64,000 bases of DNA, taken from contig NC_086097.1 of the NCBI RefSeq assembly GCF_963921235.1, forward strand, positions 96,660,001 through 96,724,000, written 5' to 3'. Within the stretch, counting starts at the first letter, position 1. Each line of letters starts with the position of its first letter. This DNA comes from Mobula hypostoma (lineage: Eukaryota). The position numbers were made by a program, and so were the translations under genes. Below, one piece after another: positions 1-64,000 of the stretch. The notes beneath the pieces were generated by a model that worked only from the letters and a program-made list of their open reading frames with translations, was not told the DNA's origin and searched no databases.

Positions 1-1745
1 CCCTTTACAGAAACCATGCTGACTTTGACTTATTTTAGCACTAGTCTCCAAGTACCCTGAAATCTTGTCCTTAATAATGGACTCCAACACTTTCCCAACC
101 ACTGAGGTTAGCTTAACTGGCCTATAATTTCCTCTCTTTTGTCTTCCTCCCTTGTTAAAGAGTGGAGTGGCATTTGCAATCTTCCAGTCCTCCAGGACCA
201 TGCCAGAATGAAGTGATCCTTAAAAGATCATGACCAGTGCATCTGTTATCTCTTCAGCACCCTCTCTCAGGACTCTGGGAGCTAGTCCATCTGGTCCAGG
301 TAACTTATCCACCTTAAGACCTTTGAGTTTGCTTAACACTTTTTCATTTATAATAGCAATGGCACTTACTCCTGCTCCCTGACACTCACAGACCTCTGGC
401 ATATATCTCGTGTCTTCCACAGTAAAGACTGAATCAAAGTACTTATTAAGTTCATCTGCCATTTCTTTGTCCCCCATTACTATCTCACCAGCATCATTTT
501 CCAGTGGTCTCATCAACTCTCACCTCCCTTTTATTCTTTATATAACTGAAAAAAAATTAGTATCCTGCTTTATATTATCAGCTGGCTTTTCTCTTTTCTC
601 TTCTTATACCTTTTTTAGTTGTCTTTTGTTGGATTTTAAAAGCTTTCTAATCATCCAACTACCCACCCACTTTTGTTACCTTATATGCCCTTTCCTTGGC
701 TTTTATGCAGTTCTTAACTTCCCTCGTCAAACACAGTTGCCTAGCCCTGCCATTTGAGAACTTATGTGGGGCATAAGTATCCTGCGCCATGTGAACTAAT
801 CCCAGAAACTTCAGCCATCTCTGCTCTCCCATCATCCCCATCAGTATCCTCCAATCCACATGGGAAGCTCCTCTCTCATGCCTCTGTAATTCCCTTTATT
901 TCATTGTGATACTGGTACACGTAACTTATGCTACTCCCTCTCAAACTGCAGTATGAATTCAATCATATTATGATCACTATCCCCTAAGGGTTCCTTTACA
1001 TTAAGCTGACTAATAAGATCTGGATTATTACAGAAAATCTAAGATGGCCTTTCCCTGAGTAGGCTCAAGCACAAGCTGCTCTAAAAAGTCATCTTATAGG
1101 CATTCAACAAATACCCTCTCTTGCAATCTGACACCACTCTAATATGCCCAATCTCCTTGCATATTGAAGTCCCCCATTACAATTGTGACATTACCCTATT
1201 ACATGCTCTTTGCAGCTCTCTTTGCAATCCCAAACCCACATTTTGGCTACTATTTGGAGGCCTATATATGATTCTCATAACGTTTTTTAAAAAAATCCTT
1301 GCAGTCTCTTAACTCCACCTGCAAAGATTTGACATTCTCTGACCCTATGTCACCTCTTACTAAAGATGTAATTCCATCTCCTACTAATAGAGCACATCAC
1401 TGCCTTTAATGTTAAACTCCCAACTATGGCCTTCTTTCAGCCACAGTTCAGTGACACCCACAAAGTCATACCAAACAATCTATAATTATGCCATGAATTC
1501 GTCCACCTTATTCTAAATGCTACGCACATTTAAATACAGCACCTTCAGTCCTGCATTGTTTGCCCATATGAATTTTGCCTCTGTGGTACATCTTAACTCT
1601 TTGCTCTGTCTGTAGTTGTACCCAATCACTGGCTTGTCCTTCCGTACATTCATATTACATATGACATAATCTACCTGTAAACCTGCTGGCTCATCCTCAG
1701 CTCTACAATACTGGTCCCAATCCCCCTTCCATATCAGTTTCAACC
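1..1745 (-). mobile_element. CR1-clade LINE ORF2 fragment (APE endonuclease to start of RT), decayed
   Basis: Peptides LKVLYLNVRSI, EMADELNKYFDSVFTVED, LKVDKLPGPDGLAPRVLRE; frameshifts and stops. Confidence 0.9.
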
Positions 1746-3565
1746 ACTCCTAACCTCATCAGTCATTGCTTCTGTTGCTTTCTCTCACATACTCAATAGG
1801 ATTCCTTTCAAATACTTGTCTGAGTTCAAGTGATTGCCTTTGTTTGTATTTGTGCCACTGCGAGTGGTTCCCAACATCTGAACATATAGCAAGACCTATA
1901 CTGGGATTTCAATATAACTGACTTTAAAGTAGTAAATTAAACATACATAATGCATATATTCTTAATGATTATTGGGAAGGGACCCAGACATCATACTCCT
2001 GCTGGTGCCATCTCATTCTCGCAGCCCCTTGAATACGCCCTGATTATCTAGGGTTTGTATCTAAACCTCTCTGAAGACTGTCTGTGTTTGTACCTATACT
2101 GCTGCAGACAATGTTGTAGAAAGGCATCCCCAAATTGCATTGCCTTACTACAAAAATGCAAAGGTCTATTGGTGCTGGAGATATTTTATAAAAGCAGAAA
2201 GCTTAATTTTACAGAGAACTATTTTTAGTAATTAGCAGGCCACGTTTTAGTGATTTATCTCACATCTTCTTTACAGAGTTGCATGCAGGCCAATCCAACA
2301 TGAGTGGTGCGACACTGTTTTATTCAACTCTGGAGCCAAACATGCAGTCACCAAAATAAAAGAATTGATAAAATTTGCCACTTGCTAATGCAAAACCATT
2401 AAAAATAAACACTATTTCTTGCATTGACACTATTCTGCACAATTGTAGAAGTATGGGCCTCTTACCGTACCATAGTTTCTTGATGATGTGCTCTCAGAGG
2501 ATGTGCCTGGACTTCTGACGACATTATTGTCTGCAGAATTCCAGTCAATTCTGGGTGGGTCACATATGATATTCACATGTCTGGGAAACTTCCTAATTTA
2601 GACACGGATTGGAGTACAAAACCTGTTCTCATCATGCTGGTTTGCCTGCTTTGTGTTGCTCCAGACACGAAACAGCGACTGCCACAGATTTTGCGCAAGA
2701 GTGACACCTCCTTCAAAGCAAAACAACGCCTCGGAGAGTTGGAGCTGAATCTTTAGTCAGAGTGAAGCATAGGCAAGAAATGACAGAGGAACAGTGAGCA
2801 ATTCACTTAAGCAGAGCGACGTGGAAACTCTGAAACACGAGTTTATTAAAGGCAAGATACCGAACACTGTAACAACGCCAAAAACAGGTTTGTGATTTTG
2901 GTGCGTTCAATACTTTTATACTAGTTTGGTAGTGTTTTGCCATATTACTCAGTGAATACGTATTAACTTGAAGCAAAATGCTGCCAAGATGACAGACTTG
3001 CTCAGCAACTTTCAGACCAATTCAGGACTTTGTTTGTACTGAATAGAACCGATCAGTTGCTCTTAAACTTGTAGCCCCAAATACCAGTTAGGTGGAGAAG
3101 GACCAAAAAAGTCAAAAGCTCAATAATGAAATGATGATTTCCGTAAACACCAGATGAGTGAATTACTTACAAAATAAAAGCTATGAAAGCAGCAAGCAGT
3201 ACAAATTTGTTCTTCGAAACTTGTGCCTGCATAAAATGAAGACACAGTTGTAGTGGAGGTGCAAGTAGTTATAGTTTTAAGTGAATCTGAAGCAGCACAC
3301 ATTATTGTTTTCTCTTCATTATGCTGGAATAACATCAACACTCTAGGTCAGATCTTCCTCACAAATGCACTATTTAGTGATCCAAGAGAAACACAGGAAG
3401 AATGATCTGTAAGGCAAGTAACTGCTTGTACAGAACGTAAATACAGCAGATGTTAGGTGATGTCAATACAGCAAAAAAAAAATCATTTTTGGTAGTAGAA
3501 TATATTTAATTTATGAAAACAACCCAAGGCATTTCTTTGGGGTGGAAATGGATAGTTTCTGACAT

Positions 3566-5367
3566 CACAAGAGATTCTGCAACACTCTAAAATTCTGATA
3601 TCTTGAGCAACACTCACAAACTGCTGGAGAAACTCAGCAAGTACAGGCGGCATCTATGGATGAGAGTAAATGACCGACAGTTCAGGGCGAGATCCATCCT
3701 CAGGACTGGAAAGGAAGGAGTCAGAAGTCAGAATAAGGTGGGGGAGGGGAAGGAGTACAGCCTGACAGGTAATAGGTGAAACAGGTGAGGGGGGAGGTGG
3801 GGGACTGGGGAGGAGATTGAAGTAAGTAATATGGGGAAGAGGTAAAAGGCTGAAGAGAAAAGGAATTTGCTAGGAGAAGACAGTAGACCATGGAAGAAAG
3901 GGAAGGAGGAGGGGCAACCAGAGAGAGCAGATGGGCAGGTTATGAGAAAAGAAGGGAACCAGAATGGGGAATGGAAAATGACAGAAGGGGGAGGGGGGTT
4001 GAAATTATTATAAGTTAGAAGAAATTGATTCATGCTATCAGATGGAATATGAGGTGATGCTCCTCCAACCTGAATATGTCCTTATTGTGGCAGTAGAAGA
4101 GGCCATGGACAGACTTGTCGGAATAATATAAAGTGAAATTGAAATGGGTGGCTACTGGGACATCCTGCCTTTTGTAGCAGACAGAGCAAAGGTGCTTGAA
4201 GAATCTATCCCCTAATCTACGTTGGGTCTCTGATGTGAAGGCCACACCAGCAGCACCGGATACGGTCGATGATCCTGACAGACATGCAGGTGAAGTGTTA
4301 CCTCACCTGGCAGGACTGTTTGGGGCCCTGAATGATGGCAGGAGGTGTCGGGCCAGGTATAACACCTGTCCCGTTTGCAGGGATAGGTGCTAGGAGGGGG
4401 ATCAGTGGAGGGAGGGAGGGGAAGAACAAGTAGACATGGGAGTTATATAGACAGCAATACCAATGGAAAGCGGAGAGTTAGAGGAAGGAAAGGTGTGTTT
4501 AGTATAGGATCCCATTGTAGATGGCGGAAGTTATGGAGAATGATATGTTAGATATGGAAGCTTGTGGGTAGTAGGTATGGAAGAGGGGAACCCTACCTCT
4601 GTTATGGTGATGGAGGATGGGTGGGGACAGATGTGCGGAAATGGAGATGTAGGTGAGGGCAGCATCAATGGTGTTGGAAGGGAAACTCCGGTCTTTGAAG
4701 AAGGAGGTCTCTGAATATTCTAGATTGGAAACCCTCATCCTGGGAACAGATGCAGTAGAGATAGAGGAACTGAAAAATGAGAATAGCATTTTTACGAGTG
4801 ACAGAGTGCGAGGAGGCATAGTCAAGATAGCTGTGTGTGTCAGTGGTTTATAAAGTAACTTTGAGGGCAGGGTGGACGTTGGAGGCAAAGCTGTTGATTC
4901 GATGAGATCAGCACGTATGCAGAGAAGCTGGGGAGTGTTACCAGTGTAGGCTTAGAATGTAGTCGGCTACGTGGAACAGACAAAAAGGCAGGTATAGCTT
5001 GTGCCCACGCTCAAGACTACAGCTTGGGTTCAGAGAAAGTGGGAGGAGCCGAAAGAAGAATTGTTTTGAGTGAGAACCAGTTCTACCATAAGGAGGGTGG
5101 TGGTGATTAGGAACTGGTTACGTCTCTTGTCCAGAAAGAAACAGACAGCTTTAAGGCCTTCCTGATAGGGGGATAGATGTGTATAGGGACTGTACGTCCA
5201 TAGTGAAAATGAGGTGATCAGAGCCAGGCAACTTAAAGTGATGAAGAGCATGTGAAGTGTCATGGAAGTAGGTGGATAAGGACAGAATTAAGGGGAACAA
5301 AATGGAGTTGAGTATGCTGACACAAGTTTAGTGGGGCAGGAGCAGGCAGAAACAATGGGTCTACTGG
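3566..5367 (-). mobile_element. Penelope-like element, 3' part (RT, GIY-YIG endonuclease, terminal repeat), decayed
   Basis: Peptides QEGLKAVCFFL...VELVLTQNNSSFGSSHFL (RT) and ETQRRLGDRF..HLCSV..PVATHFN..RLEEHHLIF (GIY-YIG C-terminus); terminal repeat at ~3566-3710. Confidence 0.85.
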
Positions 5368-6533
5368 AACAACACATACAAAATGCTGAAGGAAATCAGC
5401 GGGCCAGGCAATATCTATGGAAAAAAGTAGTCAATCGCTGCGGAAAGCAGAAAGTGGGGGGAGGGAAAGATGTGCTTGGTGGTGGGTTCCCGTTGGAGGT
5501 GGTGGAAGTTTTGGAGAATTACATGCTGGACGCGGAGACTGGAGAGGTGGTAGGTGAGGACAAAAGGAACCCTATCCCTGGTAGGGTGGCGGGAGGATGG
5601 GGTAAGAGTAGACGTGTGTGAAATGGAAGAGAATCAGTGGGAGGGACAAATGGACAAGGGAGTCGAGTAGGGAGCGATCTCTGTGGAAAGCAGAAAGTGG
5701 GGGGGGGAGATGATCAGTGGGGATGGACGACTGGACAAGGGATCGCTCCCTATGCGGCTCCTTTGTCCATTCGTCCCTCCCCACTGATCTCCCTCCAGGC
5801 ACTTATCCATTCTTGCAAGCAGAACAAGTGCTACACCTACCCCAACACCACCTCCCCCACTACCATCCAGGGCCCTAAACAATCCTTCCAAGTGGGGCGA
5901 CACTTCACCTGTAAGTCTGTTGGGGTCATTTACTGTGTTTGCTGCTCCTGGTTTGTCCTTCTGTACATTGGTGAGACCCAACGTAGACTGGGAAACTTCT
6001 TTACTGAGCATCTATAGTCTGTCCACCAGAACAAGCAGGATCTCTCAGTAGCCACCCATTTTAATTCCACTTCCCATTTCCATTCCAATATGTCCATCCA
6101 TGGCCTCCTCTACTTCGTGATGAGGCCACACTTAGGTTGGAGGAACAATACCTTGTATTCTATTTGGGTAGCCTCCAACCTGATGGCATGAACACCAATT
6201 TCTCAAACTTCCGGTAATGCCCTCCAACCTGCACCCCCCTACCCACTTCTCCATTTCTCATCCCCTTTCATCCCTCTCATCAATCAACTTCCCAGCTCTT
6301 TATTTCAGCCCTCCTCCTCCAGGTTTCACATATATCCTGGTAGTTCCCTCTCCCCTCCCCCCACCTTTTAAATCTATTCCTCAGCTTCTTTTCTCCAGTC
6401 CTGCTGAAGGGTTGCAGCCCAAAATGTTGACTGTACTTTTTTTTCCATAGATGCTGCCTGGCCTGCTGAGTTCCTCCAGCATTTTGTGTGTGTTGCTTGG
6501 GTTTCCAGGATCTGTAGATTTTCTCTCGTTTGT
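5368..6533 (+). mobile_element. Second Penelope-like insertion with inverted 5' part, nested in the older element
   Basis: + strand GIY-YIG (GVIYCVCCSWFVLLYIGETQRRLG) and terminal repeat at ~6390-6533; inverted segments at ~5368-5735. Confidence 0.8.
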
Positions 6534-7400
6534 GGCTTACCGGGTCAGATTTGTAAACCTTGGGAAGGAGGTAGAAATCAGCCGTCAGGTCCAGGATCTA
6601 TGAGGTTAGTGGCAATGAATGGGAGATCTTCAGTCGATGAGGTTGGAGATGGTGCAGGAAACAATGGTTTGATGCTGCTTAGTGTGCACCTTTACAAGGG
6701 GAAAGTAAAAAGAGGTTGTCCTGCCTCAGCAAGGTAAAGGTCAGTCCACCAGATTATAACAATACCATTCTTGTCTGCAGGTTTGATGGTGAAGTTGGGA
6801 TTGATGCAGACAGTGTGGAAGGCAATGTATTCTAACAGGGTGTTCAAATTGGAGAGAGGACTGCTGAACTGAGACAACAGATGTCTCGTCGGTAGTTAGA
6901 GATAAAAAGATCCAGGGCGGGCAGGAGACCAAAGTGGGATGTCCAGGGGGAGGGTTGAAGCTGCGAGAAGAGATTATTGGTGGTGGGTGGGGAATCCTTG
7001 TCTAAAAATAGGTGCAGAGATGGAGGCATCAGAAGAGTTCAGTGTCATGATGGTCGTCGAATTCACTGAGTGGGGGTGCAGGGGGCAAAAGTGAGGCCCT
7101 TACTGAGGACAGAACATATTGCCTTGGAGAGGGGTAGGTCAGAGGGGATGGGAGGATTGAGCTATTCAGGTAAAGTGGGGGAGATGGGGGCTCAGAGGAA
7201 GGGTGGATGAGGAGTAGATGGGAGCCTGAGAGACCTGGGGCTGGTGGGGAATAGTGGTGGAAGAAGGGGAGCCGTAGGACCCAGCAATAGTGAGAAAGGT
7301 CTTAGCCTGGAGGTGGCTGGGGCTGAAGTTGGAGCCAGAGCTGAAGGTGGCAGGCTTCACAGCCGACTGGAAGCTAGAGCTGAAATGGTGAGGCAAATCT
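6534..7400 (-). mobile_element. Penelope-like element, 5' continuation of the 3566-5367 copy
   Basis: Peptide NPNFTIKPADKNGIVIIWWTDLYLAEA, the IKPADKG motif typical of Penelope RT N-terminal regions. Confidence 0.8.
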
Positions 7401-7639
7401 ACCAGTTATCAACATGAACACGGGATACGCCATCAAGCCTCTGAATAAAGCTGTAGAGGAATGCAAGGAAAAAAAGTGAGATCCTCATGTCTTCAGGAAA
7501 GACATTCCGTGTCTTAAGAGAACTTTAGCAGAAATAGAAGTTGTCGAGAGCTGTTCAAGATTCTTAGAGGGTGGGCGGTAAGTAGCACCCTAATTTGAGG
7601 CACGAGACCTGACAGACGTGTCAACTCACTGCCATCATC

Positions 7640-9280
7640 AACAGGCATTCCCGGTTTGTGTTTTTTTAAATTTTAATTTAGCCCCATTAATGATGGATAA
7701 ATATGTATGATGCAATCTTCATGAAGCTGAAGGTGGTGAAGCCTTGAATTCTAATCCTGCCAAGAAACAGAAACTATAGAAAGTGCATTAATACAATGCT
7801 ACATACTTTGAGTATAGTTTTATTCCGTTCCCCGTCAGATCAGCAATGCCCCATGTGTGTTATTTGTAATACCGTACTGTAATACCTGAAAAGGCTACTT
7901 AAGGTATTACTCAGTTCCAGAAGATGAAAGAAGCATTTGAAAAGTGTTGCACACTCGAGTCATTTGCCAAGAAAGCTGAAAATAACCTTGATAGTGGTCT
8001 CATTGCTTCTGATAACATTCCTAAAATGATAGCAAAGTGTGGAAAATCTCATACAATTGGTGAAATATTAATAATGCCTGCTGTATCAGAAGTGCTCACC
8101 ATTGTTCTCGAATTGGATACCAGTACCTTATAATCAATTCCTCCAAGTAATAACTCTTCAGCTCATTGTATTGACGAAATGAGTGAAGACACCGAGTATC
8201 ATCTATGCAAAGCTACAAAAAATAGATCTTGGGATACAATTTGGGAATCAACCGTGTGAGACAATGGGGCATTGCTAATGTAAGGTTTATCAAAAATGGA
8301 AAAGTTCATGAAGAGATTCTCTTTGTAAAAAGTTGAAAACAAACATCAACGAAGAATCAATCTACAAACTCAAAATGAATATTAAGGATTGGAGCACCGT
8401 TTCCGACTGGTGCCATGCTGCTTTAGTGGCATTTATGAAAAAAGAAATTCCAAATCTGTTTGCAATCCATTGTGTAGTGTAATTCACCATCAACATATCA
8501 CAGCCAAAAACCTCAGGCAGTGAATTTTTTCAAGCATGACTTGTAAAATCTGCTATTAACAAAATTAAAGCTCATCCATTAAAAAGCGGAATATTTCGCC
8601 AGTTATGCTAAGATAATGATGGAGAGGCTGGCTGTCAAAAGGCTGCTGCTTAAAATGTTTCTTTGATCTTTTTGACATTGCGGTTGAACTTTTGCTCAAA
8701 GTCGACAAGAGCTTGGGAAACAAGATTGAACTTCTATGTGGAGATGTGGCATACCTAGAAGATCTGTATGACAAAAAAAAATGAACATACTAAATATGAA
8801 ACTGGAGGGTGAAAATTGCAATTTACTCCAGGCAAAAAGTACAGTGTCCACTTTAATAGAAAACTGGAAATATATAAGCAAAACATCGGGAGAAGAATGT
8901 TCTGTTTCCCTGCATGGTAAGTATGGCACTCTCTTTCACAGATGGTGATTTCCAAGAGTACTACTTACACCTGCAGTCACTGAAGAAGGATTTTCAAATA
9001 GATTCAAGGATTTGAACAACCTGGAAATTCTGGACTGGGTATTTAACCTACTTCTCTGTAAGGTGAAAGAACAGGAAGAGGGCTTGCAAGAAGAAATTAT
9101 GAAATTCAGAATGATGAAGATGCAAAACTGCTTTTCAAAAATGTTGGCTCCTGTGGTATGTGGCTACACTGTTATACAAAGTTTGCTAGACTTGGGAGAA
9201 GAGCCAGACTGCTCCTCATTGCTCCTACCTTGTTGAAAGAGGCTTCAGTGCAGTGAACCACATACTCAAAAAACTAAAAA
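7640..9280 (+). mobile_element. hAT (Buster/Charlie; SCAND3/ZBED8-like) transposase relic
   Basis: Peptide IAKCGKSHTIGEILIMPAV; fragments resembling AIHCV..H, WLSKG and a C-terminal ERGFS motif; multiple stops and frameshifts. Confidence 0.75.
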
Positions 9281-9289
9281 TGCTTGGAC

Positions 9290-10745
9290 ATTGTTATGTC
9301 TTGAAATTCAGCTACAAATTGGCAAATAAGAAGTTGTGGCCATCTCTGAAACTTGGCTAAAGGATGGCTGCCATTGGGAGCTGAATGTGCAATGATTTAC
9401 GGTATATCGGAAAGATAGGTTAGTAGGCAGAGGACGTGGTGTGGCTCTGTGTATAAAAAATAATATTAAATCATTGGAAAGAGATGACATAGGATTGGAA
9501 GGTGTAGAGTCTCTATGGGTTGAGTTAAGAAATGGCAAGGGTAAAAGGACCCTAGTGACAGTTGTATACTGGCCTCCAAACAGCAGGCGGGACGTGGATT
9601 ACAAATTACAGCAGCAGATAGAAAAAGCATGGCAGAAAGGCAATGTCATGATAATCGTTGGGAACTTTAACATGATTGGGAAAACCAGGTCAGTACTGGA
9701 CCTCAAGAGAGAGAATATGTAGAATGTCTAAGGGATGGCTTTTTAGAACAGCTTGTTGTTGAGCCCACAAAGGGATCGGCTGTGCTGGATTGGGTGTTGT
9801 GCAATGATCTGGAGGTGATACAAGAGCTTAATGTTAAAGAACCCTTAGGGAACAGTGTTATGATTGAGTTCACATTGATATTTGAGAGGGAAAAAGTAAA
9901 ATCCAATGTGTTGGTATTTCGGTAGGATAAAGGAAATTACAATGGCATGAGAGGGAAACGGGCCGAAGTTGACTGGAAAGGGACATTTGCAGGAAAGACG
10001 GCAGAGCAGCAATGGATGTGAGAAATGAGGGAAGTGCAAGACAAATATATTCCAAATAAGAAGAATTTTCAAAGGGAAGAAGGACACCACCATGGCTGAC
10101 AAGTGAAGTCAGAGCCAAAGTAAAAGCAAAAGAGAGGGCATACAAGGGAACCCAGAGCTAGTGGCAAGATAGAGGATTGGAGAGCTTTTAAAAACTTACA
10201 GAAGGAAACTAAGAGAGTCATTCAGAAAGAAAAAATGAACTATGAGAGGCAGCTGGCAGCTAATATCAAAGAAGATACTAAAAGCTTTTTTAAGTATATT
10301 AAGGGTAAAAGAGAGTTGAGGGTAGATATAGGACCAATACAAAATGACGCTGGCGATACTGTAATGAGAGATGCAGAGACGGCAGATGAACTGAATGCGT
10401 ATTTTGCATCAGTCTTCACAATAGAAGACATCTGCAGTATACCGGACATTCAAGAGTGTCAGGGAAGTGAAGTTTGTGCAGTGAAAATTACGACTGAGAA
10501 GGTGCTCAGACAAATCTCCTGGACCTGACGGAATGCACCCTTGGGTCCTGAAGGAAGTAGCTGAAGAGACTGCAGACGCATTAATGATGATCTTCCAAGA
10601 ATCAATAAGATTCTGGCATTGTACCAGATGACTGGAAAATTCCAAATGTTACTCCACTATTTAAGAAGGGTGGGAGGCAGCAGAAAGGAAACTATAGACC
10701 TGTTAGCCTGATCTACATCAGCTCCTATATCTTATGGTCTTATGT
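9290..10745 (+). mobile_element. CR1-clade LINE ORF2 fragment joined to a CR1 tail
   Basis: Peptides VAISETWL, VESLWVELRNGKG..YWPPNS, TKSFFKYIKGKR, ELNAYFASVFTIED; tail ctcctatatcttatggtcttatg. Confidence 0.9.
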
Positions 10746-12959
10746 ATGTGGATTCAAGACCACAAGATTTAGTAGCAGGATTAGGCCATTTGGCCCATCG
10801 CATCTGCTCCACTATTTCATCATAGCTGATCCAATCTTCCTCCCTGCCCCAATCTCCTGTGTAGAGTTTGCATGTTCCCACTGAAGGAATGTGAGTTTCC
10901 TCCCATGTCCCAAATATATGTGGGTCAATAGTAGATTAGTTGTCCAGTGCAAATGTTCTTAGTGTGTGGATGAGTGGAAGAAATTGTGGGGTGGAGATAA
11001 GAGGTTGACTATGGGTAAAATCAATGGGGAGTGGAATTGCCCTGTGATCTGGCATTGACTCCTTCTGCGTCTAAGCATACATGGAAAACTAGAAAGACAA
11101 CTTTGATTTCTGCTGCATTTGAAAATCTGGTCTAAGTGTCAAGACCACAAACAAGTGCAATTGGAGAATATTCACATTTGCAAGCTGGGATATGACCAAC
11201 TCTCCAGAAGGAGCGATTTTTGGTTAGCTGGAAAATATAGGTTTGAAATGTTATAATTCGCCATGAAACCATTCCCAAAATTCATAATTCTTTTGAGCTA
11301 TGGGATTGTTCGGTGTCATTTTATGGACATTTCTAACTAGAAATGTGGAGCAAACATAGGCTTCCACCTAACCTGTAATATACCTGCTATGGTAGTGTTT
11401 TTAGATTAGCTCCATCATTCCACTATTGTAGAGCAAGTCCTGCATTGGAGAATGATAAGACAGGGTCTGGTATTTCATTCCTAGAGCAGTAATTACCTGC
11501 TCTTCCATGCTAAATGGGAACAGCTAAAGCACATTTTGCCCTCATCACAATAGATACCTTCCATATTAACAAGAGCAGCCAACTTACGCTGTTTAAAAGC
11601 AGATAATCTCAAATTGGTTAATGCAGGAAGGGAGGGAATGAGAAACAAAGCGAACCGAAGAATGAAAAACATAGCTCCTTCGCTCATATACTGGGCTCCG
11701 AGTGATGGGGACAGAAGCCCAGCACTGAGTTTCTGTAGAGAGTGAAGGGACAACCTGCAGGGCAATGGTGAAAAGACAGGGGAAAATATCCCATTAAATA
11801 CTCAGCTATTGGAATATTCACCAACTTGCGGCTCTCCTCCGACATCACATTCTAGAAAGGGACGCTGAGAGAGTCTGGATTTTGTGTGGCAGCATGCCTC
11901 TGACCTCATGACTGTTCTGATGACAATGCTCATTAAATTCGAGTAGCAATAACGTGCAATCTACATCACCAGCGCTGCAGAGCTTTAGTTTGAGGAGTCA
12001 GCACCAGTTCCAGGGTACACACTGCATCTGCTCCTTTGCAAGTCGGCTGCGTTTCTGTGGTGTGCGGCTCTGGATTTTCTGAGTTTTGTGCGGTGGTTAG
12101 TATGGCTATTTTCTTTCTAGAATTGTTAGAACATTCTGCACTACCTAGGAAAATGCTGGCGCAGCTTGCTCTGTGGGATCTGGATGTTTGTACTTTTTAA
12201 ATCACATTTGATTTGTGTGAGTTGACATATTGTAGTGCTTATGATTGCAATGGGGGAGGGAGGTAGCACTTTGTTCTTTATGCGAACCACAGCACTTTAG
12301 TTTTGATGTATTGGGTATTGTAAGGAAAGAGGCTAATTAAAGAAGGCTCATGTTGTTCAATCCATTTTTATCATTCTTATGGGAAAGTCAAAGAAATGTT
12401 TAATGACATAGTAATGAGATACCTGAGTATAAGACCGAACAATAATCAACAGGATAAATATTAATATTTAAAATACACAGCCTGTCCCTAAGTGATTTTC
12501 ACAGAGTAACAGCTATGGATGGAAATTCTGAGAGACACCTGTAAATACAGACAAATGACAGAACCTGAATATCCTGTCAGTGCACCATTTCCCCCTGGGT
12601 CAATGCACATTACACTACTCTGGAATGTTTGCCCAGTAAATGTATTTTAAGAAAAACAAGAAAAACATGCAATTGCAGTGTGTGTTCTACTCAGAGTATC
12701 TGTTATAAAATATAGGAGCTCAGACAAGAGTGTTTATTTAATTCCACATTGACAGCCAAGAACTTGTGCCAAATGGTGTCTATAAAATATATGTACACAC
12801 CTGATGATGTCCTATGACAACACAAAATTTGTTTGAGAAACATAGAAAAACTACAATACAGGCCCTTCAGCCCACAATGCTGTGTTGAACATGTGCTTAC
12901 TTTAGAAATTACCTAGGGTTACCCATAGCCCTCTATTTTTCTAAGCATAAGTTTTGTAG

Positions 12960-13940
12960 CATAAGTACATAATATTACTATAAATTACAGAATAAATAGT
13001 GCAAAAGAAAAGGGTTCATGAGATGGATGGGAAGAAGCAGTTTTTGAATCATTGATTGCTGGTCTTGAGGCTCCTGTACCTCCTCCCTGATGGTAGTAAT
13101 GAGAAGAGGGGCATGTCTCAATGGTGAGGGTCACTAATGATGGATGCCATCTTCTCCAGGAACCATCTCTGGAAGATGTCCTTGGTGGTGGGGAAGTTTG
13201 TGTCTGTGACGTAGCAGGCCAAATCTACAACCCTCTGCAGCCAGTCAATGCAATCCTGTACACTGGAGCCTCTGCAATGCAAACAATCAGAATGCTCGCC
13301 ACTTTATATCTATAGTAATTTGCAAGAGTCTTTGGTGACACAGCAAATCTCTTCAACTCTTAATGAAGTTAAACTGCTGGTGTGCCTTCTTCATGATTGC
13401 ATCAATGTGTTGGGCTCAAGATAGATCCTCTGAGATATTGACAGCTAGGAATTTGAAGACACTCACCATTTCCATCACTGACCCTTAATGAGGACCAGTG
13501 CATATTCCCCTGAGTTCCCCTTTCTCGAGCCCACAATTAATTCCTTGGGCTTGCTGATGTTGAGTGTGAGGTTGTTGATGTGACCCTACTCAACCAACCA
13601 CTTTATCTCATTGCTGTACGCCTCCTCATTACTATCTGAAATTTTACAGATAGCAGTAGTATCATCTGCAAATTTATAGATGGTGCTTGAGGTGTGCTTA
13701 ACCATAAAGTCATGAGTGTAGAGAGAGTAGAGCTGTGGCTTAAGCACACATCCTTGAGTTGCATCTTGTCGATATCAGTGAGGAGGAAATATTATCATTG
13801 ATTCCTACTAACTCTGGTCTCCTGATGAGGAAGCTGAGGACCTGGTTTCAGGAGGTAGTACAGTTGCCCAGGTTTAGAAGCTTAGTGATGATGGGACTGA
13901 AGACCAAGCTATAAGCAATAAACAGTATCCTTACATACTT
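12960..13940 (-). mobile_element. Rex1/Babar-type LINE 3' fragment
   Basis: Similar to the other Rex1 copies in the window; YKFADDT-like segment near 13655-13680. Confidence 0.75.
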
Positions 13941-13944
13941 ACAG

Positions 13945-14905
13945 TAAAATATATTAAAAAGTAGTGCAAAAAGTGAGGTAGTTTTCATTGTCCATTCAGA
14001 AATCTGATGGCAGAGGGGACGAAGCTGTTCCTAAAAAAAAAAGAGGGTGTCTTCAGGCTCCTATAACTGTTCCTTGAAGGTAACAATGAAAAAAGAGCAT
14101 GTCCTGGATGCAGAAGGTCCTTAATGATGGACTCCAACTTCTTGAGGCACCGCCTTTCGAAGATATCCTCGATGATGGGGAGGATTGTGCCCAAGATGGG
14201 GCTGGCTAAGTTTATAATCCTCTACAAATGTTTCTGATCCTATACATTGTTGTCTCCATGCCAGAAGGTGATGCAACCATTCAAAATGGTCTCCACAGTA
14301 CATCTACAGAAACTTGCTAGAGTCTTTGGTGACATACCAAATCTCCTCAAAATCCTAATGAAATATAGCCACTGGCGTGCTTTCTTCATTCTGCAGCAAT
14401 ATGATGAGCCCATAATAGATCTTCAGAAACTTAAAGTGGCTCCCTCTTTCCACTGCTGACCTGACAACGAAGACTCGTCTGTGTTCTTCCAATCAGTTCC
14501 TTGGTATTAATAACATTGAGACAAGGTTGTTATTGTGACACCACTGAACCAACCTGTCTATCTCACTCCTCTATGCCTCCTCGTCACCATCTGAGATTTT
14601 GTCAATAGTTGTGTTGCTGCTGAATTTATAGATGGTGTTTGTGCTGTGCCTAGCACACAGTCATGAGTGCAGAGAGAGTAGCGTAGTAGGCTAAGCACAC
14701 CTCCTTGAGGTCTTCCTATATTAACCGTCAGTGAGGAGAGAACGTTATTTCCGATCCACACTTACTGTGGTCTCCTGATGAGGAAAATCAAGGATCCCGT
14801 TGCAGGGGGAGGTACAGAGGCCCAGGTTTTGAAGCTTGTTGATTAGCACTGATGGTGGATGAAGGTGTTGGAATTTGAGCTCTAATTAATAAACAACCTG
14901 ACATA
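13945..14905 (-). mobile_element. Rex1/Babar-type LINE 3' fragment (second adjacent copy)
   Basis: C-terminal peptide IIKDLLHPGHALFSLLPSRNSYRSLKT...FRNSFVPSAIRFLN; G.PQG..LS.L.YSL.THDCV. Confidence 0.82.
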
Positions 14906-15669
14906 GGTAGCAAGGATCCATCTCCACACTTCATTCTGATTCCAACGTATGTCTTCATTCAGTCCATTCAAAGCAGGCAACAAGTACGAGGAGACAATCA
15001 AAAGCTGACAGAGATTCATTTGAATGGCTCAGTTGGCTCAGACTGGGTAGTCAAGCTTGGCACTTGGAATTGATTCCAAAAGAGCGTGGTATCTACTATT
15101 TATAGATCAGAGTCCAACTTGTTTTATTATTTCAGGAAAAATCAGTGTAGACTGTTATTTGTTGCTGTGAATCATTGGAAATCAGTTCTCATTCCACTGA
15201 AGGGTCTTACATCAAAATGTCAATTGTCCATTTCACTCCACAGATGCTGCCTGACCCACTGAGTTTCCTTAAGCATTATTGCCCTAATTCAAAAACCTTT
15301 GAAATTCTCCCAGTCATTTTATCAGTCTACTTAGTATTTTGGAATACTAGTTCTTTCAAAAGAATCCAATATAATCCTTTTAATTTCCAGACAATTCCAT
15401 CTAATGCATATCAATCTCTACGTCAAAAGAAATGTAGTGGTTAATTTTTGACAGCAGTTGTATAGTACTTTGACCTGTTCACTGTGAACTGTGGAGTTAG
15501 AGCACATTTGACAAATACTTCTTACAATCACATGGTCATGAGTTGTTTCTGCTCCCTCCCCCAGTACTTTCTTGGCAACCCTGACGCATTTTAAATAAAT
15601 TAAAGCTGAAGGTGGAAGCAGTGAGAAGCTGATGCCTAGATGATAATTACTTAACGCAGGATATAGTGT

Positions 15670-16240
15670 GGAGCCAAATAATCAGAATTCAGTAGTAAGG
15701 AAGGCAAATGCAATGTTAGCACTCATTTCAAAAGGACTAGAACATAAAGCACGAATGTAATTGTGAGGCTTTGCAAGTCGTTGTTCAGACCGCATCTGGA
15801 AACATACCGAGCAATTTTGGGCTGAAACTATGAGGAGTGGTTGAGGTCCGTGGACCTATACTCAATATAGGTCAGAGAATGAGAGGAAATCTCTGATACC
15901 TATAGGCTGGGATAGAATTGACATGGACAAAATGTCCTATTAATAGGAGAGTCCTGGATTTGAGAGCATAGCCTTAGAATAAAGAGACATCCATTTCAAG
16001 CAGAGAAGAGGAATTTCTTCAGCCAGAGGGTGGTGAATCTGTGGATTTTATTTCCATAGAGGGCTGTGGAGGTCAAGTCATTGGGTGTATTTAAGGCAAG
16101 GTTGATTGGTAAGTGAGTTAAGGGATAGAGGTGGGAGAATGGAGTTGATTAAAAAAAAATCAGCAACTGCCATGATTGAATGGCAGAGAAGAACCAATGG
16201 GCCAAATGACTTAAATCTGCTCTGATATTTTATGGTCTTT
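15670..16240 (+). mobile_element. CR1 LINE 3' end, decayed
   Basis: aaggcaaatgcaatgttagc..., aatttcttcagccagagggtggtgaatctgtgg and a CR1-type tail. Confidence 0.75.
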
Positions 16241-16374
16241 AGTAGGAACCACTTCTTATGTTACCTGCACTCTCCCAGCAAATTGTGGTCAGGCAGGCCT
16301 GATCAGGTTCCAGAATACCGAGCTGGTGCATTTATTTGTAAAGTATCCACCTGGCTTAATCCAATCCAAGTCCG

Positions 16375-16515
16375 TGGACAAACAAGAGGAAAATCTGCAG
16401 ATGTTGGAAATCCAAGCAAAACATACAAAATGCTGGAGGAACTCAGAAGGTCAGGCAGCATCTATAGAAATGAATGAACAATCGACATTTCGGGCCAAGA
16501 GCCTTCTTCAGGACC
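16375..16515 (-). repeat. Penelope terminal repeat with partly decayed hammerhead (CUGAAGA...GAAAU GUC)
   Basis: aaatgctggaggaactcagaaggtcaggcagcatctat...gacatttcgggccaagagccttcttcaggac. Confidence 0.75.
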
Positions 16516-16544
16516 CACACCACCGAGTTCAAGAACAGTCATAA

Positions 16545-17270
16545 GGCAATACATTTTGACAAGTCAAACGGGGGTAGAATATAGACAATACATAGTAGGA
16601 TGGTAAGGAATGCTGTTGAATCCAAGGACTTTTGGATTCCAGTCCACTGTCACTTCAAGTGTCAATGCAGGTCAATAGGGTAGTGAAGGAGGCATAGGGC
16701 ATGCTTTCCGTCATAGGCTGGGACACAGGATATACTGAGATGTTTTGTTGCAATTTGTCAAAACACCAGTTAGACTCACTTGTAGTGTTGTACATAGTTC
16801 TGCTCGCCACACTACAGGAAAGATGTGATTATGCTGAAGAGAATGCAGAGGAAATTCACCACGATATTGCCTGAATTGAAGGACTTTAGTTATGAGCAGA
16901 AATGGATATGTCTGAAGCAAAGGAAGACTTCTATATAAAATTATCAGAGGAGGATAGGGTGGATGGATAGACATGTTTTTCTCCCTCCCATGGCTGGAGT
17001 ATTAAAGACAAGAGGGCAGAGGTTTAAAGTAAGGGGAAAGTATTTCAAAGGGGATTAGAGGAAAAGGTTTTTGTATTTAAAAAAAACAAATCAGAGTGAT
17101 TGATATCCGGAAGTCACTGCCAGCGGAGGCTGCTATAATCACCATGTACCTACAGATAGCTGAGTTGGTACTTAATTAGACAAGGCATATAAGGTTATGG
17201 ATACTAGAAATGGGCAAAAAGGTCACTTTGGATAAGGTCCTGTTTCTTCACTGTACAGCGCTATGATTCA
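16545..17270 (+). mobile_element. CR1 LINE 3' end (different subfamily), decayed
   Basis: CR1 C-terminal pattern (tgtacatagttctgctcgccacactacaggaaagatgtg...; acaagagggcagaggtttaaagtaagggg). Confidence 0.7.
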
Positions 17271-19219
17271 GTTTCAGAAGTAGCTGCCTGTAGTTTGTAG
17301 TTCTCCCCATTTCCATCCACAAAAATTGACTTACTGAGCCTGCACTTGGGAGATTCAATGTTAGGTCCCTTCTCCAACACGTGTTGCAGTTACAGATCTT
17401 TCAAAATCCTTGAGGTAAAAACACCCCAGGCTGATATTTTTAACCCATTTTTGTCATGCCAATTCCACTTTGAGGTGTCGTGGTCAACTGCAATGTACTC
17501 AAAGACGATGTTGGGATACTGCTGTAGGTTAACTCACAATATTAAGGGGCACAGGAGTTTCAAACAAGGTTCTTGCTACATCATCAAAGTTGCATGCCTA
17601 ACATAGAGAGAACAAAAGGTGTATAGAATCATAGAGAGATACAGAACAACAGAATAGAAACAAACCTCTCAGCCCACGGATCCACAATGACCAATCCCCC
17701 CCCCACCCCACCCAATTTATACTTTTGTTGGCAGGGCAGGTTAAGAAAACAGTTCAAGATTCTGGGCTTTATAAATAAGAGCACAGAACATAATAGCAAG
17801 CAATTTTGATAAAATCAAGGGCCTTTGATAAAATACTGGCTCAATCACCATGAGTAGTGAGCCTGAACATCTGACTGAACATTTGCCCCCCACTTACTAC
17901 TTTGTTGTGGCCACAACGGGTAGACTGCTGAGTTTGCAGCTATTTCTACACTGCTAAGCCATTATCAGGCTGTGTACAGGTTACATCACCAACTGCTGAC
18001 TGCCCAAGCTAAGAATGTGAATTGCTTTTGGAGCCAGACATTCAGCTGAAATTCAGTGTCCAAAGCAGGCTTTGGTTACCAGTTCTTGCATCCACCTCAA
18101 GCCTCATTTCTTGCCAAAATACCCAACAACCTAGCTGAGGAAAAAGATGATTGTTGTCTCTTCTTGGTATCACAAGCCTTTAGAGTTAATGAAGGTGATG
18201 TTATTAATATACAGTCCACTCTGAATGGATTAACTAGCTGCCCACTTCCAACCAACTGGCACTTCATCTACCATTCTAAATACAGATGCTTTCCACTGCC
18301 CATTTGATACGGCTGCCATAGGTATCATCATGAAAATGAAAGTAACAACTCACCAAGGTTGTTAACAGAGCACAGCCCAAAAGCTGAAATCTCTACCATG
18401 GGCAAAGGATGCAAAGACATCACTATCTGCAAATATGCTAGAAACCGTACACTATCCTGATGGAAATTTATTGCTACTGCTACACCATCATTTTGTCCAT
18501 ATCTTGGCTTGAAATTGGGTCTAACCAATGGCAGGCTCAAGTGACTGAAGTTCAAGGAGAGTGAGTTGGGCAGTAGATGCTGGTCTTGTCAACAATGCCC
18601 ACATTTCATTCATAAAGAAAAATACCATAGTACAGAAAGATATTAGGGTTTTACAGTGAGTGGAGAAAAGAATTAATGACATGAGGAATTGCAGGAAACA
18701 GGATTTAGGATTGTGAACAGAAAGTTGGGGTTCTTCTTAAAGCAGTAATGGAACACAAAAGAATTATTTAAAATCATAACACATTTAAGAATAAGGAACA
18801 AAGTCATAGATTGAAGGTAATTGGCAAAATACAAAGGCAAGATGAGATTATTTTTATGTAATGAGCTGCTGTATCAGAAAGGACTGGCTGGATAGGTGGT
18901 GGAAGCATTTTAAAAATAATTTACACAGAGAATTTGGATAAACACACTTGGAGGATTTGGAGTTTGATAGGGTGAGATAACCGGAATAATTCTCTGGAAG
19001 AACTGGCTAGAAATAAGCCAGGTTGCCTGCAGCACTCATTTAATACTTTGAAGCCAGTGACTGATAAGGTTCAGTCTACTGACCTTCAGAAGTCAGCTAC
19101 CATGGGGATAAGATACACAGTTCAAACATGATGAAAGCAGTATACATAATGACATACAGACACTAGGGAGCGATTACAACACTAAATTAATGAGTAATCA
19201 GCAAACAATTCAAGCCAAA

Positions 19220-19445
19220 GGTAGGAACAGCTTCTTCCACTCTGCCATCTGATTTCTGAATGGACATTCAACCCATGAACACTACCTCACTACTTCATTA
19301 TTTCTATTTTTGGCACTAATTATTTAACTATTTGAGATGTATGTATACTGTAATTCAGTTTTTTGCTCTATTATTAGGTATTGCATTGTACTGCTGCCAC
19401 AAAGTTAACATAATTATGTATGCCAGTCATATTAAACCTGATTTT
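19220..19445 (+). repeat. Rex1-type LINE 3' tail
   Basis: aggaacagcttcttccactctgccatctgatttctgaatggaca...attaaacctgatt. Confidence 0.7.
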
Positions 19446-20429
19446 GAAAGGAAACCCACCCAGATGAATTGCAGAGTACAAATCTAGTGCCCCTTGTTAC
19501 AAACTATGACTGAACTGTGATTGTTCTCCTAAAAGCAAAGGGATTAAATGTAATTGAGATATTCAAAGATCAGCAAAGGATTTGATAAGAGAGCACACAA
19601 CGTGAAACTATGCATTGTCAGAAGGAAAATTAGTTATTGTAGAAAGGCTTTGAAAAAATTTTGGGATTTAGTGCTTGGAAAGGATGGTGGAAGTAGATTC
19701 AATAAATGAGGGATTTGGGTAATACATGGAAGGAAAAATATACAGGATTATGGAAAAAGATAAGGCTACTGGGATTTATTGGATAATGCTAATAAAGCAG
19801 CAGTGATACATCATTAATGTGAACCAGAGGTAGGAAAATATTCACTTTCAATTGAATCACTTGGGCCTGGGTTTCTACTTTTCTGATCAGCCTGTATGTT
19901 AAATTTTATGACATGCTTTGCTATTTTTTCATCCATCTATCTCATTACTTGCTTGAATATTTCAGTCATGCAGTCTTCAAATTAAACTGGCAAGCTGGAT
20001 TGAAAATTCACTGTGTGGGTAGGGATTTTAGTTTGTGGTGGGCTTTAGTGGAGTTTTGTATCAGGAGCTCCCTTTTATGATATGCATCCAGTTGTGATGT
20101 CGGGAGGAAATCTTGTTGCTGATTAGTTGCGTGACAAACTTGGTGCATTGTTGTCTGGAATTATGCCTGCATTGGCTCATAAGTAGAAGCCAAGTCAACA
20201 TGTTTGTTTACAGAATTGTTCGTGGAAAACTACGCTTCTAGGAATTCTCTTGCATGCTGTACATTTACTTGCACCATGACTTTAACTGATGCCTGGTTGA
20301 ATTTGAGCCTCTCTCGATCTTCACATCGCAACTGAGTTTCCGAAAAGACGACCAATCAGCCGAATGACAAGTATATAATGGCCAAGCATTTGGACGACAC
20401 ACAATTAACAGCGTACTGATGATGGCTCC

Positions 20430-20570
20430 CTTCCTTTCCAGTTCCGAAAAAGAGTCTTGGCCCAAAACATTGAATTCAGTTTCATAGATGCTACCTGACC
20501 TGCTGAATTTCTGTGGGATTTTCTGTGTTGCTTTGGGTTTCTAGCATCTGCAGAATTTCTCATGTTCATG
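20430..20570 (+). repeat. Penelope terminal repeat, decayed hammerhead
   Basis: catagatgctacctgacctgctgaatttc...ccagcatctgcag-like tail. Confidence 0.65.
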
Positions 20571-20985
20571 ATCTAAAGTGATGACAGAGTAATATCTCAA
20601 TGCCTCTCCTGAAAGCTGAATTGACAAACTCATAGCTTGATATGTGACTGATACATTCAGATCGTAAATGCTTTGGGTGGTGACCCTCGTGTTGTTGGCA
20701 CAGGGCTCTTCATTCTATCCCCGAAGCAGCACTATACTTGGCTATAACTTCTTTACAGTTTAAGAACCTGTTGATACTCATTGTTCATGCCAACACATCA
20801 GGGGTGGCTGCTTGGAGCAGAAGGTGAACCAGAACCCACTGAACTGTACATTGTTCAAAGGGAGGGCAGACAGGATAGAAATCTGCCACCTGATTGAGAT
20901 AGAAAGGATTATGGATACAAGAATTTGAAGCAACTAACTCCAAACTGCTGGAAGAACTCATCAGGTCAGGCAGACTTTATAGAGG

Positions 20986-21697
20986 TGTAAGGGGTTTCTT
21001 CTTTCATGTTACTGCGAAGGTTAACAAAATTGCTTCTTTGTTATGTTATAACTAAAATGGCTTTTCTGTAATAATAACTGCGATGTAAGGAGTTCTCTCT
21101 CTCTCTCTCTCTGCTTGTTTGGGTTATATTATTGATAAGAGAGAGAACGAACCAATTGGGATAGATGTTATTCTTTCTTGTGTGTCTGTAAGCTATTTTT
21201 GAGGCAGAAAGCGCAATGGGGACAGAGAGAGGAGATGTGATGCTGTGACCCTGGGCGGCGGGACCGACCCTGAGCGGGAGTCCGAGACCCAGGGTCTTCG
21301 GCGAGGAGAAGAGACGAAGACAGACTCGTGTGGAGCGTCTGGTCAACCACCGTGGCTGGTCCCAGGTGGCGGGTCGAGGGGGTCGGAGGGGATCGAATGG
21401 TGGAAAGACGACTCCATTAATCGAGCTCCGACTGTTGTGCACAAGTGGTTGAACTTTGATAAGTCTAGCGCCTTTTATTTTCCTTTTATATTTTATCTCT
21501 ATTAATTACACAGTTCCAGTAAGATCTATAAAGTGTAATCATTTAATCGCATATGGTGTATTGTCTGTTATTCGGCGGGGTGGGGTACAATCGCACAGCA
21601 CCCACACAAACTTGATTACCCATTCTGGTGGGGCCAAAGGCTGCTCCCCCTAGACGAAAGCGAGTTGAGCGAGTCTAAGGCTTACTAGGGGGCTACA
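20986..21697. mobile_element. Solo LTR (712 bp), inserted into a decayed Penelope terminal repeat
   Basis: TGTA...TACA termini; 4-bp flanks GAGG/GAAG (one mismatch); CpG-rich. The flanks rejoin into a continuous Penelope-type repeat (~20920-20985 plus 21698-21820). Confidence 0.75.
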
Positions 21698-21894
21698 GAA
21701 GTAAAGGGACAGTCAGTGTTTCAGGTCAAGGTCCTGATTCAGAACTGGTGCAGGTCCTGGTGGAAGGCATCAACCATCATCTCTTTAGCTGCATGACCTA
21801 AGGCCTTCCAGCAGTTTGGTTTATTTGCCCCCACCTGATACTGAATATGCTTTTACTTATTAATCAGCAAGCTTTATCACCACCAATTCACTTA

Positions 21895-21917
21895 CTGTAA
21901 AATTTCTATTTCCATAG
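21895..21917 (+). promoter_or_regulatory. Candidate 3' splice site for the BORG-like coding exon (exon would start at 21918)
   Basis: Pyrimidine tract followed by TAG|G, 98 nt before the ATG. Confidence 0.65.
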
Positions 21918-22015
21918 GATCGGGTTACCAGACCACAACTTCTCCAGGATATTCATTATCTTTTTCAAGACCCTTCGTAATAATTAAACTTTTGAAACCT
22001 ACTGGTCGTTACAAA

Positions 22016-22615
22016 ATGTCTGTCAAATCGCCCATCTATCTCAAAACTGTGTTGACTAAAAAGGGCAAGAAGCCAAAACTGCGTGAAGTCCTATCAGCAG
22101 ACATGATCAGCCCACCTCTGGGAGATTTTCACCACAAATTGCACATTGGCAGGAGAGGAGAGGGTGATACGTTTGGAGATCTGTCCTTCCTACAAGGCCA
22201 GGATGACCTTCTGTCCTCCATGAGTACATCGAAAGATCCAAGGGACGTGGCACCCCCTAAACCCCCTCGACTACACCTAGGAGAGCCCAATGACACAACT
22301 GCTGTCAATTCTACACAGGCAACCTCTGAGTCTCCAGATAACCAACCACCAACTCTTTACTCACCCTCCGTACAATACCACCTGCTGGAGGCATCTGAGG
22401 AAGCCCCACCAGATGACAAGCAGATAGATGACAAAGACCAGCAACGAACTGAAGGTGAAGGAGGATGGGAGTGCTCAGCTCAGAGAGGAATGGATGACTC
22501 TCATTCAAGCCCTTCTGAATATATGTTTCAATTTGAATTGGATTTGGGGCCTTCGATACTGGAAGATGTTCTCAAAATAATGGATAATCACAAATCCATA
22601 ACATCGCAGCAGTAA
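22016..22615 (+). CDS. CDC42 effector protein (BORG/CDC42EP2/3-like), 199 aa, single coding exon; probable positional ortholog of C15orf62
   Basis: Intact [13 protein letters not shown]...[31 protein letters not shown] (CRIB, 22106-22150)[11 protein letters not shown], then [10 protein letters not shown] and [20 protein letters not shown] has A at -3. Splice acceptor tttctatttccatAG at 21916-21917 lies ~100 nt upstream, as is typical of BORG genes. Confidence 0.93.
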
Positions 22616-24046
22616 CGCTACACTGACTGCTTGACTTTAAGATGGTGAATTAAAAGTCTTCGGATATTGAACACAATAGCAACAATTTGCCTTAGGCAAC
22701 CAAACCTATCCAAGGAGAACAAATTAATAAATAGTGATTGAAATTCTGATTAAATATATAGATATGATTGACTCCTTAGACTCATCTGCAATGAGATTTG
22801 CAAAGCAGGATTTCAGCATTGTATACTGAGCACACTTTGATTCCTCCTCCAGTTATCGTCTTCATTAAAGTAGCTGGAAGTATGGTGACATAGCAACAGA
22901 GACACAGAAGTAAAACACTTCAACAGAATTTTTTTTCATCTTCTAAATAAAGTCTAACCAACAGAAAGACTTAAATCCACAGTTTCATTCAAAGATGAAA
23001 TAGAGTAGGGAAAAAGACATGCCAAATTGGAATTGCATACAAAGCACTTCAAAAAATTAGGTTCAGCCATGGAGTTAGCACAGTGCAGAGAAAACTTTAC
23101 CTTCTATATTCGAAGCGTATTGCTTACTGATGTCATCACACCTGCCATAATTAAATAGTGCTCAAATTCCTCTGTTTTCCTTCATATTACTTAACATTAT
23201 TTCAGTCCTGTTCTAATAGTTTGGTGAAATAGGTTGAAAGGCCTCCAGTTCCTATATTCCAGAGCCAATTATAGCCCCCCTCAAAGTTGCGTAAATAACA
23301 ATGTGGCTTATACCATACTTCCCTTTAAAAAAAAGTTAATATTCCATTAAACCAATGCTCCAAAGGCAAAAGGGAAAACAACAGGAACACCAGGATTCAG
23401 AAAATAATGATACTCACTTCAGAAAAGGCACACAAAAGATGTACTTTTAATATATTTAAGTACTAATGATAAGAGCTGCACCAGTAACAAAAGGGTGCCA
23501 ATGAGTTAATGGGCTACTGTAAGTTACCTATTAACACAGGCAGTAGCAGAATAAAAACACTTAATGAGCAGGTGAGAGGAATAAATTGCAGTGTTACAAG
23601 GAAATGAGGGAATGGGAATGAGACTGATAGAATTGTTCTATTGGTAGCTGACATGGATCTGTGTCATAATAAATAAATATTTTCTCAAATATTGCAAAGT
23701 TTGCTGCTGAAATATTGTAGAACTGATGGTGAAATTAAAACTAGTCCACACCTTGCTCCACATGTCCAGTTATAGATTTAGATACACTGCCTACCAAAGC
23801 ACCTGCCTAGTACCCTGGGGACCCTGATCCTTTCTATAGCGCACACAGGACCTCTAGTGGTAGAAGAGCTGTCATGGTAGCAGATAGCTCAGTCCTGCAT
23901 TGTTTCTCATTCCAACTCTGTCCTCAAGACATGCACAAACTCCCTCCTCTTCTCACATTATTTATTATTACATTTTTCAGAGGTTAATTTAAAGATTTGA
24001 ATCTGTATTAAATATCACTATAATACTATGTAAAAATGGTGATTCA

Positions 24047-24052
24047 AATAAA
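24047..24052 (+). terminator. Candidate distal polyadenylation signal (AATAAA) of the BORG-like gene
   Basis: AATAAA ending an AT-rich, apparently repeat-free ~1.45 kb stretch after the stop codon. Alternative AATAAA sites include 22726 and 22946. Confidence 0.45.
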
Positions 24053-24439
24053 CGTAAAAAAATTCAAGCTTTTATCGTGCAAAGTCAATTATTTTTCCAC
24101 ACCAAAGTCGACAGAGGCAAGGGAGATGCAGGTGATGATATGGTGATGACAAAGTTGAGGTTATTAGTCTAGAAATACAGGATACCATGTGTTCTCTGAA
24201 TTAACAATGCTTAATCAAAATGTTGGATCCAAAGCTCTTCTAACAATGCTACACTTTCCTAGCCCTGTTCAATTGCAGAAGTCTTGAAACTTTGAGTCCA
24301 CAACCTTCAGACCGACTTGTCGACATTGAATCTGTGGTCCCCTTGACCTGAAGCACAAATTTTCCTTCTGCACCAAGCTCAGGTATACTGTATACAGCAC
24401 ATACAATTTCAGTGTGCCTCATGCATACAGTATGAATTC

Positions 24440-24679
24440 AGCCAGAGACTCATTCCACCGAGATGCAACACAGAGCGTCATAGGAAGTCATTCCTGCCTG
24501 TGGCCATCAAACTTTACAACTCCTCCCTTGGAGGGTCAGACACCCTGAGCCAATAGGCTGGTCCTGGACTTATTTCCTGGCATAATTTACATATTACTAT
24601 TTAACTATTTATGGTGCAACTGTAACGAAAACCAATTTCCCCCGGGATCAATAAAGTATGACTGTGACTATGACTATGA
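24440..24679 (+). mobile_element. Rex1-type LINE extreme 3' end with (TATGAC)n-like tail
   Basis: Open frame SQRLIPPRCNTERHRKSFLPVAIKLYNSS; ends ggatcaataaagtatgactgtgactatgactatga. Confidence 0.75.
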
Positions 24680-25040
24680 TGAACCAACAGTACTACTGGA
24701 GATGCAGCCTTTATCATATTGATGAGGAATTCTACCCTTGAACTAATTGTGAAATTTTCTGTTCCTCTTAATCCACTGAATTTGCTGTGATATCAGGCAC
24801 CAAGTCTATGTTACTAAAGCACTTCTCAGATATTCAGGTGCATGTAGATCCTTACAAAGTTTTCCTCCTTTTTATAGGCCAGAAGTAAATGAGGAGCATT
24901 CTGAGAGTTTTCAAATCAGAATCTAATTGTATAACAGCCTGAAATATCCATCAGTTACTTTGTGGCTCAGGATGTTTGCCCTGGTGTTGGTGAACTGGTG
25001 TATTCCAGACCTTAATTGCTCACTAAATTCCACATATCAA

Positions 25041-25147
25041 CACCACACGTCCTGCCAAAGAGTCCCAGCCTGAAATGTCGACTGTACTCTTTTCTATTGA
25101 TGCTGCCTAGCCAAGGCTGAGTTCCTCCAGTGTTTTTTGTGTGTTGA
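25041..25147 (+). mobile_element. Short Penelope terminal-repeat insertion with 11-bp TSD
   Basis: ccacatatcaa duplicated at 25030-25040 and 25148-25158; decayed hammerhead inside. Confidence 0.78.
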
Positions 25148-25224
25148 CCACATATCAAGAACCAGTACTTCAGCTAACAATTCACAGCCCCCGTAGCAAT
25201 AACAAGACTACAAGCTCACTGGGT

Positions 25225-26440
25225 GAACAACCTTAGCTCAACTATAAAGACATCAAAATGCATACATCAGAATGCTCTTATCCACTGCAGCTCAGCATTC
25301 AATAACATCATTCCCACAAAACTAATCAACAAGCTTCAAGACCTTGATCTCAATACCCAATTGTGCAATTGGATCCTCGCTTTCCTCACTTGCAGATCCC
25401 AGTCAGTTTGGACTGGCAACAACAACTCCTGCACGACTTCCATCAGTACAGGTGTACCATAAACCTATGAGCTTAATCCCCTGCTCTACGCACTATGTGG
25501 CTAAACACAACTACAATGCCAAATTCAGGTTTGCTGATGACACCACTGTTGTGAGCCAAATCAAAGGTGGTGATGAATCAGCATATAGGAGAGAGACAAT
25601 GATATTATAACAACCACCTCTCACTCAATGTCAGCAAGACCAAGGAACTGATTATAAACTTCAGGAGAGGGAAACCAGAGGTCTATAAGCCAGTTCTTAT
25701 CCGAGGATCAGAGGTGGAGAGGATTAGCAACTTTAAATTCCTAGGTGTTATTATTTTGGAGGATCTGTCCCGGACCAAGCAGGCAAGTGCAATTATGAAG
25801 AAAGCACGGAAGCTTTCTTTGGAGTTTGCAGAGATTCAGCACATTATCTAAAACTTTGACAAACTTCTATAGATGTGTAGTATAGAATATTACTGGTTAC
25901 ATCACAGCCTGCTTTGGAAACACGGGGGCACTTGAACGGAAAATCCTACAAAATGCAGTGGGTTTGACTCAGTTCATCACAGGTAAATCCCTCCTAACCG
26001 TTGAGCACATCTACATGATCGCTGTTGCACTAAAGCAACATCCATCATCAGGGACCCTCACCACTATGGACATGCTCTCTTCTTGCTGCTGCCATCAGGA
26101 AGGTGGTACACCAGCCTCTGGACTCACACCACGAGGCCCCTGAACCAAAGGCGATAACTTCATTCAACTTCACTTGCCTCATCACTGAAATGTTCCCACA
26201 ACTAATGGACTCACTTTCAAGGACTCTTTATCTCATGCTCGTGGTATTTATTGCTTATTTATTTATATTATTGTTTCTTCTTTTGCATTTGAACAGTTTG
26301 TCGTCTTTTGCACTTTGGTTAAATGTCCTAGCTGGGTGGTCTTGCATTGTTTCTATTATATTTATTATTCTCTAGATTTGTTGAGTATGCCCACAAGAAA
26401 ATGATATATGGTGACATATGTACTTCAATAATAAAATTTA
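25225..26440 (+). mobile_element. Rex1/Babar-type LINE RT and 3' end, decayed
   Basis: Peptides [26 protein letters not shown] and KFRFADDTTVV. Confidence 0.85.
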
Positions 26441-29400
26441 CTAAGAGCTTTTCATTTCAGAATACTGCAACATCTTATGGTGCTCAAGCATTAAATTCTA
26501 CCAGAGCAGATTGCATGCTCCTCCAAACATTCCATCACTGGTTCTGGAGTAATGCACCTGAGGTGAATAGGCAAGGCAAGAGAAGGGCAATAACATTTCA
26601 GGGAGCATCATCCCATGGTGGCCTCAGTGAAGATGGATGATGCAAGCTAAAGTCTGGGTTCAGGAGATTAATAATAGTTGCAGGCAAAGCTCCAAGTGAT
26701 TACAATTCAAGTATGTGCTTCACTGTAATGTTGGCACACTGATTAACTGCTGAATGCTTCACAGATGAATCTCACACGACTTCCCTGTCTGCACAATTCT
26801 AATAGATGTCCGCAGAGAAGCATCAGCAGTGGGAATAATAACTGATTTTTTTCATTCCCAAACTCAGGACGTTGTGAAATATTGTTGCAGGTTGGAACTC
26901 AAACCTGGAGTCATCTTCTTTGCGTCCCCTGCGAACCCACTGGAAAAACTCAGCTGCCATCAGGGAAGTCTGAGAGATGCAAATTATATACCTCAAAGTT
27001 CAGTGGTTGCATAGTTGGTAGGACATGACTCTGGGTCAAAGGCTGTTCTAGTTCCAGTCTTACTCCAAAACACATCATTTAGGCGACATTCCAGTTCAGT
27101 ATTGAGAAATTACATCATGTCTGTTTTACTTCAGTGTCACTTTTCCAGATCTCCCAATATCTAAAAATCAGTTGATCTGTGTTTTGGATATAGAGAACTG
27201 AGCCTCCAGGGTACAGAATTGCAAGGATCTGGTCCTCTCCAAGGCCTACCACTTACTCTGAATCTGAGATCCTTATTTTTTAGACATTCCAGTCAGGGGA
27301 AACAGCAACTCCGCATCTACCTTATCAGGCTCTAGTAAGAACAGTCTACTGTAATGAGATCCCCTCTCATTTTGCTAATATAAATTTAGACGAGTTAATC
27401 TCTTCTCATATGAAAAACCTGCCAGCCCAGGGGTCAATCTGGTGAAGCTTTGCTACATTCCTATTTCAAGCACGTATAAGTAGAACAGACTAGTGTATAG
27501 TTTGAGATGTAATCTCATCGTTGCCTTTTATACTCAAACCTTGTCACAGCAAAAGCCATATCCCATTTTCCAAATTGTCAAGCACTCCAGAGTCTGAAGT
27601 AATCCTACCTGGTATCCTGAACATCAGTTATTCCTCAACTATTGAGTTATATGGTCACTTTATGAAAGGCCTTGCTGTAAGCAAATGGATACTCAAGTTC
27701 CATGTATAGTAACACTGACTAATCTTCAGAATTATTCAGCACAGGCATTCTGAGATCACGAAAGACACTGTCAAGCTTTTGTTTTGAGAAGCAATTTTAT
27801 AACAATACAGGTAAATTGGCCTCTTCTGAAATTGTTTGAAAGAATAAATGGCAAGATATTTTGACCAGCAGGATGTCATTTAAGGAGATATTTGGAAAGA
27901 TGTAACCAATGAAATTATGAACTGAAGTGAATAGGAAGTGATCTGGTTCACTGGTTATATGAGCTGATCGTTATAAGTGCACACTTCTCACTTGACATGC
28001 ATAGTCTATACTTTTAAGCAAGACTGACAGATACTGTTTTATTTCTTGGCCAAGTATCCTTGAAAGGCACCATGGAAAGAATTATTTTGGAAATTGTTTC
28101 CATGTCACAGTGTACCCCTTACATCTTTGTGAAGATTCTGTAATGACTGGGCTGAGAAATTCTTAAAAAAAAACCCGATGGACTAAATTTAACCACTTAC
28201 AGAAACAAATTCCTGAAATAATGCTGGCTCATCAATACAAGATGAGCTGATTGCTCAGTCTGGCAGCCTGACATATCAACTTCAGCCGGCAGGCATGTTC
28301 TCTGAAATAAGTTATTTCAAATCCCAAGTAAGAAAGCCAATCTAATCCCATTCTGCATCCTGCATCTTGCTGTCTCCTAAACCACCAGTCCCACACACTG
28401 TATGCTTAATTACTGGAGTATTTCCTTCCCAAACCAAAGAACAAACCCCAGGGAATACCGTAGGTTCGATGTGCGTTAGTCAGTGACTGTAAGGAGTAAA
28501 CCAACTTAACTCCTTGCATCCCTCCTGAATCATTGGATTTAATTTTGCCTTGAGCGGCTGACTAACCAATTGTATTGGCACCAAGCAGCATATCCATCCT
28601 TTTTGTGTAAATATGGCAACATCGGGGGGGGGGGTGAATTTAAAAACAGCAATGTTGACTTTAAAAAAAAATCGAGATTATCGTGCTTATACCATATACT
28701 TGAAGTTGCTTACCACCATTGATCAACTGCAGAAATACACTACTGGAAGGCATGCCAGTAAATAGCTCCCAGGTAGTTCATAAGCATAATGAAAAATGAT
28801 TGATGGTTAAGTGTAACGGCATAACTGTAAGCTCACATAGAGATTAGCATGACAGCTGTACAGCAACCTGAGTTTCTCCCTTGCAGTTCACAATGTAACC
28901 AGAAACTCCAGGCAAAATGACTGCCCTGTAATCACTTCCAGCTTTCAATTACTCTCTAAAGGCTTTATACCAGCACATGGGAAATACAAGGTCTGTTTTG
29001 AGTAATGGATTTGTAGGCCTCACTGAAAACTTAAGTAACTCCAAATGCAATCACACAGTATGAGTGGAACAAAAACAGGATGAGAAGCATTTACCTCAAC
29101 TGTTCTGGTTGCTTATATTTTAGTTGGTGATGTTGTGTTACTTACTCGAACCTACTCAACTTGCAGAACACAGCAGTTCCACCCCCCACCTTGGCTAACG
29201 ATTGGGAGGCAGACAATAATAACTTGGCAACACCACTACCTCCATTATGAGTTTTCCTGTCTCACTTGTAGGGGTATGGCCTATCCTTCTCCTGGCCTGT
29301 CTTTACTTACTGCTAATCAGATTAGGGGGTGGAAGAGGAAGCAATGAGATTGCTTCTGGGCATAAACATTAGACAGCCAAAATCAAACACCATCAAATCA

Positions 29401-29769
29401 GATTGGCAGATTATTTTTGTAGTCAAGACTTAACTCTCAGCCAAATCTCCATTATCTTCATTCTCTGGCTGTTCTTATTTAACATGTTAATGAGCGCTTT
29501 ATCATTTACTGCTGCTATGATCCTGTGATGGTTTTCTCTTTCACTTGCTTCTTTAAGCTAAATATTATTTCTCAACAACTCTTAAATTTCCTGCAACAAA
29601 AGCATCTCTTCTTCAGCTTGGTTCAAGTCACAGCCTCCAGCCAGCAAGGCCTCAGCCTGCTATCCAATGTAATATTGAAAAATTTCTGGAGATACTGTCT
29701 CATGGATGAAGCATGAATTTAAGATCAGATATTTGCCTCAAACATCCCAAGAACAGTAGTGAGTTCTGC

Positions 29770-30135
29770 AGGATTGAACTAAGTTGCAGAGCATTGCAAA
29801 ATTAGACAGCTCCATCATGGGCACTAGCTTCCGTGGTATCCAGGACACCTGCAAGGAACAATGCCTCAAAAAGGCAGCATCCATCATTAAAGACCCCAAT
29901 CATCCAGGTCATGCCTTCTTCTCATTGCTACCAACAGGAAGGATGTACAGAAGCCGGAAGGCACACACTCAACAATTCAGGAACAGCTTCTTCCTCTCTG
30001 CCATCCAATTTCTGAATGGACATTAAACCCATGAACCCTACCTCATTACTTCTTTATTTCTGCATTGTACTGCTGCCACAAAAGTTAACAAATTTCACGA
30101 TATATGCTAGTGATATTAAACCTGATTCTGATTCT
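29770..30135 (+). mobile_element. Rex1-type LINE 3' end
   Basis: Peptide CLKKAASIIKDPNHPGHAFFSLLPTGR..FRNSFFLSAIQFLN; tail attaaacctgattctgattct. Confidence 0.82.
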
Positions 30136-31475
30136 TCCGAAGTCTTAGTCAAACTTCCTTCCTTAACAACCCACATACAAACAGCAGGCACGGTAATTCT
30201 AACTTTAGTTGGATCATATGTGTAAACTGACCACTATTTTGCCCTGCCCAAGACATTACTACATTCTATGTTTTTGTACACAGTGACCAGGTCCTATTAT
30301 AATAAGATCCTTTCTTTCTAACTGATAGCATCTCTCATAGGAAACTGATTTCAGCAACTCTAGATTAAGATGTTTTATATTGCTGATCACCATCAGGTTT
30401 CATCCTTCTTCAGAAAACATATTTCATTCATAGATTATTAAAATAACAAGACTACTATTCGTGCACAGGTCAGCTGAATTCTTTGTGTGAGGGAAGGCTT
30501 TCACTCAGCTGGTTTCTCCTATTCTCATCTCTCTCCGAGGGCAAAGAATCTCTGGAATTCTCCCTCCCAAGAGTGGTGGAGACAAGATCATTGGATATGT
30601 TTAAGATGGGGTTAGATAAATATTTGAAAGACTGAGGAGTTGAGAGCTATAGTGAACTGGCACAGATGAGCAGAGGGGCATTGAGGCCATACTGAATGAT
30701 AGAGCAGGCTTCAGTGACCTCATAGAGGCTTACTCCTACTTTCTCGTGGTTTAATGTTCTTGACTTTGTGTTGTATTCCTGTCATGCTGCCTGCATTTTA
30801 TGGGGAAATACAGAACACACCAAAATTAAACCAACCTTCTTGATACTATAGAAGAAACCAGAAGCACTACACACAGGGATGGAGAGACAAGGAAAAGATT
30901 ATGTTTATTGCCCTTTCACAACAGTTCTCGAGCTGAGGCAGTTAACCATGGCAGTAGGCCCAGTCACATATGCACCACATTGTGTAAGGTGGTGGACTTC
31001 ATTCTCTGAAGGAGATTGAATTAGTTAATTTTTTTTAAAACAACGATCTGTTAATTCCATGGTGAACATCACTGAAACTAGCCTGTTCTTTGAAGACCAG
31101 ATTTGTTTAATTAATTGGATTTAAATTCCCCAGATGTTGTGGTGTGATTTGAGCTCATCTTTGGATCAATGGTCCAGGACTAATGATGCCAGTCCAAAAA
31201 CGTAACCTCCATGCCTCTGTACCCGTACTTGATGTATTCATAAGTTGAATTCAAAATTCAAAGTAAATATATTATCAAAGTACATGCATGTCACCATATA
31301 CTACCCTGAGATTCATCTTCCTGCAGGCATTCACAGTAAATACAAAGAAGCACAATAGAATCAATGAAACACCATACAGAACAAGATGGGTAAAAAAAAT
31401 CAACGTGCAAAAGACATCAAACTGTGCAAGTATAAAAAGAACAACATAAATAAGCAATATTTATTATTTTTATTA

Positions 31476-31518
31476 TACAGTACTATGCAAAAGTCTAAGA
31501 CTTTTGGATAGTACTGTA
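31476..31518. mobile_element. Collapsed Tc1/mariner-like palindrome (TA-CAGTACT...AGTACTG-TA)
   Basis: tacagtactatgcaaaagtctaagacttttggatagtactgta: two abutting inverted termini flanked by TA. Confidence 0.6.
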
Positions 31519-31859
31519 TTTGTCAACGTGCAGCTGAGTGTGAGTTTATAAATCTGGCAGGAGCAAAGGATATTGGGAATGGCAAGGGTGGATGCCGTGG
31601 GAGGGGAGTAGGACAGGTGACAGAGGAGTGGCAGGGGTGAGGAGTGGTGTGGGTGCAGGCACACCCAGCCCCGAGACACCAGCAAGGTCATTTGATTCCA
31701 AACGATTGGTTTATTGATCATTGCAGAATGTCTCTCTGGTGCTTCCTGCTCCCTCCCCCTTTCCCACTCTCAGTCCACAATAGAGACTCAAATCAAAAAC
31801 AAGTTTATCACTCACATGTGTCATGAAATTTGGTTTTTGATAACATCGAAGAATTTGAA

Positions 31860-32270
31860 TTTGCTGACTCTCTCCAGCTCTGATCCCCTGATGAGGACAG
31901 GCTCATGGATTTCCAGTTTCCTCTTCCTATAGTCAATAATCAGCTCTTTGGTTTTGCTGAAATTGAGTGAGAAGTTGTTGTGGCACTATTCAGTGTGTAA
32001 TAAATTTACATCATCCTACGCGCTGATTCATCACCATCTTTGATTCAGCCTTCAACAGCAGTGTCGCTAGCAAACGTAAATATGGCATTGGACCTATACT
32101 TAGCCACACAGTCATATCTATAAAACAAGTAGAGCAGGGTGTTAAGCTCACAGCCTTGCAGTTCACCTGGGCTGATGGTGATTGTGGAGGAGATGTTGCT
32201 ACCAATCTGAACCGACTAAGGTTTGCAAGTGAAGAAATCGAGGATCCAATTGCACAAGGAGGTATAAGGA
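31860..32270 (-). mobile_element. Rex1-type RT fragment
   Basis: Similar to other copies (gattcatcaccatctttgatt..., ggatccaattgcacaagg). Confidence 0.7.
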
Positions 32271-32766
32271 ATTATGTATGTTCTTGTGGGTTCAGATGTG
32301 GTAGAAGCTTTGGGGAAATTGGATCAAACATTTTTACATTAGCAACTGAAGTGGGTTGTGACAGAAAGTCACTTAAAAAAACTAATTATTACGAGATGCA
32401 AATGGTCTACTTTGGGGGTCAGTTGTTGCATAGTTGGAAATACTCTTGACTCTAGGTCAAAGTTGTGGGTTCTAATTTCAGCCTTACTCTTGAACACATA
32501 ATTTAGCTTAACATTCCAGTTCGGTATTGAGGAATCACCACATGATGGCTGATTTACCTCCATGCCACTTTGCTGCACGAAACTCATATCTCCCAATATC
32601 TAAAATCTGTTGATCTGTGACCTGAATGAGGCTTTAGGCAAAAATAGTACAAGAATTGTATCATCTAGGTGTAGGGGAACAATTTTTTTCTCATTTCTAC
32701 CCTCGAAGTCTAAACCACTATTTTGAGACTTCTACTTCTAGATATTCCCATCGGGGAAGTATCAAC

Positions 32767-32984
32767 ATACATCAAAGTTGCTGGTGAACGCAGCAGGCCA
32801 AGCAGCATCTATAGGAAGAGGCGCAGTCGACGTTTCAGGCCGAGACCCTTCGTCAGGAAGAAGGGTCTCGGCCTGAAACGTCGACTGTGCCTCTTCCTAT
32901 AGATGCTGCTTGGCTTGCTGCGTTCACCAGCAACTTTGATGTACGTTGCTTGAATTTCCAGCATCTGCAGAATTCCTGTTGTTT
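32767..32984. mobile_element. Young Penelope insertion made only of two inverted terminal repeats; 14-bp TSD
   Basis: ggggaagtatcaac at 32753-32766 and 32985-32998; inverted arms 32768-32851 and 32860-32943. Confidence 0.85.
32824..32858 (-). ncRNA. Minimal hammerhead core, 5' strand of stem I truncated by inversion
   Basis: Reverse complement reads UC CUGACGA AGG-GUCUCGG-CCU GAAAC GUC GACUG. Confidence 0.6.
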
Positions 32985-33926
32985 GGGGAAGTATCAACTC
33001 CACATTTACCCTATCAAGCTCTGTTTCAGTGAAATCCCCTCTCTGGATTTATATCTCAGAATTGCTGAACTCTGGAGTACAAATCTAGACTACTTAATCT
33101 CTCTGAACATGACCAACCTGCTAACCATATCAGTAATAGTTATTAATAATAAAAAATATTTTAAATGATCAAAAATTAATAACTTTAACATTAAGAGATA
33201 TTTTAAGATCTCAGGATAAATATTTTTTGAAAAAATTAGGTTGTGTAAGAAATTGACCAGGGTGTTGTCTGGATCGGAACATTTCAGTTATAAGGAGAGA
33301 TCGGTTGAGTGTTGAGAAAGAAACTGATGGCGATGTGATAGAGGGATACAAGTTTATGCAAGGAACAGACGGGCAACAAAGAATCTTTTACTTACACTGA
33401 AAGTGTTAAAGACAGCATATGCTTAAGATAAGCAGTAGAGGTTTAGAGGGGATATGAGGAAGAATTATTTTCACACAGAGCTTGGAATCTGGAATGCACT
33501 GCATAATGATGTAATGGAAACAGATCTCTCAACATTTAAGAAACACATAGATAAGCACACTAATTGCCAAAGCACAGATGGTTATGAATGTAATGTGGGG
33601 AAATACAATATAGTATAATAAAGCAATAGGGTGGCGGGGGAGTACATGATGTTTTGGGTCAAAACCTTGCTATCAGGACTCCCCTCACCCACTGTAACCT
33701 CACCCCCTCGAAATGTATAGCAATCCATTCACTATGCACTGATCTCAATACTATCTTTTTTCATAACAGAAGTTGATTGTGATGTGATTGATGGATTAGG
33801 GAACACTATTTGTATTGAGCAGGCTGAATTGGTTATAGCACAAACACAAATGGACTAACTTGTGCTCTGAAGGCATCTACAATCTGTTGCGTTATGGCAC
33901 ATCTTTCTATTAAATTTCTAAGGAAC

Positions 33927-34250
33927 AGGATTAGCTCTATTTATCCATCGTACATTGACACATACAGTGAAATGCGCCATTTGCGTCAATGACCAATAAA
34001 GTCTGAATACATGCTGGCAGCAGCCAGTACATGTTGTCATGCTTCCGGTGCTACCTAGTATGCCCCCAATTTACTAGCCCTTCCACATGTTTTTGGAATG
34101 TGGGAGGAAACCGGAGTACCTGGAGGAAAACAACACAGTCACGGGGAGAACATACAAGCTCCTTACAGATGGCAATGGGAATTGCACACCGGTCACTGAT
34201 AGCTGGGGCTATAATAGTGTTAAGTTAACCACTACACTACCATGCTGCCC
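33927..34250 (-). mobile_element. tRNA-derived SINE (HE1/V-SINE-like)
   Basis: Core tgtgggaggaaaccggagtacctggaggaaa..gtcacggggagaacatacaagctcc; tRNA-like head at ~34170-34250 (reverse complement begins gggcagcatggtagtgtagtggttaac). Related fragments at ~10860-11050, 37945-38130 and 54600-54730. Confidence 0.75.
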
Positions 34251-37200
34251 TAACTATATTCTTTTAGCAGAATTATTTATAAGACATAATAGCAATTAAT
34301 ATAGATGGGTGCATAGTTCAATTTGGGCATGGAGGGAGCCTGTTCTTACGCTGTATAACTCTGACTCTAAGAGCTAACATAAATGAGACAGGTTTATGAA
34401 GTTTCCTGAATTTTACGCAAGGTGATAAGATTCCAAACCAAACTAGCCTATAAGTACTTCATATATACATTATTTAGGGAAAATTAGTCCAGTTAGGTCT
34501 CACAGTGAGAGAAGTCAGCAGCTAAGCTTTTTTTTGTGGTTCCAACTGAGATGTTTAAGAACTCTTTAACTCTTTGGAATTTTCCACTTTAGGAACATTC
34601 CACATCTGTGAGAAATGACACTTTAATAGTTGGTATGTTAGCATTTCTGATAATGCAGCACATCTATGCTTCAACTATTGACTAAGATGTGGTTTTAAAA
34701 TGAGAACTGGTAACATGCGGGCTTCATTATCCTCATTATCCTCATTATTTCTCTGCCTCCAATCACACATCACCTGAAAAATACATTTAGACCATTAACT
34801 AGTTTTACATATTTAACTAGTGAACATGCCTGTGTTCTGGATATGCCCTTGCACTGAAGGGGGGGGGGGCAAATCTTGACAGTGATTCATCCCCTTGAAC
34901 CAGCCTTAACCCAGAGATGCTGAAAGCAATGGTCCGATCCTTTGCTGATATCACCTCATTTGGCATTGAATTGAGATTGAGCATGAACTGTAGAGGCTTA
35001 GTTGAAAAGGAACAGAAGCATTCAGAGACCAGCTGTAAAATTCAATGAAAACCTCTGTGTCTTTTGCCCCAGTTCAGGAATCATTTTTTTAACATATAAA
35101 TCAAAAGACTGCTGAAAAGATAAGATATCCTGCACAGAGGATACTTGCGAAAGAAAAACACACCAAGATCTGAATTTCCAGTTCCCACTGTGAAACTGCC
35201 TCATTCCCACAATTCATCAACTTCAAAAATAATAAACAAAAAAAGAAAAATCAATATTTATTGTTGAACTGATTTCTTCAGAATTTTTTTTAAATGGATG
35301 GACAAGTAACTCACAGGGGAGCAATTCTATCATATTCTGCCAGCTCAGCTCAAGTTTTTGTTGCTTTCTGTCCAGTTCTGGTTGCTGTGGAATTTTCCCT
35401 TTATTTTTCCAGTAATCATCTTCCCCTCATTCTTTTGCAATGGCTGTGTGTGAACTACTGCGTGTGAGCTTAAGTGTTCTCAGCAATGCTTTCCAAATAA
35501 CCTGGACCAGTCAGGTTACTGATGTGTGCACATCTTTTCCCTGGTCCCCACTCCAGCAGAGGGTGGGCTCAATCCTATGGGAAGTGGGAGTTGCTCTACT
35601 TTGGTTCAACGATGCACCCCATGTGCAATTCGGCACTGGAAGAACCCAACAATTACTCATCGGTAGCATGTTAACAGCATCCAAGACTAGCTCCTAGGGG
35701 GTCATGCACAAGCAAACCAAAAAAAATTACACCTTGTCAAAGGGAGGCAAAGTCAACTGCAGCATCTCAGAAGCTGGTAGGATTGATGATACTGGTTAAC
35801 CCATTTATCACAATGAACACAGGATCATCTCAACTTCTCACTGAGCTTCTATCTATGAGATCACTATGGACACTGTTACTTCCTCTTAAGATATACTCTT
35901 TTATTGACGTTTGTTGAATAATTGTTGGCAGGATCTGGACTTCAAGCAAAAATTAAGTTCCACAGCAAAGATGCCGTAAAGGAGTTATAATTGGTTTGTG
36001 GGAAATGGCAGGTTTATCAGGCAACCTCTCTGTCATTATTTCTGGCCTTGGAAGTCTTCCCATCATTCTGGCTGCAAGGTATTTGAGTGTGGTGCTGAGG
36101 GCTACAAACAAGGGATCTTAGTAAGTAGAGAATACCTTTCTTCAAATGCTGTTTCCATTTTAATTGATTGTAGGGGTGGGTAGCAAGGAGGGCAGGGAGT
36201 TAAGAGAGAGAAAGGAAGAGGAAGCATTTTCTCTGGAAGATAAAGAATACATTGCATTCAGATTAAGACCTCTCTACAAGTGACTGAAGGATTCCACACT
36301 CTCCTGTGGTCCCCATGTTCCCTTATGCAAAGGTAAAGGGACCACTTTTGCAACAGACCATGGCACAGCTTGATGAAAGGCAGAACGGCTATTTGCTAAT
36401 ATTCAGATTCAGCTGGAGCAATCTTCTAACTTGACTGCACTTTAGATTTCTGGCAGAAATGTTATTTCTTTGCCATGAAAAATATACCAGATTTTATATC
36501 TTGAAATAAATGCACAAGAAGGAAAGAAAGCTCCCCTTGTACAAGTGGCACTAAAAAGAGACATGCACATATTGTACCTATCAGGATGCCTTTGACTTAC
36601 CCTATACTTTACAGGAGTGTATTTAAGATTTTAAAATGAAGATTGAATTAAGATACAGCTCTTCCCACATTTAACAGAATGTTTTTTTACCTCAGCTGTG
36701 AGTAATTTATTCTCCAAAATCCATCAGTGACAATTTTTATTTTGGTGCAAGCTTCAGTTATTATTCAATGTATGTAGAAACAAAATCACCAGTACAAATC
36801 TCCACTCATAGACTAGCATGGGAAATATTTAAAAGTGGCTCGCGATAAAGTTGCTTTGAGAAGGCAGCATGTTACTGATGGCCACTGCATTTTTCCCCCC
36901 TTTGGCATGCAAACCTACAGCTGGAAACGTTTAGTAAATTTGTCAGTAACACTTTGGCAGCAATGGCTGGAGTTTCTAGTATTAAGAACAAATCAAACCC
37001 CAGAGATTAAATTTCTGGCAGCAACACTTCATATTGCACTCAGCATTTGGTCTCAGCTGAGGGTACAGGAACCTTCAGAAAATGACACGGATTAGTTGCA
37101 ACAATGCTTGCAGTTACCACTAACATAAGACAATAATGGTGCTTAATCACAAGAGGGTCTTTAATCTAAATAAATTAGAATAAGAGTAGTTGTATTTCAG

Positions 37201-38775
37201 GGTTTTGAGAATTTCTTTTACCTCACACAAAGGATTGAAATAATGAGTTACTTTCAATATTACACTGCAGGAAAATTAGTACATACTCAGAATCAGAATC
37301 AGGTTTAATATCACCGGCATAGGTCGTGAAATTTGTTAACTTTGCAGCTGCAGTACGATGCAATACATGATAATAGAGAAAAAAAAGTAGTCAAGTAGTG
37401 TTCATGCATTCTGGTAAAAAGTATTTTATCTCAGAGATTAAGTAATAAATTATTTACCAGGTTAGCAACACATGCAAAGAGCATCTTAAAACTTAAGAAG
37501 CACATCATAACCACTAAGTCAGAAATTAATTTCACCCACATAGCAGTACGGGGCAAAATAAATATAAAGAGAAAGTTAAAGAGGATCCAGAGATGCTGGA
37601 AATCTGAAATACATATGGAACACGCTGGAAGTACTCAATATTCTGTAGAAAGAGAAACAAGGGCCTTTGACCAGAAATGTTAACCCTGTTACTCTTTCCA
37701 CAGAGGTCACTTTAGCTGCTGCGTGTTTTTAGCATGTTTGGTTTTTATTAAAACTCAGAAGTGTTTAAAAAAATGTTTGAGCTAAGAGGCAGGCAGTAGG
37801 GGGAAAAATAGCAAGGACTTTAGCTGAGGAGAGAGATACTGGAGAACATTTGATGCAAGACAGCAGACCAAGTGTGGAAATGTGATGTAAAGTAAAGCAA
37901 CTTAACTATGCCCATCAATTAAGGCCAACTTGGCAGATGTTTTTAAATTATTGAGATACTGCATGGAATAGGTCCTTCCAGCTACCCAGCAACCTTAGGT
38001 TAGTCACAGGACAATTTACAATGACCAATTAACCCAACAATCAGTATGCCTTTTGGACTGTGGGAGGAAACTGCAGTACCTGTACGAAACCCACCCGGTC
38101 ATGGGGAAAATGTACAAACTCCTTTATACTCTGGTGGGTCAGAGTATAATGACATGTAAAATATGTAAGTACCTGAGGGAGGGATATCATATTGGATTCT
38201 AGGATTCTGCTTATTACAAGTAAATAAAGGGTAGTCGGAGTCAAATTCTATAAAAAATCCTCAGGTTCATTTACAGGACTAACTGACACCAGTGAAATAA
38301 GCAGGTTACCTAAAGAAAACCAGAATCTGAAAGAGATTCACTGAAGCAAACACTATTGCTATATACAGAATAAGGTAACTAGAACTTCAAGTCCATGCCA
38401 GACTATGGCATATTATTCCAAGTAATTAGTAATTAAAGATTACAACTTTTCAAAATACCGTGGACTCCAGTTAATTGGGACTCACTGGGACCAGCACACT
38501 TTGGTCCAATCAAGTGGCTACCCCAATTAGCCGAAGTTTCACGGAAATAGTTAAAAAGTATAAAAAAGACAAACTACCATTTAACTGAGTGACAAATTAT
38601 CTATTTAAATGAAATACAGAATAAATTAGAACATTACCAATACTACTACAGTACTATAAAACTGTGTACATGTTCCTAATAGATATCAATAGAGGCATTC
38701 ATCCAGTGTATGCTGTCTTGTTCTTTTTACTGACTGTAAATGAACGAAATTAGTGCAGATACCTCATGTAGATCA

Positions 38776-39635
38776 CACTGGACAACAAAGATTTGGTTTC
38801 CTGAGTACTTTTGGGTCTATTTTATGGATTTATGAAAATCACCATGAAATTTCCCTATCATGCATCATTTTTTTGAAATCGCCTATAATTTTTATTTCAA
38901 TTTGCAATTCAAGTCAGAATAGCTAATGCCAAGATTAAGGAAGGCATTCTTGCTGGTCCACAAATCAAACAGGTCATCAATGGCAGGCAATTTGAAGAAT
39001 CTCTCGTAGGACCTGAGAAAAATCGCATGTTGTTGAAAATTTTCTTGGCAATTACAGAGCACCAAACTACTTGCAGCTGGTTGACAACATGCTTCAAGCA
39101 TACAAAACCATGAAATGCAACATGCCACTAAAGATTCATTTTCTGCATTTCCATTTAGATTTTTCTCCTGTAAATCTTGGCACTCTCAGTGACGAGCATG
39201 ATGAAAGGTTTCACTAGAATATTGAGATCATGGGGAAACGGTATCAGGGCAACTGGAATCCATTAATGTTGGCAGATCAACACACACAACATGCTGGAGG
39301 AACTCAGCAGACACAAAACGTGTGTGTTGCTTGGATTTCCGGCATCCGTAGACTTTCCTTTGTTAATGCTGGCTGATTATTGTAGCCACTTAAGCGAGGA
39401 GCCTTAGACACTCATCAACAAAACATGTTTAGCTTAGCTGAACAATTACAAATTGTCAGCATTATTATGCAATTAAACACATTATATTCAACTAAAGTTA
39501 ACTTCTTGTTTCTCCAAATTTCTGCATGATACAAGTAATCTGAAATTATATTTGGGTTCAGCTTCAAGCAGTCTATCATAAACATAACAAAATTACTGAC
39601 TGAAGCGACACTTTCAAAAAAACTGTTGTCCAGTG
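38776..39635 (+). mobile_element. Chapaev3 (CMC superfamily)-like DNA transposon, internally deleted
   Basis: 12-bp perfect TIR cactggacaaca/tgttgtccagtg; 3-bp flanks TCA/TAA. Transposase C-terminus AKIKEGILAGPQIK...FLGNYRAPNY...KIHFLHFHLDFSPVNLGTLSDEHDERFH*..KRYQGNW. Confidence 0.78.
39278..39362. mobile_element. 85-bp Penelope terminal-repeat micro-insertion with ~15-bp TSD
   Basis: ttaatgttggcagat (39263-39277) and ttaatgctggctgat (39363-39377) duplicate a piece of the transposase frame. Confidence 0.72.
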
Positions 39636-41451
39636 TAATGGACTGCCTTCATACAATTTTAAATGATTGCATCCTCCAAATCTTCAAATACATTATATTT
39701 AAGATGATTGTCAATACCTTCAAATTCTTCATAGGTCCTAACTTGTTGAAGTAGTGAAATCATTTCATTTTCACTTCCAGCTGTTTCTGGCATTTCCAAG
39801 TTTCAATGCTTGAAACCGCAGAGAACAAAACAGTTCTGAATTGTCTTACTGCTTATTTCTCACCAATTATCAATGACAAAAGTCACTGGTTTTTGAACAC
39901 CAGCACAGGCAACAATTTAAAAACTATTTGCTCTAAGCATGGTGCAGTGTCTAATGGGGCACACAAGTGCACACATCTGACACTAATTAGAAACTGTTCG
40001 GCAACAGTCTCTTGTCACAATTAAGCGGCATAATGTCCCAAATAAACAAAGGGAATCCCGATTATTTGCTAGATTAATTGACCGGAATCCACTGTACATC
40101 CATTTCTCAATAACTCTCCATGCCAAATTAACTTTGATAATGAATTCAAAATATTTTCCACAAATTAATTAGAATCAGCTTATAGGAAGAATTGCACATC
40201 CTTTATTAATAACTCTCAGTTTTTCAGTTGCAGATGTTTTAAACCTTGTACTTAAAAAAGTCAAGCTGTACTTCTTCCAGATAAACTGTGGTCTGCAACA
40301 TGGCTGACATATCTCACAGCTACTTTGCTTTAATCTCTAAAAGTTCTTCTCATTCTGCCAGCACATTGTGCGAACAGGACAGAGGATAAATTGGAGATGA
40401 ATGGCATTTTGATGAGGAAATGTTGGTTTTTAATTTATCATCTTTAGTAAATTAAGAACACCATGTTATATAGGTTGCACTTGGCTACCTTTTACAGACT
40501 ATGAAACCTCACTATTGTAAAGTTATGACCAGGTGATCTTCCAGAAGTGGGTTCTTGCTCTACTATACATAAAGTACGCAAACATGAATTATGAGATTGT
40601 AGGTAAACTGGATGCACCACATTAATACATAGATCAGTTGGATAGGGCTTCTATGCGCATACATTTGGAGGTATACTAGAGTACAAAAACATTGCTTTTC
40701 AAAAATGGAAAGAAGACCTGGGTTTAACATCTTATCTAACTTGTCAGTTAGCTATGTTCTAAACACTGGAGTGAAGTAAAGAAGCAACCTGCTGACTCAC
40801 TGGTACTAGACGGTCCTAAAGGAATTTTACTGGAGTATTGTTAGTTTATTAGAAGTCCGTGATTAGAATGGCCATGGGTTGCATTTTCAGACAATATCAT
40901 TAATCTGAGTAATACACTTATGACCAGAACATAATATTACCTTTGTGTAGGGAGGAGAAAAAGTCCACATTCTTGTCATGACTTGCAAACATTCCGATGG
41001 CTGAGGTGTAGTTTGCAACCGCTCTTAAATATCAGACCAAAACACCTCATCAAATCCATCACCAGACAGCTGTGACCAAATCCAGTGCTTACAATGCCCG
41101 CAGATACTTTCCTGTCAGAGTGACTGTATAGCATTTAGGACCAGAACCTGTGACTGATACCTCAGATCAAACAACAGGACCCAATGTCAAAATAACCAAG
41201 ATCAATTAGTTGAACACAAAGAATATCCCAAGTCTAAGCTCCAGTTACTTAAATAGAACTCTCCTGGGTGAAGAGTTCAATCATTAGGATGTCTAAAAGC
41301 CTGATGGCCACCATTTGTCCTTGCTTTGCTGTCTGATGTGAGAGGTACCAGTATGAAATACGTATTTGATACCAGAGATGCCTATGCCCAAATTGAACTG
41401 GAGTGTTGCAATGACACTATAAAACCCACAGATGTATTCAAAGCATCCTAC

Positions 41452-41598
41452 CTGTAACAAACTGTGTGTGCCCGTCTCCACAGAAGCTGATGAGACATTT
41501 GGTGTGTTGTTCTTGGTGTTTACAGGGGGTTGTCCTTCCAGCCAGGAAATCTTCAAGGGGTTACTTATTAAGCCAGTCTCATTCTTGAGGGCCAGCTC
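41452..41598 (-). CDS. DNAJC17: DNAJC17 coding exon (exon 10 equivalent): ELALKNETGLISNPLKISWLEGQPPVNTKNNTPNVSSASVETGTHSLLQ
   Basis: 147 nt; acceptor ttcattttgactAG, donor GTagga; NPLKISWLEGQP motif. The donor position is less certain because the 3' half of the exon is poorly conserved. Confidence 0.88.
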
Positions 41599-41629
41599 CT
41601 AGTCAAAATGAAGAGCGAGTCAAAGGCCA

Positions 41630-41900
41630 AAGTTCAAAGTAAATTTGTTATCAAATTATGTATACCATATACAACCTTGAAATTCATCTTCTTGCAGGAA
41701 TCCACAAAACAAAAGAAAGACAATAGAAACAACGAAAACCACATACAACAATCTTCCAACATGCAAAAGAGGACAAATTGTGCAAATAATAAAAAAGACA
41801 AATAATACAGAGTGTGAGTTGCAGAGTCCCCAAGTACAAGTCTACAGGCTGTGGAGTCAGTTCAGCGCTGAAGCAAGTGAAGCTGGTCCAGGAGTCATTT
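41630..41900 (-). repeat. Rex1-type tail/3' UTR repeat (related copies at ~31250-31460 and 44790-45150)
   Basis: ttcaaagtaaatttgttatcaaa...ccatatacaaccttgaaattcatcttcttgcagg shared among copies. Confidence 0.6.
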
Positions 41901-43583
41901 GGCACTGATAATCATAGTGAGTATCCTTATCATATTTGGTAAGAATCAAGTGTCTCCACTTTATACAGTGTTACGTCCTGATTGCCAATTCCTACTTCGT
42001 ATCACAAATCAACTGAACAAGTGAAGCACTGTCAGGTCTTCATTGTTCCATCTCCATTTTCCTCAGCAAGATGTCTTGCACAAAATTAGCAAGTCACCGT
42101 GGCTGATACCATAAATGAGGTAGACACATAACTCATTAAAATGACACACCCCAACATGCTTTTACAGAACAATGTATTCATTCATTTTACATAAAGTCAT
42201 CTATATTATGTAACACAACCAATATCGTCAATAGATTTTAAATGACAATAAGGGATTTGTCCCAATGCTCTGTTTGAGAGATGAGTCATACTGCCATGTG
42301 CTTATCAATCTAACCAGTTGTAGCTGATGCTTTTAACTGACAGCAATTCATAAGCGCAGCCAAGGTGAACATGGACCATACTATTTTCACCAGTCCACAG
42401 ACAGCTCACACATTACTTCACACTTAGGATGAGTTTGAAAAGCATTCCACCTTTGGGCCAGCAAATCTCATAGCATATAGGAGGAGGCTGGGTGTAACAC
42501 AGGGATGGCAAGAAATTTTCAGCTATTTTTTGGTTCTTTAATAGCCATTGTCAATGTCAAAATAAGTCAGACCTTAAAAGAACCTTTTACGACATTTAGA
42601 ACACAGTAGCTGCAAGGTGCCATGAATGTGATTGAAAACAGATGGTTGGGGAGGAGAGTGGAAATGGTCTACTGCACTGGTCTGATACCTGAGGAGCAGT
42701 GAGGTGGAAGATCTCCAAGGGGCCAGTTACTATGATATATTATCACATTAGTGGTGTTATTACCTTTATTAATGTTGCTGATGAAGAAAAATGGCAAAGG
42801 TCAAGGACAAAACATCGATGGCTCTGTGTGTCTGTACTTCATTCTGGACTTGCCGAAGGGTTGCAGCTTGCTTTACTGTGCAAAAATGCAGATGGTCTAT
42901 AAACACCCACTTTCTATTGGTTAATGCAGGAACGGCAATGAACACCTGATGATGTCATAATAGTGGCATCTGATGCCAGGCTAAAGGTGACATGCAAAGG
43001 TGAAAAGATGGCTAGAAACGTCAGGGTCAATTTCACAATGGATTCTAATCAGCCTTCAAACAATTTCTGGTGAAATCTAACACAAACAAAACCGTTTTTA
43101 AGAACGTACTCAATGGCTAGAGAAAAACACGCACAAATGCATCGAATTTCAAGGTAAGAATATCCTCATTATTTGGTGGAGTGTGTTTAAAAAACACAGT
43201 CCATGCAGGGCATGAAAACTCTACCTGGCAACTTGAACCCAGAAAATTCAGTCTCCTGTGTGCTTTTACATTCTGTGTGGCTTAATCCAGCTTGAAAACT
43301 TCTGTGCACTGGAGATCTGGAGTTATTATTGTGCTGGTAGGCGAAGAGTGGATCAGAACACCCTGACCTGTTAGTATGAGAAGCTTGGGACACACAGGAA
43401 TTGGTAGGAAAGGGGTTGGGAGCTTTTATCTTTTCTTCCAAACAGTTCTGCTGAAGCCTCTGGCGAGTGTTCAGGAGTGATAAGGTTACAGAAAACCCAC
43501 AGAAGTTACAACTCTTACAGAAAATATTAGAAAAGCAACTGTCAATCACTTTCAAAAGGAAAAATGAAGTGTGCAATACTCAC

Positions 43584-43664
43584 AGCGGTCCTGGTTGAGG
43601 AAAATTCCACTATAGCACTACCTTTCTTTTTACTGGATATGAGCAGGTTCAAAACTTCCCCATA
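43584..43664 (-). CDS. DNAJC17: DNAJC17 coding exon (exon 9 equivalent), RRM: YGEVLNLLISSKKKGSAIVEFSSTRTA
   Basis: 81 nt; acceptor cttcttcttacAG, donor GTgagt; phase 0 to 0; RNP1-like KGSAIVEF. Confidence 0.95.
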
Positions 43665-44012
43665 CTGTAAGAAGAAGCAGCTTCAGTATCTGTTAACAAG
43701 GTTAACTAACAAGGTTAACTTGAGCATAGAACATCAGCTTCTTCCACTTCAGGGATTTACAGTATTTAACCTTCACTACAAAATGCTAAGCCACTGGAGA
43801 AAGGATGCATGCTAACCAGCTGAGCGTCTTTATATAGCAGTTTCAATGCCCAACAGTATGACGGATTTGGATTGATGTTTTTAACTAAAGCATGCATGCT
43901 ATCATGTTAAATTTATGTTGATCTACATTTCTCTCTACTTTCTGCTGTCATTTATTTACCCTCCTCTGCACAACAGTTTCTCTTACAAAAACAAAAAAAC
44001 AGAACTTTAGGT

Positions 44013-44200
44013 AACACACACAAAATGCTGGTGGAACGCAGCAGGCCAGGCAGCATCTTATAGGAAGTAGTACAGTCGACGTTTCGGGCTGAGACCCTTC
44101 GTCAGGACTAACTGAGTGAAGAGATAGAAAGAGATTTGAAAGTGGGAGGGGGAGGGGGAGATCCGAAGTGATAGGAGAAGACAGGAGGGGGAGGTGGAGC
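44013..44200 (-). repeat. Penelope terminal repeat (young) containing an intact hammerhead
   Basis: aacacacacaaaatgctggtggaacgcagcaggccaggcagcatc...cagtcgacgtttcgggctgagacccttcgtcaggact; CpGs retained. Confidence 0.82.
44073..44110 (-). ncRNA. Minimal type-I hammerhead ribozyme, intact core, sense to DNAJC17 pre-mRNA
   Basis: Reverse complement reads UAGUC CUGACGA A GGG-UCUCAG-CCC GAAAC GUC^ GACUG. Confidence 0.78.
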
Positions 44201-45751
44201 TGGGGGAAGGGCAGTGTTGGGTAGTGTGAACTGTGTTGGTCAATTAACTTATCAGTTTTTGATCTGTTAAATTACTATCCTCATGCTCAGTATCTCTCTC
44301 TTTCATTCTCATCTTGAGTATGCAACCATTTCTCCCGAGACCGATAAACACCCCAAAATATTTACATCTTTTACAGAAACAAATGGTGGAAAAACTATGA
44401 TTTGCTAACAGGAAGCTGATAAACTTGGGTATATGAAATGATTATCCACATTTTTCACTTACAAGCAACTTCCAGATGAGAAGAGTCAAGCTACTTTGGG
44501 TTAGATTGATATACTTTGCATCTTACTCCCAATCTCCCTCTACCTCCCCTGCTTGCTTTTCAGCTTGTTGCCATCTTCCTCTCTTCCGTGATCAGTTCCT
44601 TAAGACGAGTAACAGCTGTTGTCTTATTTGACATGGGCAACTATAAATCTACAGGAACATACCGTACATTTCAGAGACGTGAATTGGCTTCTACTTGCGG
44701 GTAACTCCTACAATGTGATTTTACTCTGGTGCTCTCTTGTTTGAAGAGGAAGGAAAGGATCTTTGTCAGCAGGAAGCTGACAAAAACAAAGTTCTAAGTA
44801 CATTTATTGTCAAAAATTGTATAAAGTATGTATACTACATACTGTACAACATTGAGATTCGTCTCCTTAGTCAGCCACAAAACAAAGAAACCCAATAGGA
44901 CACATTAAAAAAAACAAAGAACAACATACCCTCAATGTGCAGAAAAAAAATTGTGCAAACAATAAAAGTAAGCAAATAACATTCAGAACTGAAGTTCACA
45001 AAAGTGAGTTCACAGCCACGAAGCCAGTCATCACTGCAGCCAATCCAGGAGCCCGCTAGTTCAACGCAGAGACAAGTAAACCTCACAGAGTAGTGAGCTG
45101 AATTGGTTGATCCCTCACCTCCACCCTGACACCCTAACCTTTACGATCTGGTGCGATGCGTAAAAACAATGAATCTGACAACTGCTGGACTATGCCAATA
45201 CAAGATTAAAAGAGTCTTAATTTTCCCCTTAAATCTGTTTCAAAACCTGCTTTGCTCAGTCAACAGGAATCTGTGCTATAATGCTGACCTAAAATGGCAG
45301 AACGGTCACTGACATGGATGAGGAATCCAGAAGTTATGATCTCAAATCTGGGCAAGTTGCAATATCCAATTGAATTAACTAATTGTCCACGATTTGGCAT
45401 CAAGAAAAATAGCACTTAGCATGCCACGTTATTCAAAAAGAAAGAAAAAATGATTAGTATTTTTTAATGCAGAAAAGACACCAGCTAAATCTACATCACA
45501 GTATCATTTAGAAAGGTAGGCTGATGGGGCTGAATGATGAGAATTTGTATGAGCAAGATTGGGGGGAAGGGGATGGAACAAGGGCTTAATAGTCTGTAGG
45601 TATTTTGTAACTGCAGATGAGTAATGTAATTTCAAAATAATCTCACTTCCCTAAGTATTTCCCATCATAACTGACACACTTGGATATATACCAATTGGTA
45701 GAAGCATGGGAAGTACTCTTCATTTGATGGCTCCACTGCAGAAGAACTTAC

Positions 45752-45829
45752 CTTTCGCAAGATTGATAGGAGAAATTCATGAGAATAACCACCATTTGAT
45801 TCATCGTCCTTGTTACACTTCCATCTGAG
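45752..45829 (-). CDS. DNAJC17: DNAJC17 coding exon (exon 8 equivalent), start of RRM: LRWKCNKDDESNGGYSHEFLLSILRK
   Basis: 78 nt; acceptor gcaatatatAG, donor GTaagt; phase 0 to 0. Matches [26 protein letters not shown]. Confidence 0.94.
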
Positions 45830-45841
45830 CTATATATTGCC

Positions 45842-46022
45842 AGGGAGGGTGGAAAGGGACGGGGGTTGGGGAAGGTGGGAGGGGGAAGGTGGGAGGGGGG
45901 AAGGGGAGGGGGGAAGAGGAAGAGGAAGGGGGGAGGAAGGGGGAGGAAGGGGGAGGAAGGGGGAAGAAGGGGGAAGAAGGGGGGAAGGGGGGAAGAAGGG
46001 GAAGAAGGGGGGAAGGTGTGGG
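45842..46022 (+). repeat. G/A-rich low-complexity tract (GGGGGAGGAA/GGGGGAAGAA units)
   Basis: About 180 nt almost entirely purine on +, with many G4-G6 runs. Confidence 0.9.
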
Positions 46023-46748
46023 CAAAGATAAAATATTTTCATGATTTCTAAGGAATTAAGGAAAAATGCTGACAACTTAAAAGGCAAACCAAAAGAAATT
46101 ATGAAAATAGTTAAAAACCAGAAATCAAAGGGAAAGCAATTAGTGAAATAAGTATACTTCATATCTTCTAAGGTGTAGGAGCCATGTACCTACTTTCTGT
46201 TTGTCTGCATTTTGCATTGAGTGTTTATTTTGGGTAATTAGTCACGTAGATTGATGCATGGTAGAAGTGAAGAGTATAGTTACGTATTCATGCTTTCTCT
46301 TTAGGTTAGTTTTTAGTCTGGTTAGTGGTTAAAGGCACCCAGAATGGCATTTTTATTGTCCACTGCTTTGCTTAGTTATGCTTCATTTATTGTTTAACTA
46401 AGTTTAAGAACGCTTAGCTTAAGTACATTTGAATACGCTTAGATTGTTTATTTCATTATATTGTTAGTTTTATCATTACAAGATAGATTGTCTTTGCTGG
46501 TTTCGCAATAAAGATCAAACGTACTTTCTTTGACTTTAGAACTTTATTATTGATGGAAAGTACGTCATACAGAGTCAACACCCCCGTGCTTAGCCTCTGA
46601 GAGGTTTTCAGTTGTTTTAAAGTAGCCGCTACAGTGGGGATTGCATTACGAGTTTCCCAAACCTTCCATAGCTCACAGTAACTCTGAACCTTGCAGGAAA
46701 TCAATTTCACAAGACATTAACAAAAGTCAGCATGAGAACTAGACTTAC

Positions 46749-46798
46749 TTTCAGCTTGGGGGTTGGTTTGTTTTTGGAGTCTGTTTGGACAGCAAAAC
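46749..46798 (-). CDS. DNAJC17: DNAJC17 coding exon (exon 7 equivalent): (G)FAVQTDSKNKPTPKLK
   Basis: 50 nt; acceptor ttcttttccttccAG, donor GTaagt; phase 1 to 0; ends in the conserved TPKLK. Confidence 0.9.
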
Positions 46799-47489
46799 CT
46801 GGAAGGAAAAGAAACCATATTACCAAATTTTCATTGACATAGGAAGCAGATTCATTAATACAGAATTTCACCATATCAAAAAAAATTTAAATAATTAATT
46901 TCAAATTGCTGCTGTAATTGTCATGTACAATGCCAAGTGAATATTGCTGCTACTTTCCCCTCACATTCATCTGTAACTTGCCCTTCTGTTCTTCCCTGAA
47001 ACTCTATTCACCTTCCACCCCAGAGTACTCTCCTTGGTTCTCCCATTAACCCCTCACCTCCTTTGTCTCCATATTGCTCTTCCCTGAAGTCCTCTTACCT
47101 TTGCCATTCCTCACCAATACTACATCCTATAAAGCATTCCACAACTATAATTTAATGCCAAGCATACATACATATACTCTCCTGTCCTTTATTCATTTCC
47201 TTATAACTTACAGTTCTTTTGACACTGTTTTCACTCCCTGGCCTGCAAATAAAGTCTCCAGAACTGGACGACATGCTAACATTTGGCCATATTAGTACCT
47301 ATTTGCAAGACTAGCCCTCCCCATAGAGTGCGATTTATAAAATAAAGCACCAGTCAACCCATCACAACACTTGTAAATGTTCAACAATTCCTCCATAAGT
47401 TGCTATTTACTCTGCATTTCCTTGCAAAACGTTAAATTTCACATGCCCACGAGCTTCCAATGAATCCAAGCATACCGCTGAATAAATTG

Positions 47490-48510
47490 TTAAATCGTCA
47501 TGTCACATGTACAGTGAAAAACTTTGCTATGCATGCTATCCATACTGATCATCTCATCTTATCAGTACACGGAGGTAGTGCAAAGTAAAACAATAGCAGA
47601 AGGCAGAAGGAAGTGTTACAGTTACAGAGAAATTGCAGTGCAGGCAGACAGACAGACAATAAGGCGCGACACTATATAACACGGTAGATTATGAAATCAA
47701 GAGTCCATCATGTTGTACTAGGGAATTGAGCAGTAGCTTTATGACAGTGCGATAAAAGCTGTCCTGTAGCCTGGTGGTACATGCCTTCAGCCTTTTGTGT
47801 CTTCTGCCTGATAGGAGGGAGAAGAGAGAATGCCTTGTGTGGGGAGGGTCTTTGATTTATGTTGGCTGCTTTACTGAGGCAGCGAGAAGTGGAGACAGTG
47901 TCTATGGAGAGGATGCTGGCTTCTGATGCGTAGAGCTGTATCCACAACTTTGCAGTTTCTTGGTGGTCTCAGGCACAGCATTTGTCATATCGAGCAGCAA
48001 TGTACCCAGATAGAATACTTCCTATGCTGCACTGATAAAAATTGGTGAGAGTCCAAGGGCACATGCCAATTTCTTTAGCCTGTAAAAGTTGGAATGTGCA
48101 CTCTCCCCATTCCTATTGAACAGTTCCTTTGTTTCGCTGCCATTGAGGGAAAGGTTGTTGTCATGACACCATGTCACAGGGCTCTCTATCTCTTTTCTGT
48201 ATTCTGACGTTGTTATTTAAGAGATGGTCACCTGAAAACTCGTGGATAAAGTTAAAGTAGAATATGGCTGCACAGCCACAAGTGCATAGGGAGTAAAGTA
48301 GTGGGCTGAAGTCGCAGCCTTGTGAGGCACCAATGCTGAGGATAGCCTTGGCAGAGGTGTTGCTGTCTACCTTTACTGATTGCTGTCTATTGGTCAGGAA
48401 GTCAAGGATCCAGTTGCAAAAGAAGGGGTTGAGTCCCAGGAGTTTGGAGATGAATTTACTTGGAATTATAGTATTGAAGCTGGAGTTGTAATCAATAAAC
48501 ATTCATCCAT
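47490..48510 (-). mobile_element. Rex1-type LINE RT and 3' end
   Basis: Peptide [59 protein letters not shown]. Confidence 0.85.
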
Positions 48511-48551
48511 GGCAGGTGTCTTTACCTACAATATCACAGGTGCAAACTTAC

Positions 48552-48648
48552 CTCGCAACCTCTGCTCTCTTTCCAGTATTATCTGTTCTTCGATGAGCCT
48601 CTGCTGCTTCAGTAAATTTCTGGAGCCCTCCTCCCTCAGCTTGGCAAT
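48552..48648 (-). CDS. DNAJC17: DNAJC17 coding exon (exon 6 equivalent): IAKLREEGSRNLLKQQRLIEEQIILEREQRLR(G)
   Basis: 97 nt; acceptor tcttcctacAG, donor GTaagt; phase 0 to 1; LREEGSR...QQRLI motif. Confidence 0.95.
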
Positions 48649-49364
48649 CTGTAGGAAGACAAGAGCCAAGCAAGTATTACATCTGAGGAATTAATCAATA
48701 CTATGAATGACAGTGAACAAGACAGAAGCAAAATTATAGCTAGCATGACAATCCAACAAAAACAACTATGACTCTTGCTTATATTAAACCATACGATTTA
48801 GTTGTTCGTGTTTCCAATTATCTACCTCTCTTCCTCTTTTGGCATCAATTTTTATGGGGAGCAGAGGTTACTTTGTCTACTGGCTCCTGATCAAAACACA
48901 GTTCCTTGTACATAAACATCAGCAGATATTTCAAACAAAGAAATATAATGGGGTCCATTCACCATTGACACGCTCCTTTCTGGTAGGGAGTCCATGGCGG
49001 CAGAAGCTGTGGCTGCTTCTAATTCTTCCAAGATCATACAATCTTTCAGAACTTGTGAATGAACAGAGGGGCTTTAGAGGGCGAAGAAATGTTGTGAAGG
49101 ATTAAACTTCCTCACTCAACTCTACAAAATTCAGTTAAATCCACCTGGAATTTTTCTTAATATTGCTTGGCCATCTGACCTGACCTGGCAAGAATGAACT
49201 TGCAAACCTTTGCTTTGAGCAAAGGATCAACCTCTCTAAATTGGGATCAGTAGTAACAGCACATCACGTAAAAATTCAACTGTGGTTGACCTCAAGGGTG
49301 ATAAGGCAGATTATTGCTTCAAACCAAGGACAGCAAAAATAAAACTATCTGTGTGAAAATGAGA

Positions 49365-50825
49365 GACATATGAGATTCTGCAGATACTGGAAATCTCAAA
49401 CAATACATACCCAGTGCTGGAGGAGCACAGCAGGTCAGGCAGTATCCATGGAGGGGAATAGTGGATGTTTCAGGCTGAGACCCTTCATCATTGTTGGAGA
49501 GGAAGGGGACAGAAGTGAGAATAAGTAGATGGGGGCAGTGGAGGAGTACAAGGTGGCAGGAGATTAGGTGAGGGGAGTGGAAAGCAGATGAAAGGGAATG
49601 ATATGAGAAGCTGGGAGGTGATAGGTGGAAGAGGTAAAGAACTGAAGCTGGTACAATCTGATAGGACTGTGGACCATGGGGAAAAGGGTAGGAGGTGCAG
49701 AACGAGAGGGAGGTGATGGGCAGGTCATGAGGGTGAAGGACTGAAAGGAAAGGGGTGAGTGAGCCACCAAAGATGGGGGGGGGGGAGAGAACAGAGGGGA
49801 TAATTACCAGAAGATAGAGAAATCGATGTTCATGCCATCAGGTTGGAGGACGCTACCCAGACAGAATATAACGTAGCAGAGGAATTCTGGACAGGTATGT
49901 TGGTGCAGAAATATGAAGTGGAATTGAAATGGGTGGCCACTGGGAGATCTTGGCTATTGTGGCAGACAACGTGAAAGTGCTTGATGAAACAGTCCCCAAA
50001 TTTGCGTCAGGTCTCACCGATGTAGAGTAGTCTGCACCGGGAGCACCAGATACAATAAATGACCCTAGCAGACTGTTTAGGGCCCTGAATGGTGGTAAGG
50101 GAGGTGGTGTAGGGGCAGCTGTAGCACCTGCCGCATTTGCAGTGATGTGCCAGTCGGGAGATCAGTGGGGACAAATGACCAGGTCACAGAGAAGGCAATC
50201 CCTGTGGAAAGTGGAGTTGGGGTGGGGGGGGGGAGGGGAACAGATGTGCCTTGTGATGGGCTCCCAATGGAGATGGCAGGAGTTGTGGAGAATAATGTTT
50301 TGGAAGTAGAGGCTGGTGGGGAGGTAGATGAGGATAAAGATCCTTGTTATGTTGGGGGCGGGAGGAGAGTATGGGAAATGGAGGAGAGTATGGGAAATGG
50401 AGGAGATACAGATGAAGGCAGCATCAACAGTGGAATGCTGACTTCTGAAATAAAGGACATCTCAGTACTTGGTCTACCTCTGACTCTTTTCACCCCTTGA
50501 CCTCTCTCGGTCTCCATCTCCAGAGACATAATACCTGACGACATTTTTTTGACAAACCCACTGAGTCTCTCAGTTATCTTGATGATACCTCTTCCCACTC
50601 TGTCACTTGCTATTCCCTTTTCTCAGGTCCTCTCCCTCTGCTGCATCTGTTCTCAGAATGAGAATTTCTATCCAATGATATCAAGATGTCCCTTTTTTCC
50701 AAAAAAAAAAGGATTTTCCTTCCAGTCTTGATAAAAGATATTGGCCTGAAATGTCTCCTGTTTATTCCCCTCCAGAGATGCTGCCTGATATGTTGAGCTC
50801 CTCCAACATTTTGAGTGTGTTGTGT
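49365..50825 (-). mobile_element. Penelope-like element 3' part with an inverted fragment and second terminal repeat
   Basis: Minus-strand terminal repeat and GIY-YIG region at ~49365-50445; plus-strand fragment and terminal repeat at ~50470-50825. Confidence 0.75.
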
Positions 50826-52075
50826 GAAAACAAGCATGGACAGTCCCACAGTCTATCCATGAGACAGAGTTAGCAGCCTAAAGAGGAATGAGTGTTCTAC
50901 CATGTACCCTTCTGGCACACCTTTCCTCTTTCCCCCTACATCTTTACTTGTTCCACAGCAGCTATCTTTTGCTATCTAATTTTTAGCTTTACCATTTCTG
51001 ACTTTAAGTTACTTGAAGGGATAAAAGCCTGGATTCAATTAGTTAGTTTCAAAACATGAACTAAGGACTGTTCCACTGAAAAACAATGGGCTGAATTTTG
51101 TCCATGACCATCAGTTCTGAAGGGTGGCGTCATTTGGACAGAAGTCAGTCAGAAATTTAATGATTGACAGATCTGCTGCGTCTGTTACCACACTGTCATT
51201 GGACTTCATGCTGTCTCTGTTCCAAATGTCAGAAACATTAAAAAATTATAATGAAGCCAGCAACAAAACATAGCCCCAAAGTGTCAACATTCTCTCCCTC
51301 CATCACACCTCTGCCCTGTGTGAAAGACTCCAGGGAAATCACAATTGCTGCTCTTGCTTCTGCAGGAAAGTGGCAAGGAGCAAATCAGTAGATTGAGTAC
51401 TCAATCCAGGCACATTACCTTCAAGGGAACCTGGCAGGGACAGAGATATTGTCCTTCAAACAATTCAGTATACTAAAACCTTATTAAGATGGATAAAATT
51501 AATCCCATGTCCCAATCTGAGGAGACCATCATTCACAGAATTCTGCTTAAAATTTACCACTTGACCTGCCACCAATATCAGGTTTGCAAAACAAAGTCAT
51601 TTTCTTCCTGTTGGGCTCCTTTGTGGAATCTTAATGTGTCTGAACTTCGTGCCAAACTGCTAACAGCAGACTTCAAAAACACTTCATGGCTGTACTCTAG
51701 GACCTTTAAGTGCTTTTTCATGTAAATGGACCACACAGGGTCATTTTCAAGCTGTGACTTGCGAGATGATTTCTGGTTGTTCACAACCTCCTTGATGCCT
51801 TGAAGGAACTAATTATGACGTATCCAAAATCATAATGATATAAAACTGGGTGGCAATGTTGGCTGTCAGGAGGATGCAGAGCGACTTCATTCATTTAGGC
51901 CTTTCCAGCCCTTCCAGCTGATTTAAAATTTTGTGATCTTACAAATTGGGCATTTCACTGCCCATTTGTGATATCACCAGAGAAGCAAGCCACACTAGAG
52001 CAAACTTAGTACGCCTTTCCATTTTGTTTTAACCAGTCATACAATGATCACTGCCCTCCTGCACACTTCTTAGAC

Positions 52076-52156
52076 TGGGGGTTCCCAGCCTGAGATTCAC
52101 AGACCCCCTCGGTTACTGGTAATGCTCAATGGAATAAAACAAGTTGTGAACCCCTG
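52076..52156. mobile_element. 81-bp hAT (Charlie-like) MITE
   Basis: Termini tgggggttccca/tgtgaacccctg; 8-bp flanks tcttagac/ttttagac. Confidence 0.65.
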
Positions 52157-52538
52157 TTTTAGACAGTCTACCTAGAGCAGGTACCTCAATACACTAGAGA
52201 AGTACAACCAATACAGCCGTTAACAGATCCTCTAAATCCACTGTTTCAGCAAAGTGAACCTATGTCACTGTCTTCTCCCGGGCTATCCTCCCCAGCTGGA
52301 CTCATTCAGTTCTGATGGACTGGCCACTTTGTTTGCAAGCCTGATAACAAACTCCCATTTCCTATCCTGAGCTCTACTAAGGGAAGAGATTACCAGACAG
52401 ACAAAAAAAATTCAAGACAGTTCTCAAAGGTTCCTTGAAGAAGTGTGACAATCTCTGGGGTCTGTGACCACTCAAAACAGAGCAGCATTAGGATAACAAT
52501 GAAAACTGAATCCATACATCAGAAGCACATAAGCCAGT

Positions 52539-52576
52539 TAGTCCTGACGAAGGGTCTCGGCCTGAAACGTCGACTG
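52539..52576 (+). ncRNA. Minimal type-I hammerhead ribozyme (Penelope-associated), intact
   Basis: UAGUC CUGACGA AGG-GUCUCGG-CCU GAAAC GUC^ GACUG: stem I UAGUC/GACUG, full catalytic core, stem II AGG/CCU, loopless palindromic ACGU stem III, GUC cleavage triplet. Confidence 0.8.
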
Positions 52577-52634
52577 TACCTCTTCCTAGAGATGCTGCCT
52601 GGCCTGCTGCGTTCACCAGCAACTTTGATGTGTG
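52541..52634 (+). mobile_element. 94-bp Penelope terminal-repeat insertion with 10-bp TSD, carrying an intact hammerhead
   Basis: aagccagtta at 52531-52540 and 52635-52644. Confidence 0.82.
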
Positions 52635-52769
52635 AAGCCAGTTACCAGTTCACATACCACGAAAGAGATTCAGAAAATTGAAAGTCTGTGGATCTATTTC
52701 TACCCTCAAGCCAATGGGTTGTCTCTTGGACCAGATTTGTGTGAAGCTGGTCACTGAGGGAAAGGAAAA

Positions 52770-53740
52770 CAGTGATACAGTTTTCTTCATCCTTACATAC
52801 CACCCCATGAGCCTCCGCACTCAGCACATCACTCTCTGTAACCTGCAATCTTCAACAGGATCTTACCACAAAACACATCTTTCCCTTCCCCATCCGCTAC
52901 TCTCTCCAGGGATCACTCTCTGCATGACTCACTTGTTCACTTGTCCTTCCCGGTACTTATCCCTGCAAGCAGGAAAAGTGCTACACTTGCCCTACACCTC
53001 CTCTTTCATCACCAGAACAATTTTAGCAGGAGAGGCGACACTTCACCTGCAAGTCTGCTGGGGTCATCTATTGTATCTGATGCACCCAGTGCAGCCTCCT
53101 CTACAATGGGAAGACCTAACGTAGAATGATGGACCACTTCATCGAGCACTTTTGCCCCACCCATGACAAAAAGGTGAGATTTCCCGGTGGCACTTTTAAA
53201 AATTCTACCACACATTCTCATTCCAGCACGCCAGCCCATGGCCTCCTCTGCAGTCACAACGATGCACTCTCAGGTTAGAAGAGCAATACCTCATATTCCA
53301 TCTGGGTAGTCTTCCATCTCATGGCATGAACAATGATTTCTCTAACTTCTAGTAATTTCTTCCTCCTCTCTTTTTCCATTTCCCATTCTGGCTCCCCTAA
53401 AACCTTCTCCTCACTTTTCTCCAGAGACCCCCTTCCCTTTCTCCCATGGTCCACTGTCCTCTCTCATCAGATTCCTTCTTCTTAAGCCCTTTACCTCTTC
53501 TACCCGTCATCTCCCAGCTTCTTACTTCATCCCTCCTTTCCCTCACCTGGTTTCACCCAACACCTGCTCCTCCCTCACTTTCTTATTCTAGCTTTCCCCC
53601 CTTCCCCAGTGCTGATGAAGGGTCTCAGACCAAAATGTCAACTGTTTATTCCTCCGCATAGATGCTAGCTGACGTTCTGAGCTCCTGCAGCATTTTATGT
53701 GTGTTGCTCTGGATTTCCAGCATCTGCAGAATCTTGTGTC
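52770..53740 (+). mobile_element. Penelope-like element 3' part (GIY-YIG region and terminal repeat), decayed
   Basis: Peptide FILTYHPMSLRTQHI; colinear with 5740-6533; decayed hammerhead at ~53607-53644. Confidence 0.8.
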
Positions 53741-54809
53741 CAGACTTGAGCCAAGATGCAAGATTTTAACATACTCAACTACCACCATTTAATAGATACT
53801 GTTCTCTGCGCTGTATATCTCTGGATATCTTCAAGTCGTGGAACACCACATACTCCAAAATGCAAGGATATGATTATAAAAAGAATGGGGAGACCAAACC
53901 TTTGCCTGAGAATTAAGTCAAATTATGCACGTCAAGGAGGTGAATGCTGAAGTCTCTTACTATACAAAGTAAAGGTAAGGAAATGCCTCAAAAGTAAATT
54001 AAACACAGTTGGATGCAGTTCAAAGTCGAGTGCAGCAAATCTTTTTATAAGGGTACTTTCTACCCTCCTCTCTCACAGGTGCTGACAAGGTTGGCATAGG
54101 GGTTTCAGGGGACCTTAATGACAGACAGATGTTGAAAGGCTGTTCAGTTATAAAGCCAGTGACAATATAACCCAGACTGATCTTGTGTTTCCATCTAACA
54201 TTTGCACTTACTTTCTAGGAAGAATCATTTGCTGACCTTGCCCCAGTGCTATCTATTCCTTGGTGCTGCAGTCCAAAGATTGGCCTGGCTCCACTTCAGG
54301 AATATTATTCATACAAGATACATGGGCTTCACAGCCTGAGCTAGTACTTAATTGTCCCATCCTCGAATGCCCTGATTATTACTGACTAAATAAATGCTCA
54401 AACATTCTTGCTCAGATTAACATTCAAAACACTACATTATGAATACCATTGAGTTAACTGGATTTTATTTGTCTTTTTGAAATGTCACCCAGTTTCATTT
54501 GAAATGTCAGCCTAAATGTACCTCAAAGTGACTAATTTCCTTACAATTGCATTCCCCATGATTCCCTCAAACTACTTTCCACACATTCCCATCACCCACA
54601 TGCATTTTAAAGTGCAATTTACCATGGGCAATTAACCTACCAACTCACATCTTTGGGATGTGGGAGGAAACAAGAGCACCCAGGAGAAAACCATATGGTC
54701 ACAGTTAAACGTAACAACTGCACTTACGTGCAAATTCTAAATTTTAGGCAGGAAACCAAGTGATATGAATTTAATAGCTTTCAGCAGTTTGACCTGCTTT
54801 TGCACTTAC

Positions 54810-54886
54810 CACTTCATCTAAATTCTTTGTAATCTTAACTTCTTCATCTTCATTGAGCTGGGCTTCTCGCTCTCGGGCCTCTAAGT
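54810..54886 (-). CDS. DNAJC17: DNAJC17 coding exon (exon 5 equivalent): (D)LEAREREAQLNEDEEVKITKNLDEV
   Basis: 77 nt; acceptor tttaattacAG, donor GTaagt; phase 1 to 0; DLEARE motif. Confidence 0.93.
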
Positions 54887-55769
54887 CTGTAATTAAACTA
54901 CAATGTTACATGTAACAAGGCTTCCATGTGATAGTTACCCATTCTGACAATAGGCAAAAGGAGATAAAAATCAACTGTAGCACAACTTCTCTGATGCTCA
55001 AAAGAGATACTTTGTTTACACAATTCAGCTGAAATTTTCTCAGAAGGGAAGGATGCTCATTTTTTAAAGAGGATTTTAAAAGAATTGATTCTATACAGGT
55101 ATAGCTGAATGCGAGCAAAGTTGACTGCACTTTGGCTCAATCAGAAGAGCACCTCCTACTCTTAAAAACTGATGCATTTCCTGTCTAAAATCATGATAAG
55201 ATTTGCCACTATAGTTTCCCAAAAGTATTGAATTAAGAAGATTGTGGTATTAACAAGCTGTCAAGATGTCAAAAATGAATTCTCTCTGTTTAACTGACAG
55301 CAGCCAAGCAAACTTCTCACTCCAGTCCAAATTCAAATATTGCAAGCAGATCTGGCTGCAAATCAGTTCTAAGGATTCCCCAGTGCCACTGCAACACCTT
55401 AAAGGAAGTGCAAAGATTCTTCACATGATCAATCCAGCTATCTATCTGATATAAAATAAGTATTACTGGACAGGGCAAGCAGAGGGAAAATGGTACTGAT
55501 TCTCAGATGAGCCAACAACACACATCCAGAAAGGGCAATGAAAGAAGGACATGTCATCTAAGATGAAAGGACAGCAGTTACTTGTTCATTCACAGATATA
55601 CTGTGGGGCAAATGTCAGCACATATTGTTTCTCTTCATTGTCCTTGAAGTGAAGAGACAATGTAATTGTGACAGTGTGGACTTTTAGTTTACGTTCCACA
55701 GGAGCACATGCTTAATTTTATGTAGCTACTACTATCAATTTCATGCTCCATGGCAGATAGTTAAAGGAA

Positions 55770-56845
55770 CATACACAAAATGCTGGAGGAACTCAGCAGG
55801 CCAGGCAGCATCTATGGAAAAAAAAGTACAGACAATGTTTCGGGCCGAGACCCTTCATCAGGACTGGAGAAAAAAAAATGAGAAGTTAGAGTAAGAAAGT
55901 GGGGTGTGGGGGGAAGAGGAAGAAGTACATGTTGATAGGTGAAACTGGCGGGGGGTGAAGTAAAGAGCTGGGGAGTTAAATGGTGAAAGAGATACAGGGC
56001 TGGAGAAGGGTCAATCTGATAGAAGGCCATGGAAGAAAGAAAAGGGGGTGCACCAGAGTGAGGTGATGGGTAGGTAAGGAGATAGGTGAGAGAGGAAAAT
56101 GGGAATGGGGAATGGTGAAGGGTTGCGGGGGGCGGTATTACCACAAGTTTGAGAAATCGATGCTCATGCTATCAGGTTGGAAGCTATCCAGATGAACAAA
56201 GGGTGTTGCTCCTCCAACCTGAGTGTGGCCTCATCGCAACAGTAGAGGAGGCCATGGACTGACAAGTCAGAATGGGAACAGTAAGTGGAATTAAAATGGG
56301 TGGCCACTGGGAGACCCCACTTTTTCTGACATACAGAACATAGGTGCCCGGCGAAACGGTCTCCCAATCTACATTTGGACTCCGATATACAGGAGGGCAC
56401 ACCCGGAGTACGGGATACAGTAGATGACCCCAACAGACTCACAACTGAAGTGTCGCCTCACCTGGAAGGACTGTTTGGGACCCTAAATGGTAGTGAGGGA
56501 GGAGATGCAAGGGTAGGTGTAGTACTTGTTCCGCTTGCATGGATAAGTGCCAGGAGGGAGATCAGTGGGGAGGGACACAGATTTTCTTCTGCCCTGTATC
56601 TCTTTCACTAATCAACATCCCAGCTCTTTACTTCACCCCTCCCCCCTTCACCTGTGGTTCTACCTCCCCTCCCCCCACTTTCTTACACTGACTCCTCCAC
56701 CTTTTGTTCTCCAGTGCTGATGAAGGGTCTCAGCCCGAAACGTCGACTATACTCTTTTCCATAGAAGCTACCTGGCCTGCTGAGTTCCTCCAGCATTTTA
56801 TGTGTATTGCTTGAATTTCCAGTGTCCGCAGATTTTGTCTTGTCC
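55770..56845 (-). mobile_element. Penelope-like insertion with inverted terminal repeats at both ends
   Basis: Peptide ESKCRLGDRFAGHLCSV..LPVATHFN..HGLLYCCDEATLRLEEQH; flanks gttaaaggaa (55760-55769) and gttaacggaa (56846-56855); hammerhead motifs at 55829-55866 (-, mutated) and 56712-56749 (+). Confidence 0.85.
56712..56749 (+). ncRNA. Minimal hammerhead ribozyme, intact core, weakened stem I
   Basis: CAGUG CUGAUGA A GGG-UCUCAG-CCC GAAAC GUC GACUA. Confidence 0.65.
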
Positions 56846-57098
56846 GTTAACGGAATACTGCCTTTGCTCTGCCTGGTCAAAGGCTTCAAAGTTAGCCACA
56901 GAAAAGCTTCAATATAGATTTAATTGCTTTCACTATCGTTATCTTTTCTGGTTTTAATCATGGATCCAATATCATACAACTTGCTCACGGATATCCCAAT
57001 ATTTTTTCATGTTCAGTCCTCTGGTGCCTTATTTGTGATGAGAAGTAAAATTTATATTTTCCTAAATTGCTTAAAATTCTTATTAATATCTCACATAC

Positions 57099-57186
57099 CA
57101 AGCTTAACCTTCTTCCTTTTGCTGTCGAGTTTCTGGTTCCTTTCTGCTGCCCTTTTTTTGGCTTTCCTAATTTGATCATAGGCTGC
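57099..57186 (-). CDS. DNAJC17: DNAJC17 coding exon (exon 4 equivalent): [29 protein letters not shown](D)
   Basis: 88 nt; acceptor cttcctcttcaAG, donor GTatgt; phase 0 to 1. Matches [29 protein letters not shown]. Confidence 0.95.
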
Positions 57187-59264
57187 CTTGAAGAGGAAGA
57201 AAATCAAGTTAGCATGCTTATCATATTTCTCTATTCAAAATTTAAGCCAAACTGGTTTAACCAGAATAACCTGCAGTTGATATCCATATACAAAGTACAT
57301 GCTTTGTTGCCAGCAACCAATAATACAAGGAGCCATTTCTATATACCTCTCTCCAAATATCCCGAATACAGTTTCCTTTATGGTTCCCAAGAAATTTCAG
57401 CAGTGGTCCTTAATAAACACTCCCATTCACATACCTTCCAAAAACGAACACTGAATAAAACAGCAACGAAAATGGCATTCGTAATGCTGCATCTTGACAC
57501 CAAAGTTGTTCTCTGATTGCAGAAATATATAGCAGAGCATTGTCATACCTTTCCTTTGAAATGCAAGTATTAAGAACAATACCTCTGCTTTTTGTGAAGA
57601 GCTCTAATAGTTGAGGGGAAAATATCAGCACTCAAGGGACCAAGGGAAAAGTAGATTCATAACATAAATAAAAACAGTGTACAATGTTTGGGGTGGGGTG
57701 ATACCTGTTAATTGTTTTCCAGTAAATTATGGGATGTAGGCATTGCTGCAAGGTTAGCATTTAAATCCATCCTCATGTCCTTTGAAGTCAAATGGTAAAC
57801 TGCTATAGCACCACCTGTGAAGGTACTCCCTTAGTGGCATTGGGTAAGAATTCTAAAATTAAGGCATATTTACAGATGTTGATGCATTTTCCAAACAAAC
57901 GGATAACTCAGAAAACAAACTTGTTCTTGCTGACTTTCCCATCATGTAGGAGATTCAAAGAAGCCTTCCAAGTTAACTACAGTAGATTTTGTAAAAAGCA
58001 CACACTGCAGGAACAATGTGGTTGTGTTGGAAGGGATAAATGCTTACAGGTTAGATTAATGGCTGTAATCTCAATACCCAGGAGACGGCTGGTTAAACGG
58101 AAATCTTCTACTCCTGTTGTACTGCTAGACTTTGTTGAATGAGTAGCCTAATGCCCAGCAGATGAAAAAAGAGCTATGCTAGATTCAGGGCATACATGGA
58201 ACATATTCTGCTAAGGTTCACTTTAAATAACCTTTGAGATGAACATAGAATAAGAGTACTTTTCAACTTCAGGAATCTCTTCCAAGTGAGAGTTTGAGAT
58301 GTCATTCTACAAAGACTATATTAAATGCAACAAATAACTAATGAAACTAATACTCTTTAGTTGAGTATGTTTGAACAAGAAAAGTTACCCTGTCTGAAAG
58401 GTCTGCAAGTTGTGAAGCACAACCTTCAACCATCAGATCCAGCCTCTATTCTGGAGCATCAATGAGCCTACAAAACTCAGTGCCTGATTTTTCCAATGGG
58501 CAAAGCAGCTCAACCATGATCTTCCTGTGCAGTTTCCAGATCAAAAATTATTTATCTGTTTAATGCTTACTTCCGTTTCTACAAAGCCAATTGCAATCTT
58601 CTCATTTATGTCTTCTGCCATGGGTGAAGCCAGCTAATTCAGCATTGGCCAAGGATCGAACTTGGATCTTCTGGTCTACACAACCTGGCACTATAAGACA
58701 TTGTGCTTTTATTCAACAAGTAGCCAGGGATTAAAGATCCAAACTTTTCTAGCAAGTAGTCTGAAAGGCTGTTTCTGTTCTCTTGGTTGAATCTAATGAC
58801 AGCAATCCCTTACCTTCAACATGAGCAAGTAAGAAATGGGCATTGTATAGATGGGGTTGTTCTGAGAAGAAACATAAATTAAGATAAAGTGAAAGCAGTC
58901 TTTTGGGAAAAGCTTTAGTGAACCTGCAACTAATCATCTGTTGAAAACATTTTAAATCTTTTACACCAGGAAAGCTGGCAACCATTTGTAAACATCCTTG
59001 TAACCATCATCTGGTATAAATTACAGTCCACTTTTACTGATGAATTGTGGTTCCTACAGCGGCAGAAGCTGCAATGACCTTCTGCAAGTAATAAGCTGCA
59101 AGTAATGACTGAGAAACTCATGAAAAACAGAAGAAAATCTCAATATCTACACTAATATATGTTGACATCATCTGCCTCAAGACTAGAATGAAAAAAGAAA
59201 CAAAATTGGAACTCTCATTCAAAGACTAGCAGCTGTTCGTTGTAGCAAATGGAAACAAGACAGA

Positions 59265-59749
59265 CGAGGGGTGATTAATAAGTTTGTGGCCTAAGGTAGA
59301 AGGAGTCAATTTTAGAAAACCTAGCACATTTATTTTTCAACATCGTCCCCTCCTACATGTACACACTTAGTTCAGTGGTCGTGGAGCATACGGATCCCTT
59401 CCTTGTAGAAGTGGTCCACATCAGGGGTGATTGATAAGTTTATGGCCTAAGGTAGAAGGAGATGAGTTATACAGCTCTCGTTACATGTACGTGCAGTTCA
59501 ACTCTTTGAGTGAAAATGCAGAAAGTTTGAAGTTTCTCCTCATCTCCTTCTACCTTAGGACACGAACTTACCAACCACCCCTGCTGTGGACCACTTCTGG
59601 AGGTCCAAGATGCCGACTTCTACAAAGAAAGGATCCGTATGCTCCACGACCGCTGGACTAAGTGTGTAAATGTAGGAAAAATAAATGTGCTAGGTTTTCT
59701 AAAACTGACTCCTTCTCCCTTAGACCACGAACTTATCAATCACCCCTCA
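59265..59749. mobile_element. Mariner-like MITE with long inverted repeats
   Basis: cgaggggtgattaataagtttgtggcctaagg ... ccttagaccacgaacttatcaatcacccctca-TA; ~150-bp inverted arms and an internal extra copy of the terminus at ~59423-59460. Confidence 0.78.
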
Positions 59750-59819
59750 TACTAGTCTAGTAGAAAGCACTTTGAAAATTGGGTGGGGCAGAGAGTTCTC
59801 TACCCTGACTGATGCAATC

Positions 59820-60800
59820 TAACATGGTTTCCCAACAGTTTTACTTCATTAGGAGCTTGAGAAGATTTGGTTACAACAGTCTTTGTAACCAAAGACTTCT
59901 ACAATTTCTATAGATGTATGGTAGAGAGCCCGCCAAGAGGACTACAACCTCATCATAGGGTTTGAAGGGTTATGCGCCTCAAGCAATATTGGCTGGTGTA
60001 CGGGCCTTGTGCTTTGACTCATGCTAAACAGGTCAAAGAATAGAGGCCAGAATAAGAGCGGTCCACCAGTCCTCCAGGTTCGGAGGTTCAGCTCAGGGCT
60101 AACAACCAAAAATGCTGCGTCAACAGCAATGAAGAATCCTTCTATATCTGTGTGCAACGGTATTCCTCAGTCTTCACCCCGAACTTGCATGACTGACAGT
60201 AGTGAAAATCGAGAGGAAGCTATTGGCATGACGAAGGAAGCGCTGAACACTGCCAGAGACCAAGGCCAATGTGGTTTTGATAGCTGAGGACAGACAGGGA
60301 TGGAGGACCCCCATTGTAGCCCTAAACGCCAGTGGCATAACAGGCAACCTCTCATAGTGGAGAGCATTTTGACTGGCTGCATCACAAGCTGCTATGGAGG
60401 CTTCAATGCACAAGATTGCAAGAGGCTGCAAAGGATTGTAGACTCAGCCAGCTCCATCATGGGCATGACACTCCCAACCATCAAGATCATCTTCAAGGCC
60501 GTGCTGGATGAAGGCAGCATTCATACTGAGGACCCTCAACATCTGGGACATGCCTTCTTCTTGTCACTGCCACAGTGGAAGAGGTAAAGGAGTCTTGAGA
60601 CTTACATTTAGTGATTCAGAAACAGCTTCTTCCCCTTCGCCATTAGATTTATGAACAATCTAAGAACACTAGCTTGCCATACCTTTTTTTAAACTATTAA
60701 TTTATTTTTGTAATTTTATATCTTTTCACTATACTTTGCTACTGTGAAAAAAAAAACAAATTTAACATCATGTAAATCAGTGATAACAAATCTGATTCAG
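59820..60800 (+). mobile_element. Rex1-type LINE 3' end interrupted by a ~420-bp insertion (59930-60352)
   Basis: Peptide VESILTGCITSCYG..AQDCKRLQRIVDSASSIMG; imperfect duplication tatggtagagagc/catagtggagagc flanks the insert. Confidence 0.75.
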
Positions 60801-61514
60801 ATTCTTTTCCCTGTAGTCAAACAATCTTAACCATACATGGCTAAGACTCATGGGGTACACAAAGGAAACTTAATACTAACTAATACTGACCTAGTAAACA
60901 ACATCTTCTGAATAGGTATAGAGAGAATTCAATATAGTTGGAACTTTAATACATCCAATCCATGTTGTACAAGGAGTTTTCAACTAGGTGAGTTCCTCAA
61001 GATTACTAACTGCCACTTGTCACTTTCATAACAAAATTCACAGTATTTGCTGCTGCTTCTGCTACCTTCAATTGCTGGAGATGTACACAGGCAGGGATGG
61101 GAGAAAAGGGAGCTACTGAAAATGAGCTGCATTAGGGTTAGGGTTGAGTGAATCAACCAACTCTGAAAATCTTGTTTTCAAAACTTGCTAAACCACAAAT
61201 ACATCCTAGGTGGTGTCAGCATACAAATATATACCCACCATAGCTCAGTTTATGGCACGTGGGCCTGAATTTGAAGGCAATGGTTTCAAGTTTCATGGAG
61301 GTTATCAAGTTGCCAAAATAAAATCACATGGCACCAGTTCAAAGAGAGGAGAGTTATTCCAAATTCTTTATGCAACAGTATTTCTGAATCAACATCACTA
61401 AGGTAGAGAATCTAGTCATTACTCTGGGAGCAGGCTGAGTTTGAATTGACTACAATACTCCATATTTAAAGCAGAGACTTCATTGGTAATAAAGTAATAT
61501 ATGATGCAACCCAG

Positions 61515-61606
61515 ATGACATGCTGGAGGAACACAGAAGGTCAGGCAGCACCTATGGAGAGGAATAAAGAGTTGATTCTTCAGGCCGAGAACCTTCATCA
61601 GGACAG
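61515..61606 (-). repeat. Penelope terminal repeat, decayed hammerhead
   Basis: tgctggaggaacacagaaggtcaggcagcacctatgga...caggccgagaaccttcatcaggac. Confidence 0.7.
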
Positions 61607-61676
61607 TATATGATGTTGAGACCATGAAAAGTACTATACAAATTCAAGGTTTAATTTCTTTCTTTCAGCATCTTAC

Positions 61677-61735
61677 CTTTGCTGCTGCAGTTGTGAGGAC
61701 TTCCAGAGCCTGTGATAACTGATGGAACAATTCCG
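61677..61735 (-). CDS. DNAJC17: DNAJC17 coding exon (human exon 3 equivalent), J-domain helix III: (A)[19 protein letters not shown]
   Basis: 59 nt; acceptor tttaatttgcAG, donor GTaaga. Translation matches the recalled DNAJC17 segment [20 protein letters not shown]; ends in phase 0. Confidence 0.95.
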
Positions 61736-62487
61736 CTGCAAATTAAAAAGCAATATTGATTAAAAGGGTAATCTTTTGTAGATATGTAAAAGGTTGAACC
61801 CAGAGTGAATTGAAACTTCTAAGATTAACAAAATTGCATAGAATGTTGAGAGGTATCAAACAAGGATTGTTAATATTAACATATGAATCAGGAGCACTTA
61901 GTTCATCAAACTGGCTCTGGCATTTAGTAAGACCATCACACTACAATTTCAACTCCGCACTCCTGTCAGCCCTCTGTAGTCCTTTACCACCTTGCTTATT
62001 AAGAATTCATTGAAAGATCATCCTTTGAGGAAGACAGATTCAAAGGCTCATGACTCAAAGAGAGAAAAAAATTGTCTAAATTGGGTCACTTATTTCTCAA
62101 GATAGGTCCTAGTTCTAGATTTTCCTTGAAGGATTCATCCTTTCCACTTCCATTCTGCCAAGAACCCTTTTGATCTTGTGTTTCAATCAGGCCACCTATA
62201 CGTTTCTAAAGTTTGCCCATTCTCTGTTTGGGAATTAGAGTCAAATAGCACAGAAACCGACCATTTGGTCTACTCTTTGCACACCCGCAAACAAGGTCCT
62301 ATTTATGCTAATTCCATCTCCAACACTGAGCCCATAGCCTTCTCTGCCACAGCATTTCAAGAACACACCTAAATACTTCCTAAACTTTCTCTAAACCTCA
62401 TCGAATGCACAGAAGTTTTTCTTGAGAATAGTAACTTAGTCTTAATTGCAATCCATTTATTGAGCTCAGATCCATTGTTAGCAAATT

Positions 62488-64000
62488 GAATCAGAATCAG
62501 AATCAGGTTTAATATCACCGGCATATGTCATGAAATTAGTTGTCTTTCAGCAGCAGAACATTGCAATATATAGTAATAAAAACTATACATTACAATAAGA
62601 ACATATAAAAAATAAATTAAATTAGCGCAAAAAGAGAGGGAAAAAGGTACTGAGAAAGTCTTCGTGGGTTCATTATCTATTGAGAAATCTGATGGCGGAG
62701 GGGAAGAAGCTGTTTCTGAAATATTGAGTGTCTCTCTTCAGGTTCGTGTACCTCCTCCTTGAAGGGAGCAATAAAAAAAATAGCATGCCCTGGGTGATGG
62801 AGCTCCTTAATGATAGATGCCACCTTTCAGCATCTTTTTCCCATCCTACACAGTGGTTCCTCCATACCAGGCAGCGATGCAATAGTGATGCTAATGGTAA
62901 TGCACTAGTTAGAACGCTCTGCATGGTACATCTGTTGGTGGTATACCAATACTCCTCAAACTCCTAATGAAATATAGTCATTGTCATGCCTTCTTTGTAA
63001 TTGCATAAATAAGTTCAGCCCAGGATAGGTCCTTAGAGATGTTGACAGCTAGGAACTTGAAACTGCTCTTTCTTTCCACTTTTGATCCACCTATGAGGAT
63101 TGGTGTGTTCCTTTGACTTACATTTTTCCTGAAGTCCACAATCAATTCCTCAGTGTTACTGAGGCTGAGTGAAAGGTTATTGCTGCAACACCACTCATCT
63201 AACTGATCTATCTCAATCCTGTACACCTTCTCGTCACATCTGAAATTCTGCTAATAGTTGTGTCGTCAGCAAACTTACAGATGCCGTTTGAACTGTACCT
63301 AGCCATACAGTCATGGGCATAGAAGAGTTTAGCAGTGGGGTAAGCTTACATCCTTGAGGTGCACCAGTGTTGATTGCCAGCAAGGAGGAGATGTTATTTC
63401 TGAACCACACAGACTATGGTCTCTGGTGAGGAAGTCAAGGATCCAGTTGCAGAGGGAGGTAGAGAGGCCCAGGTATTGGTGCTTGTTGATTGTAACTGAG
63501 GGTATGATTATGTTGAACGGTGGAGCTGTAATCAATAAACAGCAGTCTGACATACGTATTACTATTGTCCAGGTGATCCAAGGTTTAGTTGAGAGCCAGT
63601 GAGGTTATACCCGCTGTACACTTATCGTGATGATAGGCAAATTGCAGCAGGACCAGGTCCTTGCTTAGGCAGGAGTTGATTCTAGCCACGACCAACCTCT
63701 CAAAATACTTCATCACAATGGATGTGAGCGGCATTGGGCGACAGTAATCAAGGCAGCTCACCCAGCTCTTGAGCACTGGAATGATTGTCACCCTTTGGAA
63801 GCAGGTGGGAACCTCTGACTGCAGCACTGAAAGATTGAAGATGCCCTTCAACACTTCTGCCAGTTGGTTAGCACAGGTTTTCAGTGTACCTGGAAGGACT
63901 CTATCAGGGCCTGATGCCATGCAACAGTTCACCCTCTTGAAAGGCAAGGTTTCTGACATCGGCCTCTGAGACAGAGATCACATAGTCATCAGACGCTGCA
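62488..64000 (-). mobile_element. Rex1/Babar-type LINE (RT to 3' tail), runs off the window edge
   Basis: (GAATCA)3 tail; peptides ASGPDRVLPGTLKTCANQLAEVL..IFNLS..VPTCF..IIPV..LTSIVMKYFERLV and FRNSFFPSAIRFLN. Confidence 0.88.

Follow-up and report, generated by a model that had tools for sequence, protein, structure and literature searches.

A BORG-family gene nested antisense in the last DNAJC17 intron of the ray Mobula hypostoma, a likely CRIB-bearing ortholog of human C15orf62

The stretch of Mobula hypostoma DNA analysed here (64,000 nucleotides; contig NC_086097.1, positions 96,660,001 to 96,724,000; hereafter the window) carries a single-exon coding sequence for a BORG/CDC42EP-family protein on the plus strand, inside DNAJC17, which is read from the minus strand. 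The features are given below in window positions, with the identities of the motifs calculated across 14 chondrichthyan orthologs.

21916..21917, plus strand: AG splice acceptor after a pyrimidine tract (sequence; contig of probable-RNA run X2)
21918..24365, plus strand: likely last exon, with a short 5' UTR, the CDS and a 3' UTR of ~1.6-1.75 kb containing several AATAAA (contigs of X1 and X2)
22016..22615, plus strand: single-exon CDS of the 199-aa BORG/CDC42EP-family protein (ORF translation, Pfam, protein matches)
22016..22102, plus strand: basic N-terminal region, aa 1-29 (72% identity)
22103..22150, plus strand: CRIB motif, aa 30-45 (Pfam PBD; 84% identity)
22151..22213, plus strand: BH1 extension after the CRIB, aa 46-66 (78% identity; aligns with all BORG rows)
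22250..22279, plus strand: PPKPPRLHL proline-basic motif, aa 79-88 (95% identity)
22523..22588, plus strand: BH3/BD3 septin-binding motif, aa 170-191 (73% identity; ends in the only predicted helix)
41452..41598, minus strand: DNAJC17 exon 10, 5' boundary of the host intron (protein mapping)
43584-61739, minus strand: DNAJC17 exons 3-9 (protein mapping)
About -19600 to -19725 (C1:96640394-96640275), minus strand: DNAJC17 terminal exon, exon 11 (only match)

The 199-aa frame is uninterrupted, and its translation confirmed every motif named in the original prediction, namely the basic region, CRIB, PPKPPRLHL and BH3. The assignment to the BORG family was also borne out, with the Pfam families BORG_CEP (E = 6e-12, 47 bits, cut-off 25) and PBD (E = 1e-6, 29 bits, cut-off 21.3) both scoring above cut-off. 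These two are the only Pfam families in the protein, which has no enzymatic domain, and a Pfam search of 16 rows of the same short type added no further family except for one match at E = 0.26 in 1 row. The best matches are 14 named chondrichthyan proteins, ranging from stingray (91% identity; named ‘cdc42 effector protein 2-like’) to chimaera (50%). The CRIB, preceded by the basic region and directly followed by BH1, has the core residues including the Ile-Ser pair, and I31, S32, P34, D37, F38, H40, H43 and G45 are invariant in 16 of 16 short-type rows, as are the BH3 residues D176, L177, G178, P179, S180, L182, L186 and M189 in 22 of 22 BORG rows. The variable middle of the protein is only 36% identical across the 14 orthologs. 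Judged by this concentration of sequence conservation on the motifs, the gene is a live one; a chance ORF or a pseudogene at 22016-22615 was rejected. The predicted structure (pTM 0.15, mean pLDDT 56) has a sole helix, at 182-193 in BH3, and the protein is predicted to be a small, mostly disordered scaffold. A PDB sequence search with the ray protein returned 0 matches.

As originally claimed, the KNAISLP-type block is missing, being absent from 15 of 15 chondrichthyan rows, and because of this the PPKPPRLHL motif lies only 49 aa from the CRIB. Five of the six other BORG genes of the ray contain the block, the sixth being the CDC42EP5-type gene, and from this distribution we equate the block with BH2. 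The short forms of sturgeons and teleosts carry a basic-Ser-x-Pro motif after PPKPPR that is absent from the ray protein; we take it to resemble a phosphorylation or 14-3-3 site.

The gene is likely transcribed and spliced. The exon starts at 21918, no ATG occurs before 22016, and the start codon has an A at -3. Four runs, all of the same study and only guessed to be RNA, were compared with 18.5 kb of the window (6500-25000). A 2496-nt contig from X2 matched 21916-24173 (depth 16), and its first 238 nt lay outside the compared piece, as expected of a spliced plus-strand mRNA. The X1 contig covers 21644-24365 at depth 18, and the contigs listed on unique pieces of the intron reach depths of 2-6, compared with 18 (X1) and 16 (X2) at the gene. 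The host intron (6500-21900 and 24400-25000) is rich in high-copy interspersed repeats with very high contig depth, including a repeat at ~21000-21600, just upstream of the acceptor, into which the X1, X3 and X4 contigs run.

To place the gene relative to its host, the M. hypostoma DNAJC17 protein was mapped on 264 kb around the window. All 11 coding segments were located, all on the minus strand, and the segment 41598-41455(-) agrees with the NCBI M. hypostoma DNAJC17 at 100% identity. The terminal exon had been invisible to the original prediction because it lies ~19.6 kb to the left of the window; in the 264 kb mapped, there is no match to it between 24100 and 41450, which places the BORG gene antisense within the last coding intron (~61 kb), as had been proposed, in the one genome in which nesting was checked, that of this ray. 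A non-nested arrangement was rejected on the position of the same exon. The predicted GCHFR-DNAJC17-ZFYVE19 synteny also holds in the ray, where the order is RMDN, GCHFR, DNAJC17 with the nested BORG gene, and ZFYVE19. The GCHFR exons (C1 96.627-96.637 Mb, plus strand) are tail-to-tail with DNAJC17, ZFYVE19 (FYVE and ANCHR-type B-box exons, plus strand) lies head-to-head just past DNAJC17 exon 1, and an RMDN exon is found at C1 96.32 Mb on the minus strand, 0.36 Mb to the left of the BORG gene. This is the gene set of human 15q15.1, where GCHFR is also placed.

The ray genome contains seven BORG loci in all, this gene and six others, so that separate CDC42EP1-5-type loci do exist elsewhere in the genome, a point that had been suggested for checking for CDC42EP2/3/5. 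The tree and named anchors assign an EP3-type gene to C2, an EP2-type to C82, a zgc:154093-type to C40, an EP1-type to C45 and an EP4-type to C68, with the present gene on C1; the BORG gene on C80 is probably EP5-type by its sequence features, the tree placing it only on the EP4/EP5 side. All three RMDN loci found, a count in which RMDN1 was not picked up, sit head-to-head with a BORG gene, at distances of 0.10 (C40), 0.24 (C2) and 0.36 Mb (C1), an arrangement with a rough chance probability of ~4e-9. In addition, three of five EHD hits fall on C1, C2 and C82, where 2.7-8.2 Mb separate them from the BORG genes, with no EHD hit on C40, which carries the zgc-type gene. The RMDN-BORG pairs and the EHD genes match the pattern of whole-genome-duplication paralogs, and we infer that this gene, CDC42EP2, CDC42EP3 and the zgc:154093-type gene are likely a genome-duplication quartet. 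The lack of an EHD hit on C40 and the distance of the PP1-inhibitor hit on C1, 7.6 Mb away, were counted against the duplication reading. A search for Sprouty domains, weak and set aside, placed hits at distances of 21 Mb on C1 and 11.5 Mb on C40, with none on C2 or C82.

The protein falls in the same major clade as EP2 and EP3 (100/99), which upholds the claim that it is a CDC42EP2/3-type paralog. In a mixture-model tree of 52 rows, all short forms cluster together (83/87), separately from EP2 (96/99), EP3 (97/91) and zgc (83/96), and in an LG+G4 tree of 31 rows, with 21 long-branched or redundant rows left out, those of sharks and of bony fishes did not come out as one clade (20% of bootstraps). 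AU tests on these 31 rows rejected the chondrichthyan gene as a duplicate of EP3 (p = 0.0002), EP2 (p = 0.005) or zgc (p = 0.02). By these tests and the separate short group, the protein is not placed firmly inside CDC42EP2/3/5; nor is it a 1:1 ortholog of CDC42EP2 or CDC42EP3, both of which have their own loci (C82 and C2) and AU p-values of 0.005 and 0.0002, with the BH2-type block being absent from the ray gene. A ray-specific duplicate was rejected as well, given the AU tests and the conservation across fishes.

With CDC42EP2/BORG1 and CDC42EP3/BORG2 the ray gene shares ~39-44% protein identity, the basic N-terminus, CRIB-BH1, the C-terminal BH3 and the single coding exon, and PPKPPRL is common to the ray gene, EP2 and ray EP3; it differs from both in having no KNAISLP block, in its antisense position within DNAJC17 and in forming its own branch. 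The best-scoring paralog is the zgc:154093-type BORG, which is also head-to-head with RMDN but is longer (220-350 aa), keeps a KNAISLP-type block and forms a separate clade. Members of this type (C40:3074322-3075050 in the ray), which falls outside CDC42EP1-5, occur in sharks, bony fish, coelacanth, lungfish, amphibians, turtles and lizards, with no mammalian member among the named hits inspected. CDC42EP5/BORG3 is likewise without the BH2-type block, according to a passage of PMC5134998 and as seen in the ray EP5-type gene, but in the tree it belongs with EP1 and EP4, and PPKPPRL is absent from it, so its loss of the block was likely independent. Ray CDC42EP3 (C2:132395825-132396583) keeps PPKPPRLH, which has been lost in echidna CDC42EP3 and other bony-vertebrate EP3-type representatives.

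The CRIB-bearing short form is not special to this ray but spans cartilaginous and bony fishes, being found in sharks, chimaera, coelacanth, sturgeon and teleosts. A CRIB followed by PPKPPR within 70 aa, with no KNAISLP block, characterizes 15 of 150 listed representatives (the best 150 of 262 hits). Thirteen of these are named: 11 come from jawed fishes (seven from teleosts, two sturgeon entries, and one each from sawfish and coelacanth), and the others are a hagfish protein and an amphioxus kinase, with no tetrapod among them; the two unnamed ones group with teleosts. The short forms share a spacing of 45-55 aa between CRIB and PPKPPR. A goose protein with short spacing was not counted in the short clade, being CDC42EP2-type by sequence and name, and those amphibian and reptile proteins that were inspected, drawn from the 120 best of 1034 hits, are long and zgc-type. 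A barn owl gene is named CUNH15orf62 in a table of PMC11799826. The original prediction had placed the loss of the CRIB in the mammalian lineage, which is probably too late given the bird gene name and the lack of a tetrapod short form among the listed matches. Argued from this absence and this name, the data suggest decay of the CRIB on the tetrapod or amniote stem, before mammals.

Human C15orf62, the mouse version of which we take to be Gm14137, presumably lies antisense in the last DNAJC17 intron, and we assume that it keeps two motifs (APPKPPRL and F.VDLG.SLLEEVL) and has no recognizable CRIB. Like the ray gene, it overlaps DNAJC17 beside ZFYVE19: individual table rows and passages assign one human interval to both DNAJC17 and C15orf62 (row ICR_898, PMC9665137), describe a 42-kb segment holding DNAJC17, C15orf62 and ZFYVE19 (PMC6759945) and list RMDN3 at the same 15q15.1 locus (PMC13558399). 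Overlap with DNAJC17 within an RMDN3-GCHFR-DNAJC17-ZFYVE19 block was thus found on the ray side, with the human side taken from these passages. On the basis of position and the table rows, the ray gene is likely orthologous to C15orf62.

A less likely history is that the nested BORG of the ray, though real, was lost in tetrapods, and that C15orf62 is an ORF without relation to it, or one of recent origin, within the same intron; this is held to be unlikely. The lack of a tetrapod intermediate among the listed matches (best 150 of 262) and of any C15orf62 protein in the protein searches or the DNA scan would fit such a history, but the host gene and neighbours are the same in ray and human, and the motifs presumed for C15orf62 match two of those conserved in the ray gene. 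Moreover, the blank searches are weak: a post-CRIB shark query gave 13 hits from among 33 candidates, without the name C15orf62 and with the coelacanth ortholog itself reaching only E 1.2, and the profile search had no C15orf62 among the 150 of 262 hits listed, down to E 1e-11. Also weak are an ESM Atlas search (PF00786 skipped) without C15orf62, a two-motif DNA pattern with 0 matches in metagenome contigs, and a scan of related loci in which none of 9 had DNAJC17 exons. In three ohnolog-paper supplements (PMC13450315, PMC8040251 and PMC4504502) neither C15orf62 nor CDC42EP appears, and the control RMDN3 is likewise absent from the two in which it was sought, so that these supplements carry no information on the point.

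Slightly less improbable, though still a minority view, is that the coelacanth and ray-finned short BORGs lost KNAISLP independently and lie elsewhere, so that only the chondrichthyan gene is nested and the timing of the CRIB loss is unsettled. The support for the short clade is moderate (83/87), the clade splits under LG+G4, and the one teleost-type contig, at 2 kb, is too short to show neighbours; against this, the spacing between CRIB and PPKPPR is shared, and a zgc-type gene exists in coelacanth and sturgeons as well, which makes the short form of these fishes a further paralog. Very little speaks for insertion into the intron of a retrocopy or lineage-specific duplicate derived from CDC42EP2 or CDC42EP3: its single coding exon and the ‘cdc42 effector protein 2/3-like’ names of its relatives would suit this origin, but the EP2-, EP3- and zgc-type genes are likewise single open frames, the X2 contig points to a spliced 5' exon, orthologs extend down to chimaera, the AU tests reject the placement, and the RMDN-BORG pairing recurs on three chromosomes.

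Our preferred reading, with a probability of roughly 0.75, is that of an intact BORG gene nested antisense in the last DNAJC17 intron, likely transcribed and spliced, which likely arose by whole-genome duplication as the fourth copy in the CDC42EP2/CDC42EP3 group, is likely orthologous to amniote C15orf62, and encodes a predicted disordered adaptor between GTP-Cdc42/TC10 and septin filaments. In characterized BORGs, as described in passages of PMC5134998, GTP-Cdc42/TC10 is bound by the CRIB and its extension, which thereby position the protein; septin binding requires BH3, which also suffices for it; and BH2, a block with no known role, is absent only in EP5. Passages of PMC12158496 and PMC5134998 further report that Cdc42 binding depends on the Ile-Ser pair, mutation of which abolishes it, and that isolated BD3 lowers ciliogenesis (PMC12158496). 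The actin-binding element described in PMC11952830 is the N-terminal basic-CRIB-BH1 unit of EP3. By analogy, the CRIB-BH1 unit of the ray protein would bind active Cdc42/TC10 and position the protein, BH3 would bind SEPT6/7 and bundle septins, and the basic N-terminus, a putative counterpart of the F-actin-binding N-terminus of CDC42EP3 in PMC11952830, would touch F-actin. Since all elements except the BH2-type block are kept, the ray protein is most likely a Cdc42-positioned septin/actin adaptor.

Historically, the KNAISLP block would have been lost early, the gene would have stayed in the DNAJC17 intron, and decay of the CRIB on the tetrapod or amniote stem would have left C15orf62. Should C15orf62 be a descendant with BH3 but no CRIB, as its presumed motifs suggest, its action on septins would be free of GTPase control. 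More tentatively, and with slightly less than even odds, jawed vertebrates may have started with seven BORG genes rather than five, C15orf62 being a sixth surviving member that shed its CRIB on the tetrapod/amniote stem and kept PPKPPRL and BH3, a GTPase-independent septin bundler or competitor equivalent to a natural isolated-BD3 construct, with the ray gene representing the regulated ancestral state.

The ray gene is a real further member of the known BORG family and likely the complete ortholog of a human orphan gene. Automated PANTHER/GO annotation presumably already gives C15orf62 BORG-type terms; if this link holds, the family relationship is known to databases, where fish members are already annotated ‘cdc42 effector protein 2/3-like’, and the new part is the history of the locus. 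No publication tying C15orf62 to BORGs was found in a search that was thin on subscription journals; the 25 publications listed as naming C15orf62 do not carry it in title or abstract, other passages mention it only in lists, and the one publication that contains both C15orf62 and CDC42EP gives them in unrelated gene lists. The possible database links limit the surprise, as does the mechanism of the ray protein, which is that of an ordinary BORG. The orphan human ORF would gain a family, an ancestry and a candidate function, septin binding without Cdc42 control, and a comparison from ray through coelacanth to amniotes would offer a natural series of an effector losing its GTPase input. The picture of five BORGs is corrected, the ray having seven, including the zgc:154093-type outside CDC42EP1-5.

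BORG genes are said to be vertebrate-only in a passage of PMC5134998; BORG-like proteins were found here outside vertebrates, for example a named Ciona protein. In amphioxus, an Ack-related tyrosine kinase (XP_019623600.1) contains, at residues ~500-680 behind the kinase domain, the whole BORG cassette including CRIB-BH1, and scores 98-110 bits against a BORG-only profile. This cassette may point to a common ancestry for BORGs and Ack-like kinases or to a septin-binding kinase, although a fused gene model may also account for it.

Follow-up and report, generated by a model that had tools for sequence, protein, structure and literature searches.

A Minimal Hammerhead Motif at the End of a Penelope-Like Element: a Lone Insertion, Likely from Uncut RNA and Likely Inactive in Place

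HAMMERHEADS IN PENELOPE-LIKE ELEMENTS

The class of minimal hammerheads to which the motif described here belongs, its location in Penelope-like elements (PLEs), and the idea that it acts as a dimer were all published in 2014, and one more copy adds little by itself. According to published reports, dimer and trimer constructs of a Schistosoma minimal hammerhead cleave weakly and the monomer does not cleave at all (PMC4209133), the hammerheads of axolotl retrozymes cleave better as dimers (PMC7229834), and eight of nine Xenopus dimer elements showed no cleavage (bioRxiv 10.64898/2026.07.22.740005). The hammerhead of a PLE from the anole is described as cleaving only when the element's protein is present; ribozyme mutants of this element insert normally, and the main template is uncut RNA (PMC11167929). 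The role of the ribozyme in PLEs is described as an open question (PMC8557442), and it was reported to be dispensable for insertion in vitro (PMC11167929).

Here, we examine a single copy of such a motif at positions 52539 to 52576 of the window, by which we mean the whole 64-kb stretch of DNA that was analyzed. We are confident that this copy is the end of a PLE that carries a minimal hammerhead and that it is present as a lone 94-bp insert, which likely derives from uncut RNA and is likely inactive in place.

ANATOMY OF THE MOTIF

The earlier note on this DNA had read a hammerhead core, a 5-bp stem I, a GUC triplet, and a loopless ACGU at 52539 to 52576, and this reading was confirmed on the + strand. 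Its proposed fold stands in these parts (core, stem I, GUC, and palindrome) but places stem II one base out of register, as discussed below. In the register of the family, the parts are as follows.

52539 to 52576, + strand: minimal type I hammerhead motif of the PLE kind (from the sequence, a strict descriptor set against shuffles, and the consensus in Fig. S3 of PMC4209133)
52539 to 52543, + strand: 5' strand of stem I, the first two bases of which (52539 and 52540) also close the left target-site duplication (microhomology)
52544 to 52551, + strand: core CUGACGA (52544 to 52550) and an unpaired extra A at 52551, between positions 9 and 10.1
52552 to 52563, + strand: stem II in the family register, with 4 bp (G-U, G-C, G-C, and U-G; 52552 to 52555 with 52560 to 52563) and a 4-nt loop
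52564 to 52571, + strand: core GAAA (52564 to 52567), the ACGU palindrome (52567 to 52570) that replaces stem III, and the GUC triplet ending in C52571
52572 to 52576, + strand: 3' strand of stem I

Stem I of this copy comprises five pairs, between 52539 to 52543 and 52572 to 52576, the outermost of which is U-G. All 11 core bases and C17 are present, and, based on hammerhead numbering, the cut is predicted to fall after C52571. A strict descriptor, which demands the core, at least three pairs in each of stems I and II, and complementary 15.2-16.2, has two matches in the 64-kb window: 52539 to 52576 on the + strand and 44105 to 44078 on the minus strand.

THE REPEAT FAMILY AND ITS PARENT ELEMENT

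The motif belongs to a repeat of which the earlier note had counted about 15 copies. This count is slightly low; an iterated nhmmer profile finds 22 copies at an E value of <0.01, and 18 of these include the ribozyme part. The accompanying claim that this is the most abundant short repeat in the window is borne out by self-BLAST coverage, which peaks at 16, compared to 5 or less on other repeats. Our alignment comprises the 18 copies with the ribozyme part and leaves out the 4 of the 22 that are missing the ribozyme 5' half. All 11 core bases are kept in six of the aligned copies, the ACGU palindrome is kept in five, and both are kept in four; core, palindrome, and both stems are intact together in 2 of the 18, namely, the copies at 52539 and 44110. 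The copy at 52539 is thus indeed among the best preserved, as had been noted, but the copy at 44110 is equally good and has the consensus G-C pair.

44073 to 44110, minus strand: second intact copy, in which the 10.1-11.1 pair is G-C, as in the consensus (strict descriptor plus per-copy scoring)

Other copies that are 94 to 95% identical to the 52539 copy exist. No tandem array of the repeat unit is found in the window, and a search of metagenome and viral contigs with the family pattern found nothing. The window holds other dispersed repeats with open reading frame (ORF) remnants, at 9704 to 10705 / 114 to 1123, 13025 to 14909, and 62491 to 63977; we assume that these remnants resemble LINE reverse transcriptases, and the two ORFs of these repeats that were tested have no match in Pfam.

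What kind of element left this repeat behind? Based on tblastn with the protein P0001 as the query, the window contains five endonuclease-containing remnants, and downstream of all five, on the same strand, lies a copy of the repeat. Because the repeat terminates each of these remnants, we take it to be a PLE 3' terminal repeat. The PLE-type assignment made in the earlier note is upheld both by this position and by the match to the published consensus. The frame at 5718 to 6014 has three matching proteins among 32 candidates, and these are named as ray proteins (Mobula and Hypanus). P0001 carries YIDD as well as a C-x4-C-x2-C linker. A Zn finger-like linker of the CX2-5CxxC type is present in P0001 to P0003; PMC8557442 gives this linker as a feature of the Neptune/Nematis clade. 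The GIY-YIG match of P0001 is weak (E value of 4.6e-4; 20.9 bits versus a Pfam cutoff of 22.6), Pfam finds no GIY-YIG match in the ORFs of the window themselves, and the PLE remnants in the window are all broken and 36 to 83% identical to P0001. Judging from these sequences, the parent is probably a Neptune-type PLE in a ray-like fish.

The 3' ends of 16 copies were read by eye: 7 are short, like that of the 52539 copy, 7 are ~40 nt longer, and 2 are unclear. The longer ends correspond to the optional PLE "tail" of 30 to 40 nt (PMC11167929 and PMC8557442). Both kinds of 3' end occur together at one site in the window, which corresponds to the inverted, 5'-truncated partners described for PLEs (PMC8557442).

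32754 to 32998, unstranded: inverted twin insertion between 14-bp direct repeats (read by eye), made up of a short-ended young copy and a young copy with the 40-nt tail

The two copies at this site are joined head to head within the ribozyme 5' half, and their RNA would make a long hairpin.

Is it possible that the resemblance to a hammerhead is fortuitous? Rfam has no match at the gathering level across the window, and none of its hammerhead families appears at an E value of ≤10 in 52400 to 52800; compared with a canonical type I hammerhead, the motif lacks both the stem III loop and an Rfam hammerhead match. The fold of the monomer has a z score of only −1.24. Covariation across copies, whose absence the earlier note had named as a possible refutation, failed to appear: among the 18 window copies, there is none above chance (the observed score is matched or exceeded in 453 of 500 shuffles), and this holds in either stem II register. 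The lack of an Rfam match, the z score, and the lack of covariation speak for a chance likeness. However, covariation is not to be expected among dead copies that stem from a single master, and its absence therefore does not refute the motif. Moreover, the strict descriptor finds a mean of 0.005 matches per shuffled window (2 of 400 dinucleotide shuffles have a match), and the extra base, G10.1, the palindrome, and the location 3' of an endonuclease all fit the published class. We therefore regard a chance resemblance as extremely improbable.

STEM II REGISTER AND THE G-U SUBFAMILY

The point on which the fold in the earlier note needs correction is its pairing of A52551 with U52563. This pair is possible in 8 of the 18 copies, whereas the 10.1-11.1 pair of the family register (52552 with 52563) is formed in 17 of them (8 G-C, 8 G-U, and 1 A-U) and is unpaired in 1. 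In folding of the 52539 copy, G52552-U52563 has a pair probability of 0.96, versus 0.02 for A52551-U52563. The extra base at the 52551 position is A in 16 of the 18 copies, and the PLE minimal-hammerhead consensus, CUGANGAH, leaves the base that follows position 9 unpaired and places G at 10.1, as drawn in Fig. S3 of PMC4209133. The 10.1-11.1 pair is G-U in the 52539 copy and G-C in the consensus. Several members in that figure (Xenopus 1, Schistosoma 1, and cichlids) also have G-U at this pair, and one row, that of shrimp, is drawn in the register of the earlier note. Given the published G-U members and the shrimp row, the point about the register is a correction and not a defect of the motif.

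Could U52563 be a private decay of a CpG in this one copy? This possibility is ruled out, in that U52563 is common to two copies that are 94 to 95% identical and in that, in organisms A and B, U is far commoner than the 6 to 12% changes at neighboring CpGs. U52563 is a subfamily state. In the contigs of organisms A, B, and D, C at 52563 accounts for 32%, 37%, and 83% of the contig depth, respectively; these shares are biased toward window-like sequence and are comparable between runs, not absolute, and summed contig depth is not equal to copy number. The contig variant tally, which does not count every difference, lists none at 52541 to 52562 or 52600 to 52634, and the shares therefore do not extend to core positions 3 to 9. 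Another subfamily marker, C at 52577, makes up 22%, 21%, and 0.1% in organisms A, B, and D, respectively, and 52589 also varies among the organisms. The differences in subfamily markers point to a burst after organism D split off.

A SOLO INSERTION AND ITS EMPTY SITE

The 52539 copy lies at the left end of a short insertion, and a second remnant lies downstream.

52541 to 52634, + strand: solo insertion of 94 bp, a short-ended PLE terminal piece (target-site duplication and empty site)
52531 to 52540, + strand: left target-site duplication AAGCCAGTTA, 10 bp
52635 to 52644, + strand: right target-site duplication AAGCCAGTTA, 10 bp
52774 to 53743, + strand: older, separate PLE remnant, consisting of an endonuclease region and then a decayed hammerhead copy at ~53607 (tblastn with P0001)

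In a single 802-base contig from a related organism, organism D, 52530 is followed directly by 52635; this joint leaves out 104 bases, with 10 ambiguous letters. With AAGCCAGTTA on both flanks and this empty site in organism D, the insertion is defined as 94 bp, accompanied by a duplication of 10 bp. The final six bases of the duplication are also element sequence (they occur in copy 44110, and family contigs begin matching at 52535), so stem I owes its two outermost bases to microhomology. Organism B likely shares the insertion, although its contig reaches only 22 letters into the insert, which is below the 31-letter criterion; the source run's own contig also ends 19 letters into the insert.

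A different arrangement, in which the 52539 and 53607 copies would be the paired terminal repeats of one element, is ruled out by the insertion's own duplication, by its empty site, and by the identity of 70% between the two copies. The copy at ~53607 has a G12>A change, has lost the palindrome, and has no stem I run.

A PROBABLE UNCUT TEMPLATE AND A PROPOSED MECHANISM

Where did the cDNA of such pieces stop? Five of 16 copies, all 16 chosen for having the core, have their first base 2 to 3 nt ahead of it and thus retain the complete, uncut motif. In the contigs, heterogeneous loose ends accumulate before 52541 (organisms A, B, and D) and before 52542 (organisms A and B). The cDNAs of these pieces extend past the cut site, as uncut RNA would give. 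On the other side, at one copy, near 5437 on the minus strand, the junction between PLE body and terminal repeat falls at C17/G1.1, where the cut is predicted; this is the sole such junction among the 22 repeat matches, and it possibly represents cDNA from cut RNA with a template switch, or else chance.

We propose a model in which the element's protein would nick the target, reverse transcription would begin at either of two internal points, giving rise to the short and the 40-nt-longer 3' ends, and synthesis would halt at the outer edge of helix I. We posit that the motif would serve the active parent element as a working or regulated ribozyme, which would be held as an inactive rod and refolded by the element's protein, by a second copy, or by both. 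Selection would act on the master element and not on the genomic copies, which decay at CpGs.

Alternatively, are the short pieces complete at their 5' ends? That is, the pieces of ~95 and 135 bp might be full copies of an RNA whose 5' end lies at helix I, either at a start site or at the end left by a splice acceptor, and they may re-mobilize as a nonautonomous mini-element. The 5' starts do cluster 2 to 3 nt before the core, but the same clustering is explained if reverse transcriptase halts on reaching a stable hairpin. Upstream, the element has a pyrimidine tract that closes with AG, and the stretch from 52538 to 52544 is covered by what we take to be an initiator-like YYANWYY pattern, which we count in favor of this reading. 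The young subfamily variants, plentiful in organisms A and B but scarce in D, also fit, and in Drosophila, the Penelope intron is reported to end at the 5' edge of helix I (PMC4209133). On the other side, longer copies such as 44110, with the upstream tract and endonuclease, have closely related sequence. We view 5'-complete pieces as rather unlikely.

The same low expectation attaches to a broader version of this idea, which we put forward as speculation. A ray Penelope lineage would yield huge numbers of 94- and 135-bp 5'-complete copies of uncut RNA starting at helix I, the motif would mark the start of the RNA and rest in a built-in off fold instead of cutting the template, the mini-copies may re-mobilize, and a young sub-lineage with G-U in place of G10.1-C11.1 would have been strongly amplified. 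If this were true, the G-U sub-lineage would be a natural experiment: does cleavage matter for the spread of PLEs?

Pyrimidine tracts ending in AG occur just before helix I (in copies 44110, 55866, and 6397 and in loose contig ends) and also at 52578 to 52589, before an ATG at 52592. Both of these tracts, which flank the ribozyme, presumably resemble splice acceptors.

CAN THE LONE COPY CLEAVE?

Returning to the reading that we prefer, a lone piece derived from uncut RNA, we ask whether the 52539 copy could be active where it now sits. The loopless ACGU palindrome led the earlier note to a probable obligate dimer; in its strong form, the idea is of an RNA-only ribozyme, in which this copy would cut once paired with a second one, either within a single transcript or in trans. 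The weak cleavage of Schistosoma dimers and trimers, with none by the monomer (PMC4209133), and the better performance of axolotl retrozymes as dimers (PMC7229834) argue for this idea, and rare head-to-tail motif joints do exist in DNA contigs. In these joints, seen in a few contigs of organisms A, B, and D, 52574 to 52578 leads back to 52540, so the ribozyme core is repeated head to tail with a period of 35 to 40 bases. It is possible that these contigs, which have low depth and rest on loose matching, represent natural dimer constructs elsewhere in the genomes of organisms A, B, and D.

The folding results point the other way. The monomer folds as an inactive rod in which the core GACG pairs with CGUC and the cut site is buried (probability of 0.98). 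For two copies, the double hammerhead has an energy of −11.5 kcal/mol, versus −22.0 kcal/mol for two rods, which are thus favored by ~10 kcal/mol, and −30.3 kcal/mol for a mispaired duplex; since nearest-neighbor energies ignore core and tertiary contacts, these values show difficulty, not impossibility. In the folding, the competing inactive intermolecular duplex is driven by GTCGAC, a 6-base palindrome at 52569 to 52574 that spans the cut site. Within 1.2 kb of native context, the pair probabilities of stem I are 0.05 to 0.19, and the stems are mostly unformed. Nor is a suitable partner close by: in the nearest copy on the same strand, ~1.07 kb away (~53607), core and palindrome are both broken, and copy 44110, the second intact one, is on the opposite strand and 8.4 kb away. 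The reported inactivity of eight of the nine Xenopus dimer elements (bioRxiv 10.64898/2026.07.22.740005) weighs against the obligate dimer as well, as does the protein dependence reported for the anole PLE hammerhead (PMC11167929). We consider an RNA-only obligate dimer improbable here, and the modeled folds and the arrangement of copies make dimer activity unlikely for the lone 52539 copy.

DECAY, RETENTION, AND YOUTH

If selection acts on masters, what should the copies look like? In organism A, the CpGs of the palindrome and of the cut site are changed in 9 to 12% of the contig depth; such changes are 2 to 3 times lower in the presumed-RNA run, where rare variants were probably lost from contigs, and these lower values were set aside. 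That run has no contig over most of the unique flanks of the locus, an absence that says nothing about expression. Core columns are changed at 10 of 135 positions, versus 52 of 389 in the control block (Fisher P value of 0.088; 15 of 18 rows used and 3 dropped); the core is slightly less changed, so neutrality is not strictly established. Compared with nine older-context copies, the 52539 copy has three differences, all of which are compatible with the fold; 16 of 38 transitions would be, which gives a chance of 0.075, and we regard this result as suggestive only. The pattern is one of a motif kept in masters and decaying in copies.

One could also ask whether the host has put this copy to use. 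Co-option as a host regulatory ribozyme might account for its being one of 2 intact copies among 18, and 30 kb upstream there is a CDC42 effector exon in the same orientation. The intactness of the copy is, however, explained by its youth, given that copies 94 to 95% identical to it occur elsewhere and that it is absent in organism D, and the copy folds inactive in its native context. Co-option strikes us as highly improbable. Based on the modeled folds, the lone 52539 copy is likely an inactive relic.

The exon itself, at 21845 to 22615 on the + strand with an ATG near 22019, has intact coding sequence for a CDC42 effector (Borg/CEP), with Pfam matches to BORG_CEP (E value of 1.2e-11) and PBD (E value of 2e-6).

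OUTLOOK AND RELATION TO KNOWN SYSTEMS

Such a family, very abundant and young and with many dated insertions and empty sites, makes a good data set. Where do cDNAs stop relative to the cut site? Do masters retain a cleavable fold? Both questions can be put to it.

How does the family fit with what has been described? Cartilaginous fish are absent from Table S1 and from the compared rows of Fig. S3 of PMC4209133, the 2026 preprint is reported to have surveyed one chondrichthyan genome for tandem retrozymes (bioRxiv 10.64898/2026.07.22.740005), and our literature search, which left most subscription papers outside its scope, found no publication on this ray repeat family.

The closest likeness is to the PLE minimal hammerheads of Cervera and De la Peña (2014; PMC4209133). 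The 52539 motif shares with them the core, the unpaired base after position 9, and G10.1; the repeat likewise has a palindromic 15.2-16.2 without loop III and a short helix I, occurs mostly as solitary copies, and has its position in the 3' terminal repeat, although the 52539 copy itself is a solo piece. Compared with that class, the 52539 motif has a short helix II of 4 bp. PAc, a Poseidon element from the green anole (Frangieh et al. 2024; PMC11167929), likewise has a hammerhead in its terminal repeat, two 3' ends that are one 30- to 40-nt tail apart, and insertions that retain the uncut motif; it belongs to the Penelope/Poseidon clade and has an ORF that begins at stem II, whereas the C-x4-C-x2-C linker of the ray proteins points to Neptune or Nematis. 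Finally, the non-LTR retrozymes (PMC7229834 and bioRxiv 10.64898/2026.07.22.740005) share the type I topology, the dimer logic, and a PLE-related origin. Retrozymes, however, are tandem repeats with canonical contacts between loop 1 and loop 2 and a stem III of 1 to 2 bp, whereas the 52539 repeat is dispersed, with no tandem array in the window and no stem III.
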